NCBI GenBank assembly: GCA_016186425.1
Contig: JACPLR010000005.1
Span: forward strand, 27,312 to 59,311
Direction of reading: 5' to 3'
DNA length: 32,000 nt
Origin: Candidatus Pacearchaeota archaeon
GTDB taxonomy: Archaea; Nanobdellota; Nanobdellia; Pacearchaeales; GW2011-AR1
Positions 1 to 32,000 of this stretch are shown here, one piece after another. How positions within the stretch are numbered: position 1 is the first letter of the stretch; every line of letters starts with the position of its first letter. Under the pieces are notes generated by a model. The model saw only the letters and a program-made list of their open reading frames with translations, was not told the DNA's origin and ran no database searches. Both the position numbers and the translations under genes were made by a program.

Positions 1-141
1 TCTCTTTTAGATTTTATTCTTGGGAAATACATTCTATATGCAGATTTTAAATAATCAGTTAACTTCATTTTATTGATAATTTCTAGGCATTAATAAATAT
101 TATTATACTTAAATAAAATAAGAGATTAGAAATGTTGCTTC

Positions 142-351
142 TTATTCTATTTTTGCAGCTTTTCTCATCTCTTCAAAAACTTTTTCAGCACATGGCGGAC
201 AGTATGTATGACTTATTTTATCTTTATCATATAAACTTAAAACAGAAGAATATTGAGAATCACTTTTATAGACCCATCTACCTCCCTGCTTTATTGCCTT
301 GCATTCGGGAATGCAACACTGAACTAACATATCTGAGCTTCTGCTTTCCAT
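142..351 (-). CDS. hypothetical small Cys-rich protein (69 aa)
   Basis: ORF track. Normal amino-acid composition with CC..C and CPPC motifs. The overlapping + strand ORF 132..392 is Leu/Phe-rich low complexity. Confidence 0.3.
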   Translation of the reverse strand: MESRSSDMLVQCCIPECKAIKQGGRWVYKSDSQYSSVLSLYDKDKISHTYCPPCAEKVFEEMRKAAKIE

Positions 352-388
352 GTTTCACACACTTTACATCTGCTTTTAAACATTCCTA

Positions 389-934
389 TTAACCAGAAGA
401 ATTCGTATTATTCACAGATGTTGAATTAAGCGTTGGTGTTGTTAATACATTTATTTGTGTAGCTGTTTTATTTCCTGTAACTGCCTCAATGCCAGTAAGC
501 TCCTGGCTTATCTCCCCTATATTGCTGACAATATACTGGTGAAGTTTTTGTATAATTAGGGTCTGCATTTCTTCTTTTAGTCTTCCATGGCATATATTTG
601 GGTTTATTTCAGGATCAGTGATAACTCCTAATGGCAGAAAACAATCCATATTTTTTCCTTCTAAAACCATTGCGCTTTCCAAGCCCCTTTTAATTGTCAG
701 CGCCTTAGCATTTACTACACATTTGTCTCCAGCTCTTTCCTTGATAGTGTAAAACCAAGAAATATCTTTTGCATCGTTTAAATATTTGGCTTTAGAGCAT
801 TTTACTAATTTTGCCTCCCAACACGCAATGTCTTTGCATGTCGGAGCGTAAATAAATGTTAAATAAATAGCAAGAATTAAAATTATAACAAATAAAATTG
901 ATAAAATGCCGGCCACTCTCCTCTTTTGAACCAT
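389..934 (-). CDS. hypothetical membrane-anchored, Cys-rich extracytoplasmic protein with Ser/Thr/Asn-rich tail
   Basis: N-terminal hydrophobic helix (GILSILFVIILILAIYLTFIY), several Cys, C-terminal T/S/N-rich tail. No family recognised. Confidence 0.5.
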   Translation of the reverse strand: MVQKRRVAGILSILFVIILILAIYLTFIYAPTCKDIACWEAKLVKCSKAKYLNDAKDISWFYTIKERAGDKCVVNAKALTIKRGLESAMVLEGKNMDCFLPLGVITDPEINPNICHGRLKEEMQTLIIQKLHQYIVSNIGEISQELTGIEAVTGNKTATQINVLTTPTLNSTSVNNTNSSG

Positions 935-1010
935 ATATTAAAATGGAGGATGATGTTTAAAAATATGTTGGTTAGCCAGCATATTTAGGTTATGGATCAA
1001 TATCATGAAT

Positions 1011-1037
1011 TTTAGTGTACATAGTCCAACTAAAATT
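1011..1037 (-). repeat. 26-nt module, inverted partner of 15422..15448
   Basis: See the 15422..15448 entry. Confidence 0.65.
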
Positions 1038-1077
1038 AATTTTATTTGAAATGCACTAAATAACAATTAAATTTAAG

Positions 1078-1172
1078 GTAGCTTATTTATAAATAAAATA
1101 AAGATATAATATTCAAAATAAAATAAGTAGCTTACTCATTAAATTATGTAAAGATATAGTATGTTTTCAAAA
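1078..1172 (+). repeat. two tandem X-arm copies of the intergenic repeat family (degenerate 1078-1119, good 1127-1172)
   Basis: gtagcttactcattaaattatgtaaagatatagtatgttttcaaaa aligns with 29748-29795. It ends 9 nt from the dnaG stop codon. Confidence 0.7.
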
Positions 1173-1180
1173 TTATTTAA

Positions 1181-2377
1181 TTAAAAGCTCACAAACTCAA
1201 CATCATTATCAGAAGAAGATGAACTTGCAAACTTCTTTGCTGCAATGCATTTTATTCCTGCCTCTTCGGCAATTCTTATAACTTGTATTGTTGCCTGCCC
1301 GTCAATTGCCAGAATTACGGCATTTCTCGCTCTTCTGGCTTCATTAGCCATTCTTGATTTTGGAACACTGCTTATAATATTCAAGTTTCCATCAATAAAG
1401 AAAACTTTGCTGGAATTTTCAACATCTCTTGAAAGTATTTCTCTCAATTCAATTTTGTCAATTTTTTTTATTTCTTTTTCTTCTTTTTTCTCCTCTTTAT
1501 AATTATTAACTTTTTTATTTTCCCTTACATCTCTGCTATCTTGATTATAATTATTAAAACGAGAATAAGAAGAAAATTCCTTTGCAGGAATTTTCTTTCT
1601 TAAACTAGCTAAAATTTCCTTTCCATTAAGCTCTTCAACTTCTTTACCATCTGGAGCAAATGCAACAAAATCAATGTTTGCATTTTCAATTACATTCTTA
1701 GCTATTAGCTTTCCGCCACGATCTCCATCAAGGAAAAGAGTTATTTTCTTGCTCTTGCTTAGCTCAATAACGTCTTTTGGAAGTTTTGTTCCATTCATGC
1801 TGATTACATTATTAACCCTGTTTTCAAGAAGATTCATTACATCTGCTCTTCCTTCAACAACAATAATTTCCTCTCCTGTTAGGTCTCCGCTTGGAAGCTT
1901 ATCATCTCCATACTCCTGTACTCTTGAAGTTCTTGATTCTGTTCGCAATATGCCTGAAATCTCCCTTGAACTTGTTGAACCTTCAATAGATTCCAGCAAT
2001 TTCTTAGCTCTTTCAATTATATAATCTCTCTTGTTTCCACGAACATCCTCAATTTTCTCAACAGTAATTCTTGCTTCAGTAGGCCCGACTCTATCAATAG
2101 TCTCTATTGCAGCAGCTATCAAGCTTGTCTCACTCTGGTCAAGCGCAGTGGGAACAAATATTTTTCCGAAAGTCTTCCCGTCTCTTGGCTCTGTCTCAAC
2201 TTCAATTCTTCCGATTTTTCCTTCCTTCTGCAGTTCTCTTATTTCTAACTCGCTGCCAAGCAACCCTTCTGTCTGGCCGAATAAAGCTCCGATTACATCA
2301 GGCTTTTCAACAGGCCCTAAAGCCTCGAACTTAGCATATATCATGTATTTTATTGATACCGGACTTATTTTTGCCAT
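1181..2377 (-). CDS. dnaG: archaeal DnaG-type primase (TOPRIM domain)
   Basis: The N-terminus MAKISPVSIKYMIYAKFEALGPVEKPDVIGALFGQTEGLLG is typical of archaeal DnaG. TOPRIM-like IIVVEGRADV ... LFLDGDRGG motifs are present. Confidence 0.88.
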   Translation of the reverse strand: MAKISPVSIKYMIYAKFEALGPVEKPDVIGALFGQTEGLLGSELEIRELQKEGKIGRIEVETEPRDGKTFGKIFVPTALDQSETSLIAAAIETIDRVGPTEARITVEKIEDVRGNKRDYIIERAKKLLESIEGSTSSREISGILRTESRTSRVQEYGDDKLPSGDLTGEEIIVVEGRADVMNLLENRVNNVISMNGTKLPKDVIELSKSKKITLFLDGDRGGKLIAKNVIENANIDFVAFAPDGKEVEELNGKEILASLRKKIPAKEFSSYSRFNNYNQDSRDVRENKKVNNYKEEKKEEKEIKKIDKIELREILSRDVENSSKVFFIDGNLNIISSVPKSRMANEARRARNAVILAIDGQATIQVIRIAEEAGIKCIAAKKFASSSSSDNDVEFVSF

Positions 2378-2653
2378 ATTTTATTTCTCCTATATATTTA
2401 GATTTTTGTTTATTAGTATAGAATTCATAAAAAGAACTTAGTTCTCTTTTAGCTTTATTAATAAAGCTTGTTTATCTACAAATTAACCTAATTAAACCTA
2501 ATAAAGGTCAAATAAGCGTGAATGTGAATATAATTAAACACGAGTTTAACTAATATCTCTTAATGATCTATTTCTAATGCCTATACTTCTCTTAGATAGT
2601 TTAAAAATGTTTCGGAGAATTTTCTTATTTTTAATGCTTTATTCTACGTAATA

Positions 2654-2674
2654 CCCTAAGCTCTTGGCTTAGGG
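2654..2674. other. perfect 8-bp GC-containing hairpin (ccctaagc-tcttg-gcttaggg) in the dnaG-upstream intergenic region
   Basis: Read directly from the sequence. Function unknown. Confidence 0.4.
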
Positions 2675-2756
2675 ATAAAACCATAACTTATTAGTTGGTG
2701 GAAAGAGTTTTAAAGTATCAAAATATGATTATATTAATTAAAAAGAGATTAGCAGA

Positions 2757-2942
2757 ATGTTATATCCATTTAGAATAAAAAGAAATCAAAGATTTTCATC
2801 TATTGCTGGAATGATTATTGGAGCACTGCTTATGGTTTCCTCTCCGATAATAGAAATATCTAATGCACTAACAATCAGCGGTTTTGTTGTTGGATTAATA
2901 ATATTCTTTATAGGATTGCTCTATTTTTTAGATGCACAATAA
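2757..2942 (+). CDS. hypothetical small membrane protein (61 aa)
   Basis: ORF with two predicted hydrophobic helices. It overlaps the next ORF by 11 nt (operon-like). Confidence 0.35.
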   Translation: MLYPFRIKRNQRFSSIAGMIIGALLMVSSPIIEISNALTISGFVVGLIIFFIGLLYFLDAQ

Positions 2943-3186
2943 AATGGATGAGAAACAGAAAATAAAAAATCTAAAAGATTTAGAATATAATCATATTTTA
3001 AATAAACAAAATATTGCTCTTGTGTTAATAGGGACAGCAATGATTTATACATTATTTACAGAGAAACTACCTCAAAATTTAACGAGAGGATATCTACTAC
3101 TTTTTCTCTTGATAATGGGGATTGTCTTTCTATGGTATTTTGGTAGGGAATTAAATAAAATAAAAGAGGATATAACGGGGCTTTAG
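2932..3186 (+). CDS. hypothetical small membrane protein (84 aa)
   Basis: ORF with two hydrophobic helices, coupled to the upstream ORF. Confidence 0.35.
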   Translation: MHNKMDEKQKIKNLKDLEYNHILNKQNIALVLIGTAMIYTLFTEKLPQNLTRGYLLLFLLIMGIVFLWYFGRELNKIKEDITGL

Positions 3187-3198
3187 TTTTCATTAAAT

Positions 3199-3774
3199 GT
3201 GACATCAATAAATTATAATATTATAAGAGAAAAATGGTTAGAGATTGAAAATATCCTAAAAAAAGATGTAAGTGGATATGACATGTTTAAAGATGTATAT
3301 GTTATTTGTATAGCTAGAGATGATGGAGAAATTATTCGAGGTTTTAAATTTGATAAAGAATTAGTAAATCGTATTGTTAATAATTGGAAATCTAATAAAT
3401 ATCGTTACGAATATAATTCTTTTGAAACAAAGAGAGGCATATTTAAAGTTAGAATTTATTCTATAATTTTATATTATTTATTCAAATCTATAGAAAAACC
3501 AGATTTTTTGTCTTTAACTATTTGCCGGGATTTTAAGGGAAGAACTAATGAAATAACTCAAAGCCTTAAGTACTTTCTAGAAACTCTCCTGAAAATAAAA
3601 ATGGGGAGGCCACTATACCAAAGATTAGCTCCAAATTCCCATGCCCATATTTATGCAAATATGATGAGAAGAGACAATAAAAATTTGTTAAGCACTTATG
3701 TTAATATCAGTTTGGAGGATATAGAGAAATTTCTCAAAAAAAATAAGGTACACCAAGGGGTCATAGACCGCTAA
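3199..3774 (+). CDS. hypothetical protein (191 aa, GTG start in the ORF track)
   Basis: Long ORF with ordinary composition. No family recognised. Its 3' end runs into a GC-richer island. Confidence 0.45.
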   Translation: MTSINYNIIREKWLEIENILKKDVSGYDMFKDVYVICIARDDGEIIRGFKFDKELVNRIVNNWKSNKYRYEYNSFETKRGIFKVRIYSIILYYLFKSIEKPDFLSLTICRDFKGRTNEITQSLKYFLETLLKIKMGRPLYQRLAPNSHAHIYANMMRRDNKNLLSTYVNISLEDIEKFLKKNKVHQGVIDR

Positions 3775-3988
3775 CCCATTCAACCCCCCCAATTGGAATT
3801 GGACGAATTTCCTGGCGTTTGGCGTGTTATATATTAGTCAAACATATATATAAACTTTTCTGCGTTTTTTGTTTCATGCATCAAGTGGCTTAAAAATTTG
3901 AGATGATATTAGAAAAAGAGTATTGTATATTAATCCTATAGTAATAACAAAACGAAAGATTTATAAATAAGAAGTTTAATAAAGTTTA

Positions 3989-4288
3989 ATGGAAACAACT
4001 TGGACAATTCATTATCCAGATGAAATAAGAGCAGAATATAGCAAAGTTGCTGATGAACCATTCGTAGCAGTTTGTTTAGGCTTAGGAAGAGTAGAGTATT
4101 GTTATGGAAATTATTCAACAAAAGGCGAAATATTTGATGCTTTAATTGAAAGTGATAAAGGCGTTTTATATTTAGGAGTTCATCCATATGACAAAGATGG
4201 TAACTTTAATCCAGAAATAAAAAGGTTAATTAATCCTTCAGATTTCAGTAATACAATACAATCTCTTGATAAATTATTATTAAAATAA
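3989..4288 (+). CDS. hypothetical protein (99 aa)
   Basis: ORF with ordinary composition. The antisense ORF 3936..4187 is Leu-rich low complexity. Confidence 0.45.
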   Translation: METTWTIHYPDEIRAEYSKVADEPFVAVCLGLGRVEYCYGNYSTKGEIFDALIESDKGVLYLGVHPYDKDGNFNPEIKRLINPSDFSNTIQSLDKLLLK

Positions 4289-4316
4289 AGCTCTTATTGA
4301 GCATCAAACAGAATAA

Positions 4317-4350
4317 ATTAAATTATGTAAAAATATGGCATATTTTCAAA
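4317..4350 (+). repeat. intergenic repeat family, X arm only (attaaattatgtaaaaatatggcatattttcaaa)
   Basis: Aligned by eye to the copies at 1127, 5145, 15179, 18465, 20454 and 29748. Confidence 0.7.
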
Positions 4351-4382
4351 CCTCAAATCCTTCTTATTCCCGCTCCTCAAAA

Positions 4383-4928
4383 TTATCTTGCAGCTAACCT
4401 TGAATAATCCCTTACTCTTCCAAGCTTGTTATACAAATCTAATAGCTTATCTTTCATCTTTGCTTTTTCTTCATCATTTCCAAGAATATTGTAATAAATC
4501 CTTTCATAATACTCAACAGCTTTTCTGTTTCTTAGTGCTTTTTCCTGCTCTTGAGCTTCTTTGTAATATATTTGTATATATTTTGATTTAATTTCAGCCT
4601 GCTCTTTTGCATTTCCCTGAATAAGTGCTTTCTTCAAAATAGCATCAGCAATTTCAAAATGGCCTATCTTGACATATAATTCAGCTTCTCTCATATAAAG
4701 TTCCATTTTTTCTTTATATGTAAGAGAGATATCTGCTGCGGCATCAATATTTTTGGCAGCATCTGGGTAAAATCCCTTGTTTGCATTAATTTCAGCTAGC
4801 TTCAAGAGAATAAATTTCCTTACATCTAAACTATCTGCCTGCCTTAAAAACCTGTTTAAATGATCAATCTTCACAAAATCTCCGCTATTTCTCAAATCTT
4901 CTTCTATCTGCGATTTAGTTAAAGCCAT
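4383..4928 (-). CDS. hypothetical all-helical, TPR-like repeat protein (181 aa)
   Basis: Repetitive helical A/K/E/Y-rich sequence (..AELYVKIGHFEIADAILKKAL..). The TPR call is only a resemblance. Confidence 0.45.
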   Translation of the reverse strand: MALTKSQIEEDLRNSGDFVKIDHLNRFLRQADSLDVRKFILLKLAEINANKGFYPDAAKNIDAAADISLTYKEKMELYMREAELYVKIGHFEIADAILKKALIQGNAKEQAEIKSKYIQIYYKEAQEQEKALRNRKAVEYYERIYYNILGNDEEKAKMKDKLLDLYNKLGRVRDYSRLAAR

Positions 4929-4945
4929 TTTACCTCTTTTTAATA

Positions 4946-4988
4946 ATTTTGATTGCTGGATTCATAAAAACCCGCTGGAGGTTTTTAT
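4946..4988 (-). repeat. repeat family copy: Y-start fragment plus hairpin ataaaaacc-cgctgga-ggtttttat
   Basis: The stretch ctggattcataa matches 30561-30572. The 9-bp stem hairpin lies at 4964-4988. The arrangement mirrors the reverse complement of 15270-15315. Confidence 0.5.
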
Positions 4989-5144
4989 TAATATTAACAG
5001 AATAAAACCTCTATTTATAAATATTTTTATAATAAGTTTTGAGCTAATCTATTCATAAAAAATAATAAATAATTATTGAGAGGATAAATTTTAGTATATA
5101 ACTTATGAAATATTAAATTATTTACATACTAATTAATAAACCTC

Positions 5145-5224
5145 GGTAACTTTCACATTAAAATCAGGCAAGAATATGGTATGTTTTCAAAACAATTTTG
5201 AAAATACTGCAATAATTTTACCTG
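5145..5224 (+). repeat. intergenic repeat family, complete palindromic copy (X arm + inverted arm ending ...ttttacctg)
   Basis: caggcaagaatatggtatgttttcaaaa / ttttgaaaatactgcaataattttacctg form an imperfect inverted repeat. The copy contains the exact 18-mer tttgaaaatactgcaata. Confidence 0.8.
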
Positions 5225-5320
5225 TTTTATTAGCTTGATATATTGCTCTTAGTAGTTTAACTAATTTTAACTCGTTCATCAAAGAAAAGTTTAATATTAA
5301 ATAATTTCAGAGATATTTTT

Positions 5321-5650
5321 TCAATTGTGGCAAGCCATATATCTTTCAGCTTCCAGAACATCCTCTATAAAAACATATCTGTGGAGTTTTTGCCTGGAAA
5401 TTTCAAAAGATTTATCCTCAATAAGTGTTTTATATTGCAAATCTTCAATTGAATTAATTTTGTCTTTGGCTTTAATAACTTTTTCAGCATATTTTATATC
5501 TTCTTCAAAAACAAATCTTTGCCCAGCATCCCAAGCTATTCTTTTAGCTTCTTCATCAACCCTTTCCCTATAACTTAAATCTTCAATACTTTTTAGAATA
5601 TCTCTCGCCTTTGATTCAAATTCTGGAACAAATATTTCTTGAACACTCAT
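5321..5650 (-). CDS. hypothetical protein with two internal copies of a ~36-aa helical motif
   Basis: LSYRERVDEEAKRIAWDAGQRFVFEEDIKYAEKVIK and LQYKTLIEDKSFEISRQKLHRYVFIEDVLEAERYMA. Paralogous to 5731..5985. Confidence 0.45.
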   Translation of the reverse strand: MSVQEIFVPEFESKARDILKSIEDLSYRERVDEEAKRIAWDAGQRFVFEEDIKYAEKVIKAKDKINSIEDLQYKTLIEDKSFEISRQKLHRYVFIEDVLEAERYMACHN

Positions 5651-5730
5651 TTTACCCCTTTTATATATTTATTTAAGAATAAGTTTTATTTAAGGTTTAT
5701 TGTGGTTTAAAATATACAGATGCAAGATTA

Positions 5731-5985
5731 TTAAGAATGATACAAATTTCTTGATTTAAGATATTCTTCAGCACTTGTTACATCTAATTTAATTATAGTC
5801 CCTCTTTTGTTATTTTCAGCAATTTTTCCTGCTTCATCCATAAGCGCTCTTCTGTATTCTACTCTATTAAGATGCTTATTTGAAATAACCTTAACTAAGT
5901 TTAGCGCATCAACCATTATATCTAAACTTTGATTTTCAGCTGACATTTTAATCAAAATGTAATAATTTTGTAAATACTTAAGCAT
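5731..5985 (-). CDS. hypothetical protein carrying one copy of the same ~36-aa motif
   Basis: VEYRRALMDEAGKIAENNKRGTIIKLDVTSAEEYLK aligns to the motif in 5321..5650. Confidence 0.4.
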   Translation of the reverse strand: MLKYLQNYYILIKMSAENQSLDIMVDALNLVKVISNKHLNRVEYRRALMDEAGKIAENNKRGTIIKLDVTSAEEYLKSRNLYHS

Positions 5986-6028
5986 TATTGTAATGAATTA
6001 TAAACAAGAAATAAAAAAACTAAGATAA

Positions 6029-6190
6029 TCAATCGCTTTCAGGATTAATCCCGTGATATTTTGCAAGAATCCTTTCTTTATATGTTTCTAATGGGCCTAT
6101 CTCATCTGGTTGAATCGCTCTTTCTTGTCCGTGTACGCTTCCAGCTCCTGCACGCATTTCTTCAAGTATTTTATGTAAATAGCTATCCAT
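6029..6190 (-). CDS. possible small ORF (53 aa) directly downstream of tuf
   Basis: Hand translation gives MDSYLHKILEEMRAGAGSVHGQERAIQPDEIGPLETYKERILAKYHGINPESD. Locally higher GC. Not in the supplied ORF track (short). Confidence 0.3.
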   Translation of the reverse strand: MDSYLHKILEEMRAGAGSVHGQERAIQPDEIGPLETYKERILAKYHGINPESD

Positions 6191-6219
6191 TTTATTTATT
6201 TTTTAAGAAAAAAGAAAAT

Positions 6220-7506
6220 TTAAATTTTCTTTGCAGTTAATTCAATGCAAACTCCGGCTGCAACAGTTGCTCCAGCATCTCTTATTGCAAATCTTGCCAT
6301 ATGAGGATTATCTGCCTGTTTTTCAAGAACAAGGTTTCCTATTGGTTTGATTCTTACTTTCGCTACATCTCCATTCTTGATGAAGTCGGGATTTTTCTGA
6401 GCAACTTCTCCTGTTTTAGGATCATATTTTTCAATTAATTCAATAAACTGGCAAGGAACTTGTGCTGTGTGAACGTGGAATACTGGCGTGTAGCCTTTGG
6501 CAATAACTGTTGGATGATTAATAACTGCAATCTTTGCTACAAATTCTTCTGCAATTGTTGCAGGCTTGGCAGCGTCGCAGATTACATCTCCTCTTGCTAC
6601 ATCCTTCTTTCCAATTCCTCTAATATTAACTCCAACATTATCTCCTGCTTCTCCCTGTGGCAATTGTTCATGATGAGCTTCAACAGTTCTAACTTCTCCA
6701 AGAACTCCTTTTCCGCTTCTTCCAGGCAATACTATAATTTTCTGCCCGACTTTCATTATTCCTGTTTCAATCTTGCCAACAGGAACTGTTCCAATTCCAG
6801 TAATTTCATAAACATCTTGTATTGGCATTCTTAATGGAAGAGTTGTTGGTTTTTCAGGCTCCTTGAAATTATCAAGGTCTTCAAGAACAGTCGGGCCTTT
6901 ATACCAAGCCATTTTATCAGATTTCTTTGCAATATTATCTCCGTGAAGAGCGGCTATTGCAAGGAAAATAACATCTTCTGCCTTGTAACCCACAGCTTTT
7001 AATTCATTAATAACATCTGCTTTAACTTCATTAAATCTTTCTTCTTTATAGCCGACATCATCCATTTTATTAACTATCACATGCAATTGCCCAACACCCA
7101 TTGTTTTTAAAAGCCAAAGATGTTCTTTTGTTTGTGGTTCTACTCCTGATTTTGCAGCAACAACTAGGAAAGCGGCATCAGCTTGTGAAGCTCCAGTAAT
7201 CATGTTTTTTACAAAATCCTTGTGTCCCGGAGCATCAATAATTGTGATTTCAAATTTCTGTGTAAGCAATTTCTGGTAAGAAAGATCAATTGTAACTCCT
7301 CTTTCTCTCTCTTCCTTGAATTTATCCATAACATAAGCAAATTCAAATCCGGCTTTTCCGTGTTTTTGGGCTTCTGCTTTTAATTTCTGCAGCTCCTGTT
7401 CAGGAAGCTTGCCAGTATCATACATCAATCTGCCGATAGTTGTTGATTTTCCTGCATCAACGTGCCCGACGAACACAACATTCATGATTGGTTTTTGTTT
7501 TGCCAT
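6220..7506 (-). CDS. tuf: translation elongation factor aEF-1alpha
   Basis: GHVDAGKST G1 motif, DAPGH, NKMD. Full-length 428 aa typical of archaeal EF-1alpha. Confidence 0.95.
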   Translation of the reverse strand: MAKQKPIMNVVFVGHVDAGKSTTIGRLMYDTGKLPEQELQKLKAEAQKHGKAGFEFAYVMDKFKEERERGVTIDLSYQKLLTQKFEITIIDAPGHKDFVKNMITGASQADAAFLVVAAKSGVEPQTKEHLWLLKTMGVGQLHVIVNKMDDVGYKEERFNEVKADVINELKAVGYKAEDVIFLAIAALHGDNIAKKSDKMAWYKGPTVLEDLDNFKEPEKPTTLPLRMPIQDVYEITGIGTVPVGKIETGIMKVGQKIIVLPGRSGKGVLGEVRTVEAHHEQLPQGEAGDNVGVNIRGIGKKDVARGDVICDAAKPATIAEEFVAKIAVINHPTVIAKGYTPVFHVHTAQVPCQFIELIEKYDPKTGEVAQKNPDFIKNGDVAKVRIKPIGNLVLEKQADNPHMARFAIRDAGATVAAGVCIELTAKKI

Positions 7507-7663
7507 ATTTCTTAAATTAATAAAGTATTTTATAATGTTTTTTTAGAACATGAAGTCTAAATAAAACAACAATATCTGATAAAATTAAAGCTTTATAAAT
7601 CTTTTGTTTTTCACTAATTTTAATTTTCAGGCAAGATAAATATATCGACGAGAAACGTTAATT

Positions 7664-7855
7664 TTATGAATAAAGTTTTTTTAGTCCAAGTCCACAAAGT
7701 CTGTCAACAATTATTGCGCTAAAAACTTCGTAAATATCTCCGCCGCCGCTGATTATTCCTTCTACATAACCTAGTGAAAAACAATCCGGATTATATTTTT
7801 CATCAGCTATTAAAGGAAGTTCTACTATTTTTGATAGTTTAGATATATGTTTCAT
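7664..7855 (-). CDS. hypothetical small protein (63 aa)
   Basis: ORF only. Confidence 0.25.
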   Translation of the reverse strand: MKHISKLSKIVELPLIADEKYNPDCFSLGYVEGIISGGGDIYEVFSAIIVDRLCGLGLKKLYS

Positions 7856-7928
7856 AATATATTAATATATAACTTATTTATATAATTTTGCAATAAAGGA
7901 ATTTTAATGCATATATTCTAAAATAATT

Positions 7929-8609
7929 CTAATCTGTAATAAAAATTATTCTTTCTTCCTTTGCAACATTACCCGCTTTATCTTCTGCAAATATATTTAT
8001 CTTATGAATTCCCCTTGATTCTCCGCTTGGAATTTTTATTTTTTTATCAAAATAATCACACTTAGAGCATATTCTGTGCTTTTTGTTATTATCCATCTCA
8101 TACCAAATTTTTGATTCTTCACTAACCTCTCCTGTAAAAACAAAAAAATCATTAAATATATCATCATTTTCAGGGCTTTCAACACTTAATTCTGGATTTG
8201 ATGAATCAAATCTTGCTCTTGATACCTTGGAGTCTGTCTCACTAAAAGAATTTTTTACCTTAAAGAAAAATTCTATATCTTCATCAAGTATATTTATCTC
8301 TTTTCTGCATTCCCAAACTTCATCATTAGCTGTTTTATGCTGACATTCCACAATATTGCTTAAATTAAATACTTCAATATTATATTGGGTATCAAAGATA
8401 TTCTTATAATGCAACTCAACAGCAATAGGACTAGATTCTCTGAATTTTATCTTGAATTCTTTTTCAGCAATAACATCATTTGGATTGTCTCTCGGATAAG
8501 TTTTTATTATCTTTGGAGAGCTAGAGCTGGAAATAGCAATAACACTAGCCACAACCATTATAGCCATAAACAAAAAAATAAATGAAACAATTATTTTGTT
8601 ATGCTTCAT
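7929..8609 (-). CDS. hypothetical secreted or anchored protein, probable Ig-like beta-sandwich domains
   Basis: N-terminal signal/anchor (IIVSFIFLFMAIMVVASVIAISS). IKTYPRDNPNDV..FKIKF resembles the start of bacterial/archaeal Ig-like surface domains. Confidence 0.45.
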   Translation of the reverse strand: MKHNKIIVSFIFLFMAIMVVASVIAISSSSSPKIIKTYPRDNPNDVIAEKEFKIKFRESSPIAVELHYKNIFDTQYNIEVFNLSNIVECQHKTANDEVWECRKEINILDEDIEFFFKVKNSFSETDSKVSRARFDSSNPELSVESPENDDIFNDFFVFTGEVSEESKIWYEMDNNKKHRICSKCDYFDKKIKIPSGESRGIHKINIFAEDKAGNVAKEERIIFITD

Positions 8610-8793
8610 ATTGGAAAATATCTATTGCAATATATAAATCTTATTATGCTAAATTGAAATATTCATTTTTCATCACTATAATTTGATAGCCTGATAGTGC
8701 TACTTGAAGTTGATGAATAAAATGAAGCCTATAAAATACTTCTTTTTATTAATTTAAAATAAGATTCAATTTAAAGACGATAAAATAATATTA

Positions 8794-9225
8794 TTAAAAA
8801 TAAAACTCATCAGATATTTCTGCAAAATCCATTTGCTCGTTTACTTTATTTTTTACAATTAAATCCATAAGTTTAAATGTTATTTGCTCTCTTGAAGGAA
8901 TAGGCAATCTTCTATATTTTTCATAAAGTATATTCTCCCATTCGCCTGGAATATAAATAGTTTCATTTAAGCATGGAAATTCATCATCTTGAATATAATC
9001 ATATTCAGCCTTGTAAACTAGGCTTCCATTGTATACTGCACTATTTTTATATGGGCCATCTTGATCACCCGAAGATCTTAAAACAAGACTATTAAATGTT
9101 AAATAAAAATCAAAATAAGAGAGATTAAACCATTCTCCATTAAAATTATCCCCATTTCTTTCAGGAAAACCATTTCCAAATTCAAAGCATAATGCTTCAA
9201 TCATGTAAGAAATATTTTCTTTCAT
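8794..9225 (-). CDS. hypothetical protein (143 aa)
   Basis: ORF with ordinary composition, no family recognised. Confidence 0.4.
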   Translation of the reverse strand: MKENISYMIEALCFEFGNGFPERNGDNFNGEWFNLSYFDFYLTFNSLVLRSSGDQDGPYKNSAVYNGSLVYKAEYDYIQDDEFPCLNETIYIPGEWENILYEKYRRLPIPSREQITFKLMDLIVKNKVNEQMDFAEISDEFYF

Positions 9226-9373
9226 AAAACAAGCAATTTTACCTATATTTTAAAATTAATTATACTCCATTTAGAATATAATTTACCATTATTAAGTTCA
9301 AATAAAAGTTTAAAATGTCTAAAATATTTTGATTAATATGTACAAAGAAAGTATTTGCTTCACGGGTTAATAA

Positions 9374-9601
9374 GCTCGTGAGGTTAAAATAGGAAATAAG
9401 TATATAAATAAATTCTGTGAGAAATGTAAAGAAGAAACTTGGCATAGAGTTTTTAAGAGATATGGAAAAGGAAGGGGAGAGAACAAGAAAAGCAAAAGAG
9501 GCAAAAGTGTAAAAAGAGAGGTTATTTGGTGTTTAACTTGCCAGAAAAGAGCAATAATAAAATCAAGAAGAAGTAAAGTAACCCGGGCAGATTTTAAATA
9601 A
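9374..9601 (+). CDS. basic zinc-ribbon open frame (CxxC...CxxC), possibly eL42/L44e-like, with no ATG/GTG/TTG start
   Basis: Hand translation gives AREVKIGNKYINKFCEKCKEETWHRVFKRYGKGRGENKKSKRGKSVKREVIWCLTCQKRAIIKSRRSKVTRADFK*. The frame is bounded upstream by TAA TAA. Confidence 0.3.
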   Translation, partial: AREVKIGNKYINKFCEKCKEETWHRVFKRYGKGRGENKKSKRGKSVKREVIWCLTCQKRAIIKSRRSKVTRADFK

Positions 9602-9675
9602 TTTTTATCTAACCGAAACCTTTAAATATTTACACATATTATAAATATTGATAAATAAATACACAAATAGTAAAA

Positions 9676-9906
9676 ATGACAACGATAACTCTTTCTATAC
9701 CAGAAGACCTTAAGAAAAGAATGGATAATTTTGAAGAAATAAACTGGAGTGCCGTAGCTAGGGAAGCATTTGCAGAAAAAATAAATGATATGGAATTTAT
9801 AAAAAGATTCAAAGAGAAGAGCAAAATAACTGAGGCTGATGCCTTAAGGCTTGGTAAAGAGGTTAGTAGAGGAATAAGTAATAGGCTGAAAAAAATGATG
9901 AGGTAA
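9676..9906 (+). CDS. antitoxin-like small protein (ribbon-helix-helix-like N-terminus)
   Basis: MTTITLSIPEDLKKRMD is an RHH-type beta-strand/helix start. Its stop lies 3 nt before the PIN gene. Confidence 0.55.
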   Translation: MTTITLSIPEDLKKRMDNFEEINWSAVAREAFAEKINDMEFIKRFKEKSKITEADALRLGKEVSRGISNRLKKMMR

Positions 9907-9909
9907 GTT

Positions 9910-10320
9910 ATGAATCTCATCATTGACGCCAATATTCTATTTTCAGCATTAATTAAAGATAACCTTAGCCATACTCTTTTGTTTAACGAAAAATTTCGCT
10001 TGTTCACGCCAGAATATATTTTTACAGAATTAGAAGAACATAAAGAAGAAATTCTTGATAAGACAGAAAGAACAACAGAAGAATTTTTTAAAATGATAGA
10101 AACTTTAAAGAGAAGAATCGTTATCGTTCCTTTAGAAGAATTAGTTCCTTATATTGAAGAAGCGGAAAATATAACTCTAGATACAGATGATATGGCATAT
10201 TTCGCACTTGCGTTAAAATTAAAATGCCCTATTTGGAGCAATGATAAGCATCTTAAGAATCAAGACAAAGTTATAATATATTCAACAGAGGATTTATTGA
10301 ATGTTTTAGGAGATTATTAA
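9910..10320 (+). CDS. PIN-domain protein (VapC-like toxin)
   Basis: IIDANILFSALI (first acidic residue), TELEEH, DTDDMAYFALAL, WSNDKHL. The spacing is typical of a PIN domain. Confidence 0.72.
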   Translation: MNLIIDANILFSALIKDNLSHTLLFNEKFRLFTPEYIFTELEEHKEEILDKTERTTEEFFKMIETLKRRIVIVPLEELVPYIEEAENITLDTDDMAYFALALKLKCPIWSNDKHLKNQDKVIIYSTEDLLNVLGDY

Positions 10321-10336
10321 TTAATTAGGTTCATTT

Positions 10337-10687
10337 TCAAAACATTACTTTCATCATCTCAGTATAACCCAATAAGCCTTCTTGAGTTGTAGGAAACTTT
10401 TCTAAATTAGGATTAAATTCATAATTCCTAAAAACTTCATTCATGCCTATAAAGGTAAAATATTCATTAATCTCTCTTAATATTTTAACAACATATCTTT
10501 TATTATTTCTATCATTTGAATTATCACTGTTTGCAAATATTAAATCTTGAATTAAATTGCCAATCATATAGCCAAAGTGGCATGTTCTTTTTAAACCAGC
10601 AGTTAATTCTACTTGCTCTTCAGTTTCTCTTATTTTATTAATAATATCTGATAATCTTTCATTAGTTAAAATATTCATTGAATTCAA
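10337..10687 (-). CDS. hypothetical protein (116 aa), third gene of the ImmA-like cassette
   Basis: ORF starting 21 nt downstream of 10709..10984. Confidence 0.4.
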   Translation of the reverse strand: MNSMNILTNERLSDIINKIRETEEQVELTAGLKRTCHFGYMIGNLIQDLIFANSDNSNDRNNKRYVVKILREINEYFTFIGMNEVFRNYEFNPNLEKFPTTQEGLLGYTEMMKVMF

Positions 10688-10708
10688 GAAATAATACTCT
10701 TAATAAAA

Positions 10709-10984
10709 CTACTGGTTTTCAAAGCTAACTCTTGATTCCAATTCTTTTTGTTTTTCTTTCAACTCCTCTATTTTTCTGTCAGTTTCTCCTATTATTAAGG
10801 AATAGGCAATAACATCTTCAACAGAATTTTTATCACTAACTCCTGCTGCAGATGCAATAGTTTTTGCCGGAAGCAAAATAGCTTCACTCATTACTTTAGG
10901 AAGTTTTTTTTGTTCTGGTTCTATTAAAGCATCTGTCATACTTTCCAGTACATCTATAGCTCCTTTTTCAACACCGCTAATCAT
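10709..10984 (-). CDS. hypothetical protein (91 aa) with coiled-coil tail
   Basis: ORF with C-terminal IEELKEKQKELESRV. Confidence 0.4.
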   Translation of the reverse strand: MISGVEKGAIDVLESMTDALIEPEQKKLPKVMSEAILLPAKTIASAAGVSDKNSVEDVIAYSLIIGETDRKIEELKEKQKELESRVSFENQ

Positions 10985-11121
10985 TCTTTGAGGTGCATCG
11001 ACAATATACTCAAATGTATTCTGCGGATTATTAAGTCTAAATTCACTTTCAAAATAATTTTTTTGCGATTTTAAGAATTATTTGGATAAATTTATAAAAT
11101 ATAAAAAGAAGTCATAAAAGC

Positions 11122-12165
11122 TTAATCCTTTGGAGTAGCTCTCACTAATAAATATTTTTCTGATTTAACAAAATCAAATTCTTCTTTAAATGCAACACAA
11201 TCGCACCTACACACCGTCTTTTCTCTTTTCCAGCCATTTTTTTTTCTTATAGTAAAAATACCTATATTTCTTCTATCTTGCTCTCCCAATTCAAGTTTAT
11301 CAAACCAATCCTCTAAAAAATAGTAATCTCCACCAAACTCTTTAGAAACCCGTTGTTGTTTAGCAGGAGTTTCGCGACGATAGGAATCAACAGGCTCATT
11401 AGGAAAATTAAGAAGCCTATAATTTCTACAAGGAGAGCTTTGATAAAGTATATATACGCTAGTACGAAACTTATCAGGATTAGAATCATTATACTCTTTT
11501 TTTTGATCAAGATAAAAAAATGATGAATTATTAAGAAATCCATTTAATCTGCCAATAATTGAGGCTACAGGAACTTTCTTTTCTTTTGAGAATGTGAGAA
11601 TATCTTGGTTTGAAACATGATCTAAATCCAATTCTCTAATTGTATTATCTGGCAAAATTAAGTTATTTGCAAAAACATCACAATAATTTTCATCATTTCT
11701 CAGACTATGTGTAATTTTTTTTCTTGCATTATGAATTCCACTATATGAAAGGTCCCTTAATAATTCTTGAGCATATAAAGCCTGTTTTAAATAATGCCCA
11801 AATTCATGGGCAATTGTAAAAGCCCCACCACCAGTTCTTAAAATATCAGTTGCTATTGAAATCTCCATCTTTCTAGGCTTAGATTCAGAAGCACCAATAG
11901 AACCATATACTAAACCATTATCCTCTTCAACAAATTCAATTTCTAAATAACCAAGTAATTTCTTTAATAATCCAACATTAAATTCCTTTCCTTGTGAAAC
12001 AAGTCTTGCCAATTCTCCTGCAGCCGGAAAAGGATCAATACTAAGCTGAGATAAAAAAGGAAAAACATGATAGCAAGGGGGGGCGTGCCTAAAATGGTTT
12101 AAAGATCTTAGACTAAACTTAAAACCATTTTTCGCTTCTATCTCAACTAATTTTCTTAATCCCAT
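11122..12165 (-). CDS. ImmA/IrrE-like zinc metallopeptidase (HEXXH) with a large C-terminal extension
   Basis: The motif FTIAHEFGHYLKQ is typical of the ImmA/IrrE (DUF955) family. The C-terminal ~200 aa are unassigned and contain CRCDC. Confidence 0.55.
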   Translation of the reverse strand: MGLRKLVEIEAKNGFKFSLRSLNHFRHAPPCYHVFPFLSQLSIDPFPAAGELARLVSQGKEFNVGLLKKLLGYLEIEFVEEDNGLVYGSIGASESKPRKMEISIATDILRTGGGAFTIAHEFGHYLKQALYAQELLRDLSYSGIHNARKKITHSLRNDENYCDVFANNLILPDNTIRELDLDHVSNQDILTFSKEKKVPVASIIGRLNGFLNNSSFFYLDQKKEYNDSNPDKFRTSVYILYQSSPCRNYRLLNFPNEPVDSYRRETPAKQQRVSKEFGGDYYFLEDWFDKLELGEQDRRNIGIFTIRKKNGWKREKTVCRCDCVAFKEEFDFVKSEKYLLVRATPKD

Positions 12166-12205
12166 AAAAATTAATTTAGAATTATACTTTTTAAGAATTA
12201 TTATA

Positions 12206-14395
12206 CTACTGATTCTCCGCCAATCCTTTCCTGTTTCTGATTTTTCTTACAACTTCACTTTGTAATTCAGTTGGCATTTTTTCAAATGACTGATCTTCTA
12301 AACTTGAAACTCCTCTACCTTCTGTTGCAGACCTTAAGTCGCTGCTCCATCCCAACATTTCAGCTACAGGCAGTTTTGCAGTTACTTTAACTCCAACTTC
12401 GTCCTGCTGAACGTCAATTAACTGTCCCCTCTTGCTTGAAACTAATTTTGTAACAGTGCTCATGTATTCTGAAGGCGCTTCAATTAAGTGTACTTGCAAC
12501 GGCTCAAAAAGAGAAATTCCCGCATCTCTCATAGCGCTTGAAATAGAATCTCTTATTGCAGGATAAACCTGTGCAGGCCCACGATGAATTGCATCTTCAT
12601 GAAGTTTTATATCAGCAAGCCTTAGTTTCATTTTCATGCATGGCTCTCTTGCTAATGGTCCAGCATCAATGACCTGCTCAAAAGCATCTAAAATCAAGTC
12701 AATTACCTCAATCATATGTACTTCACCTCTTGTATCATCAACAAAAACACATCCCTTGTAAATATCTCTGACATTTCTTATCTCATCATTTGGAATTCCT
12801 AACTCAGATAATTTCTTGAACATTGTATCATCTCTTTTCTTATATCTTCTCTCAGATATTTCTCCTTTCTTAATTGCATCATAAACTTCATCTTCTAAAG
12901 GCTCAACAGTTATGAAAAAGGAATTATGTTTATTTGGAGATTTACCTTCCTGAACTTTTGATTTTCTTACAACAGTCTCTCTGTAAACAACAATCGGAGC
13001 AGAGGTTTTTATCTCCAGTCCTTTTTCAGTCACTATTCTATTTTCAATAATTTCTAAATGCAGTTCTCCCATTCCTGAAACTAAATTTTCTCCTGTTTCC
13101 TCATTAATTTCAACCTTAAGGCTTGGGTCTTCTTTTACAACTTTTCTCAAAACTTCCACAAGCTTTGGAAGATCAACCATTTTCTTCGGCTCAATAGCTT
13201 TTGTAATAACTGGCTCAAAAATATGTTTGATTTCTTCAAAAGGTGTTTCAGGTTTTATTGTAATTGTTTCTCCAACATCCCCGACAATTCCTGCAATTGC
13301 AAGAACATTTCCTGCAGGAATATGTTCTACTTGTTCTGGCTTAATTCCGTTGTAAACTAAAACTTGCTGAACTCTTTGATTCTTTTTTTCATTATTAAGA
13401 TAAACTTCCATTCCTGGTTCCAAGCTTCCTGAAAATAATCTTCCTGCTGAAATTTCTTTTCCAGATCTTGGATCAATAACAATTCTTGTAATTATAAATG
13501 CTAATTCTCCTTTTGGATCGCAGTTAACAAGGCTTTTTCCAAACTCGCTTTCAAGATCTCCATGCCAGATTTTTGGAATTCTGTATTTCTGCGCTTCAAT
13601 CGGGTTTGGAAGATGCTTGATTGTCATGTCCAAAATAACTTCAAATAAAGGCGCATTTTTCCATGTCCATTCTTTCCTTTGTTCTTCATCCATGCTATAC
13701 AATTCAAAAATATTTTTAAAAGTAACTCCTTTCTTTTTCATAAAAGGAAGAGACAATGCCCAATTATCTCTGGCACTTCCAAAAGCAACACTTCCCTCAT
13801 TAATATCCACCTGCCATTTTTCCTTGTATTCTGGCTCTGCAATTCTCTCAATTAATTTATTAAAATCTTTGTAAATCTTGATAAATCTCTCCTGCATTTG
13901 TTCAGGAGTCATTTTCAGCTCTTTAATCAGCCTGTCAACTTTATTAATAAATAAAATTGGCTTTACTCTTTCTCTTAAAGCTTGTTTCAGAACAGTTTCT
14001 GTCTGAGGCATGATTCCTTCGCTTGCACAAACTAAAACAATCGTGCCATCAATAGCACGCATTGCACGAGTTACATTTCCAGAAAAATCTACATGCCCCG
14101 GAGTGTCAATTAAATTAATCAAGTATTCCTGGCCGTGAAAATCATGAACCATTGAAACATTTGCAGCATCAACAGTCATTAATCTTTCCTGTTCATCTGA
14201 ATGCTGCCATGTTGCCATTCCAGCCTCTAAATCCCCGGCAGATTTTGCAGCCATCATTCCTGCTGCAGCAAGCAAATTATCTGTGAAGGCCGTTTTACCG
14301 TGATGTATATGTGCACTGGTTGCTATATTTCTGATAGTTTCCTGGTTATTAGTCAGTCTTTCAATTTTCTCAACTTTTTTTTCTTCTTGTGCCAT
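12206..14395 (-). CDS. fusA: translation elongation factor aEF-2
   Basis: AHIHHGKT, DTPGHVDF, NKVDR GTPase motifs. The diphthamide-site context HEDAIHRGPAQV is present. 729 aa. Confidence 0.95.
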   Translation of the reverse strand: MAQEEKKVEKIERLTNNQETIRNIATSAHIHHGKTAFTDNLLAAAGMMAAKSAGDLEAGMATWQHSDEQERLMTVDAANVSMVHDFHGQEYLINLIDTPGHVDFSGNVTRAMRAIDGTIVLVCASEGIMPQTETVLKQALRERVKPILFINKVDRLIKELKMTPEQMQERFIKIYKDFNKLIERIAEPEYKEKWQVDINEGSVAFGSARDNWALSLPFMKKKGVTFKNIFELYSMDEEQRKEWTWKNAPLFEVILDMTIKHLPNPIEAQKYRIPKIWHGDLESEFGKSLVNCDPKGELAFIITRIVIDPRSGKEISAGRLFSGSLEPGMEVYLNNEKKNQRVQQVLVYNGIKPEQVEHIPAGNVLAIAGIVGDVGETITIKPETPFEEIKHIFEPVITKAIEPKKMVDLPKLVEVLRKVVKEDPSLKVEINEETGENLVSGMGELHLEIIENRIVTEKGLEIKTSAPIVVYRETVVRKSKVQEGKSPNKHNSFFITVEPLEDEVYDAIKKGEISERRYKKRDDTMFKKLSELGIPNDEIRNVRDIYKGCVFVDDTRGEVHMIEVIDLILDAFEQVIDAGPLAREPCMKMKLRLADIKLHEDAIHRGPAQVYPAIRDSISSAMRDAGISLFEPLQVHLIEAPSEYMSTVTKLVSSKRGQLIDVQQDEVGVKVTAKLPVAEMLGWSSDLRSATEGRGVSSLEDQSFEKMPTELQSEVVRKIRNRKGLAENQ

Positions 14396-14610
14396 TTTAT
14401 TTATTTCCTTTTTGTTTTATCTTTATTTTATTTAAAGGTTTTCAAAGGGTTTATTTTGTCTTTTTTATTTATTTTCTTTTTTAATATAAATAAGGTAATA
14501 TAATCAGATAACATAATATCAGTTTAATAGTTATAACTTAACTTAAGCCATCTATATTATAACTTGTAAGAAAAATAGTTTTTAAAGCTTTTTATTAGCT
14601 TTTTGTTGCC

Positions 14611-15105
14611 TTAATCTCCGTTATATTCATAAGAAAGTTGATTATATTCTTCAGTATCATATGAGCAAATGCCTTTATCATGCCATAATACAAATTTATC
14701 AATTCCAACATCTAATGCTAATTTACTGCAATGTGTGCAATAGGGCATTCCAGCTTTCAATATTTTATTTTCTTGGCTAAGCCTTATGAAATATAAACTA
14801 GAACCAGATACTTCATGTGGATTTTTAGAAACAGCGTCTATTATTGCTCTTTGTTCAGCATGGATACAGCATGACTTATCTCCAACTTTATCATGATAAG
14901 AGATTTTATCAATTAAACATCTTCTTTGTGATTCACGATTTCCAGGAGGGGAGTTAAACCCTCTTCCAATTGTTCTTCTGCTTTCACTATCAACAACAAT
15001 TGAACCGCATTTGCTTCTTAAACATGTTGAGAATTTTGCAACTTCAAGAGCTTGCATCATGAATTTTTCAGCCAAGTTTTTTTTCTTGCCGATTAGGTAT
15101 ATCAT
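14611..15105 (-). CDS. dCMP/cytidine deaminase family zinc enzyme
   Basis: CIHAEQRAI (H-A-E) and PYCTHCSKL (P-C-x-x-C) zinc-binding motifs. Confidence 0.8.
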   Translation of the reverse strand: MIYLIGKKKNLAEKFMMQALEVAKFSTCLRSKCGSIVVDSESRRTIGRGFNSPPGNRESQRRCLIDKISYHDKVGDKSCCIHAEQRAIIDAVSKNPHEVSGSSLYFIRLSQENKILKAGMPYCTHCSKLALDVGIDKFVLWHDKGICSYDTEEYNQLSYEYNGD

Positions 15106-15178
15106 AAAAATATAAAATTTAACTGAATTTAAAGATTTATATTCTTGTACATATTAAATTAGAATTAAACTAAAACTA

Positions 15179-15340
15179 GGAACTTACTCTAATAAATCAG
15201 GTAAAAATATGTTATGTTTTCAGAACAATTTTGAAAATACTGCAATAAACAAATTTAAAGGAAAGTTTGATAAAGAAAACCATTGGTTGTCTTTATTTTG
15301 AATCTCTACAATACTAAATTTCTTATTTAAAGAAATTTAA
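15179..15340 (+). repeat. composite intergenic repeat: X arm + 18-mer arm + hairpin element + Y module with terminal hairpin
   Basis: The 15179-15247 part matches 29748-29816. The 15258-15299 part matches 17858-17900. The 15296-15340 part matches 20503-20550 and 29798-29845. Confidence 0.8.
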
Positions 15341-15421
15341 CCTATAATATTTTAAAATATAACAATGTTAAACCACTTAAGTTTAATTATCAGTCCTATG
15401 TATTTTCAGATTAAGTAAATA

Positions 15422-15448
15422 AATTTAGTTGGACTATGGACACTAAAT
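15422..15448 (+). repeat. 26-nt module aatttagttggactatggacactaaa, inverted copy of 1011..1037
   Basis: Reverse complement of tttagtgtacatagtccaactaaaatt with one mismatch and one indel. Confidence 0.65.
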
Positions 15449-15467
15449 TAATATTAATTATATTTTT

Positions 15468-15974
15468 TCACAGCCAAGGATTCCTGGCAATATGGCACGA
15501 GTTTACGCCATGATTCTTGATATAATCCTGATGGTAATATTCAGCAGCATAAAATTCACTGGCTTTTGTTATTTCTGTAACAATTTTTTTAGGAATTTTC
15601 TTCTGAATTTTTCTCATTGAAACTTCTGCTAGTTTCTTTTGTTCAGCATTATGATAAAATATCACACTTCTATACTGAGATCCAACATCTGGCCACTGCA
15701 TATTCATTGTTGTAGGATCATGGCTTTTCCAGAATACTTCAAGTAGTTTTTCATAACTTATTTTTTCAGAATCAAAAATAACTTCAACAGCTTCGGCATG
15801 GCCTGATTTATCTGAACAAACTTGCTCATAAGTTGGATTTTTTGTTTTTCCTCCAGTATATCCAACTCTTGTTTTAACAACTCCTGGCAGCTTCTGAAAC
15901 TGGTATTCAAATCCCCAAAAGCAACCTCCTGCAAATGTTGCTTTTTGCAGCATTTGTTTATTGGAGTTTTTCAT
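15468..15974 (-). CDS. msrA: peptide methionine-S-sulfoxide reductase
   Basis: GGCFWG active-site motif, YHQDY near the C-terminus, 168 aa. Confidence 0.9.
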   Translation of the reverse strand: MKNSNKQMLQKATFAGGCFWGFEYQFQKLPGVVKTRVGYTGGKTKNPTYEQVCSDKSGHAEAVEVIFDSEKISYEKLLEVFWKSHDPTTMNMQWPDVGSQYRSVIFYHNAEQKKLAEVSMRKIQKKIPKKIVTEITKASEFYAAEYYHQDYIKNHGVNSCHIARNPWL

Positions 15975-16031
15975 AAATAATATAATAAGAAGGAGTATAA
16001 ATAAATTGTGAAAGAAGAAAGAGGATAATAA

Positions 16032-16715
16032 TTAATTAGCAGTCCATAACCTTTCTTTTAATTCAGCAAATTTATTTGAAGCTTCATTTTTTCCATCAAA
16101 TCTTGAGAGAAATAATTTTCTTATTTCTACTATGGAAATTTTACCATGAATATAATCATAATAAAGTCTTTCTCCAAGGCCATACCCTTGCTGATGAATA
16201 AATAATTCCTCAAAATCAAAATCTCGACCATATCTTCGCTCAAGATTCTTTCTAAATTCATTCTGATTTTTTTTATCTAGTCTTGAGAGATCGGGCCATT
16301 TAGTATATCCGCTAGTAACCTCTGATCCGGCAATTTTTGCACCAAAAAAACCAAGCATTTCAATTAAGATTTCAAGACAAATACTATTTTTCGTTATATT
16401 TGGTCTTTTATTATCAATTCCAGAAACTGAAAAATGGAAAAAATGTGCTGATTCTTCAGCAATTTCATGAGTTCTATAATCATTTAAAATAATGACCTTA
16501 AATTTTGGGATAAAATAACTTGCTTTAGATTTTTTTCTGTTTTCAAATTCCTCCCATAAATAGTCCGGCAATCCTGTGTCTTCAAAGTATATTGTTTTTC
16601 CAGTCCAAAATACTTCTGGATAGGAAGGTACATCTAATCCAATTTCATCAGAAATTTCATCAACAGACTCATGAACTTTAGATTCAATTTCATGCTGTCT
16701 TTCACACCATCTCAT
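16032..16715 (-). CDS. hypothetical protein (227 aa)
   Basis: ORF with ordinary composition. Contains HEIAEESAHFFH, which is not a canonical HEXXH. No family recognised. Confidence 0.45.
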   Translation of the reverse strand: MRWCERQHEIESKVHESVDEISDEIGLDVPSYPEVFWTGKTIYFEDTGLPDYLWEEFENRKKSKASYFIPKFKVIILNDYRTHEIAEESAHFFHFSVSGIDNKRPNITKNSICLEILIEMLGFFGAKIAGSEVTSGYTKWPDLSRLDKKNQNEFRKNLERRYGRDFDFEELFIHQQGYGLGERLYYDYIHGKISIVEIRKLFLSRFDGKNEASNKFAELKERLWTAN

Positions 16716-16776
16716 TAATTAATTTAATAATCCGGGATTAATAAACATTTATGGGATATGAATTACTTTTTATTAA

Positions 16777-17412
16777 TTATCTCGCCCCGTCAGCCTGCTT
16801 TTCAAGGTCATTCTTCTTTGAATATGCAAAACTATCTCCGGAGCTGTTTGCAGTTGTAATTATTTCTTCAGCAAGTGTTTGAGAGAAATGTTTTTTCTTG
16901 TTAAATGCCTTGTCTTGTGCGCCATGAACAATGTTTCTTATGGCAAGAGAAACTCTTCTATGCGGAGAGCAATCAACAGCTTGCGGGTATCTTGCTCCCC
17001 CATACTGAATCATTGTAACTTCATCTCTTGGTGATCCTTTTTCAACAGCATTAACTAAAACCTGTATAGGATTTTGTTTTGTTTTTTCCTGGATTATTTT
17101 AAATGCTTCAAGAACAATGTCAGTATTTGAATTATATTTCCCGCTTGCCCAGCTAGTCATTACTTTGTGCTTTTTTCCTCTATGGCCAGGCACGGCAATA
17201 TAATTAATAAGTCTCTCAATGATATTCACTTTGGTTTTTCCAAATCTTTCTCTTATTTTTCCTCTTGATTTTATAACAAGTTTGTAATCGAGGTTAATCA
17301 CATTTTTGAGGCCTGGATCATTTACAATAACTTCGTTTATGTCATATAAATCAAATATTTTCAATTCTTCTTTACTATTTTTTTCAGTTTGTTGTTCTGA
17401 TTTTTGTTCCAT
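16777..17412 (-). CDS. rps7: 30S ribosomal protein uS7
   Basis: IIERLINYIAVPGH ... QYGGARYPQAVDCSPHRRVSLAIRNI is typical of archaeal S7/S5e. Confidence 0.9.
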   Translation of the reverse strand: MEQKSEQQTEKNSKEELKIFDLYDINEVIVNDPGLKNVINLDYKLVIKSRGKIRERFGKTKVNIIERLINYIAVPGHRGKKHKVMTSWASGKYNSNTDIVLEAFKIIQEKTKQNPIQVLVNAVEKGSPRDEVTMIQYGGARYPQAVDCSPHRRVSLAIRNIVHGAQDKAFNKKKHFSQTLAEEIITTANSSGDSFAYSKKNDLEKQADGAR

Positions 17413-17419
17413 TTTAATA

Positions 17420-17584
17420 TTAATCTTTTGTATTATTGTTTAATAATCTTTGGTGATCTTCAAATTCTTCTGCCCTTACCATTGCTTTTTCTTCTTTTCT
17501 GCCATTATAAGATATTATTTTACGTTCAATATATGGTTTAAATGCTGTTTCATATTCATGAGTAATTTCTCTGATATGTCTCAT
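17420..17584 (-). CDS. possible small ORF (54 aa) between rps12 and rps7
   Basis: Hand translation gives MRHIREITHEYETAFKPYIERKIISYNGRKEEKAMVRAEEFEDHQRLLNNNTKD. Its ATG lies 1 nt after the stop of 17586..17825, and its stop lies 7 nt before the rps7 ATG. Confidence 0.3.
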   Translation of the reverse strand: MRHIREITHEYETAFKPYIERKIISYNGRKEEKAMVRAEEFEDHQRLLNNNTKD

Positions 17585-17585
17585 T

Positions 17586-17825
17586 TTAATTTCTTGATTT
17601 TTTATATCTTATTTCATTTAAAACATTTGCTAAATATCCTATAAAGTATCTTTTAATCATCTCTCTATCTTCACCGCTGCTAATCATAATATGTCTAATA
17701 TAAGTCCCACAAGGAGGCTCTATACCTCCATAATTAAAAGATAAATTTGCTAGACTATCATATTCACTTGGCCTTCTAGTAGCTATTGTTCTATTTCTTA
17801 AATTTGGTCTTCCTTGTTTTTCCAT
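17586..17825 (-). CDS. hypothetical small protein (79 aa) between rps12 and rps7
   Basis: ORF track, no family recognised. Translationally coupled layout with the 54-aa ORF. Confidence 0.35.
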   Translation of the reverse strand: MEKQGRPNLRNRTIATRRPSEYDSLANLSFNYGGIEPPCGTYIRHIMISSGEDREMIKRYFIGYLANVLNEIRYKKSRN

Positions 17826-17857
17826 TTTTATATTTTTTATTTATTTGATTCATTTAA

Positions 17858-17900
17858 AAGGAAAGTTTGATAAAGAAAACCTTTGGTTGTCTTTATTTTT
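17858..17900 (-). repeat. stop-codon-abutting hairpin element (RNA sense: AUAAAGACAACC-AAA-GGUUUUCUUUAU followed by CAAACUUUCCUU)
   Basis: 12-bp stem with one conserved C.U mismatch at 17870-17896, 2 nt downstream of the rps12 stop (17899-17901). Near-identical copy at 15258-15299. Confidence 0.75.
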
Positions 17901-18321
17901 ATCTTCTTCCCTTCTCTATCTTGCCCTTAACCAATAATCTTAATGGCTGGTCATTAACTTTAATAACCTGAAACCTAACTCCAGGAATATCTCCTTTTGT
18001 TCTTCCTTGTTTTCCGCCAATTCTTTCAATTACAACTTCATCATGCTCGTCAATAAACCTTTGTGCAAGGTTTCCTGGGATAAATGCAGTCACTGTCTTA
18101 GCATTTTTAGTAAGCTGAACTTTGCAGCACTTTCTCATTGCAGAGTTTGGTTGTTTTGCTTCTTTCTGCACTTTTTCTATAACTAATCCTTTTGCCTGGC
18201 TTGCTCCCTCTAAAGGATCTGCCTTTGCGTAAAGATTAAGCATTCTTGACTTGTATTTGTGCTCTCTCCATCTAAATTTCTTGTTTTTCTTTATAACTTT
18301 TCTAGCATTCATTAAGCCCAT
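17899..18321 (-). CDS. rps12: 30S ribosomal protein uS12
   Basis: [14 protein letters not shown] ... [14 protein letters not shown] is typical of archaeal S12/S23e. Confidence 0.93.
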
Positions 18322-18385
18322 AAATCTACAGAATTGAGGATGGTTTTTAAATCTTTAGTTTTTATTTATCGATAATATTAATCAA

Positions 18386-18417
18386 TTGTAACTAATATAT
18401 TTGAAAATACTGCAATA
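18386..18417 (+). repeat. short copy of the repeat family (ttgtaact + exact 18-mer tttgaaaatactgcaata, X arm missing)
   Basis: Compared with 29745-29816, the internal X arm appears to be deleted. Confidence 0.6.
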
Positions 18418-18464
18418 TTCTTACATAATTTATAATAGGTCATAAGTTATGTTAATAAATAAAT

Positions 18465-18614
18465 TAGTAGCTTAAGACGTATAAACCAGGTAAAAGTATG
18501 GCATGACTTCAGAAAAAGGAAAGGTAGTGTAGGAAAACCTTGGTTTTCAAACATAGCGGAGGTTTTTATTTTGAATCTATAACCTACTAAATTTTTCTAT
18601 GTAAAAAATTTAAA
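18465..18614 (+). repeat. composite repeat copy: X arm + palindrome gaaaacc-tt-ggttttc + ggaggtttttat + Y module
   Basis: Aligned by eye to 15179-15340. Confidence 0.7.
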
Positions 18615-18663
18615 ATAGTTTATTAGTTATTAAAGGTAAATTATTAATTTAATTTAAGATAAT

Positions 18664-18730
18664 CAGTAACTTGCTCATTAAAATTAGGTAGAGATGTGGA
18701 ATGATTAAAGAACTTTTTGAAATCACATAC
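18664..18730 (+). repeat. diverged copy of the repeat family (cagtaacttgctcattaaaattaggtagagatgtggaatgattaaagaactttttgaaatcacatac)
   Basis: Aligned by eye to 29748-29816. Confidence 0.6.
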
Positions 18731-18988
18731 TTTTTTAAGTAATCTATTAAATTAATTATAAAACTTAGTAATTTATTTTTATATTAGTTATTTTTCTAGT
18801 ATTTATATAATATATTCCCCAATATATATTTAAAATAATATATTTTAAACTGCTATATTTTTGTTTTCACTTATTTTATGCAACAAAATATAACTCAAAT
18901 GAAAATATATTTTTATGTCTATAAGTGTTTAAATATAAGTATTTCTGGAAAATGACAGCAATAAAGATAAAATATTCATCAAATAAAA

Positions 18989-20422
18989 ATGATAACAGAC
19001 AGGGCAAAAAAATATATTTCAGGAGGATTAGCTCCTTTGTTAATTTATACTTTATCTGGTTGCGCGACTTTTAGAAATTTTGGCAATGAATTTAAATCAT
19101 TCAGAACTGCAGCAGAAGACCCGGTTCATGAGGTTTTTAGAAATGATGAAAATAAAAATTTAGAGCCTCCAGCAGTGAATGAGGCGACTCAAAAACTCCA
19201 TAATGATGAATCAATGCACGCAATTGCTCATCCATATGTAATCGCAAATAATAATAGGGCATATTTTAAAGGAGAAGTTCCAGAAATAAACAATGGAACA
19301 TTTGCAATACCTTCTATTAATGCCACTTATATTGATTTAGATGGGAATAACGACGGCAAGGGCGATGTTTTAATTTCATATCGCTGCAGAAATGCTGCTC
19401 CAGATATTGCAGCTATTCTTGCTAAATACCTCCCGCCAGCTCCCGAAGTTGATATAACTCCTTATCTTTCTCAAAATATGCTGTTATTTCGGGGACAGGA
19501 TGTTAAATTCGGAGAAAATTTTGGCTTAATTTCAAAATTAATTAATAATTTCGATATAGATCCTAAACAAATAAGAATAAGGTTAAAAATAGTGGAGTAT
19601 TTTAATGATAATACCTATGACAGGGATATGGCCTTGAAAATTTTGAAAAATGGTATGAGTGCTTTTAACTTATTATTGCCAAGCAACCCCCAGGGCAATC
19701 CTTTAACAACTGGAATTTCTGTTGATCCATTCATCAACAAAGATAGGAACGGAGATTTTACAATCTGGGGAAGAGCGCCTAACAAATGGACATATGAGGG
19801 GGCAATAAAATTCCTTGACAGCCATGGAAGAACAGAAACACTGTCAGATACAGATGTTGTTGTTTCAAATGGAACAACTGCAGAATTTAGAAATGTTAAT
19901 GCAGTGCCATATCAGCAAACTTCTTTAACTCCTGCAGCAGCAATTGTTATAGGAACACAATACCGGGAAGTCGGCCCGCAATTAAAATTATCCCCCTTCA
20001 CAAATGAAAAAGGTTTTACAACAATAAAATTGCTTGAAGCAAAATCAGGAGAATCAATTGCCTTAGTAGGCAAGGAACAAATACCTGTGTTTAGGGAAGC
20101 AAATCTTACATCTGAATTTTGTTTGCGAAATGGAACAACATATCTTATAGGAACATCAACAAACACCAGATATAAATCTGTTAATAGGGGCATTCCTGGA
20201 TTGAATAAAATTCCTTTGGTTAGGGGTGCTACAACATCAAGAGAAATTGAGAAAAATACTTCTGAACTGCTTTATTTCATGGAAGTTTTTGATATAGAGA
20301 GACAAGATTCTGTTGGAATGCAGGAAAGAATACAAGAGCCTTCAATTGCAGAATTAAACTCTAATCCAGTTAAGAAAGAAAAAAGTGAAAATAAAGGATT
20401 TTTCAAAAGGCTAAAAAGATAG
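18989..20422 (+). CDS. secretin-domain protein with lipoprotein-type signal peptide (477 aa)
   Basis: The N-terminus LLIYTLSGC is lipobox-like. The C-terminal half matches recalled secretin (GspD/PilQ/pIV) hallmarks. These are QIRIRLKIVEYFNDNTYDRDMAL, LSDTDVVVSNGTTAEFRNVNAVPY, YREVGPQLKLSPF, LRNGTTYLIGTS and NRGIPGLNKIPLVRG...SELLYFMEV. Confidence 0.55.
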   Translation: MITDRAKKYISGGLAPLLIYTLSGCATFRNFGNEFKSFRTAAEDPVHEVFRNDENKNLEPPAVNEATQKLHNDESMHAIAHPYVIANNNRAYFKGEVPEINNGTFAIPSINATYIDLDGNNDGKGDVLISYRCRNAAPDIAAILAKYLPPAPEVDITPYLSQNMLLFRGQDVKFGENFGLISKLINNFDIDPKQIRIRLKIVEYFNDNTYDRDMALKILKNGMSAFNLLLPSNPQGNPLTTGISVDPFINKDRNGDFTIWGRAPNKWTYEGAIKFLDSHGRTETLSDTDVVVSNGTTAEFRNVNAVPYQQTSLTPAAAIVIGTQYREVGPQLKLSPFTNEKGFTTIKLLEAKSGESIALVGKEQIPVFREANLTSEFCLRNGTTYLIGTSTNTRYKSVNRGIPGLNKIPLVRGATTSREIEKNTSELLYFMEVFDIERQDSVGMQERIQEPSIAELNSNPVKKEKSENKGFFKRLKR

Positions 20423-20453
20423 TGAAATTCCATCTTTAAACTATAAAGACTAA

Positions 20454-20550
20454 CAGTTCAGACTAATAAATCACGTAAAGTTAATGTCATATTTTCAAAA
20501 TTATTCTTGAATCTCTACCATATTAAATTTCTCATTCGAGAGAAATTTAA
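20454..20550 (+). repeat. repeat family copy: X arm + Y module with hairpin aaatttctc-attcgag-agaaattt
   Basis: Aligned by eye to 15179-15340 and 29748-29845. Confidence 0.7.
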
Positions 20551-20675
20551 AATAATCTATAGTTGTTTAAATTGAACTCTTTAATATTAATGGAGTGATT
20601 TTAATTTGTATGCCTGATTTTTAAAACAAAATCGATAGAACAAGCTATTATTTTACCTTTTAATCTAAACTCTTT

Positions 20676-21119
20676 TTATTTCTCGTTCTCCTGCAGTTTC
20701 TTTATGACTTTTGCAGTTATATCTGTATATTTATCTGACCCCTTATCGCCTTTATCAACTACAATGTCATATCCGCCTTTTGCGGCAGATTCTACCAAGG
20801 CCTTATTAACACTAGTTAGCAATTGGCTTAAAACTCTATCTTTTCTAGTGTCATTTTCTTTCAATTTCGTTAATTCTTTGTAATACTTGCTCTCAGTTAA
20901 TGCCTTGCTATATTCTATATATGCCGGGTTTGCATATTTCGCATCTTTTTTTTCAACTCCATAACGAGTTACTGCTTCAGCTTTCTGCATATTGTCAAAT
21001 TGTACTCTTGGCCTATAACTTCCTTCGTCAAAAGAAACGCTTGGATAAATTCCAAAAACAGAACCAATTCCTACCGCGCTAGCAGTTAGAATATTTGCCA
21101 GCGATTTTCTTGATTTCAT
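20676..21119 (-). CDS. Skp/OmpH-like periplasmic chaperone homologue with signal peptide (147 aa)
   Basis: The N-terminal hydrophobic signal is LANILTASAVGIGSVFG. The C-terminus RVLSQLLTSVNKALVESAAKGGYDIVVDKGDKGSDKYTDITAKVIKKL follows the recalled OmpH/Skp C-terminal pattern (..AV..vA...g.DlVvD....y.....DIT..Vlk.l). Confidence 0.5.
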   Translation of the reverse strand: MKSRKSLANILTASAVGIGSVFGIYPSVSFDEGSYRPRVQFDNMQKAEAVTRYGVEKKDAKYANPAYIEYSKALTESKYYKELTKLKENDTRKDRVLSQLLTSVNKALVESAAKGGYDIVVDKGDKGSDKYTDITAKVIKKLQENEK

Positions 21120-21246
21120 TTATTTTCTTCTTTTTTATGTAAAAACTAATGGTTTTCTAATAAAAAATTAGGTAGTATATATTAATAACTATAAATAATT
21201 TTCCCACCACTTAAAAGTTATATCATTAAGAAGAATCTAGCATTTA

Positions 21247-21286
21247 AAGGAGGGGTTGATAAGGATAAACCCTTAGTTTCTTTTAT
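21247..21286 (-). repeat. degenerate copy of the stop-proximal element, 2 nt downstream of the nusA stop
   Basis: aaggaggggttgataaggataaacccttagtttcttttat aligns with aaggaaagtttgataaagaaaacc.ttggttgtctttat. The stem is poorly preserved. Confidence 0.4.
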
Positions 21287-21288
21287 AA

Positions 21289-21705
21289 TTATATTATCCT
21301 TACCTCTTTTCCAAAATAATCTTTTATTATTTTCCTTATTTCTTCGAGTCTTGACTTATTTCTGCCGATTAACATTGCCTTGTTCTGCTGTCCTGCATTA
21401 ATAATAAGTTGATTGCCATTTATTTCAACATTTTTGATTTGGGCAGGATAAATTATTGTTGAAATAAATTTTTCTGCATCACCTATGTCTTTTGGCACAA
21501 GAACAACTTTAACCTTTCTGTTAAGTATCTCGCCTATTTTTTTTATGTTTTTTCCATTATCTCCGATTGCCATTGCAAGCTTATTTTCAGGAACAGAAAA
21601 TATTATTGTATAATTATAAATAAAGCAATGTTTTGGAGTTATTCCGCTTATTCTTGAGAATAAATTTATATATCTCATCACTCTCATGTCTATGGTTTTT
21701 ATCAT
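21289..21705 (-). CDS. nusA: archaeal NusA-like transcription termination/antitermination protein (two KH domains)
   Basis: Size of 138 aa, KH-like GxxG segments (IGDNGKNIKKIGE, IGRNKSRLEEIRK), and position between rpoA and rps12. Confidence 0.82.
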   Translation of the reverse strand: MIKTIDMRVMRYINLFSRISGITPKHCFIYNYTIIFSVPENKLAMAIGDNGKNIKKIGEILNRKVKVVLVPKDIGDAEKFISTIIYPAQIKNVEINGNQLIINAGQQNKAMLIGRNKSRLEEIRKIIKDYFGKEVRII

Positions 21706-21817
21706 TTTTTACTCTATCTTATTATGCTTTATTAATTTAAATGTTTATATGTTATTGCGCATTATTTATTAATTATCTCTTATATTGCTTAACTTAATTA
21801 AACTAGCTAATAAATTT

Positions 21818-21896
21818 ATTTAGTATTGTATGGATTCAAAATTGTTCTTGAATCACCTCCATACCTTTCCATAATTTTTACATTTATTCTACTTGA
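21818..21896 (-). repeat. repeat family copy in inverted orientation between nusA and rpoA
   Basis: The reverse complement reads gtaaaaattatgg...tgattcaagaacaattttgaatccatacaatactaaat. Confidence 0.6.
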
Positions 21897-21970
21897 CATT
21901 ATTAGGTTAGGATTGATTTACTTTTAAAGCTGGTTAAGTTTATTTTAAATGTTTGGTATATTTATTATCT

Positions 21971-24900
21971 TTACTTTTCCTTTTTCAGTGTCTTCCTGTC
22001 TTTTTCCCTCACTAAAGGCCCTGTAATTTTTACCATTAATCCAGGTAATCCAGTGCCAACAGGAACGGGCTGGTTAAGAATTATATTCTCAATGACACTT
22101 AACAATTCATCTTTTCCACCCTTAATTGTTGCATTAACAAAATGTTTTATAGGTGTTTCAAAACTTGCCTTAGCTAAGATACTGCTTTTTCTTGCAATTA
22201 TTCCCATTCTTGTCATCCCTCTTATCTCTCCATCAATTGTCATTGCATCAGCAACAAGCTTTAAGTGCCTTTCATCAATATCTAATCCCTGTGAACCAAG
22301 AACTTTTCTTATCTCATTCATTATAACCTGTCTTGCAGATTCAATTCCAAAAACATTTGCCATTTCATAAATATCATTTGTAATTGTTCTTTCAGGAGCA
22401 ACTCCCTTCACTTTTATTATCTCGGCAAGATTTGAGCCAGCTGTGAGTATTACATACCCTCTTTCTCTTTTAACAATTAAAACCTGCTTTATTCCTTTTA
22501 CTCCGGAAATTATGCTTTCCTTTAATTTTTCTTTAAGTTTGTATATTTCTTTAAAGCCAAGATCTGGAATACTTAAGATTATTGAATCATTTTTCACGCT
22601 TATTTTATATCCTTTTATTGCAATTTTTTCAGCAACAGTATTTATCGACATATGGGTGTGCCTTATTGCCTTGTTGTCTATTATAAATTCAATTTTTTTG
22701 TCAGAGAAATTTATTTTTGCCTCTGATAATATTTCTTTCAGCTTGGCTTCTTTTATTTTCTCTGCAAGAACCTTTGCGTCTTTTTCATCATTAAAATCTT
22801 TGTCTAAGTGAATTTCCATTGCAGGTGTTGACGGCATCTTTCTTGCATCAAATATTTCAATAAGCCGTGGAAGACCTAAAGTAACCTGCATTTCCTGAAC
22901 TCCGGCAAAATGAAATACATTCAAAACCATTTGTGTTGACGGCTCCCCAAAACTCTGTGCAGTAACAATTCCAATTGCTTCTCCAGGAGAAACTTCATTG
23001 TCAAAATGAGCTCCAGCAACATCAATTCCATCATCTCCATATTTAAATTGAATTATCTGGCCAACAGCATCTCTAACTGTCCCATCATACTCCACTCTCA
23101 AGTCCTGCAAAGCATTAGCAAGTCTTCTATATAAGTATCCTGATTTAGGTGTTCTTAGTGCAGTATCCATTAACCCATCTCTTCCTGAAATAGCATCAAA
23201 GAAAAATTCCTGCGGCTCCAACCCATTCATATAGGATGAATATACAAATCCATGAGCTTTTGGGGAAAGGTCATGCTGCTTGAAAGACGAAAGTGTTCTT
23301 TCATTATAGCCAAAATTAATCCTCTGAGACCACAAAGATTTCTGGCCGACAGAACACGCAATTTGAGTAATATTAAGGATATTTCCTCCAGCTCCAGACA
23401 TAATCATGTGATTTACAGGATTGTCTTCTGGAAATTCTGTTTTTACAGCCTTGCCTATTTTAGTTCTTATCTCATTTAATGTTTGAAGTATTTTAATTTC
23501 CCTTGATTCGTCAAGAGTTTTCCCAGGAATAATTTCAAGAGTTTCGTTATTGTAAGCATCAATTATTTCTTTTGTTTTTTCTTCACCGTCTTTTATTATG
23601 TCATAAGTTATTTTTTTTGTTTTTTCATTAACATTAATATCTTCAAGGGAAATAGTAAACCCTCTTCTTGAAAGATAATTTGTTCCAAGTGTAAAAGCTT
23701 TTTTTATTGCATCTATTGTTTCTTTTCTGCCAAGCTCCTTATCAACTTCTTTTGTGATTTTTTCATTTTCAACACCAAAAGTATATTCATGTGTTAAGTC
23801 TTTCTTTTCAATTTCTTGAGAAAGCGATTTGCTTATTGGAGGCAATATTTCCAAGAAAATATCCTTGCCATTAAAGGTTTTCTTGTCTTGTTTTATAATC
23901 ATTCCTGCATTAAAAAGAAGCTGTTGTGCTTCTGCTTTGTTTACATTGCTTAACCCTAAAAGATAATTCCCTGTGACAGCATCTGTAATTGTTCCTATTA
24001 ATGATGTATTATTTTTTGGGCTCATTAAGTTCTTGCTTACATCTAATAAAATTCTTGCTTCAGCCCTCGCTTCTTCAGTCTGAGGCACATGAACATTCAT
24101 TTCATCTCCATCAAAATCAGCATTATAGGGAAATACAACCGCCGGATGCAATCTAAATGTTCTGTAAGGAAGAACTTTTACATAATGCGCCATCAAGCTT
24201 CCTCTATGAAGTGAGGGATGTCGGTTAAATAATACAATATCTCCGTCCTGTAAATGCCTTTCAACAAAATATCCCGGCTTTAATTCTTCAATTATTTCTT
24301 TTTTAAGTTCAGGGGATATTTTCTTTCTTCTTCCATCAGGCCTTATAATATAATTTGCCCCCGGATAATGCTCTGACATTATCAGTTTTTTTAGATAATC
24401 AATATTAAGCGTTGTAACCTCTTCATTAACAGTAAGAACTTCTGCAATTTCATAAGGAACTCCAACTTCATTTATTTGTAATGAAGGATCTGGAGAAATA
24501 ACTGTTCTTGACGAGAAATTAACTCTTTTTCCAGCAAGATTATGCCTTATTCTTCCTTCTTTTCCTTTAATTCTTTCAGTAATTGTTTTTAGTGGCTGCC
24601 CGCTTCTGTGCCTGGCAGGTGGAATTCTTGATATAGTATTGTCAAAAAATGTTGTTACATGATATTGAAGCAAATCCCATAAATCATCAATAATAACTTC
24701 CGGAGCTCCTGCATTTAAATTTTCCCAAAGTCTTTGATTTGATCTTATTATATCTCCAAGCTTGTGAGTTAAGTCATCTTCGCTTCTCTCTCCAGATTCT
24801 AAAGTAATGCTTGGCCTTACAGTTACTGGAGGAACAAGCAAAACAGTAAGGATTCCCCATTCTGGCCTGAATGTTTCTGGATTAACTCCAATTAACCTGC

Positions 24901-25417
24901 AGTCATCATCTGTAATTTTTTCTAAAATTGCCCTTATTTCAGGAGGGAATATTCTTTTCTTTCCAAGCATGAATGATGTTGGTTTTTCAATCTTAATTTT
25001 TTCCTGAACAGTTTGGCAGTAATGGCATTTTTTAGCATCCTTTGATTTTTTCATTCTCTGTGCAGGGCTTAATTTCTTTATATTTTCCTCATCTAAAAGT
25101 ATTCTTCCGCAATTATTGCAAAAACTTCTTAAAAATGTGTAAACAATTGGAACATATTTTACATGCACAACAGGCCTTGCAAACTCAATGCTTCCTGGAT
25201 GCCCAAGGCATTCTTTTAATCTTCCTCCGCATGTTCTGCATTTTACTCCAGGATCAATAGCGCCAAGCCTCAAGTCCATTAATCCTCCATCTACCGGATA
25301 TCCATCCATATCATAAAGTTCTGGAGTGATTATCTTGGCACATGATATTTTTTTAATCTTCTCCGGGCTAAGCAGGCCAAATTTCAATGCTTTTATTTGT
25401 TTTTTTACAATTATCAT
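21971..25417 (-). CDS. rpoA: DNA-directed RNA polymerase largest subunit, A' and A'' fused in one 1148-aa ORF
   Basis: N-terminal zinc motif CRTCGGRLKECLGH, catalytic NADFDGDEMNVH, and bridge-helix region GRDGLMDTALRTPKSGYLYRRL. Then YGDDGIDVAGAHFDNEVSPGEAIGIVTAQSFGEPSTQMVLNVFHFAG (A''-type trigger loop) follows in the same frame. Confidence 0.93.
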   Translation of the reverse strand: MIIVKKQIKALKFGLLSPEKIKKISCAKIITPELYDMDGYPVDGGLMDLRLGAIDPGVKCRTCGGRLKECLGHPGSIEFARPVVHVKYVPIVYTFLRSFCNNCGRILLDEENIKKLSPAQRMKKSKDAKKCHYCQTVQEKIKIEKPTSFMLGKKRIFPPEIRAILEKITDDDCRLIGVNPETFRPEWGILTVLLVPPVTVRPSITLESGERSEDDLTHKLGDIIRSNQRLWENLNAGAPEVIIDDLWDLLQYHVTTFFDNTISRIPPARHRSGQPLKTITERIKGKEGRIRHNLAGKRVNFSSRTVISPDPSLQINEVGVPYEIAEVLTVNEEVTTLNIDYLKKLIMSEHYPGANYIIRPDGRRKKISPELKKEIIEELKPGYFVERHLQDGDIVLFNRHPSLHRGSLMAHYVKVLPYRTFRLHPAVVFPYNADFDGDEMNVHVPQTEEARAEARILLDVSKNLMSPKNNTSLIGTITDAVTGNYLLGLSNVNKAEAQQLLFNAGMIIKQDKKTFNGKDIFLEILPPISKSLSQEIEKKDLTHEYTFGVENEKITKEVDKELGRKETIDAIKKAFTLGTNYLSRRGFTISLEDINVNEKTKKITYDIIKDGEEKTKEIIDAYNNETLEIIPGKTLDESREIKILQTLNEIRTKIGKAVKTEFPEDNPVNHMIMSGAGGNILNITQIACSVGQKSLWSQRINFGYNERTLSSFKQHDLSPKAHGFVYSSYMNGLEPQEFFFDAISGRDGLMDTALRTPKSGYLYRRLANALQDLRVEYDGTVRDAVGQIIQFKYGDDGIDVAGAHFDNEVSPGEAIGIVTAQSFGEPSTQMVLNVFHFAGVQEMQVTLGLPRLIEIFDARKMPSTPAMEIHLDKDFNDEKDAKVLAEKIKEAKLKEILSEAKINFSDKKIEFIIDNKAIRHTHMSINTVAEKIAIKGYKISVKNDSIILSIPDLGFKEIYKLKEKLKESIISGVKGIKQVLIVKRERGYVILTAGSNLAEIIKVKGVAPERTITNDIYEMANVFGIESARQVIMNEIRKVLGSQGLDIDERHLKLVADAMTIDGEIRGMTRMGIIARKSSILAKASFETPIKHFVNATIKGGKDELLSVIENIILNQPVPVGTGLPGLMVKITGPLVREKDRKTLKKEK

Positions 25418-25423
25418 TTTTTA

Positions 25424-25666
25424 TTAAATTGATTTTATTGCATAAATTTCTTTTTTTGAATTATACCTTATATTAAAATTAACATCATCAATTTGTAATT
25501 TAGATGGTTCTTGTATAGCGCTATGTAATAATTTATATTTATCTAGATATCCTTTATGCTTTTGATAATCTTTAAGTCCAAAATAAGCTATGCATATTAA
25601 AGCAGAGATAAAAGTAATTATCCTTAAACTTAATTCCAACTTATTTTCTTTAGTAGATTTTTTCAT
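25424..25666 (-). CDS. hypothetical small membrane protein (80 aa)
   Basis: One hydrophobic helix (LSLRIITFISALICIAYFGL). Its stop lies 6 nt before the rpoA ATG. Confidence 0.35.
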   Translation of the reverse strand: MKKSTKENKLELSLRIITFISALICIAYFGLKDYQKHKGYLDKYKLLHSAIQEPSKLQIDDVNFNIRYNSKKEIYAIKSI

Positions 25667-25684
25667 TTTGTTTTTCTCATATTA

Positions 25685-25882
25685 TTATTTACTATAATAT
25701 TTTCCTTTCCAAGTCGCTTCTGCTTGACATCCTCTTATTGCTAAATATGCTGGATCAATTACCGGTATTCTGGATTTTGTTGACATATCTCCAATTCCGT
25801 CTATCTCTTCTCCCCTTATAATTACTTCTTCATCTAAAGCATTTTTCAATTTATCTTCTTCACTTATTTTTCTTTGTTTCAT
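25685..25882 (-). CDS. hypothetical small protein (65 aa)
   Basis: ORF only, located between rpoB and rpoA. Confidence 0.3.
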   Translation of the reverse strand: MKQRKISEEDKLKNALDEEVIIRGEEIDGIGDMSTKSRIPVIDPAYLAIRGCQAEATWKGKYYSK

Positions 25883-25923
25883 TTTTTTTATTTTATTTTT
25901 TATTTTTTCCTGTAGGAGATGTC

Positions 25924-25950
25924 ATAAGAAGAACCTATGGTTCTTTTTAT
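25924..25950 (-). repeat. hairpin element (RNA sense AUAAAAAGAACC-AUA-GGUUCUUCUUAU) abutting the ancestral rpoB stop codon
   Basis: Same architecture as 17870-17896. It overlaps the last base of the TAA at 25950-25952. Confidence 0.6.
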
Positions 25951-26117
25951 TATTCCTCATATTTGTTTTTTAATTCAAATCCCGTCGCTATATGTAATCC
26001 AAGTAATTCCTCCGCAAGTAATTTAAATGCATATGAAACTTCAACATCTTCAATCTCTGTTGAATTGCATACAGGGCAGTAAGTTTTATTCCTTAAAGTA
26101 TCTTTAACTCCCAGAGC
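25950..26117 (-). pseudogene. rpoB: stranded in-frame C-terminal 55 codons of rpoB
   Basis: Hand translation after the TGA gives ALGVKDTLRNKTYCPVCNSTEIEDVEVSYAFKLLAEELLGLHIATGFELKNKYEE*. It contains the second CxxC and the conserved YAFKLL..EL motif of the RpoB C-terminus. It has no start codon of its own. Confidence 0.8.
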
Positions 26118-26160
26118 TCAGTAAGTTTTATTCCTTAAAGTATCTTTAACTCCCAGAGCT
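26077..26160. repeat. perfect 42-bp tandem duplication (2 x cagtaagttttattccttaaagtatctttaactcccagagct)
   Basis: The two copies, 26077-26118 and 26119-26160, are identical base for base. Confidence 0.97.
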
Positions 26161-29100
26161 CCGCACTTTGAGCAAACATGAATTATAACTTTGTCAGAAT
26201 CATATCTTTCCTTCAATAATAATGAAGCTCCGTGTGCAACTAATGCCTGCTGCTCCATTTCTCCTAATCTTAATGCCCCTCCTCTTGCTCTTCCCTCAAT
26301 AGGCTGTCTTGTAAGCAATGCAACTTTTCCAGATGCTCTTGCATGCATTTTATTGCTTACCATATATTTTAATTTCATATAATACATATCGCCAATGTAA
26401 ATTTTTGCTTCCATTTGTTTTCCCGTAATGCCATTATACATTGTTTCTTTTCCATCATACCTGAATCCCAAGTCTTTCAATTGATTTTCCATTTCCTCAA
26501 CATTAATTTTCTCAAAAGAAGTTCCGTTCATTATCTCGCCCTTCAGGCAGCCAATTTTTCCGCTAATTAATTCAAGCAAATAACCTACAGTCATTCTTCC
26601 AGGAATACCATGGGGATTGAAAATAACATCAGGTCTTATGCCTCTTGAAGTGAATGGAATGTTTTCTTCAGGCACAATAGCCCCGATAACTCCTTTCTGC
26701 CCGTGAGCTGTTGAAAATTTATCTCCTAATTCTGGAATTCTAAGATCTCTTGTTCTTACCTGAACAATTTTATTTCCTTCCTCATCTAAAGTTACAAAAA
26801 CTCCGTCTATAATTCCTTGCTCTTCCTGCCTTATGACAGAGCTGCTCTCTTTTTTAGCTCTTATATTAATATCTTTTGCTTCTGACAGGAATTTTGGAGG
26901 AGAAACTTTTCCAATTACAACCTCTCCAGCTTTCAAGCTCGCTTCGGGATAAACAATTCCATCATCTTCAAGATATCTGTAAGAATCCTCTGTCCTATAG
27001 CCAGCAATGTCTTTTGTTGGGATTATTATCTCATCAGCCAATCCCCCTGCATAATTTAACTCAACACTTGTGTAAGGCCTGAAAAAAGTGCTTCTTCCAA
27101 AACCTCTTTCAACACTTGATTTATTTACAACAATTGCATCTTCCATATTATATCCTTCATAAGTCATGACTGCAACAACAACATTCTGCCCAGATGGATA
27201 AACATTCATTGCATCATAAACAAAACTTCTTACAATTGGCTGTTGAGGATAGTGGAGTAAGCTTACATCTGTATCAACTCTTACAAGATAATTTGCAGCA
27301 TACAATCCAAGTCCTTGTTTCTGTGTCTTGCTTCCTCTAATTAATCTAGAAGACTGGTCATGATTTCCAAAACTTACTAAGCTTGTTATCGGGCCTAAAA
27401 ATGCAACCCGGTCAATTTCCATATGTGTATGTTCAGAATTTAATTCAGAATTATTCAGCGCAACAAAAGCATTTTCTTCTTCAGAAGCATCAATGTATTC
27501 AATTACTCCCTGTTTTATCAAATCATCCCACTTTAATTCGCCTTTTTTAATTTTCTCAATATGTTCTTCTCTTAATCTAGGAACTCTATTATCAGCAATT
27601 ACTAATGGCCTTAAAACTCTTCCAGTATCTCCGTATATAACTATTATTTTTAATTCAGTATTGTATCTTATGCTTAATTCTTCTGGAAATTTTTGCTGCC
27701 TTCTTTTTTCTCTTACTTCTGAAATAAATTTATTGTAATTGTCAACGGCCCCGATAAACATTCCGTTGAAAAATACATCAATGCCGCTAATTTCTTTGCT
27801 CAATCCTAATTTTTCAAGTTCTTTAATAATACTTTCCTCATCCATTATTAATCTTGAAGAAATTTTTGACATAATTGAAAGATTTTTTCTCAGCCCAATT
27901 TCTGTTCCTTCGGGAGTTTCAATAGGGCAGAACCTTCCAAAATGCGTTGGATGAAGTGTTCTCGCCATAAAATTTGTCTGTTCTCCTGGCAAAGTGCTGG
28001 AAACTTTTTGCAATTGAGAAACAATTGAAAGATAATTTGTCTTGTCCATATTTTGTGTTATGCCCTTTTTCTCTCCAATCCAGCTTCCTGTTGCAATTGC
28101 TGATTTTATTCTATGTGAGAATAAAGTTGATTTAGCAATTGTCTTGATGCTGTAAAATTTTTTTCTCTTTATTGTTTTTTGAAGGGAGTATTTTATATCC
28201 CTTACAAGGATGTTTAAATTTACCCTGAACAAGTCAGCAAGCAAATCCCCTGAAAGCCTGACACGCTTGTTTGCGTAATGGTCCTTGTCAACCTTGAGTT
28301 TAGGATTTTCCTTGAATATTAAAAATTGCCTTATTAATTTGCATATGGTAATTGCTTTGTCAATTCTTTTTTCCTTTTTTAATCCAATATGGGGAAGCAG
28401 ATAAGAATCAAGCCTTTGCTTTATCCTGTCAAGAATTTCTTTTTTAGTTCCCTGCACAGAAGTTTTTTCAGCAATGCTCATCATCGCTTCTTCAGAATTT
28501 GAAACTTTTGCAAATTCATAAAGGTTAACAATAACATTATCCGTCTCTTTTCCAATATATCTCGCAATATCCGCTTCTTTTAACATGCCAAGAGCTTTCA
28601 TTAAAATTATCGCAGGAATATTCTTGAATCTTGAAAATGAAACTTCAATTACCCCATCGCTTGATTCTGTAATAGTTATTGGAATTCTGTAAGCGCCTCT
28701 TGAAGAGAATAATCTTAAAGTTGGCTTGTCTTTAATATTTTCAATAAATGGCTGGTTGGCTGCAAGATCTTCTGTCATTATCATAATTCTCTCGTTTCCA
28801 TTAACAATAAAATAGCCTCCGGGGTCTTCAGGGTCCATATAATTATTTTCAAGTTCTTCTTTGCTCACCCCGCATAAGTTGCACGGCTTGCTCTTTACCA
28901 TTATCGGCATTCTCCCAATTTCAACTTCCTGATTTTCAATTTGCCCGTCTTGTTTTATTGATATTTCTAAAAATAAAGGGGCAGAATAGGTTAGGTTTCT
29001 TATTCTTGCTTCAGCGGGAGTCATTGGGGTTGTTGATCCATCTGATTCAATCACATTTGGCTTTTGGATTTTAATTTTTCCGAGCTTTATTTCAACCTCG

Positions 29101-29267
29101 TCCTGCTCAATATTTTCAGAAATTTCATCAACAATTTCCTGCATTCTTTTTTCTATAAAATTATTAAAAGAAGTCAGGTTAGATTCAACTAAAGAATTCT
29201 CTGAAAGATATTTCTGAATAACTATATGGTCATCATTCTTAAGTTTAAGTTGTATGCCTCTGCCCAT
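26118..29267 (-). CDS. rpoB: DNA-directed RNA polymerase subunit B (unsplit), terminated prematurely by TGA at the duplication junction
   Basis: Conserved RpoB blocks are present (GRFCPIETPEG, NMEDAIVVNKSS, HGQKGV, RPDVIFNPHGIPGRMTVG, GGALRLGEMEQQAL). It ends ..CSKCGALGVKDTLRNKTY*. Confidence 0.92.
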   Translation of the reverse strand: MGRGIQLKLKNDDHIVIQKYLSENSLVESNLTSFNNFIEKRMQEIVDEISENIEQDEVEIKLGKIKIQKPNVIESDGSTTPMTPAEARIRNLTYSAPLFLEISIKQDGQIENQEVEIGRMPIMVKSKPCNLCGVSKEELENNYMDPEDPGGYFIVNGNERIMIMTEDLAANQPFIENIKDKPTLRLFSSRGAYRIPITITESSDGVIEVSFSRFKNIPAIILMKALGMLKEADIARYIGKETDNVIVNLYEFAKVSNSEEAMMSIAEKTSVQGTKKEILDRIKQRLDSYLLPHIGLKKEKRIDKAITICKLIRQFLIFKENPKLKVDKDHYANKRVRLSGDLLADLFRVNLNILVRDIKYSLQKTIKRKKFYSIKTIAKSTLFSHRIKSAIATGSWIGEKKGITQNMDKTNYLSIVSQLQKVSSTLPGEQTNFMARTLHPTHFGRFCPIETPEGTEIGLRKNLSIMSKISSRLIMDEESIIKELEKLGLSKEISGIDVFFNGMFIGAVDNYNKFISEVREKRRQQKFPEELSIRYNTELKIIVIYGDTGRVLRPLVIADNRVPRLREEHIEKIKKGELKWDDLIKQGVIEYIDASEEENAFVALNNSELNSEHTHMEIDRVAFLGPITSLVSFGNHDQSSRLIRGSKTQKQGLGLYAANYLVRVDTDVSLLHYPQQPIVRSFVYDAMNVYPSGQNVVVAVMTYEGYNMEDAIVVNKSSVERGFGRSTFFRPYTSVELNYAGGLADEIIIPTKDIAGYRTEDSYRYLEDDGIVYPEASLKAGEVVIGKVSPPKFLSEAKDINIRAKKESSSVIRQEEQGIIDGVFVTLDEEGNKIVQVRTRDLRIPELGDKFSTAHGQKGVIGAIVPEENIPFTSRGIRPDVIFNPHGIPGRMTVGYLLELISGKIGCLKGEIMNGTSFEKINVEEMENQLKDLGFRYDGKETMYNGITGKQMEAKIYIGDMYYMKLKYMVSNKMHARASGKVALLTRQPIEGRARGGALRLGEMEQQALVAHGASLLLKERYDSDKVIIHVCSKCGALGVKDTLRNKTY

Positions 29268-29272
29268 TTATG

Positions 29273-29494
29273 TTAAATAACCACCCTGTAATAAAAAAAG
29301 CTCTCCTCGCCATTAGAAGATTTTCTTTCAATTTTAATTATGTCTCCAATTTTTATATCCTGGCCTAGTTGCAGCAATGCTGGATCAGTTAATTTTATCT
29401 TCGGCAGTTGTGTTTTAGAAATATTAAGTTTTTGAAGTAGTTCATCTTCTTCTTTTTTGTTTATTTTAGAATGTTTTGGCTGGAGAATATGCAT
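29273..29494 (-). CDS. rpoH: DNA-directed RNA polymerase subunit H (Rpo5)
   Basis: 73 aa with LPKIKLTDPALLQLGQDIKIGDIIKIERKS....YYRVV. Immediately upstream of rpoB. Confidence 0.85.
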   Translation of the reverse strand: MHILQPKHSKINKKEEDELLQKLNISKTQLPKIKLTDPALLQLGQDIKIGDIIKIERKSSNGEESFFYYRVVI

Positions 29495-29747
29495 ATTTAC
29501 AAATAATAGTTAATTTATTTAGGTTTAGGTTAGTTTAATAAGGGCATTTACAACTTTCCAATACTAAACATTATCAAAAATTGGTTTTTAAACCTTTCTA
29601 TTTTTTTGGAAAGGTTAAAATTCTTATTATAAGAATAGTGTTATTAATTAGTTAGGAAAATAAAAAGATTATAGATTAGTGGATTTTAGATATTTGTATA
29701 TAGCTTATAAAATATTTTAATCTCTAGATGATAATTAATAAAAATTT

Positions 29748-29845
29748 GTAACTTACTCATTAAAATCAGGTAAAAATATGGCATGATTTCAAAACATTTT
29801 TGAAAATACTGCAATACTAAATTTCTCTTTTTAGGAGAAATTTAA
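29748..29845 (+). repeat. archetypal full copy of the intergenic repeat family (leader gtaacttactcattaaaat + X arm + 18-mer arm + Y hairpin)
   Basis: gtaacttactcattaaaatcaggtaaaaatatggcatgatttcaaaacatttttgaaaatactgcaatactaaatttctctttttaggagaaattt. Confidence 0.85.
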
Positions 29846-29950
29846 TAGAGGTTTAAGTTAATTTTAGAATAATGATAGGTTTAATACCTTGTTATTTTTT
29901 TAGAATACTTTAAAAACATTATATTCTTTTTGAGCTACGAGATTATATAT

Positions 29951-29966
29951 AATGGACCCATAGCTC
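29951..29966 (+). repeat. 16-nt direct duplicate of the tRNA-Lys 5' end (atggacccatagctca)
   Basis: Identical to 30048-30063, 97 nt downstream. Confidence 0.9.
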
Positions 29967-30049
29967 AATAAGGGAAGTATCCCTTATGAACCCTCAAGCA
30001 TTGAGTAATTCATTTTCTTGAGATTCAACAACGCTATGATTCCATAGAT

Positions 30050-30204
30050 GGACCCATAGCTCAGCCTGGTTAGAGCACTGGCCTTTTAAGAATAAAGACA
30101 ACCTAGTGGTTTTCTTTATGAGTTTTCCCTTGAGAAAGCATCTCCCTTAAATAGGAAGAGAAAAAGAAAGCCAGGTGTCGGGGGTTCGAATCCCCCTGGG
30201 TCCA
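30050..30204 (+). tRNA. tRNA-Lys (anticodon UUU) with ~80-nt intron after position 37
   Basis: Hand fold gives acceptor GGACCCA/TGGGTCC (7/7), D arm GCTC-AGCCTGGTTA-GAGC, and anticodon stem CTGGC/GCCAG with loop CTTTTAA. The variable region is GTGTC, the T arm is GGGGG-TTCGAAT-CCCCC and the discriminator is A. The intron spans ~30089-30168. No CCA is encoded. Confidence 0.85.
30092..30119 (+). repeat. copy of the stop-proximal hairpin element inside the tRNA-Lys intron
   Basis: ataaagacaacc-tagt-ggttttctttat. Both 12-nt arms are identical to the transcribed-sense arms at 17870-17896 and 15270-15296. Confidence 0.85.
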
Positions 30205-30213
30205 TAAAATATT

Positions 30214-30462
30214 TTAATTATATCTCAAGTAATCTAAAGAATTAACTCTCCCATAAACCTGCATTCCATTAAATCCATTTAATTCTAATTTTGCATAATC
30301 AACTAAGGAAATATATTTTTCTTCTGCTTCTTCAATATTTCCAGAAATAACAATTGCCTTATAGGTTTTTTCATGACCATCTTCACATTTTGGTTTTTCC
30401 AATAAGAAAGCAATTTCTCCCCTATCAAATATCTTTATAAATAAATCAGAATCTATTTTCAT
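30214..30462 (-). CDS. hypothetical protein (82 aa)
   Basis: ORF with ordinary composition. Confidence 0.4.
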   Translation of the reverse strand: MKIDSDLFIKIFDRGEIAFLLEKPKCEDGHEKTYKAIVISGNIEEAEEKYISLVDYAKLELNGFNGMQVYGRVNSLDYLRYN

Positions 30463-30526
30463 TATTTTTAATTTATACTTATTTAATCAAGCCATTAAGA
30501 TTAACTTAATACTCTAATAAGGTAAT

Positions 30527-30625
30527 TTAAATTTCTTCTAAATAAGAAATTTAGTGTTGTCTGGATTCATAATATTTTTGAAAATACTGCAATACTTTTA
30601 CCTAGTTATATATTATACTCTCTAA
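30527..30625 (-). repeat. repeat family copy (Y hairpin aaatttctt-ctaaat-aagaaattt, then exact 18-mer arm ending ...cttttacctag)
   Basis: The reverse complement aligns with the X arm + Y module layout. It contains the exact tttgaaaatactgcaata on the + strand. Confidence 0.7.
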
Positions 30626-30665
30626 ATATTAATTTATTTCATAATTTATCTTTACATAAAATTAC

Positions 30666-31097
30666 TTATTTCCCAGTGCTTCCAAATCCTCCAGCTCCGC
30701 GAGAAGTATCAGATAAATCAACAACTTCTTCAAGTTCAGCACTTTCAAATCTGCTGAAAACTCCTTGAGCAACCTTTTCTCCTTTTTTAACTGTATAAGG
30801 TTTTTCCCCGTGATTGATTAAAATAATTCCAACTTCTCCTCTATAACCAGAATCAATTGTTCCAGGAGTGTTTACAATGCTTAATCCGTGCTTTAATGCA
30901 AGGCCTGATTTTGGCCTTATCTGCAATTCATAACCTTCAGGAATCTCTAATGAAATTCCTGTATGTATTAAACATCTTTCTCCCGGATTTAAAGGAGGAT
31001 AATCTTTGGAAGAATATAAATCCATTCCAGCATCTCCAGGATGAGCATAATTTGGCAGAGTTGCTTCATTATCCAGTTTTTTTACTTTTAGTTTCAT
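30666..31097 (-). CDS. dut: dUTP diphosphatase (trimeric Dut type)
   Basis: GDAGMDLYS, GTIDSGYRGEVGIIL, SRGAGGFGSTGK motifs. Confidence 0.9.
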   Translation of the reverse strand: MKLKVKKLDNEATLPNYAHPGDAGMDLYSSKDYPPLNPGERCLIHTGISLEIPEGYELQIRPKSGLALKHGLSIVNTPGTIDSGYRGEVGIILINHGEKPYTVKKGEKVAQGVFSRFESAELEEVVDLSDTSRGAGGFGSTGK

Positions 31098-31106
31098 TTT
31101 AAAAAA

Positions 31107-32000
31107 CTATAAAGTTTCACACTTATCTCCAATACAAGCATATTCTCTTGATCCGGATGTCTGATCATCCCTTTCATAACACATTATTTGGGAGAAATCA
31201 ATTTTTGGTAATGTTGAAACCATTTTATTATATTCTTCTTTGTTTATTTCTTCCCAAGGAGCTAGTGGATAAACATTATCATCTCTTGGAAGGAAAGCCA
31301 AACCCCCGATAATGTCCCAATTTTTATACACCCATTGGCCAGTATCTATCCACTCATCATTTCCAATATATATAGTAACAGAAGGGTTATGTTCTGTGTA
31401 ATTTGTCTTAAATCTTTTCCATATTTCTAACTGATCTATAGCACTTAAATCTTTTCTTAATAAAGAGTGTTTTGGAGATTCGATAGGAAATGGCAAAACA
31501 TAGGTACTGGCAGTTCCAAATTCTTGATTTACTTCGGGAGAATAAGGATATTTTTGATCTTTTAACATATGAAATAAAGAATCATTGGCAGATATCCTGA
31601 TATTTTGTCTGTAATATTCAGACCATCTAGTATGAATTCCAGAAGAAGAATTAACTAATTTAGATAAACTTCCAGAAGGCTTGACACAGGTTATGCATGT
31701 TGAAGGATTTATATCAAATTTCTTGGCATAATACCTATTAACTTCGATTGCATGATCTTTTAATTTTCTCAAAACTTCAGGATTTTTCAATATGGGGGAA
31801 TCCATAATGCCTGTTATAGAAACTCCAAGAAGCCTTTCTTCCTCACAATTTTCTTTCCATTCGTTAGATAGGTATGGAAAATAAGTTAACATTGATTGAT
31901 AAGTTCCAAGTATAGTTGCAACTCTTACTTTATCCATTAATGTTTCTTCAGTATCATCAGGCCTTGCAACAACCTCTGTTAAATTGCAGAATTGCTTTGA
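31107..32000 (-). CDS. ribonucleotide reductase, C-terminal part (probably class II, B12-dependent); continues past the window edge
   Basis: The frame stays open upstream of the listed Met to position 32000. It reads SKQFCNLTEVVARP, the RNR active-site C-N-x-x-E context. Further motifs are CVKPSGSLS and a C-terminal Cys pair CIGDKC. The class assignment is tentative. Confidence 0.7.
   Translation of the reverse strand, partial: SKQFCNLTEVVARPDDTEETLMDKVRVATILGTYQSMLTYFPYLSNEWKENCEEERLLGVSITGIMDSPILKNPEVLRKLKDHAIEVNRYYAKKFDINPSTCITCVKPSGSLSKLVNSSSGIHTRWSEYYRQNIRISANDSLFHMLKDQKYPYSPEVNQEFGTASTYVLPFPIESPKHSLLRKDLSAIDQLEIWKRFKTNYTEHNPSVTIYIGNDEWIDTGQWVYKNWDIIGGLAFLPRDDNVYPLAPWEEINKEEYNKMVSTLPKIDFSQIMCYERDDQTSGSREYACIGDKCETL

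Follow-up and report, generated by a model that had tools for sequence, protein, structure and literature searches.

A lipoprotein-type secretin and a miniature Skp/OmpH-like protein as a probably native envelope module of Pacearchaeota

Two genes located between rps12 and nusA in a 32,000-nucleotide stretch of DNA from a tiny, uncultured member of the Pacearchaeota (the whole stretch is termed the window below) encode a secretin of the lipoprotein type, the liposecretin, and a small Skp/OmpH-like protein, the mini-Skp. The two genes probably form an envelope module that is native to these DPANN archaea, passed on vertically and bacterial in origin. In textbooks, secretins and Skp mark the envelope of diderm bacteria, and archaeal type IV filament systems are, to our knowledge, defined partly by the lack of a secretin. 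No paper describing archaeal secretins was found in the literature searched. Within the best-conserved gene cluster of Archaea, such a pair is kept under selection and apparently by vertical inheritance; this implies that some DPANN archaea either have an envelope compartment in need of a channel and a chaperone or put a bacterial pore to a novel use, for instance where they touch other cells. The envelope or the cell-contact apparatus of Pacearchaeota may differ from what is assumed for archaea, and the gene pair gives a concrete, testable entry to DPANN envelopes and to material exchange with partners.

The liposecretin gene (477 aa) was located at 18989..20422 on the plus strand and the mini-Skp gene (147 aa) at 20676..21119 on the minus strand, i.e., in convergent orientation. 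The left anchor of this slot is the S12 gene rps12 (17899..18321, minus strand; Pfam E=3.8e-40), and the right anchor is a KH-only archaeal nusA (21289..21705, minus strand; KH_2 and KH_5). The interval between S12 and NusA, predicted originally as a gap of about 3 kb with only two genes, measures 2967 bp, and the list of open reading frames contains no genes inside it other than these two. The upstream intergenic region of 667 bp (18322..18988) matched no Rfam family; it carries AT-rich tandem repeats and repeat copies at 18382-18426, 18484-18516 and 18562-18624. Further copies are located in the convergent 3' spacer (20423..20675; copy at 20436-20536) and at 21243-21288. The repeats noted originally as bounding the segment are real, but were rejected as insertion boundaries since copies occur between genes throughout the window (1128, 4307, 5085-5260, 15118-15351, 29687-29825 and 30530-30607). 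They are the genome's own element and support a native origin of the segment.

Both open reading frames were as predicted with respect to coordinates and strand, and the lipobox of the liposecretin was in place. The signal peptide with the lipobox L-S-G-C comprises aa 1-25 (18989..19063); Cys25, encoded at 19061-19063, is invariant in 20 homologs. Sequence features indicate a basic n-region, and residues 9-19 are hydrophobic; no second hydrophobic segment is present elsewhere in the protein. The following family-specific N-terminal region (aa 26-110, 19064..19318) contains the motifs HEVFR-DE-KN and NxRAY and, according to the homolog alignment, the conserved residues E48, R51, N57, N88, R90 and Y92. 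It had no match in a Pfam scan, and pLDDT is low there. AlphaFold2 (AF2) modelling, with a beta-alpha-beta-beta-alpha unit over aa 126-188 (E126-132, H137-147, E155-159, E164-170, H171-188), and profile alignment delimit a putative ring-building domain, N3-like and present once, at aa 111-192 (19319..19564). The alignment to PilQ/GspD begins in this domain (NTLIF..FD.P.KQIR vs NTLIV..LDVPAQQV). Pfam Secretin_N (PF03958) was not reported at E<=1, yet the alignment of the family profile includes the last of the N domains in PilQ and GspD. The secretin core (aa 193-436, 19565..20296), defined by the Pfam match and by PDB alignment, includes an indel-rich variable loop of low pLDDT (aa 224-265) and a conserved C-terminal GIPGLNKIP loop. 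The charged C-terminal tail (aa 437-477, 20297..20419; pLDDT <50) varies in length and is unaligned among homologs, and no pilotin-binding S domain is recognisable in it.

Assignment to the secretins is based on sequence profiles and fold. Pfam Secretin (PF00263) matched aa 276-431 with E=1.4e-18 and 67.5 bits (gathering cut-off 27.5), covering 162 of the 169 model positions (2-163), and was also present in all 21 full homologs. Every peptide block on which the original prediction relied was found in place: LIYTLSGC (aa 18-25), QIRIRLKIVEYFNDNTYDRDMAL (aa 194-216), LSDTDVVVSNGTTAEFRNVNAVPY (aa 285-308), YREVGPQLKLSPF (aa 325-337), LRNGTTYLIGTS (aa 379-390), GIPGLNKIPLVRG (aa 401-413) and ELLYFMEV (aa 426-433). 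These blocks and the profile scores go far beyond chance. A search of the family profile against the PDB returned structures of PilQ, GspD, pIV and RcpA at E-values from 1e-15 to 5e-6, aligned from the N3 domain through the entire secretin domain; the best matches were PilQ 9sh1 (E=1.5e-15) and GspD 5wq7 (E=2.6e-14). The monomer model is of moderate confidence (mean pLDDT 57; Foldseek TM-scores of about 0.3). All 40 Foldseek matches in the PDB with E<=0.001 were secretins (E 1e-13 to 5e-8, probability 1.00), among them 6w6m at 1.2e-13. NCBIfam models for PilQ and GspD matched at 1e-14 to 1e-10, far under their equivalog cut-offs (PilQ, TIGR02515, 51.2 vs 284 bits; GspD, TIGR02517, 39.5 vs 351 bits), and the same holds for MshL (24.8 vs 250 bits) and SctC (24.3 vs 238 bits). 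Classification as a PilQ, GspD, SctC or MshL equivalog was rejected because all scores were under the family cut-offs. The 477-aa protein is thus confirmed as a secretin that lies outside every named secretin subfamily tested.

The second protein consists of an N-terminal export region (aa 1-49, 20973..21119, minus strand), in which aa 7-25 are hydrophobic and a conserved A-x-A site occupies aa 47-49, and of a mature Skp-like domain (aa 50-147, 20679..20972, minus strand) formed by a beta strand, a short helical hairpin, beta strands and a C-terminal helix. The AF2 model reached pLDDT values of 81-93 over aa 61-147 (E65-68, H70-76, H78-85, H93-115, E119-122, H135-145). Pfam OmpH (PF03938) aligned only to the C-terminal 57 aa, with E=9.4e-7 and 29.6 bits, slightly under the cut-off of 32.4; 23 of the 29 family members matched it at E<=0.01, the best at 1.7e-7. 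Of the profiles named in the original prediction, PF00263 was therefore positive, OmpH was significant by E-value but under its cut-off, and Secretin_N was not reported. Using the family profile of the mini-Skp, OmpH 9yjt (E=7e-4) and Skp 1u2m (0.04) were retrieved from the PDB. The eight best Foldseek matches in the PDB were all Skp/OmpH, at E-values of only 0.01-2. When superposed on the ordered core of Skp from E. coli (chain 1u2m_A), the model gave a TM-score of 0.71 and an rmsd of 2.9 Å. The Skp-like tail is located at aa 100-142 of the 147-aa protein, and the helical part at aa 70-115 (about 45 residues) is roughly half as long as the arms of E. coli Skp, hence the name mini-Skp. The long (~65 Å) client-cavity tentacles of Skp were not recovered, the helices being about half-length. 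The data support homology to Skp/OmpH at the level of sequence and fold, with shortened arms. The originally predicted Skp/OmpH-like partner was upheld in homology, fold and export signal, but not in Pfam gathering score or arm length; its holdase capacity is uncertain.

Judged from the signal sequences, Sec would export the mini-Skp of the window genome, while Tat would serve many of its relatives: a twin-arginine motif is present in at least 12 of the 29 homologs, whereas the window copy is Sec-like. The window subgroup carries an insert of about 20 aa between the hydrophobic region and the AxA site; the hydrophobic segment may therefore be an anchor that is not cleaved. A Tat-exported mini-Skp would be a new minimal form of the Skp chaperone.

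The host of the pair is clearly archaeal. The window encodes RpoB, unsplit RpoA, KH-only NusA, S12, S7, EF-2, EF-1alpha, an RNA polymerase of the Rpb1/Rpb2 type and an intron-containing tRNA. All sequences, the window included, stem from metagenome-assembled genomes. The order S12, secretin, mini-Skp, NusA recurs in independent assemblies of five further lineages, with secretin identities of 40-87%. The slot occurs at loci L001, L004, L008, L010/L024 and L016, and at L011 as far as that contig reaches; S12 is the neighbour in L001, L004, L008, L011 and L016, and NusA in L001, L004, L008, L010 and L016. In L014 the pair is still convergent and now lies beside ArgRS. The mini-Skp adjoins the secretin in seven of the nine lineages having flanks and is absent from this position in two (L002 type and L006 type). 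The copy in L010 is truncated; at the near-identical secretin locus L024 the frame is longer (144 codons), which indicates that the truncation is specific to the L010 assembly. Both proteins diverge in step with the flanking housekeeping genes: identities between the window and L008 are 98% for S12, 87% for NusA, 87% for the secretin and 93% for the mini-Skp, and the corresponding values for L016 are 85, 65, 40 and 40%. The pair is co-inherited. Both genes are under purifying selection, with dN/dS values of 0.21 for the secretin overall, 0.086 for its core, 0.42 for its N-terminal region (the fastest-evolving part) and 0.12 for the mini-Skp. The liposecretin family comprises 19 clusters at 50% identity, and its named members are found only in Pacearchaeota; among the GTDB species representatives it occurs in five records only, of which four bear the title Pacearchaeota and the fifth the label Paceibacterota. 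Horizontal acquisition followed by domestication had been proposed; purifying selection on both genes agrees with the latter, but no bacterial or phage donor was identifiable, the nearest relatives outside the family being about 27% identical.

Since secretins and Skp are otherwise bacterial, and since NCBI lists one of the homologous genomes as 'Paceibacterota bacterium', bacterial DNA mis-joined to an archaeal contig, as a chimera or by binning contamination, was considered; this explanation is effectively refuted. The same gene order is present in independent NCBI, JGI and ENA assemblies on contigs of up to 389 kb, and the 'Paceibacterota' contig has archaeal gene content (RpoH/Rpb5, Rpb1, Rpb2, EF-2 and EF-1alpha). 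As predicted, the composition resembles the surroundings (GC 0.31-0.36 in the two genes vs 0.26-0.38 across the window), with the genome's own repeats on both sides of and between the genes, and the window and L008 are collinear straight across the segment at 82-91% nucleotide identity. The recurrent slot, the divergence in step with the flanks and the low dN/dS of the core rule out chimeric, prophage or relic DNA. Archaeal PF00263 matches in databases should not be written off as contamination.

With respect to function, the product of the first gene would be self-contained, with a signal peptide and lipobox, the N-terminal region, one N3-type domain and a complete secretin core, and that of the second gene may be a secreted miniature holdase of the Skp/OmpH type. 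In the most likely mechanism, the liposecretin protomer would be exported and lipid-anchored at Cys25, and the mini-Skp would keep it ready for assembly outside the cytoplasm. Solved secretins suggest by analogy a 12-15-mer, which would form a wide, gated channel in the outermost envelope layer or at a contact between cells; the cargo would be DNA, folded proteins or a fibre resembling type IV filaments. In bacteria, secretins that end up in the cytoplasmic membrane instead of their proper site are toxic (Psp response). The literature searched contains no data on a Pacearchaeota envelope or outer membrane. A secretin-based conduit across the envelope, either through an outer-membrane-like layer with a periplasm-like space, built from borrowed bacterial parts and served by a chaperone of bacterial descent, or as a pore in a partner cell, is conceivable but rather doubtful at present; it would be the first functional secretin in Archaea and a gene handle on DPANN cell-cell channels.

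A pore directed at a host, with the lipid anchor in the archaeal membrane and the barrel inserted in the membrane of the partner, possibly a diderm outer membrane, is unlikely. Metabolites or macromolecules would be taken up or exchanged through it, and the mini-Skp would keep the secretin insertion-competent until contact. PulD-like secretins can self-insert in lipid bilayers without BAM, which counts for this reading, as does the fact that cognate inner-membrane machinery is not encoded nearby. The most variable parts of the liposecretin are the N-terminal linker and the indel-rich surface loop at aa 224-265, as expected if they face a partner. DPANN archaea are mostly episymbionts, and 16S abundances of Pacearchaeota correlate with bacterial communities (review PMC6349945); some Pacearchaeota are nevertheless argued to be free-living (PMC11537232), and no host is known. 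A secretin-like barrel was seen by cryo-ET in the envelope of the DPANN archaeon ARM-1 where the host nanotube makes contact (PMC11329633), but it is 21 nm wide, belongs to another DPANN lineage and has no gene assigned. Moreover, known liposecretins have anchor and barrel in the same membrane (HxcQ, cited in PMC3230066).

A mobile system for DNA export or of filamentous-virus type, in which a pIV-like exit pore would act with a HerA/VirB4/Zot-type ATPase encoded elsewhere and DNA or virions would be extruded or imported, is very unlikely, although the fold also matches phage pIV (7ofh). In L006, two coiled-coil proteins are encoded after the secretin, and then an ATPase of 689 aa that matches DUF87/HerA (2.4e-8), Zot (4.8e-5, above the cut-off) and the CedD type of DNA-translocating ATPase (1.4e-17, far below the cut-off). 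Among the loci examined, a HerA/Zot-like ATPase near the secretin was confined to this lineage, the taxon of which is ambiguous because a bona fide CsrA is also carried there. In the window and the five other lineages, by contrast, the slot is fixed in the chromosome within the rpo/ribosomal-protein cluster, genes for an ATPase, a coat, replication or an integrase are absent there, and divergence follows the flanking housekeeping genes. The closest phage and plasmid secretins are just 20-25% identical to the window liposecretin. No phage, pilus or T2SS genes adjoin the pair, and assembly genes of T4P, T2SS, T3SS, Tad and inovirus systems were absent from the entire 32-kb window and from the 10 kb on either side of the secretin in L001, L004, L008, L010, L011, L014 and L016. 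The lack of recognisable substrate machinery nearby, the shortened arms of the mini-Skp, its truncation in L010 and the two lineages without an adjacent copy would fit a repurposed non-channel role, in which the ring serves as a structural part of the envelope, for example as an anchor for an S-layer or cell wall or as a scaffold, or is being lost, and the Skp-like protein is a general extracytoplasmic chaperone placed there by accident. This is highly improbable in view of the strong purifying selection on the core, the retention of the canonical inner-barrel and C-terminal motifs and the conservation of the convergent pair, even after relocation; the truncation is assembly-specific.

The probable native module shares features with several known systems. 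The T4bP secretins BfpB and TcpC are liposecretins, which are lipidated and self-piloting. HxcQ of Pseudomonas aeruginosa, described in PMC3230066, is another. Like these, the window protein has its own N-terminal lipoprotein signal, no pilotin gene, no S domain and, by prediction, an N domain preceding the core. It differs in its archaeal host without a known Lol pathway or outer membrane, in having one predicted N-type domain, no N0 and a unique HEVFR-DE-KN N-terminal region, and in the position of its gene outside a T2SS/T4P operon, with about 25-28% identity to any bacterial secretin sampled. PilQ and GspD are the best matches in sequence and structure, and their conserved motifs are kept throughout the inner barrel and in the C-terminal VP-L--IP loop; AMIN, N0 and multiple N domains are missing, however, as are PilMNOP or GspC-M genes nearby. 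A GspD of a mitochondrial T2SS exists in some protists. As in that case and in phage pIV, itself a minimal secretin with few N domains, a secretin barrel appears transplanted to a non-bacterial or mobile context, but those barrels are still housed in outer membranes descended from bacteria and work with cognate ATPase machinery, neither of which is known for the Pacearchaeota secretin. The mini-Skp resembles Skp/OmpH in being small and predicted to be secreted and in a C-terminal GYD-VV-K-D...DIT core that fits the OmpH profile, and SkpA of the T9SS (8gl8 translocon) in its link to a specific secretion pore. E. coli Skp is a Sec substrate with a mature length of about 141 aa; in contrast, the mature mini-Skp has about 97 aa and tentacles roughly halved, occurs in Archaea, and in many homologs carries a twin-arginine signal.

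A second archaeal liposecretin, P0042, was found in a cluster of ribosomal-protein, RpoD, Rpb4 and L21e genes (locus L018), with no Skp-like neighbour at that locus. P0042 and planctomycete-type liposecretins are compact (~360-420 aa), with a lipobox as in the window protein and a single N domain as predicted for it. P0042 is 24% identical to the window protein and groups at 28-37% with a set including the 'GspD' of Anaerohalosphaera lusitana, which marks it as a separate liposecretin lineage.

The secretin gene of the window (18989-20422, plus strand) encodes 477 aa, and a deposited 'hypothetical protein' of Candidatus Pacearchaeota archaeon, HYW74_01135 on a contig of 59 kb, is identical to it. 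Its partner (20676-21119, minus strand, 147 aa, deposited as HYW74_01140) is convergent to it at a distance of 253 bp. Both proteins are annotated as 'hypothetical' in NCBI. The peptide blocks quoted from them in the original prediction were all found at the expected positions, and its identification of the 477-aa protein as a secretin was confirmed by a Pfam search (PF00263, E=1.4e-18, 67.5 bits, gathering score 27.5), in which aa 276-431 are aligned with almost the entire model. The NCBIfam models for PilQ, GspD, MshL and SctC were matched with E-values of 1e-13 to 1e-5, at scores far under the family cut-offs. Twenty homologs, 38-87% identical, were aligned (A1), and the resulting profile was compared with the PDB. 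Among solved structures only secretins were matched, the best being PilQ of N. meningitidis (1.5e-15) and GspD of E. coli (2.6e-14), with f1 pIV, RcpA and others also present. The alignment with these structures begins in the last N (ring-building) domain, where 'NTLIF...FD.P.KQIRVRLRIVE' aligns with PilQ 'NTLIV...LDVPAQQVMIEARIVE', and ends at the C-terminal 'GIP-LNKIP' loop. An AlphaFold2 model, with a mean pLDDT of 57 and values of 70-80 across the N-like domain and the strands of the barrel, was of moderate confidence. It places a beta-alpha-beta-beta-alpha unit (aa 126-188) ahead of long beta hairpins. A Foldseek search of the PDB with this model returned secretins for 40 of 40 matches at E<=0.001 (E 1e-13 to 5e-8; PilQ, InvG, GspD, XcpQ, BfpB, pIV and RcpA), and the next-ranked match had an E-value of ~0.2.

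In the alignment, Cys25 is invariant and closes a signal peptide with a lipobox (L-S-G-C in the window copy). The N-terminal region carries conserved motifs specific to the family (HEVFR-DE-KN, NxRAY, INATY), and the C-terminal 250 residues are densely conserved. Because N0 and AMIN domains and a second hydrophobic segment are lacking, and a variable charged tail stands at the C-terminus in place of the S domain, the protein is a compact 'liposecretin'. HxcQ is described as a liposecretin which is guided by a lipid anchor of its own to the outer membrane (Viarre 2009, cited in PMC3230066). Like HxcQ, the window secretin carries its own lipoprotein signal.

The partner protein had been predicted to be Skp/OmpH-like. 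This was upheld by the fold and by the E-value of the match to PF03938 (9.4e-7, aa 86-142), but the score of 29.6 bits is below the gathering score of 32.4. Profile searches retrieved ~30 homologs of 104-151 aa; 23 of 29 family members matched OmpH at E<=0.01, and the family profile matched OmpH 9yjt (E=7e-4) and Skp 1u2m (E=0.04) in the PDB. In the AlphaFold2 model the mature part was predicted with confidence (pLDDT 81-93, aa 61-147); a beta strand leads into a pair of short helices and a helix of 23 residues, and these are followed by beta strands and a helix at the C-terminus. All of the eight best Foldseek matches in the PDB were Skp/OmpH proteins, among them E. coli Skp (1sg2 and 1u2m), SkpA of the T9SS and Caulobacter CC_1914, with weak E-values of 0.01-2. 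The model was superimposed on the ordered core of E. coli Skp 1u2m with a TM score of 0.71 and an rmsd of 2.9 A. Its helical arms are only about half as long as those of Skp, and the protein was therefore named mini-Skp. Its probable assignment to Skp rests on sub-threshold sequence scores together with a consistent, weakly scored fold match.

The N-terminus of the window mini-Skp is Sec-like, with ~20 extra residues ahead of the conserved AxA site. Canonical twin-arginine motifs (RRDFLKY, RRNFLSY and similar) were found in at least 12 of the 29 aligned mini-Skp homologs (A4), two of which reached the Pfam TAT_signal model, and a secretin of the family, P0020 (L014, 7538-8815), combines TRRDFLRR with a lipobox-like LLPAC. 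These signals suggest that, in some lineages, parts of the module are exported by Tat. In the CG10 Pacearchaeota locus L011, a 171-aa ORF with a twin-arginine signal (7506-8021, minus strand) is located between the S12 and secretin genes. In its N-terminal part the product weakly resembles the mini-Skp family (74% probability in hhalign), and it may represent a second, paralogous chaperone of the envelope.

The host is an archaeon: the minus strand of the window encodes an Rpb2-type RpoB, a KH-only NusA of 138 aa, S12, S7, EF-2, EF-1alpha and an unsplit, Rpb1-type RpoA of 1148 aa. The DNA is AT-rich and archaeal, and a scan for sigma-70 promoters and terminators was uninformative. The order S12, secretin (plus), mini-Skp (minus), NusA recurs in L001 (a 389-kb contig of GCA_035453125.1), L004/L005 (JGI, with two extra ORFs ahead of NusA), L008 (RIFCSPHIGHO2), L010/L024 and L016/L017, all genomes compared being MAGs. 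L011 agrees as far as it can be seen, its contig running from S12 over the 171-aa ORF and the secretin gene and stopping after mini-Skp, short of NusA. In L014 the pair is relocated beside ArgRS and is still convergent. By HMM scan of all fetched loci, mini-Skp lies directly downstream of the secretin gene in seven of nine lineages with flanking sequence.

Identity of the two proteins to the window copies declines in step with that of the neighbouring gene products. For S12, NusA, secretin and mini-Skp it amounts to 98, 87, 87 and 93% in L008, 89, 77, 51 and 37% in L004, 87, 70, 48 and 38% in L001, and 85, 65, 40 and 40% in L016. Compared with L008, the window secretin has a dN/dS of 0.21 (0.086 for the core, 0.42 for the N-terminal region) and the window mini-Skp one of 0.12. 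The gene encodes a complete secretin with a lipoprotein signal that is selectively maintained, and a protein of Skp fold with an export signal is co-inherited with it. That the window and L008 lineages exchanged the module recently would agree with a dS lower than that of S12 and NusA, but the nucleotide identity of 87.5% falls within the 82-91% of the syntenic region, and exchange is not supported. An assembly chimera or contamination is ruled out by the same gene order in independent assemblies and by the collinearity of the window with L008 throughout the segment (82-91% nucleotide identity), in agreement with the original view that the segment is not chimeric.

That view had also taken the repeats around the two genes as the bounds of an inserted segment, an interpretation which had to be abandoned, since the repeats are a genome-wide intergenic family that is spread throughout the related genome L008 as well. 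Copies, all AT-rich, are located in the window at 1128-1186, 4307-4350, 5085-5260, 15118-15351, 17854-17899, 18382-18624, 20436-20551, 21243-21288, 29687-29845 and 30501-30607, mostly just 3' of genes and in both orientations. The core of the family reads ...CAGGTAAAAATATGGTATGxTTTCAAAAcaaTTTTGAAAATACTGCAATA..., and a second module reads AAAGGAAAGTTTGATAAAGAAAACC. The best-preserved copy (5150-5225) forms a 28-bp imperfect hairpin (z=-3.8); the remaining copies are degenerate, and their folding is not significant. There was no match in Rfam, and the repeats are possibly a REP/MITE-like or terminator-associated element. The secretin/mini-Skp segment carries this repeat family of its own genome. 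The shared position, the parallel divergence, the dN/dS values, the collinearity and the genome's own repeats exclude a chimera, a recent insertion, a prophage and pseudogenisation, and indicate that the module was acquired before these Pacearchaeales lineages diverged and was then inherited vertically.

A search of 1.84 billion representative proteins with the A1 profile yielded 15,571 secretins, of which only 19 clusters scored at E<1e-30 (>=220 bits), followed by a sharp drop to <=114 bits. Among the GTDB species-representative genomes the family was present in five records, four under the title Pacearchaeota and one, archaeal in gene content, under the label Paceibacterota. In 241 million metagenome records it was found at ten loci only, from the same lineages. 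The nearest proteins outside the family are mostly unnamed metagenomic proteins, ~27% identical, and no clear sister group was obtained by BLAST among the retrieved matches. Secretins in the phage and plasmid collections are 20-25% identical to the family, and neither these collections nor the representative proteins revealed a bacterial or phage donor. The contig of L001/L009 (GCA_035453125.1, DAOTCN010000001.1, 389 kb), titled 'Candidatus Paceibacterota bacterium', encodes archaeal RpoH/Rpb5, Rpb1, Rpb2, EF-2, EF-1alpha and a KH-only NusA in this region; the title is likely a taxonomic mislabel of an archaeal MAG. A hot-spring Pacearchaeota contig with a secretin of the family (L002) also carries an Rfam RT-16 RNA (1066-1205, plus strand, 72.7 bits), a reverse-transcriptase-associated RNA motif.

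No description of archaeal secretin genes was found in the literature on secretin, PilQ or GspD combined with DPANN, Pacearchaeota or archaea, and where secretins are mentioned in a 2026 survey of archaeal type IV filament systems, it is for bacteria only. Two mini-Skp homologs were automatically annotated as 'Skp family chaperone' by JGI. The family forms a secretin subfamily of its own, which resides in Archaea and has mini-Skp as its partner.

The best match outside the family, P0042 (364 aa, lipobox LTGC; L018, 5898-6992, plus strand; GCA_053531595.1, JAIYQP010000050.1), stands at the end of the archaeal cluster L13-L18e-RpoD-S11-S4-S13-DUF655-Rpb4-L21e, and no Skp-like neighbour was found at this locus. 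It is 24% identical to the window secretin and closest to short liposecretins (28-37% identity), one of them from the planctomycete Anaerohalosphaera lusitana. Upstream of secF-secD in L020, a related short secretin, P0052, is encoded. Since P0042 has an archaeal context, is this distant from the window secretin and groups elsewhere, at least two secretin lineages are resident in archaea.

The secretin would oligomerise into a gated channel, with mini-Skp as its dedicated extracytoplasmic chaperone or as a chaperone of its cargo. Within 10 kb, none of the rps12-nusA loci was found to have TFF, T2SS or phage genes. A weak LolA match in L004 (E=0.0065) was dismissed, as it coincides with a slightly better match to GGACT. 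In L006 (10001-21347, ENA k141_73054; the same region as L007, L026 and L027), a secretin of the family is followed by a membrane coiled-coil protein of 396 aa, a coiled-coil protein of 136 aa and an ATPase of 689 aa matching DUF87/HerA, Zot and CedD. Beyond the ATPase lie a bona fide CsrA and a pair of DUF4056 lipoproteins, after which a GspD-like secretin of 1200 aa begins (N0 and Secretin_N). The contig (GC 0.32) may be archaeal or bacterial; its family secretin falls within the Pacearchaeota sequences. The only hint at what passes through the channel comes from this contig, where the placing of the secretin gene ahead of those for the coiled-coil proteins and the HerA/Zot/CedD-like ATPase suggests that DNA or a filament is translocated.

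The window secretin may be a channel of the cell's own envelope or a partner-directed pore. Both readings stand because a cryo-ET study of another DPANN lineage reported a barrel 21 nm in size that resembles a secretin, its composition unknown, within the envelope of the DPANN cell at the docking site of a host nanotube (PMC11329633), because Pacearchaeota abundances correlate with bacterial communities (PMC6349945), and because no description of the Pacearchaeota envelope was found in the literature searched.

Several further features of the region were observed. Archaeal RpoA is usually split into an A'/A'' pair. A single ORF of 1145-1167 aa with Rpb1 domains 1-5 is present in the window (21971-25417, minus strand), L001 (12269-15706), L004 (13630-17070) and L010 (4376-7879), and in these four the L30e gene is absent between rpoA and nusA. 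A perfect 42-nt tandem duplication (26077-26160) straddles the 3' end of rpoB, whose low-coordinate end including the stop codon is 26118. Of its two copies, one belongs to the coding sequence and the other follows immediately downstream; the duplication may be genuine or may have arisen in assembly. The gap between rps7 and rps12 measures 486 bp in the window (17413-17898) and 14 bp in L001. It contains two small ORFs of 54 and 79 aa, the latter without a Pfam match, and ~230 bp of it (17603-17830) have no counterpart in L008. A tRNA gene (30050-30204, plus strand) was found by Rfam (56.5 bits) and missed by ARAGORN. Since by BLAST its two halves (30049-30090 and 30168-30216) directly adjoin each other in L008, the window copy carries an insert (intron) of ~77 nt that is absent from this 87%-identical relative.

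Follow-up and report, generated by a model that had tools for sequence, protein, structure and literature searches.

The window, by which we mean the whole 32,000-nt stretch of DNA analysed, contains an rpoH-rpoB-rpoA neighbourhood, in which the gene for RNAP subunit B is interrupted close to its 3′ end by a TGA stop codon (Table 1). Pfam profiles assign complete Rpb2 domains 1-6 to the deposited ORF, and the RNA_pol_Rpb2_7 domain is split at the interruption, with profile positions 1-48 of 87 matched in the ORF and positions 43-84 of 87 matched in the orphan tail that follows it. The frame of the tail stays open for 55 codons, the next in-frame stop after the TGA being the TAA at 25950-25952. 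According to the original prediction, these codons carry the second CxxC and the YAFKLL tail of the subunit, and both the translation of the frame and the Pfam match confirm this. There is no in-frame ATG, GTG or TTG in the orphan tail. Relative to a repaired protein, obtained by deleting one of two tandem 42-bp copies, the deposited ORF is without the last 42 residues; removal of one copy restores a CxxC-x14-CxxC zinc ribbon together with the SYAFKLL tail, and the repaired RpoB aligns with its relatives over residues 1-1091.

Table 1. Features of the rpoB locus in the window, with coordinates as window positions
Feature	Coordinates	Strand	Remarks
rpoB ORF as deposited, 1049 aa	26118..29267	-	Identical to MBI2628675.1; Rpb2 domains 1-6 and first half of domain 7
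Orphan tail, 55 codons and TAA	25950..26117	-	ALGVKDTLRNKTY for a second time, CPVC, and the conserved C-terminal SYAFKLL..ELKNKYEE
Inferred true rpoB, 1091 aa after deletion of one 42-bp copy	25950..29267	-	Ordinary archaeal RNAP subunit B
Upstream copy (in reading direction) of the 42-bp unit AGCTCTGGGAGTTAAAGATACTTTAAGGAATAAAACTTACTG	26119..26160	-	Codes for ALGVKDTLRNKTY and 2 bases of the following codon
Downstream copy of the 42-bp unit	26077..26118	-	100 % identical to the upstream copy; single copy in relatives and in the Logan contig
Junction codon TGA	26118..26120	-	TG are the last two bases of copy 1, A is the first base of copy 2
7-bp hairpin AAGAACC-ATA-GGTTCTT	25929..25945	-	Just past the double stop TAA TAA of the tail
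rpoH (Rpb5 C-terminal domain)	29273..29494	-	Directly upstream of rpoB
rpoA, single 1148-aa ORF, Rpb1 domains 1-5	21971..25417	-	Downstream of rpoB

The interruption lies at the junction of a perfect tandem duplication. Direct string comparison shows that 26077-26118 and 26119-26160 are identical at 42 of 42 bases, and TRF reports a single array at 26077-26161 (period 42, 2.0 copies, 100 % matches, score 170), in agreement with the identical adjacent 42-mers that had been claimed for these positions. The period-42 identity extends over 26077-26161, corresponding to one further base of microhomology, and no other perfect tandem duplication with a period between 15 and 400 bp exists in the 32-kb window. 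There are no Ns at the duplication. Specifically, the minus-strand junction reads TAC-TGA and the frame reads ...HVCSKCGALGVKDTLRNKTY, stop, ALGVKDTLRNKTYCPVCNSTEIEDVEVSYAFKLLAEELLGLHIATGFELKNKYEE, stop, with the TGA occupying the position of a TGC codon (Cys, the first Cys of the second CxxC) in the single-copy sequence. Reading of the minus strand therefore verifies the predicted conversion of TGC to TGA at the copy-copy junction. The duplication amounts to a 14-codon insertion, and rpoB aligns over 1-1091 in one frame with the closest compared locus, whose remaining shared genes are all intact in the window.

Downstream of the tail, the original prediction placed a terminator-like hairpin directly against the TAA. 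A 7-bp hairpin is indeed present, and a similar hairpin also follows the rpoB stop in relatives, but there is no T-run at 25929-25945 and the terminator scan made no call there. Two small ORFs with no Pfam match, at 25685-25882 (minus strand) and 25424-25666 (minus strand), lie between rpoB and rpoA. The 65-aa ORF of this pair is well conserved in relatives (57 aa in the closest compared relative, L001; MKQRK.SEED.LK.ALD...IRGEEIDGIGD..), and the 80-aa ORF is variable (34 aa in L001). Archaea usually carry separate A′ and A″ genes for rpoA. In the window rpoA is undivided, and the same arrangement is found in relatives, with an rpoA of 1158 aa in L001.

Two near-identical records were recovered from a large protein collection. 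One of them, MBI2628675.1 ('Candidatus Pacearchaeota archaeon', 1049 aa, from a 59,312-bp contig), matches the window ORF at every residue, indicating that the duplication is part of the sequence deposited in GenBank and not a later addition. In a sister genome, which is probably from the same project as the window, the corresponding protein MBI4156877.1 ('Candidatus Woesearchaeota archaeon') has 1091 aa, carries a single copy of the repeated segment, and shows a single substitution (V to L) relative to the repaired window protein. Exact look-up in a gene-position index found neither the deposited 1049-aa protein nor the sister 1091-aa protein.

To place the deposited ORF among its homologues, we used an alignment of the 120 best RpoB homologues, which share 68-100 % identity and include the window's own record. 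A 14-residue spacer between the CxxC pairs, followed by 37-38 residues after the second pair, is present in 113 of the 120, and the tail is kept in all 119 other homologues, with the SYAFKLL...ELKNKYE segment nearly invariant. The window's own record is the only one of the 120 that ends at ...RNKTY; another homologue of 1049 aa (P0035, 82 % identity) is cut at both contig ends. The zinc-binding cysteines are lost in five of the 120, all of which retain the full tail. Among 84 related loci, 83 have an intact rpoB tail with the 14-residue spacer, and a stop is found in none. Comparison of rpoB with related genomes, a check proposed along with the original prediction, thus gives a uniform answer, as no relative's RpoB ends at the window's stop in the 120 proteins and 84 loci.

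Four loci at 91-92 % protein identity each have one DNA copy of the unit, with 4-5 differences from the window inside it; between the two window copies there is no difference. A protein-based scan of genome contigs returned 80 relatives, the closest at 94 % identity, all of which align over 215-216 residues with no insertion. In genome and metagenome contig collections, from which the species is absent, an exact 48-mer flank pattern gave 0 matches. Searches with 216-aa and 108-aa C-terminal sequences gave no 100 %-identical fragments from other assemblies. The repaired C-terminus aligns through to the ends of the solved subunits 4QIW_B, 2PMZ_B and 1I3Q_B. The repaired protein resembles archaeal Rpo2 (Thermococcus kodakarensis, 4QIW chain B; Saccharolobus, 2PMZ chain B) in its seven Rpb2 Pfam domains, its CxxC...CxxC arrangement and its SYAFKLL segment, and its gene has the usual neighbours, in the order rpoH-rpoB-rpoA; the deposited ORF stops after residue 1049. 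In a Pacearchaeota/Nanoarchaeota sub-clade of RpoB (P0036, P0039, P0042, P0044 and P0045), three of the four zinc-ribbon cysteines have been lost (VAKKSG...CPITGD), with the spacing and the tail retained.

The strain itself is represented in an independent assembly. Exact look-up found window proteins in the Logan assemblies of SRA runs SRR12113420, SRR12113422, SRR12113424 and SRR12113430. Five aligned Logan contigs from three of these runs (SRR12113422, SRR12113424 and SRR12113430) show 0 mismatches to the window over ~11.7 kb, indicating that those three runs contain the same strain as the window, and an rpoH look-up places the strain in the fourth run, in which the contigs are too short to reach the duplication. 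The duplication site is covered by a contig from one of the four strain-bearing runs, SRR12113422. This contig (L089; SRR12113422_67541, 1567 bp) corresponds to window positions 26318..24710 and agrees with them at 100 % identity, the sole difference being that the 42-mer is present once. Translation of the 3′ end of rpoB in L089 runs unbroken to ...RNKTYCPVCNS...KYEE, followed by the stop codon.

We simulated de Bruijn graphs of the single-copy and the duplicated allele at k = 31, presumably the value at which Logan operates. For the single-copy allele the graph collapses to one 1567-nt unitig, which equals L089 exactly in length, and any duplicated allele, alone or mixed, gives unitigs of 43, 59, 187 and 1397 nt. 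The 29 31-mers specific to the junction (for example AATAAAACTTACTGAGCTCTGGGAGTTAAAG, coding strand) are absent from all Logan contigs. Furthermore, there is nothing on record for the 51-aa partial product of the exit unitig that is expected if the duplicated allele is present in the reads, which is a weak negative. Because L089 is intact at 1567 nt and junction 31-mers are absent, the junction in SRR12113422 is either absent or too rare to survive graph cleaning. Reads with a single copy had been named as the observation that would overturn the prediction; their nearest equivalent, the Logan assembly of SRR12113422, has one copy, a result that holds for the assembly of that run. The central claim, that the conserved C-terminus is cut off the organism's RpoB, is not supported, in view of this single-copy contig, the sister genome, and the lack of any relative with the same end.

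Taken together, these data favour a local assembly error in a draft metagenome-assembled genome as the source of the extra 42-bp copy, the real rpoB being single-copy and coding for 1091 aa, a reading to which we assign a probability of roughly 0.75. An assembly or polishing artefact was among the possibilities originally listed, and it is the assembly artefact that the single copy in the independent assembly and in the sister genome favours. Most plausibly, two overlapping contigs would have been joined in scaffolding with the full overlap left untrimmed, and the truncated 1049-aa MBI2628675.1 would be a consequence of that error. The base after the duplication, in coding orientation, is the wobble position of a Cys codon, which is TGC or TGT among relatives; conjecturally, a contig may end at this position, just after the duplication, by way of a strain-level branch. 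The length of the duplication would fit such a join, as the final default k of MEGAHIT, presumably 141, less 99 (k-1 at what we take to be the IDBA-UD default maxk of 100) equals 42. Contig names of the form 'k141_' are seen among related records.

The provenance of the window is consistent with this explanation. A neighbouring accession, MBI2047441.1, is on JACOYM010000090.1 of isolate NC_groundwater_179. The MBI2 accession block, together with the 100 % identity to the SRR121134xx runs and not a record title, leads us to infer that the block, and hence the window, belongs to BioProject PRJNA640378 (He et al. 2021, PMC7906910). In that work, each filter was assembled with MEGAHIT at default settings and the contigs were then scaffolded by IDBA-UD (PMC7906910). 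A study from the same laboratory describes local assembly errors as prominent in IDBA-UD output, the common ones including sequence duplicated at the joins in scaffolds and repeats with an incorrect copy number, counts 13 local errors in one 1.13-Mb genome, and notes that such errors carry incorrect genes into databases (Chen et al. 2020, Genome Res, PMC7111523). The window is similar to those cases in having a perfect duplicate of flanking sequence at one scaffold point that results in an incorrect protein-coding gene in a public record; it differs in that the duplicates described there are separated by Ns or appear as wrong repeat counts, whereas the window duplication contains no Ns. Two further scaffolds of the same project (L034 and L038; 21 kb) contain no comparable duplication. 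A point against an assembly error is that a MEGAHIT contig is read-supported at k = 141, so that a duplication inside a contig, and not at a scaffold join, would need real reads.

A real and very recent tandem duplication in the population of one sample, either sample-specific or at intermediate frequency, could also have entered the consensus, undecayed, as an allele that cripples or inactivates RpoB. We regard this as unlikely, even though the duplication stands in the deposited scaffold and a genuine 84-bp array is within reach of an assembler that uses k = 141 on 150-nt reads. In related loci totalling 1.3 Mb, one perfect tandem duplication of 27-84 bp is seen about every 170 kb, a rate in which some artefacts may also be counted, and the identical copies and undecayed tail are as expected of a very young event. 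However, the Logan assembly of the identical strain (SRR12113422) is without any junction k-mer, the sister genome is single-copy, and a null allele would not be expected to rise to consensus frequency in an essential single-copy gene. The boundary microhomology is only 1 bp, and hence nothing points to slippage.

If the duplication were real, it could be tolerated in that the ribosome passes the TGA, either by near-cognate read-through, which would give a zinc-ribbon loop 14 residues longer, or by a peptidyl-tRNA-Tyr hop that starts at TAC-TGA and lands on the identical TAC 42 nt further on, with the wild-type protein as its product. The tail is in frame and intact, and the tandem duplication itself supplies both the matching take-off and landing codons and a stop that immediately follows take-off, in the manner of phage T4 gene 60 bypassing, which likewise has identical take-off and landing codons (here TAC), a gap of similar size, and a stop after take-off. 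Unlike gene 60, the window has no significant stem-loop and no conservation of the arrangement, which is absent from the same strain elsewhere, and a codon match is automatic in any tandem duplication. RNA structure around the junction is no better than that of shuffles (z = -0.01). Moreover, TGA is a genuine stop in the window, which argues against both forms of stop passage: in-frame TGA occurs 0 times in 7600 codons (26 ORFs) compared with 589 off-frame occurrences, Trp is encoded by 48 TGG codons, and three other ORFs end in TGA, including msrA (15468-15974), whose Pfam domain is complete (1-153/153). The claim that TGA serves as a stop elsewhere, with msrA as the example, is upheld by this census. 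There is no suppressor tRNA in the window, the sole tRNA being Lys(UUU), for which the anticodon loop CUUUUA identifies a tRNA-Lys and not a suppressor, and no SECIS or other Rfam element reaches the gathering threshold in the window apart from the single match to the tRNA at 30050-30204. Neither any relative nor the same strain in SRR12113422 has the arrangement, indicating that it is not a selected device. We therefore consider passage of the TGA by the ribosome highly improbable. The specific scenario of a real allele in one groundwater sample, with cells surviving by a hop or by TGA read-through, is more improbable still; if true, it would represent spontaneous, unselected gene-60-like bypassing in an archaeon.

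A real duplication could alternatively leave a truncated 1049-aa RpoB that functions without the second CxxC and the C-terminal tail. The five of 120 homologues without zinc-binding cysteines do indicate that the zinc site is dispensable in part of the clade, but those same five have a complete tail, the SYAFKLL..ELKNKYE segment varies hardly at all in the 119 others and aligns to the ends of solved archaeal and eukaryotic RNAP subunits, and no RpoB among the 120 proteins and 84 loci ends before the second CxxC. A functional truncated subunit is thus barely credible.

Two further candidates were rejected. Reassignment of TGA as in codes 4 or 25, or its use for selenocysteine, is ruled out by the TGA census, the end of msrA, and the Rfam search. 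A natural B′/B″ split is ruled out by the tail without a start codon, by the wrong split site, and by the absence of any relative split there. In the split rpoB (B′, B″) of methanogens and haloarchaea, the break is near the middle of the subunit and each half has its own start codon. The window shares with these genes a subunit B coding sequence in two pieces, but its break is 42 residues from the end, and the tail, having no ATG, GTG or TTG, cannot be a separate gene. The B″ label that GenBank gives to these RpoB proteins is an annotation name only.

The truncation of RpoB is best regarded as not a real feature of the organism, whose rpoB is almost certainly ordinary. Through what would be a 42-bp local error, a truncated version of an essential protein (MBI2628675.1, 1049 aa) has entered GenBank and nr. 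Scaffold-level artefacts in draft metagenome-assembled genomes can mimic truncation, recoding and split genes, and if 42-bp duplications recur across scaffolds made with MEGAHIT plus IDBA-UD, many mis-annotated genes might be picked out at once by a simple scan.

Related DPANN drafts have perfect tandem duplications too, which measure 35-84 bp and may be real or artefactual, at L007 4520-4633, L020 6842-6953, L027 2621-2691, L058 11153-11259, L064 1699-1868 and L077 2447-2551. The duplication in L007 begins 15 nt past the rpoB stop.

The window contains several other features of note. A 477-aa ORF at 18989-20422 (plus strand) clearly matches the Pfam Secretin profile PF00263, with 67.5 bits (cut-off 27.5) and E = 1.4e-18. 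In a DPANN archaeon, this channel domain of the bacterial outer membrane is unexpected. The ORF is within the archaeal rpoA-nusA-rps12 cluster, adjoins an ORF at 20676-21119 with a weak OmpH-like match, and is conserved at 87 % identity in relatives (L001 19039-20475). An intergenic element of ~60 nt occurs four times on the plus strand, at about 5150-5215, 15185-15248, 29760-29818 and 30560-30600, with the core TTTTGAAAATACTGCAATA and exact shared stretches of 23-25 nt, and could be a promoter or small-RNA motif. A hairpin motif, AAAGAAAACC(A/T)TTGGTTGTCTTT, is present at 15257-15300 and 17857-17900 (plus strand), after rps12 and near msrA, in each case preceded by a shared AAAGGAAAGTTTGAT. 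It resembles the hairpin after the rpoB stop (25929-25945) and may be a lineage-specific 3′-end signal.

The tRNA-Lys(UUU) at 30050-30204 (plus strand) has an intron of ~81 nt at the canonical position; it is found by Rfam with 56.5 bits and was missed by ARAGORN. Near the end of the window, the C-terminal part of an RNR gene (31107-31937, minus strand) is only 24 % identical to the syntenic RNR of the closest compared relative (L001 6166-8394), whereas the dUTPase beside it is 71 % identical to that of L001, a difference which suggests that the RNR gene may have been replaced.

Follow-up and report, generated by a model that had tools for sequence, protein, structure and literature searches.

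What kind of sequence lies in the spacer between rpoH and a tRNA gene at positions 29748-29845 of a 32,000-nt stretch of Candidatus Pacearchaeota DNA (the window, read at its full length), and why do its parts recur in other intergenic gaps of the same stretch? The window is archaeal by gene content (rpoH-rpoB-rpoA-NusA-S12-S7-EF2-EF1a). An earlier note, made from the letters alone, had described a modular repeat family here and proposed a MITE/REP-like palindrome, a family of small RNA genes, or a shared protein-binding or regulatory site. The analysis demonstrates that the repeat family is real, previously undescribed and of a known kind (REP/BIME/MITE-type). It probably represents a lineage-specific family of small, non-coding, non-autonomous palindromic mosaic repeats that resemble REPINs, BIMEs and MITEs, with possible co-option of some copies as 3’-end hairpins.

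The 18-mer TTTGAAAATACTGCAATA occurs five times as an exact match in the window, always on the + strand, as had been reported. Four of the five positions (15230, 18400, 29799 and 30577) were also given correctly, but the first copy begins at 5197 rather than 5187, a slip of 10 nt. Dinucleotide shuffles of the window yield 0.31 expected matches even when up to three mismatches are allowed, and five or more were reached in none of 100 shuffles. The copies listed in the earlier note were recovered by repeat search and by nhmmer profiles of the half-unit, Y and Z modules (E down to 1e-29), with the exception of the fragment at 4946-4988 (+ strand), a weak member resembling a c’-type arm (TGCTGGATTCATAAAA) that was identified by reading of the sequence and falls below the nhmmer threshold. 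Family modules total ~1,520 nt, or 25% of the window’s 6.1 kb of intergenic DNA; they are present in 9 of 19 spacers that measure 100 nt or more and in six of the seven that reach 250 nt, whereas most short spacers lack them and no family copy was found in coding DNA.

The same family is present in at least 13 further stretches of Candidatus Pacearchaeota archaeon RIFCSPHIGHO2_02_FULL_31_29 (MAG JAGVWP01). Together with the window these make up the ~125 kb of the genome that could be searched for the family and for partner genes, and give ~45 profile matches per 125 kb. The 18-mer itself is wholly intergenic, at a density of ~1 per 6 kb. The family was absent from 95 unrelated loci with a chance 18-mer, where the profile match was limited to the 18-mer core across 707 kb. 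No such family was found in L111 and L114, relatives that are equally AT-rich and secretin-bearing; a single a-type half is present in the distant relative L111, upstream of the same gene. Shuffles, unrelated loci and AT-rich relatives together rule out chance or AT-rich background. A viral origin is unsupported by the six single 18-mer matches in IMG/VR, five of which fit the profile around the 18-mer only (the core alone in four, a few adjacent bases in two) and one of which does not match it.

The elements are 50-175 nt in length and non-coding, with no conserved ORF when the reading frames were inspected by eye. Rfam detects only tRNA in the window at the gathering score and one further, spurious match inside the EF2 gene at E<=1, which rules out a known RNA family. 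Literature searches found no published description of the repeats, in agreement with the earlier impression that they belong to no described family.

The leader, X arm, inverted arm and Y hairpin described in the earlier note hold as parts. The half-unit is ~50 nt and consists of a leader TCAGTAACTTWCACATTAAAAT, a closing stem YAGGYAAAG (also CAGGYAAAG) and an arm TATNGYRKNATTTCARAA. A whole element is an inverted pair of half-units forming an imperfect hairpin of 60-110 nt, so that full copies have terminal inverted repeats, and the accessory hairpin modules Y and Z (the latter 41 nt and 97-100% identical between loci) are joined to or nested in this main hairpin. The two arms do pair as inverted repeats, as had been stated, but a single arm sequence underlies both, the X arm being one variant of it and the 18-mer arm another. 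Solo halves occur, and a flipped copy is found in L060. Most leaders begin with GTAAC and a minority with GTAGC or GTGGC. In some copies (L060, L064, L028) pairing extends to the outer leader, TCAGTAAC.../...GTTACTGA. Full elements read AAAATYAGG...hairpin...CCTRATTT(T) on both strands, which gives a hairpin and then a U-run either way.

Within this mosaic the 18-mer stays invariant up to sharp edges, beyond which the flanking sequence changes from copy to copy. At least four unrelated kinds of sequence precede it (an a arm, a c’-type arm, a Z module or the 3’ end of an ORF), and it pairs with each of several 5’ arms that are unrelated to one another. The module downstream is also variable, with a Y hairpin after some copies only. 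Its variant spectrum is peaked, with 19 exact copies and 4, 3 and 3 copies carrying one, two and three mismatches, respectively. These counts form a master-sequence pattern and, judged from them, the 18-mer is the current ‘master’ arm sequence. Decayed copies exist, and the relative L110 carries its own ‘dialect’, TCTGAAAATATTGCAATA, three times. An invariant 18-mer with differing flanks is not predicted by plain copy-and-paste of whole elements.

At the rpoH-tRNA locus, element C begins with a left half-unit on the + strand at 29744-29794 (nhmmer half-unit profile, E=1.7e-13), made up of the leader GTAACTTACTCATTAAAAT (29748-29766), the closing stem CAGGTAAAAA (29767-29776) and an a-type arm TATGGCATGATTTCAAAAC (29777-29795). 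The a arm pairs with the b-type arm, which is the invariant 18-mer (29799-29816, + strand, exact match), and a Y hairpin, AAATTTCTC-loop-GAGAAATTT, occupies 29816-29845 (nhmmer Y profile, no strand assigned). The RNA fold of positions 29760-29848 has z=-3.35. Element A (5085-5257, + strand) is a full copy with a covariance-model score of 92.5 bits and a fold z=-4.43. It comprises a half-unit (5143-5192), the 18-mer (5197-5214) and the closing stem ATTTTACCTG (5215-5224), followed by a T-run, and has a 60-nt upstream extension in common with element C.

The following copies, all on the + strand, illustrate how freely the parts are combined. Element B (15168-15342, nhmmer profiles) contains a half-unit at 15177-15226, the 18-mer at 15230-15247, a nested Z at 15254-15298, a c-type arm at ~15296-15314 and Y at 15312-15342. 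A solo right half (18386-18434; exact match and profiles) consists of the 18-mer at 18400-18417 and a degenerate closing stem. It is followed by element D (18463-18615; repeat search and profiles), with a half-unit at 18463-18514, a Z-like insert, a c-type arm and Y at 18585-18615, and by element E (18662-18730; nhmmer E=7.9e-13), a half-unit with a degenerate opposing arm. Element G (30515-30625) shows a class II order, with Y at 30526-30556, a c’-type arm, the 18-mer at 30577-30594 and the closing stem CTTTTACCTAG. Two tandem half-units, the second at 1123-1172, lie at 1078-1172, 9 nt past the DnaG stop (nhmmer E=5e-11), and a partial half-unit (a arm) is found at 4307-4351 (repeat search; nhmmer E=9e-4). 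Element F (20446-20562), in the convergent spacer between the secretin and OmpH-like genes, has a degenerate half-unit, a c-type arm and Y at 20521-20552. The genome encodes both a secretin and archaeal type IV pilin-like proteins.

Although the 18-mer is confined to the + strand inside the window, elsewhere in the genome it occurs on either strand and in either orientation to genes. No orientation bias is apparent for the 18-mer relative to genes (5 sense, 5 antisense, 3 convergent and 3 divergent) or for half-units in tandem spacers (13 antisense, 9 sense). Half-unit matches number 22 in tandem, 11 in convergent and 6 in divergent spacers against a baseline of 60, 15 and 20 spacers, and copies favor tandem and convergent spacers. 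Most lie just past a stop codon, but some are in divergent spacers and some are far from any 3’ end; because of these divergent copies a pure terminator role does not fit, as the earlier note had argued. Z modules adjoin the S12 stop (17853-17898, + strand; nhmmer E=1.3e-15) and, in diverged form, the stop of the NusA-like gene (21243-21282, + strand; E=0.046). Both are orthologous in L110, where Z also adjoins the EF2 and rpoB stops. Read on the - strand, the module at 17853-17898 gives a hairpin and then CCUUUU in the S12 3’ UTR. Ordinary promoters or Shine-Dalgarno-plus-ATG leaders were considered as an explanation and rejected: the promoters of window genes are TTTATAAA-type boxes situated 25-35 nt upstream of the start codon, the a-arm ATG is unconserved and the frames downstream of it stop.

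Comparison of orthologous spacers, an approach that the earlier note had named, was made with the relative L110, which is syntenic with the window; the genes of the two are 88% identical in nucleotides, a figure that falls to 65% at 4-fold sites. Presence/absence polymorphism and rearrangement were both observed, and the presence and arrangement of the family differ between the two. Element C lies in a ~199-nt segment (29697-29895; pairwise alignment and blastn synteny) that is missing from the rpoH-tRNA spacer of L110. In element B, the L110 orthologue lacks a 66-nt block (18-mer plus Z) that TTTTGAA borders on either side; TTTTGAA is part of the arm itself, and therefore microhomology is as likely as a target-site duplication. 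The second clean presence/absence site has no clear duplication either. No target-site duplication could thus be defined at these two sites, because the element ends are fuzzy. The S12-secretin and secretin-OmpH spacers are rearranged. Element J (21804-21896, no strand assigned), which separates rpoA from NusA, is an old hairpin of the c type and is orthologous in L110; in the window it has lost part of its Y hairpin, which indicates decay by deletion. Retained orthologues can exceed synonymous conservation, as in the left half of element B (94% versus 65% at 4-fold sites). The family also supplies markers with which strains in Pacearchaeota populations can be typed. The sole look-up match to the window’s msrA was an identical 960-nt contig, uninformative on polymorphism.

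Of the three candidates first proposed, the MITE/REP-like palindrome fits best, since the family is lineage-specific, high-copy, indifferent to orientation, polymorphic and distributed as a master sequence with variants. Weighing on the other side are the fuzzy ends at which no target-site duplication could be defined, the negative search for a partner enzyme in ~125 kb, the invariance of the 18-mer amid differing flanks, retained orthologues that exceed synonymous conservation, the a-type half in L111 and the G.U excess on the 18-mer strand. Its modules would spread and reshuffle at the DNA level within intergenic spacers, either by a putative trans-acting enzyme or by hairpin- or microhomology-mediated recombination or gene conversion, and would persist where they are harmless, between the 3’ end of a gene and the next promoter. 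Transcribed in flanking UTRs, they are predicted to fold into hairpins with U-runs from either strand, so that some copies may be co-opted as 3’-end or termination hairpins. The Z modules at the S12 and NusA stops are the clearest candidates.

The closest parallels are bacterial. REPINs were discovered as over-represented exact 16-mers forming inverted doublets (PMC3116915). Like REPs and REPINs, the family consists of short imperfect palindromes that are high-copy and intergenic only (PMC3733652; PMC3116915), favors tandem and convergent spacers and has G.T pairs in its stems (same sources), and combines an over-represented exact oligomer with a master-sequence spectrum and lineage-specific sequence types. 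The replicating form of a REPIN is an inverted doublet in one long hairpin, with frequent solo halves, comparable to the doublets and singlets found here. The family differs in being archaeal and very AT-rich, in having half-units of ~50 nt rather than 20-40, and in lacking a consistent GTAG/CGTC tag, its leader reading GTAAC and in a minority GTAGC; the REP GTAG tag itself tolerates some degeneracy (PMC3733652). Unlike REPIN-RAYT systems, no RAYT was found in ~125 kb, where the sole Y1 gene scores as IS200.

The BIMEs of enterobacteria combine variants of one palindromic unit (Y, Z1 and Z2) in alternating orientation with additional motifs, hairpin-forming or non-palindromic (S, L, s, l and r), and fall into functional classes according to whether IHF, gyrase or Pol I binds them. 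The mosaic found here, of a leader, three arm types (a, b and c) and the modules Y and Z, is comparable, but the sequences are unrelated and the host is an archaeon. Archaeal MITEs include the Sulfolobus SM elements and the haloarchaeal PATEs, which derive from IS200/IS605. The family resembles MITEs in being small (<600 bp), non-coding, multi-copy and intergenic, with long inverted repeats and presence/absence polymorphism between relatives. It differs in that neither a target-site duplication nor a parental IS with matching ends was found in ~125 kb, and its modules recombine freely instead of moving as one bounded unit. The structured bacterial repeats of the Correia (NEMIS), ERIC, BOX and RPE types occur in UTRs, either as imperfect palindromes, 100-150 nt long, that are transcribed or as modular elements such as BOX (boxA-boxB-boxC), and can affect termination, processing or stability; features that define these families include TA duplication, IHF sites and RNase III cleavage. 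Their sequences are unrelated to the family.

The search for a partner transposase in the window and the 13 other loci (~125 kb) found none. A DDE transposase in L028 was rejected as the parent IS by its unrelated end sequence. A Y1 transposase gene (L064:2476-2943) lies beside the best hairpin, and scores 77 bits against NF033573 (IS200) and 20 bits against REP_Tyr_transpos, for which the cut-off is 80. The IS200-type element has its own end hairpins, unrelated to the family, and a gap of 72 nt separates its boundary from the repeat. The gene is multi-copy in metagenomes, on contigs of ~1 kb, and no family module was found at seven other loci with homologues. A REP-RAYT or PATE link to this gene was rejected on the grounds of the end hairpins, the 72-nt gap and these seven loci, and no single-copy REP-associated tyrosine transposase flanked by repeats is present in the ~125 kb. 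A small ORF between two inverted 18-mers in L033 was dismissed as a partner, being a small membrane-anchored protein with no family match. The family offers a concrete, sequence-defined case in which to ask how small non-autonomous repeats can spread in archaea when no transposase is evident. Streamlining is the usual description of DPANN archaea, yet one mosaic repeat family, with turnover between close relatives, makes up a quarter of the intergenic sequence here. According to automated surveys, MITE densities are very high in some DPANN genomes, with 105 per Mb in a Woesearchaea genome (PMC11602168).

Folding of the elements bears on whether they are primarily cis-acting RNA, that is, bidirectional 3’-end hairpins (terminators or stabilizers against 3’-exonucleases) selected for this role and not selfish. 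The hairpins are stable, with fold z-scores of -3 to -7.8, and 79% of main-hairpin cells pair, compared to 40-47% in slid controls. Main-hairpin covariation is no higher than in shuffles, and for this reason no conserved RNA helix is claimed. What had been said of uncompensated mismatches holds in essence for the main hairpin, but the L064 copy is fully compensated and G.U pairs are in excess on the 18-mer strand. Among non-Watson-Crick cells of the inner helix, 26 are G.U on that strand and two are A.C, which hints at a constraint on the single strand (RNA). The Y hairpin has two compensated pairs (21 copies). The G.U excess and the compensated Y pairs would agree with a cis-acting RNA, as would the hairpin and U-run on both strands of full elements, the position of most copies and of Z just after stop codons, the enrichment of half-units in convergent and tandem spacers and the conservation of orthologous copies above 4-fold sites. 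As the primary explanation it is nevertheless unlikely. Archaeal termination requires oligo-U tracts only, and ordinary genes here already have them; an invariant 18-mer is needless for a terminator; and 10 of the 19 window spacers of at least 100 nt, as well as most short spacers, do without a copy. Copies also occur in divergent spacers and at a distance from 3’ ends; at one and the same spacer, copies have been gained, lost or rearranged between close relatives; and distant relatives do without the family. A bacterial-type terminator scan raised no flag, which is weak evidence because the scan demands G+C-rich stems.

The invariance of the 18-mer would instead be explained if it, and perhaps Z, were the recognition site of a trans-acting host factor (a DNA- or RNA-binding protein or a guide RNA), a selected genome-wide signal with the palindrome secondary. 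The sharp edges amid varying flanks, the peaked spectrum, dialects such as that of L110, the unrelated 5’ arms that all pair with the 18-mer and the near-identity of Z between loci are consistent with a shared site. Master-copy dynamics of a mobile repeat yield the same spectrum and dialects, decayed copies exist, many spacers and all coding DNA lack copies and no candidate factor was found in the ~125 kb, so that this explanation appears quite improbable. A further reading, speculative and rather unlikely, takes the family as the archaeal equivalent of REPIN-type ‘replicator plus keeper’ systems. A putative non-RAYT trans factor would recognize the 18-nt arm in a hairpin on one strand, which would hold the arm invariant within a lineage and allow dialects between lineages, and the hairpin modules would be mobile enough to seed tRNA introns (Z in tRNA-Lys). 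If such a dedicated partner exists, REPIN-like systems would extend beyond bacteria. More remote is a variant in which the 18-mer would mark DNA as self throughout the genome, for example as an uptake signal, in a secretin-bearing symbiont. The DUS/USS of Neisseriaceae and Pasteurellaceae are exact short oligomers in very high copy, often in inverted pairs behind genes and with lineage dialects; the 18-mer is rarer (~1 per 6 kb), wholly intergenic and embedded in a larger repeat, and the similarity is one of resemblance only.

Multicopy small RNA genes are a very improbable explanation. The idea was that a TATA-like TAAAAATAT in the X arm would drive an RNA of the 18-mer and Y hairpin, and a-arm copies do have an AT-rich, TATA-like box ~25 nt upstream of the 18-mer, stable hairpins follow and the 18-mer strand is the better-folding strand in 11 of 13 copies. 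The unrelated sequences that precede the 18-mer leave no shared promoter, however: an X arm is upstream in about half of the copies, with a c’-type arm, Z or an ORF end in the others. The box is unlike the TTTATAAA-type promoters of window genes, Y follows only some copies, Rfam has no match and relatives do not keep the copies in the same places. An RNA that began at the 18-mer would also be without the left arm, and so without the conserved hairpin. Integron attC-like cassette sites, considered because gene indels flank element B, were rejected since orientations are inconsistent and other indels have no elements.

Outside protein-gene spacers, a Z hairpin was also detected on the - strand at 30091-30130, with Z’ on the + strand (nhmmer E=5.8e-6; blastn 93% over 29 nt). 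It lies within a ~78-nt putative intron of the tRNA-Lys gene (30050-30204), and alignment shows that this intron is missing in L110. An intergenic repeat module is thus linked to a polymorphic tRNA intron.

The earlier note was right to claim five exact copies of the 18-mer in the window; these all lie on the + strand (at 5197, 15230, 18400, 29799 and 30577), compared to a chance expectation of 0.31 matches even with three mismatches allowed. All listed copies of the intergenic family were recovered by repeat search and nhmmer profiles. Together the modules span ~1.5 kb (25%) of the intergenic DNA in the window and occupy six of its seven spacers of at least 250 nt. When one genome per species was scanned for exact matches, the 18-mer mostly gave single chance matches; it was found in at least 13 separate stretches of Candidatus Pacearchaeota archaeon RIFCSPHIGHO2_02_FULL_31_29 (JAGVWP01), which do not overlap the window yet have repeat modules in common with it at up to 100% identity. 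The window thus probably belongs to the JAGVWP01 genome or to one very closely related. Beyond the 18-mer core, no profile match was observed in 707 kb of unrelated loci having the 18-mer by chance, and two secretin-bearing, equally AT-rich relatives contained repeats only at chance level. The expected counts, the 707-kb control and the AT-rich relatives demonstrate that the family is real and lineage-specific; the enrichment is genuine and not the AT-rich background effect that the earlier note had named as its refutation. A literature search found no published description of this family; for some DPANN genomes, an automated survey reports a high density of MITEs (PMC11602168).

The anatomy was derived from about 45 profile matches and from the 18-mer in its flanking context (19 copies). 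The basic unit is a half-element of ~50 nt, consisting of a leader (TCAGTAACTTWCACATTAAAAT), a closing stem (YAGGYAAAG) and then an arm. Three related arm variants occur: a (TATGGYATGATTTCAGAA, called the X arm previously) and c (TATTGTAGAGATTCAAAA) are variable, and b, the reverse complement of the 18-mer, is nearly invariant. In the window and JAGVWP01 together, 19 copies of the 18-mer are exact and 4, 3 and 3 have one, two and three mismatches, respectively. A full element is an inverted pair of half-units, AAAATYAGG-arm-loop-arm-CCTRATTT(T), and on either strand gives an imperfect hairpin of 60–110 nt followed by a T-run. Half-units are frequently found alone, and at one JAGVWP01 locus (L060) the 18-mer is on the opposite arm relative to the leader. 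Two hairpin modules accompany these units. The Y module (AAATTTYTC-loop-GARAAATTT) lies before or after the main hairpin, and the 41-nt Z module (core ATAAAGA-N-AACC-loop-GGTT-N-TCTTTAT) folds on both strands and is nested within elements B (~15168–15342) and D (18463–18615). Element C (29744–29845) is ordered leader, a arm, 18-mer, Y.

Single copies fold far better than shuffled sequences, with z-scores of -3 to -7.8. In an 11-copy alignment, 79% of cells in the main hairpin pair, compared to 40–47% with slid partners, and covariation in the same alignment is no higher than in column shuffles. These data establish the palindrome but not compensatory evolution in the main hairpin. In the outer stem of a JAGVWP01 copy (L064; CAGGTGGAG/CTCCACCTG), three pairs are fully compensated. 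Among non-Watson-Crick cells of the inner helices, G.U on the 18-mer strand occurs 26 times vs 2 for A.C, an asymmetry not seen in the outer stem (10 vs 8). Together, the compensated pairs and the inner-helix G.U excess hint at single-strand constraint. The Y hairpin, compared over 21 copies, has two cleanly compensated pairs (T-A 13/C-G 7, and C-G 15/T-A 3).

A syntenic relative, L110, was found by a metagenome scan with the secretin as query (87% amino-acid identity). Its genes are 88% identical to those of the window overall and 65% at 4-fold degenerate sites. In the comparison of orthologous spacers suggested in the earlier note, L110 has the family, yet element C (~199 nt) is missing from its spacer between the tRNA and rpoH (that note's name for a 73-aa ORF in the rpoH position), and its element B lacks a 66-nt 18-mer+Z block that is flanked on either side by TTTTGAA. 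Modules in the S12-secretin and secretin-OmpH spacers of L110 are inverted or in another arrangement. Orthologous copies are element J (21804–21896), whose Y hairpin has been lost in the window, and the Z modules that follow S12 and NusA. The three b-type arms of L110 share a lineage "dialect", each being TCTGAAAATATTGCAATA or TCTGAAAATATTACAATA. Conservation can be high where orthologues are retained, as in the left half of element B (94% identity). The distant relative L111, otherwise without the family, has just one half-unit, of the a type (TTAGGCAAAAATATGGTGTG, mismatched at 2 of 20 positions), at L111:1640–1700. It lies directly past a stop codon, and 110 nt downstream of it is the orthologue of the window gene at 4383–4928 (60% amino-acid identity). 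This half-unit may be an ancestral, pre-expansion copy. The conserved orthologues and the L111 half-unit at an orthologous gene indicate that the family predates its expansion.

The position of copies was judged against a baseline of spacers (60 tandem, 15 convergent, 20 divergent). Over all sequences combined, the 18-mer occurs 5 times sense and 5 times antisense in tandem spacers, with 3 copies in convergent and 3 in divergent spacers. Half-units occur 13 times antisense and 9 times sense in tandem spacers, and a further 11 matches lie between convergent and 6 between divergent genes. Such a distribution has been reported for bacterial REPs (PMC3733652). The claim that the 18-mer is always on the + strand therefore holds within the window and fails overall, the window's pattern arising because nearly all of its genes are on one strand.

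These repeats are best read as non-autonomous palindromic mosaics, forming a family specific to one lineage. Like the REPIN/BIME/MITE class, the family has inverted doublets with solo remnants and a master oligomer, is only intergenic, is indifferent to orientation, is depleted from divergent spacers and turns over rapidly between relatives; among the candidates first proposed, the MITE/REP-like palindrome fits best. It is not classed as strict REP-RAYT or MITE because the partner and target duplications defining those classes were not found in the DNA examined or are equivocal. Spread may rely on a trans-acting enzyme or, alternatively, on hairpin- and microhomology-mediated recombination or conversion. 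Some copies, above all Z at stop codons, may plausibly have been co-opted as 3'-end hairpins.

No partner enzyme was found within the ~125 kb of genome examined, beginning with 96 ORFs from related loci. A DDE transposase (PF13751/PF01609) cut by the contig edge at L028:1–1156 (JAGVWP010000021.1) has ends unrelated to the family and seems to represent a second type of IS carried by the JAGVWP01 genome. A second ORF scan gave an IS200/IS605-type element at L064:2422–3035 (JAGVWP010000011.1, contig end). Its 155-aa Y1 transposase is separated by 126 nt from the best hairpin copy, an arrangement reminiscent of REP-RAYT. Its HUH motif is H-I-Q (PEHIQG), and it scores 77 bits as IS200 vs 20 bits as REP-associated transposase (cut-off 80), which argues against a RAYT. 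A REP-RAYT arrangement is likewise rejected: the IS has its own, G+C-richer end hairpins (CTGAAGCTTGAAAGCTTCAG, GTGAGCTGAAACAAGCTCAC), and its boundary at L064:2422 is 72 nt from the repeat. Hundreds of homologues (68–92% identity), a few of them annotated as Nanoarchaeota or Pacearchaeota, lie on ~1-kb contigs from groundwater metagenomes, as is typical of an ordinary multicopy IS. Seven loci with such homologues contained no family module.

Simple copy-and-paste leaves two features unaccounted for, an invariant, sharp-edged 18-mer amid variable flanks and a G.U excess confined to one strand. For these reasons, a trans-acting factor that may recognize the 18-mer stays a candidate alongside the mosaic-repeat reading. 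A family of small RNA genes with a TATA-like promoter is disfavored, since the 19 copies with flanks have no upstream sequence in common and genuine window promoters are TTTATAAA-type boxes 25–35 nt ahead of start codons.

The window (G+C ~30%) carries an archaeal information-processing cluster, nearly all on the - strand, with the 73-aa ORF in the rpoH position, RpoB (26118–29267), a NusA-like KH protein, S12, S7, EF2 and EF1-alpha. RNA polymerase subunit A (21971–25417, - strand) appears to be fused, since Rpb1 domains 1–5 all lie on one 1148-aa ORF; in most archaea it is split into A' and A''. Outside this set are a DnaG-type Toprim protein, dUTPase, MsrA, dCMP deaminase and a PIN protein. 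The interval from S12 to NusA holds a bacterial-type secretin (18989–20422, + strand; PF00263, E=1.4e-18), unexpected in an archaeal genome, and a weak OmpH/Skp-like match (20676–21119, - strand). Contamination is unlikely, since homologues (36–87% identity) are present on seven metagenome contigs, among them a 304-kb contig and L110. Gene content and repeats both turn over between the window and L110, which lacks the dCMP deaminase (14611–15105), a 347-aa ORF with a weak IrrE/M78 match (11122–12165), a 79-aa ORF (17586–17825) and the PIN-toxin region (~8727–10340). A 261-aa ORF adjoining element B is present only in L110.

The most unusual by-product of the analysis is the tie between the Z module and a recently gained tRNA-Lys intron. 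A tRNA at 30050–30204 (+ strand), detected by Rfam and missed by ARAGORN, would be Lys-UUU from its anticodon loop (CTTTTAA) as read by eye. Its ~78-nt insert (about 30091–30168) is at the canonical 37/38 intron position and begins with a Z-module hairpin (first 30–40 nt; nhmmer E=5.8e-6; 93% over 29 nt); the orthologous L110 tRNA has no insert. The 16-nt 5' end of the tRNA (ATGGACCCATAGCTCA) is directly duplicated (29951–29966 and 30048–30063), with ~80 nt of unique sequence between the copies, upstream of the tRNA, and is single-copy in L110. Similar direct repeats of tRNA fragments remain after integration at tRNA genes in the Caldiarchaeum model (PMC3293823).

Follow-up and report, generated by a model that had tools for sequence, protein, structure and literature searches.

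The stretch of DNA analysed here (the window, 32,000 nt) belongs to a Candidatus Pacearchaeota genome of 868 kb (0.87 Mb) with 30% G+C and 88% completeness, designated G000; its sister species is designated G007, and the other G numbers denote congeners. Open reading frames were called with a simple in-house script. The gene for tRNA-Lys(UUU) (30050–30204, plus strand) belongs to a locus with the order rpoB–rpoH–tRNA-Lys–dut, comprising a 5′ exon (30050–30088), an intron (30089–30168), and a 3′ exon (30169–30204), as delimited with Rfam and ARAGORN -i. A preliminary description had proposed that a canonical tRNA results once ca. 80 nt following position 37 are removed, and this is borne out by the Rfam model RF00005, which covers 30050–30204 (+) with 56.5 bits and aligns with one insertion, of 81 nt, that follows CUUUUA and hence position 37. 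ARAGORN in its intron mode places the intron at the same site, reporting tRNA-Lys(ttt) with an 80-nt intron, while in its default mode it found no tRNA in the whole window. The intron thus occupies the canonical 37/38 site, with ends ambiguous by 1–2 nt because of the A runs at its boundaries. Rfam searches of the locus at both gathering and permissive thresholds returned the tRNA alone, BLAST revealed no second tRNA-Lys(UUU) copy in the 88%-complete genome, and a metagenome scan for population variants of the exon–intron junction gave no match. With the Rfam threshold only 26 tRNA genes are detected in the entire genome. Introns interrupt at least 19 of the tRNA genes found, many of these introns being 60–115 nt long. 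Default tRNA finders miss such intron-bearing genes, and the tRNA sets of genomes of this kind are likely under-annotated.

The minimum-energy fold of the tRNA-Lys(UUU) precursor (z = −4.0 relative to shuffled sequences) contains the cloverleaf arms, a CUUUU/AAAAG helix, a 3-nt bulge at the 3′ splice site, and three intron hairpins. The predicted central splice helix is formed by the intron strand AAAAG, which together with the bulge AAA spans 30162–30169, and its partner CUUUU at 30083–30087, in agreement with the earlier proposal that the 3′ part of the intron pairs with the anticodon loop. That proposal went further and assumed a bulge–helix–bulge motif. Parts of it are present in the fold, namely the helix CUUU(U)/(A)AAAG and, on the 3′ side, a bulge of 3 nt, but neither a strict 3-nt bulge at the 5′ site nor the h′ helix. 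The latter cannot form because both strands are purine-rich there, and the predicted fold places the 5′ splice site within a junction of 4 nt that directly precedes the first hairpin (HP1). The modelled motif is thus of the relaxed bulge–helix–loop form. The same form is predicted for the hairpin-free 18-nt intron of tRNA-Lys(CUU), and therefore a hairpin set in the loop leaves the splice motif intact. In all five hairpin-bearing tRNA introns of G000 the four bases preceding the last two of the intron pair with positions 32–35 and are followed by a 3-nt bulge. G000 has a single splicing endonuclease gene (PF01974, 105 bits), a 191-aa open reading frame, and DPANN endonucleases of this type have been linked with a larger number of disrupted tRNA genes (PMC5829648). 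The Lys-UUU intron would then be an ordinary protein-spliced archaeal intron at position 37/38, whose purine-rich 3′ end would pair with anticodon-loop bases 32–35 to give a 4–5-bp splice helix with a 3-nt bulge, and which the single 191-aa enzyme would excise.

Two inserts specific to G000 are present at the locus besides the intron, and together they separate the predicted promoter from the downstream tRNA by 112 nt. The TTTAAAAA box at 29909–29916 (+), regarded as the ancestral tRNA-Lys promoter, has its predicted start at 29938, and a unique 112-nt insert (29938–30049, +), absent in G007, separates it from the gene, so the tRNA transcript is predicted to carry a leader of ca. 112 nt. The insert contains a 14–16-nt duplicate of the tRNA 5′ end, atGGACCCATAGCTCA, at 29954–29967, followed directly by a short-stemmed F-type hairpin, ATAAGGGA-AGTA-TCCCTTAT (29968–29987); a hairpin of the same type opens the Gly-GCC intron of G031. 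A second intron, located in the D-loop and making use of the duplicated 14-nt 5′ end, is not favoured, a complementary splice motif not being apparent. Farther upstream, at 29695–29895, there is a copy of another abundant repeat, for which the genome gives at least 50 matches of 74–92% identity; it, too, is absent from the G007 locus.

The intron itself appears to be composed of one full repeat module, a remnant of a second one, and the purine-rich 3′ end. HP1, at 30092–30119 (+), reads ATAAAGACAACC-TAGT-GGTTTTCTTTAT, as had been noted by direct reading, and pairs as 7 + 4 bp around a fixed C·U mismatch. It is followed by a pyrimidine tail, GAGTTTTCCCTT (30120–30131, +), predicted to pair with GAAAGC at 30134–30139 (HP2), and by the remnant of the second module, a B-type tail GCATCTCCCTTAAATAGG folded as HP3 (UCUCCCU/AGG..GAGA; 30141–30161, +), with a 16-nt match to the B tail at C4:7402-7417. 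The arms are identical to those of two minus-strand copies with 3-nt loops, ATAAAGACAACC-AAA-GGTTTTCTTTAT at 17870–17896 and ATAAAGACAACC-AAT-GGTTTTCTTTAT at 15270–15296, and, as originally stated, all three are oriented alike with respect to the transcription unit next to them; in shuffled versions of the window 0.00 matches to the arm pattern are expected. The resemblance claimed for the trailing sequences is partial, as GAGTTTTCCCTT agrees with CAAACTTTCCTT at 7 of 12 positions and differs at the remaining 5. GAGTTTTCCCTT is a recurrent sub-variant, A2, met also at C1:6822 and in several half units of the family described below. The identification of the neighbouring genes holds as well: one is the gene for ribosomal protein S12 (PF00164, 3.8e-40), whose reading frame ends 2 nt before the copy that, with its tail, spans 17856–17896 (−), and the other is msrA (PF01625, 6.2e-65), whose frame ends 171 nt before the copy at 15256–15296 (−), with other repeat DNA between, this copy being nested in a larger repeat common to four other loci. 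A further copy in the window, of subfamily B, ATAAAAAGAACC-ATA-GGTTCTTCTTAT, lies 167 nt downstream of rpoB at 25924–25950 (−; C23:53235-53261).

The hairpin is a member of a genus-specific family and no private element of three copies. In G000 the family numbers 103 full hairpins in five subfamilies and ca. 50 tandem half units, ca. 150 copies in all, and a search with the arm pattern returned 25 exact or near-exact copies per strand against 0 for a reversed-pattern control. The module has a purine arm and a pyrimidine arm of 12 nt each, the latter with a mismatch, a loop of 2–4 nt between them, and a pyrimidine tail that terminates in CC; the subfamilies differ by compensatory changes and each retains the fixed mismatch. 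The arms of HP1 are the same as in 29 other copies of subfamily A. Half units comprise the 3′ arm and tail without the purine arm and stand in tandem behind full units; arrays with units of 34–37 nt (3′ arm, tail, and AATAGCCAA) are frequent behind full hairpins, for example at C6:28900-29020, C21:29000-29080, and C9:16810-16970 of G000. The same subfamilies occur in 11 of the 18 other congener genomes searched, with 1 to ca. 65 pattern matches counted on both strands, and 12 genomes representing 8 other families of the order gave none; the repeat is thus specific to one genus of Candidatus Pacearchaeota (DPANN). It is worth adding that another repeat family (AACCACC-NGC-GGGTT... followed by TCCTGCAACC) lies in tandem next to tRNA genes in G009, G012, G014, and G005, and also inside the Gly-CCC intron of G000 (C29:39618-39771), and does not follow the mirror rule described below.

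The strand opposite to the hairpin has the appearance of a promoter. In the genome-wide profile of G000, the sequences upstream of genes are T-rich (TTT) at −29 to −27, A-rich (AAA) at −24 to −22, and A-rich at −34 to −32, with no Shine–Dalgarno signal upstream of start codons, and the genes of this genome are predicted to be leaderless. A promoter weight matrix trained on 722 element-free upstream regions was applied to the opposite strand of the elements, and for 67 of the 103 copies the start that it predicts coincides with the hairpin end (0/+1); the mean score of family A is 6.3 bits, compared with 5.66 bits at the 99.9th percentile of random windows. In 27 copies (6.3 expected) a gene end is found no more than 8 nt from the end of the 5′ arm, these comprising 17 start codons on the other strand and 10 stop codons on the hairpin strand, while the tail end lies so close to a gene end in a single copy. 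The intergenic module may then be a dual-use cassette, one strand of which would provide a BRE/TATA promoter starting leaderless mRNAs and tRNAs flush with the hairpin end, and the other would lie directly behind stop codons and tRNA 3′ ends. The module resembles archaeal BRE/TATA leaderless promoters in that its opposite strand combines a TATA-like box with a BRE-like, purine-rich tract, at the spacing usual for G000, and it differs from these core promoters in being a repeated, near-identical cassette fused to a hairpin. The term 3′-UTR element, used previously for the rps12 and msrA copies, is incomplete, as the opposite strand is BRE/TATA-like and flush with start codons, and as the msrA copy is 171 nt past the stop codon and inside another repeat.

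Twenty-five tRNA introns in 12 genomes of the genus, representing 10 tRNA types, bear such a hairpin, always in the sense orientation and with its onset 0–5 nt past the 5′ splice site. These 25 cases are not 25 independent events, and the sense-only count is overstated, because introns are inherited and copied between tRNAs. G000 has five of them, in the Lys-UUU, Gly-GCC, Glu-UUC, Tyr-GUA, and Gly-CCC (variant) genes, and G007 four, in Lys-CUU, Gly-GCC, Arg-UCU, and Trp-CCA. The Arg-UCU and Trp-CCA introns of G007 are nearly identical over ca. 75 nt while their exons are unrelated (C31:6291-6457 and C5:5093-5278). In the orthologous Gly-GCC intron the type of hairpin varies by species (A, B′, H, F, J-like, or an unrelated hairpin), and therefore modules have been exchanged at this site. 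In G004 and G018 the place of the family hairpin in Gly-GCC is taken by another, perfect hairpin that is not related to it and has the reverse polarity, AACTTTTCTTT-AAAA-AAGAAAAGTT.

The Lys-UUU intron is most likely a recent gain, acquired after the split from the sister species. RpoB of G007 is 91% identical to that of G000, compared with at most 84% for all others, and its rpoB–rpoH–tRNA-Lys–dut locus is syntenic. There the two exons of tRNA-Lys(UUU) agree with those of G000 to 100% (5′) and 96% (3′), and the gene is uninterrupted. Of the 21 genomes compared, five have a Lys-UUU intron, and in G012, as in G000, it bears a hairpin; at least 14 congeners, i.e., G007 and at least 13 others, the next three closest included, are intronless at this gene. 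It is this syntenic intronless ortholog with its near-identical exons, together with the at least 13 further intronless congeners, that argues for recent gain, the direction being assigned by parsimony without a species tree. Along its full length the intron is most similar to the G007 Lys-CUU intron (75% identity) and to the Glu-UUC intron of G000 itself (70%; 75% in the 3′ part), while its identity to the Lys-UUU introns of other species is 35–61%; elsewhere in the genome its 3′ half gave no significant match. It would have been gained by copying a module-bearing intron or a cassette array. Simple gene conversion from tRNA-Lys(CUU) was rejected as the route, since the anticodon and the inner stem pair would have been converted too, yet they remain of the UUU type. 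The comparison of the filled (G000) and the empty (G007) site gives a possible 3-nt AAG repeat, chance-like in A-rich sequence.

The joint explanation that we prefer, and to which a probability of about 0.62 may be assigned, is that the hairpin is a module of the family described, that between genes this module serves as a dual-use cassette, that the Lys-UUU intron is spliced and was gained recently, and that within it the module is probably just compact, self-folding filler, with its antisense promoter degraded. Of the two possibilities raised in the preliminary description, a mobile module that has colonised an intron fits best. A mobile or copyable module is favoured because the family has ca. 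150 copies, the sister site is empty, and the hairpin subfamilies of Gly-GCC swap between species. On the other side is the lack of a cognate transposase: the only Y1 gene in G000 is flanked by unrelated GC-rich hairpins, and neither terminal repeats nor a clear target duplication were found for the module. The Y1 gene is of the IS200/IS605 type, codes for 137 aa, and lies at C19:42477-42821 as the sole copy.

The other possibility, of a function common to the intron and the gene ends, amounts to the hairpin and tail being a functional RNA motif, a protein-binding site or a small triple helix, wherever they are transcribed in the sense direction, that is, at mRNA and tRNA 3′ ends and in introns. 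In introns the copies would then be maintained by selection, for instance because they stabilise or mark the intron after its excision, perhaps as a circle, or because they assist the splice motif in folding. We consider this unlikely, though worth keeping in view, on account of several regularities. One is the sense orientation of all 25 intron copies (25/25), and another the intron variants of G014, G016, G005, and G009, which have lost the AT-rich TATA-like base of the stem and keep the hairpin, the C·U mismatch, and the co-varying tail. The Gly-GCC intron differs between G000 and G007 at 2 of 61 bases (97% conserved), compared with ca. 71% identity of the adjacent flank and 85% of the nearby coding DNA, a conservation suggesting that the filler role may be wrong. 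The RNA-motif reading is opposed by the existence of short introns without a hairpin, such as the 18-nt Lys-CUU one, by the absence of the Lys-UUU intron from most congeners, and by the free replacement of the hairpin type at one orthologous site, even by the unrelated hairpin of G004 and G018.

A further argument for an RNA motif comes from the tail, which in 22 sequence types repeats the top of the 3′ arm in mirror image, a stem A–T corresponding to a tail T and a stem G–C to a tail C (A–T·T or G–C·C) at 62 of 69 paired positions. At fixed stem mismatches the tail follows the 3′-arm base in 17 of 19 cases; the copies at 30108–30131 and 17856–17881 exemplify the mirror relation. The mirror score is 3.46 for tails of the own type and 1.64 for those of other types, the observed value being reached in 0 of 20,000 permutations. 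A signal (p = 0.00075) is obtained with a direct-repeat model as well, but the mirror model discriminates better and alone accounts for the C-run preceding the tail core, which tracks the C-run of the arm (n = 0–3). Two other relations were discarded: the tail as the inverted complement of the 3′ arm gives no signal (p = 0.26), and when made to replace the 3′ arm opposite the purine arm it pairs at only 6 of 12 positions. The mirror regularity is of the kind that the base rules for a triple helix of the pyrimidine motif would give. Half units, however, retain the arm–tail relation without the purine arm, the tail in introns is predicted to be Watson–Crick-paired with the downstream purine tract, which excludes a simultaneous triplex, the triplex would be a short one, and runs of three C+ triples would be weak at neutral pH.

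A bolder form of the same idea, for which the tail–arm pattern is suggestive and which we regard as rather improbable, would have the RNA of the module fold into a small U·A–U/C+·G–C triple helix that caps transcripts at their 3′ ends where genes border on one another and shapes or stabilises excised tRNA introns, its spread seeding new introns. RNA triple helices that bury a 3′ end are known from MALAT1 and the PAN ENE. Like these, the module has a stem and a following pyrimidine tract that co-vary by the U·A–U/C+·G–C rule, and between genes its tail finishes with a T-run, at which transcription could end. Unlike them, it would have 3–5 possible triples, it has no poly(A) or A-rich tract, and the putative third strand would be the 3′ tail itself. 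If the triple helix were real, one strand of this DNA would serve as a promoter, while the other would specify a triple-helix RNA element.

As to the age of the intron, the contrary view would have it old and vertically inherited, lost in the sister species and most congeners, with its arms homogenised by gene conversion. Four other congeners have Lys-UUU introns, three of them hairpin-free and one (G012) with a subfamily B hairpin, so repeated loss is possible. The five introns at the site all end in AAAGAA or AAAGAG, the one in G012 bears a hairpin as well, and tRNA-Arg(UCU), without an intron in G000 and with one in G007, G016, G012, and G014, displays the reverse pattern and thus demonstrates that losses occur. 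Inheritance from a distant ancestor is nonetheless improbable, as the sister and the three next-closest species are intronless at a syntenic locus, the G000 intron is nearer to the Lys-CUU and Glu-UUC introns (70–75%) than to any Lys-UUU intron (35–61%), and the locus holds two further lineage-specific insertions.

It is very improbable that the intron copy has been kept as a working antisense promoter, whose RNA, extending across the tRNA 5′ exon, would regulate tRNA-Lys or its upstream region. The BRE/TATA-like match on the minus strand (30111–30133) predicts a start at ca. 30092–30093, offset by −1 from the hairpin end, and its 3.7–3.8 bits exceed the mean of real promoters (1.8), while the copy in the Gly-GCC intron scores 6.0. 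The match, antisense to the tRNA, is however weak, its 3.8 being the second-lowest score among the 30 copies of subfamily A (ca. 6.6 is typical); no leaderless reading frame or RNA gene is next on the minus strand, the rpoH start being 597 nt off, and the intron variants of other species have no TATA-like box at all.

The intron of euryarchaeal tRNA-Trp houses a box C/D guide RNA. The Lys-UUU intron is similar in being canonical and in housing a structured RNA module that can be reused, but it can practically be dismissed as a known small RNA of this sort, since in spite of its length (80 nt) and structure (precursor z = −4.0) it has neither RUGAUGA (C) nor CUGA (D) boxes within 30089–30168 and gives no Rfam match other than tRNA even at permissive thresholds.

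The preferred reading, of a copyable module recently installed in a spliced intron, has parallels in other repeats and introns. REP/BIME sequences, MITEs (Correia elements), and archaeal IS200/IS605-derived palindrome-associated elements are short imperfect palindromes of high copy number found at gene ends; some elements of the REP/MITE type supply promoters or terminators, and their copy number varies widely between related species. The module differs from them in having no terminal inverted repeats with target duplications and no matching transposase that could be found, as well as in the copies flush with start and stop codons, the tandem half units, and the single orientation in tRNA introns. 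The closest parallel among introns is in Thermoproteales, for which tRNA intron families common to different tRNA genes have been described and ascribed to intron transposition (Fujishima et al. 2010, as cited in PMC4033280); in bioRxiv 10.64898/2026.10.13.758758 these families served as a positive control. As in Thermoproteales, introns of different tRNA types in one genome are similar (Lys-UUU and Glu-UUC in G000, Arg-UCU and Trp-CCA in G007) and the presence of introns turns over fast between close species. With 70% identity, Lys-UUU and Glu-UUC form an intron family in the sense of at least 70–80% identity between at least two tRNA types in one genome. Unlike in Thermoproteales, all the cases are at the canonical 37/38 site, and the DPANN host has a single short endonuclease instead of the crenarchaeal two-subunit enzyme. 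Moreover, the shared part is here found between genes as well, as an abundant repeat whose opposite strand is promoter-like, and therefore a donor pool outside the tRNA genes becomes visible.

What is new is the presence of repeat hairpins in 25 tRNA introns, a probable recent gain of the Lys-UUU intron, and its full-length likeness to introns of other tRNAs. How archaeal tRNA introns arrive is an open question, and an identifiable source for them is still generally lacking. Here a probably recent intron in a syntenic ortholog, the empty site of the sister species, an abundant repeat making up most of the intron, and related introns elsewhere are visible together, and the route of acquisition therefore becomes testable. 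For the repeat, the splicing system may be a safe harbour inside an essential gene.
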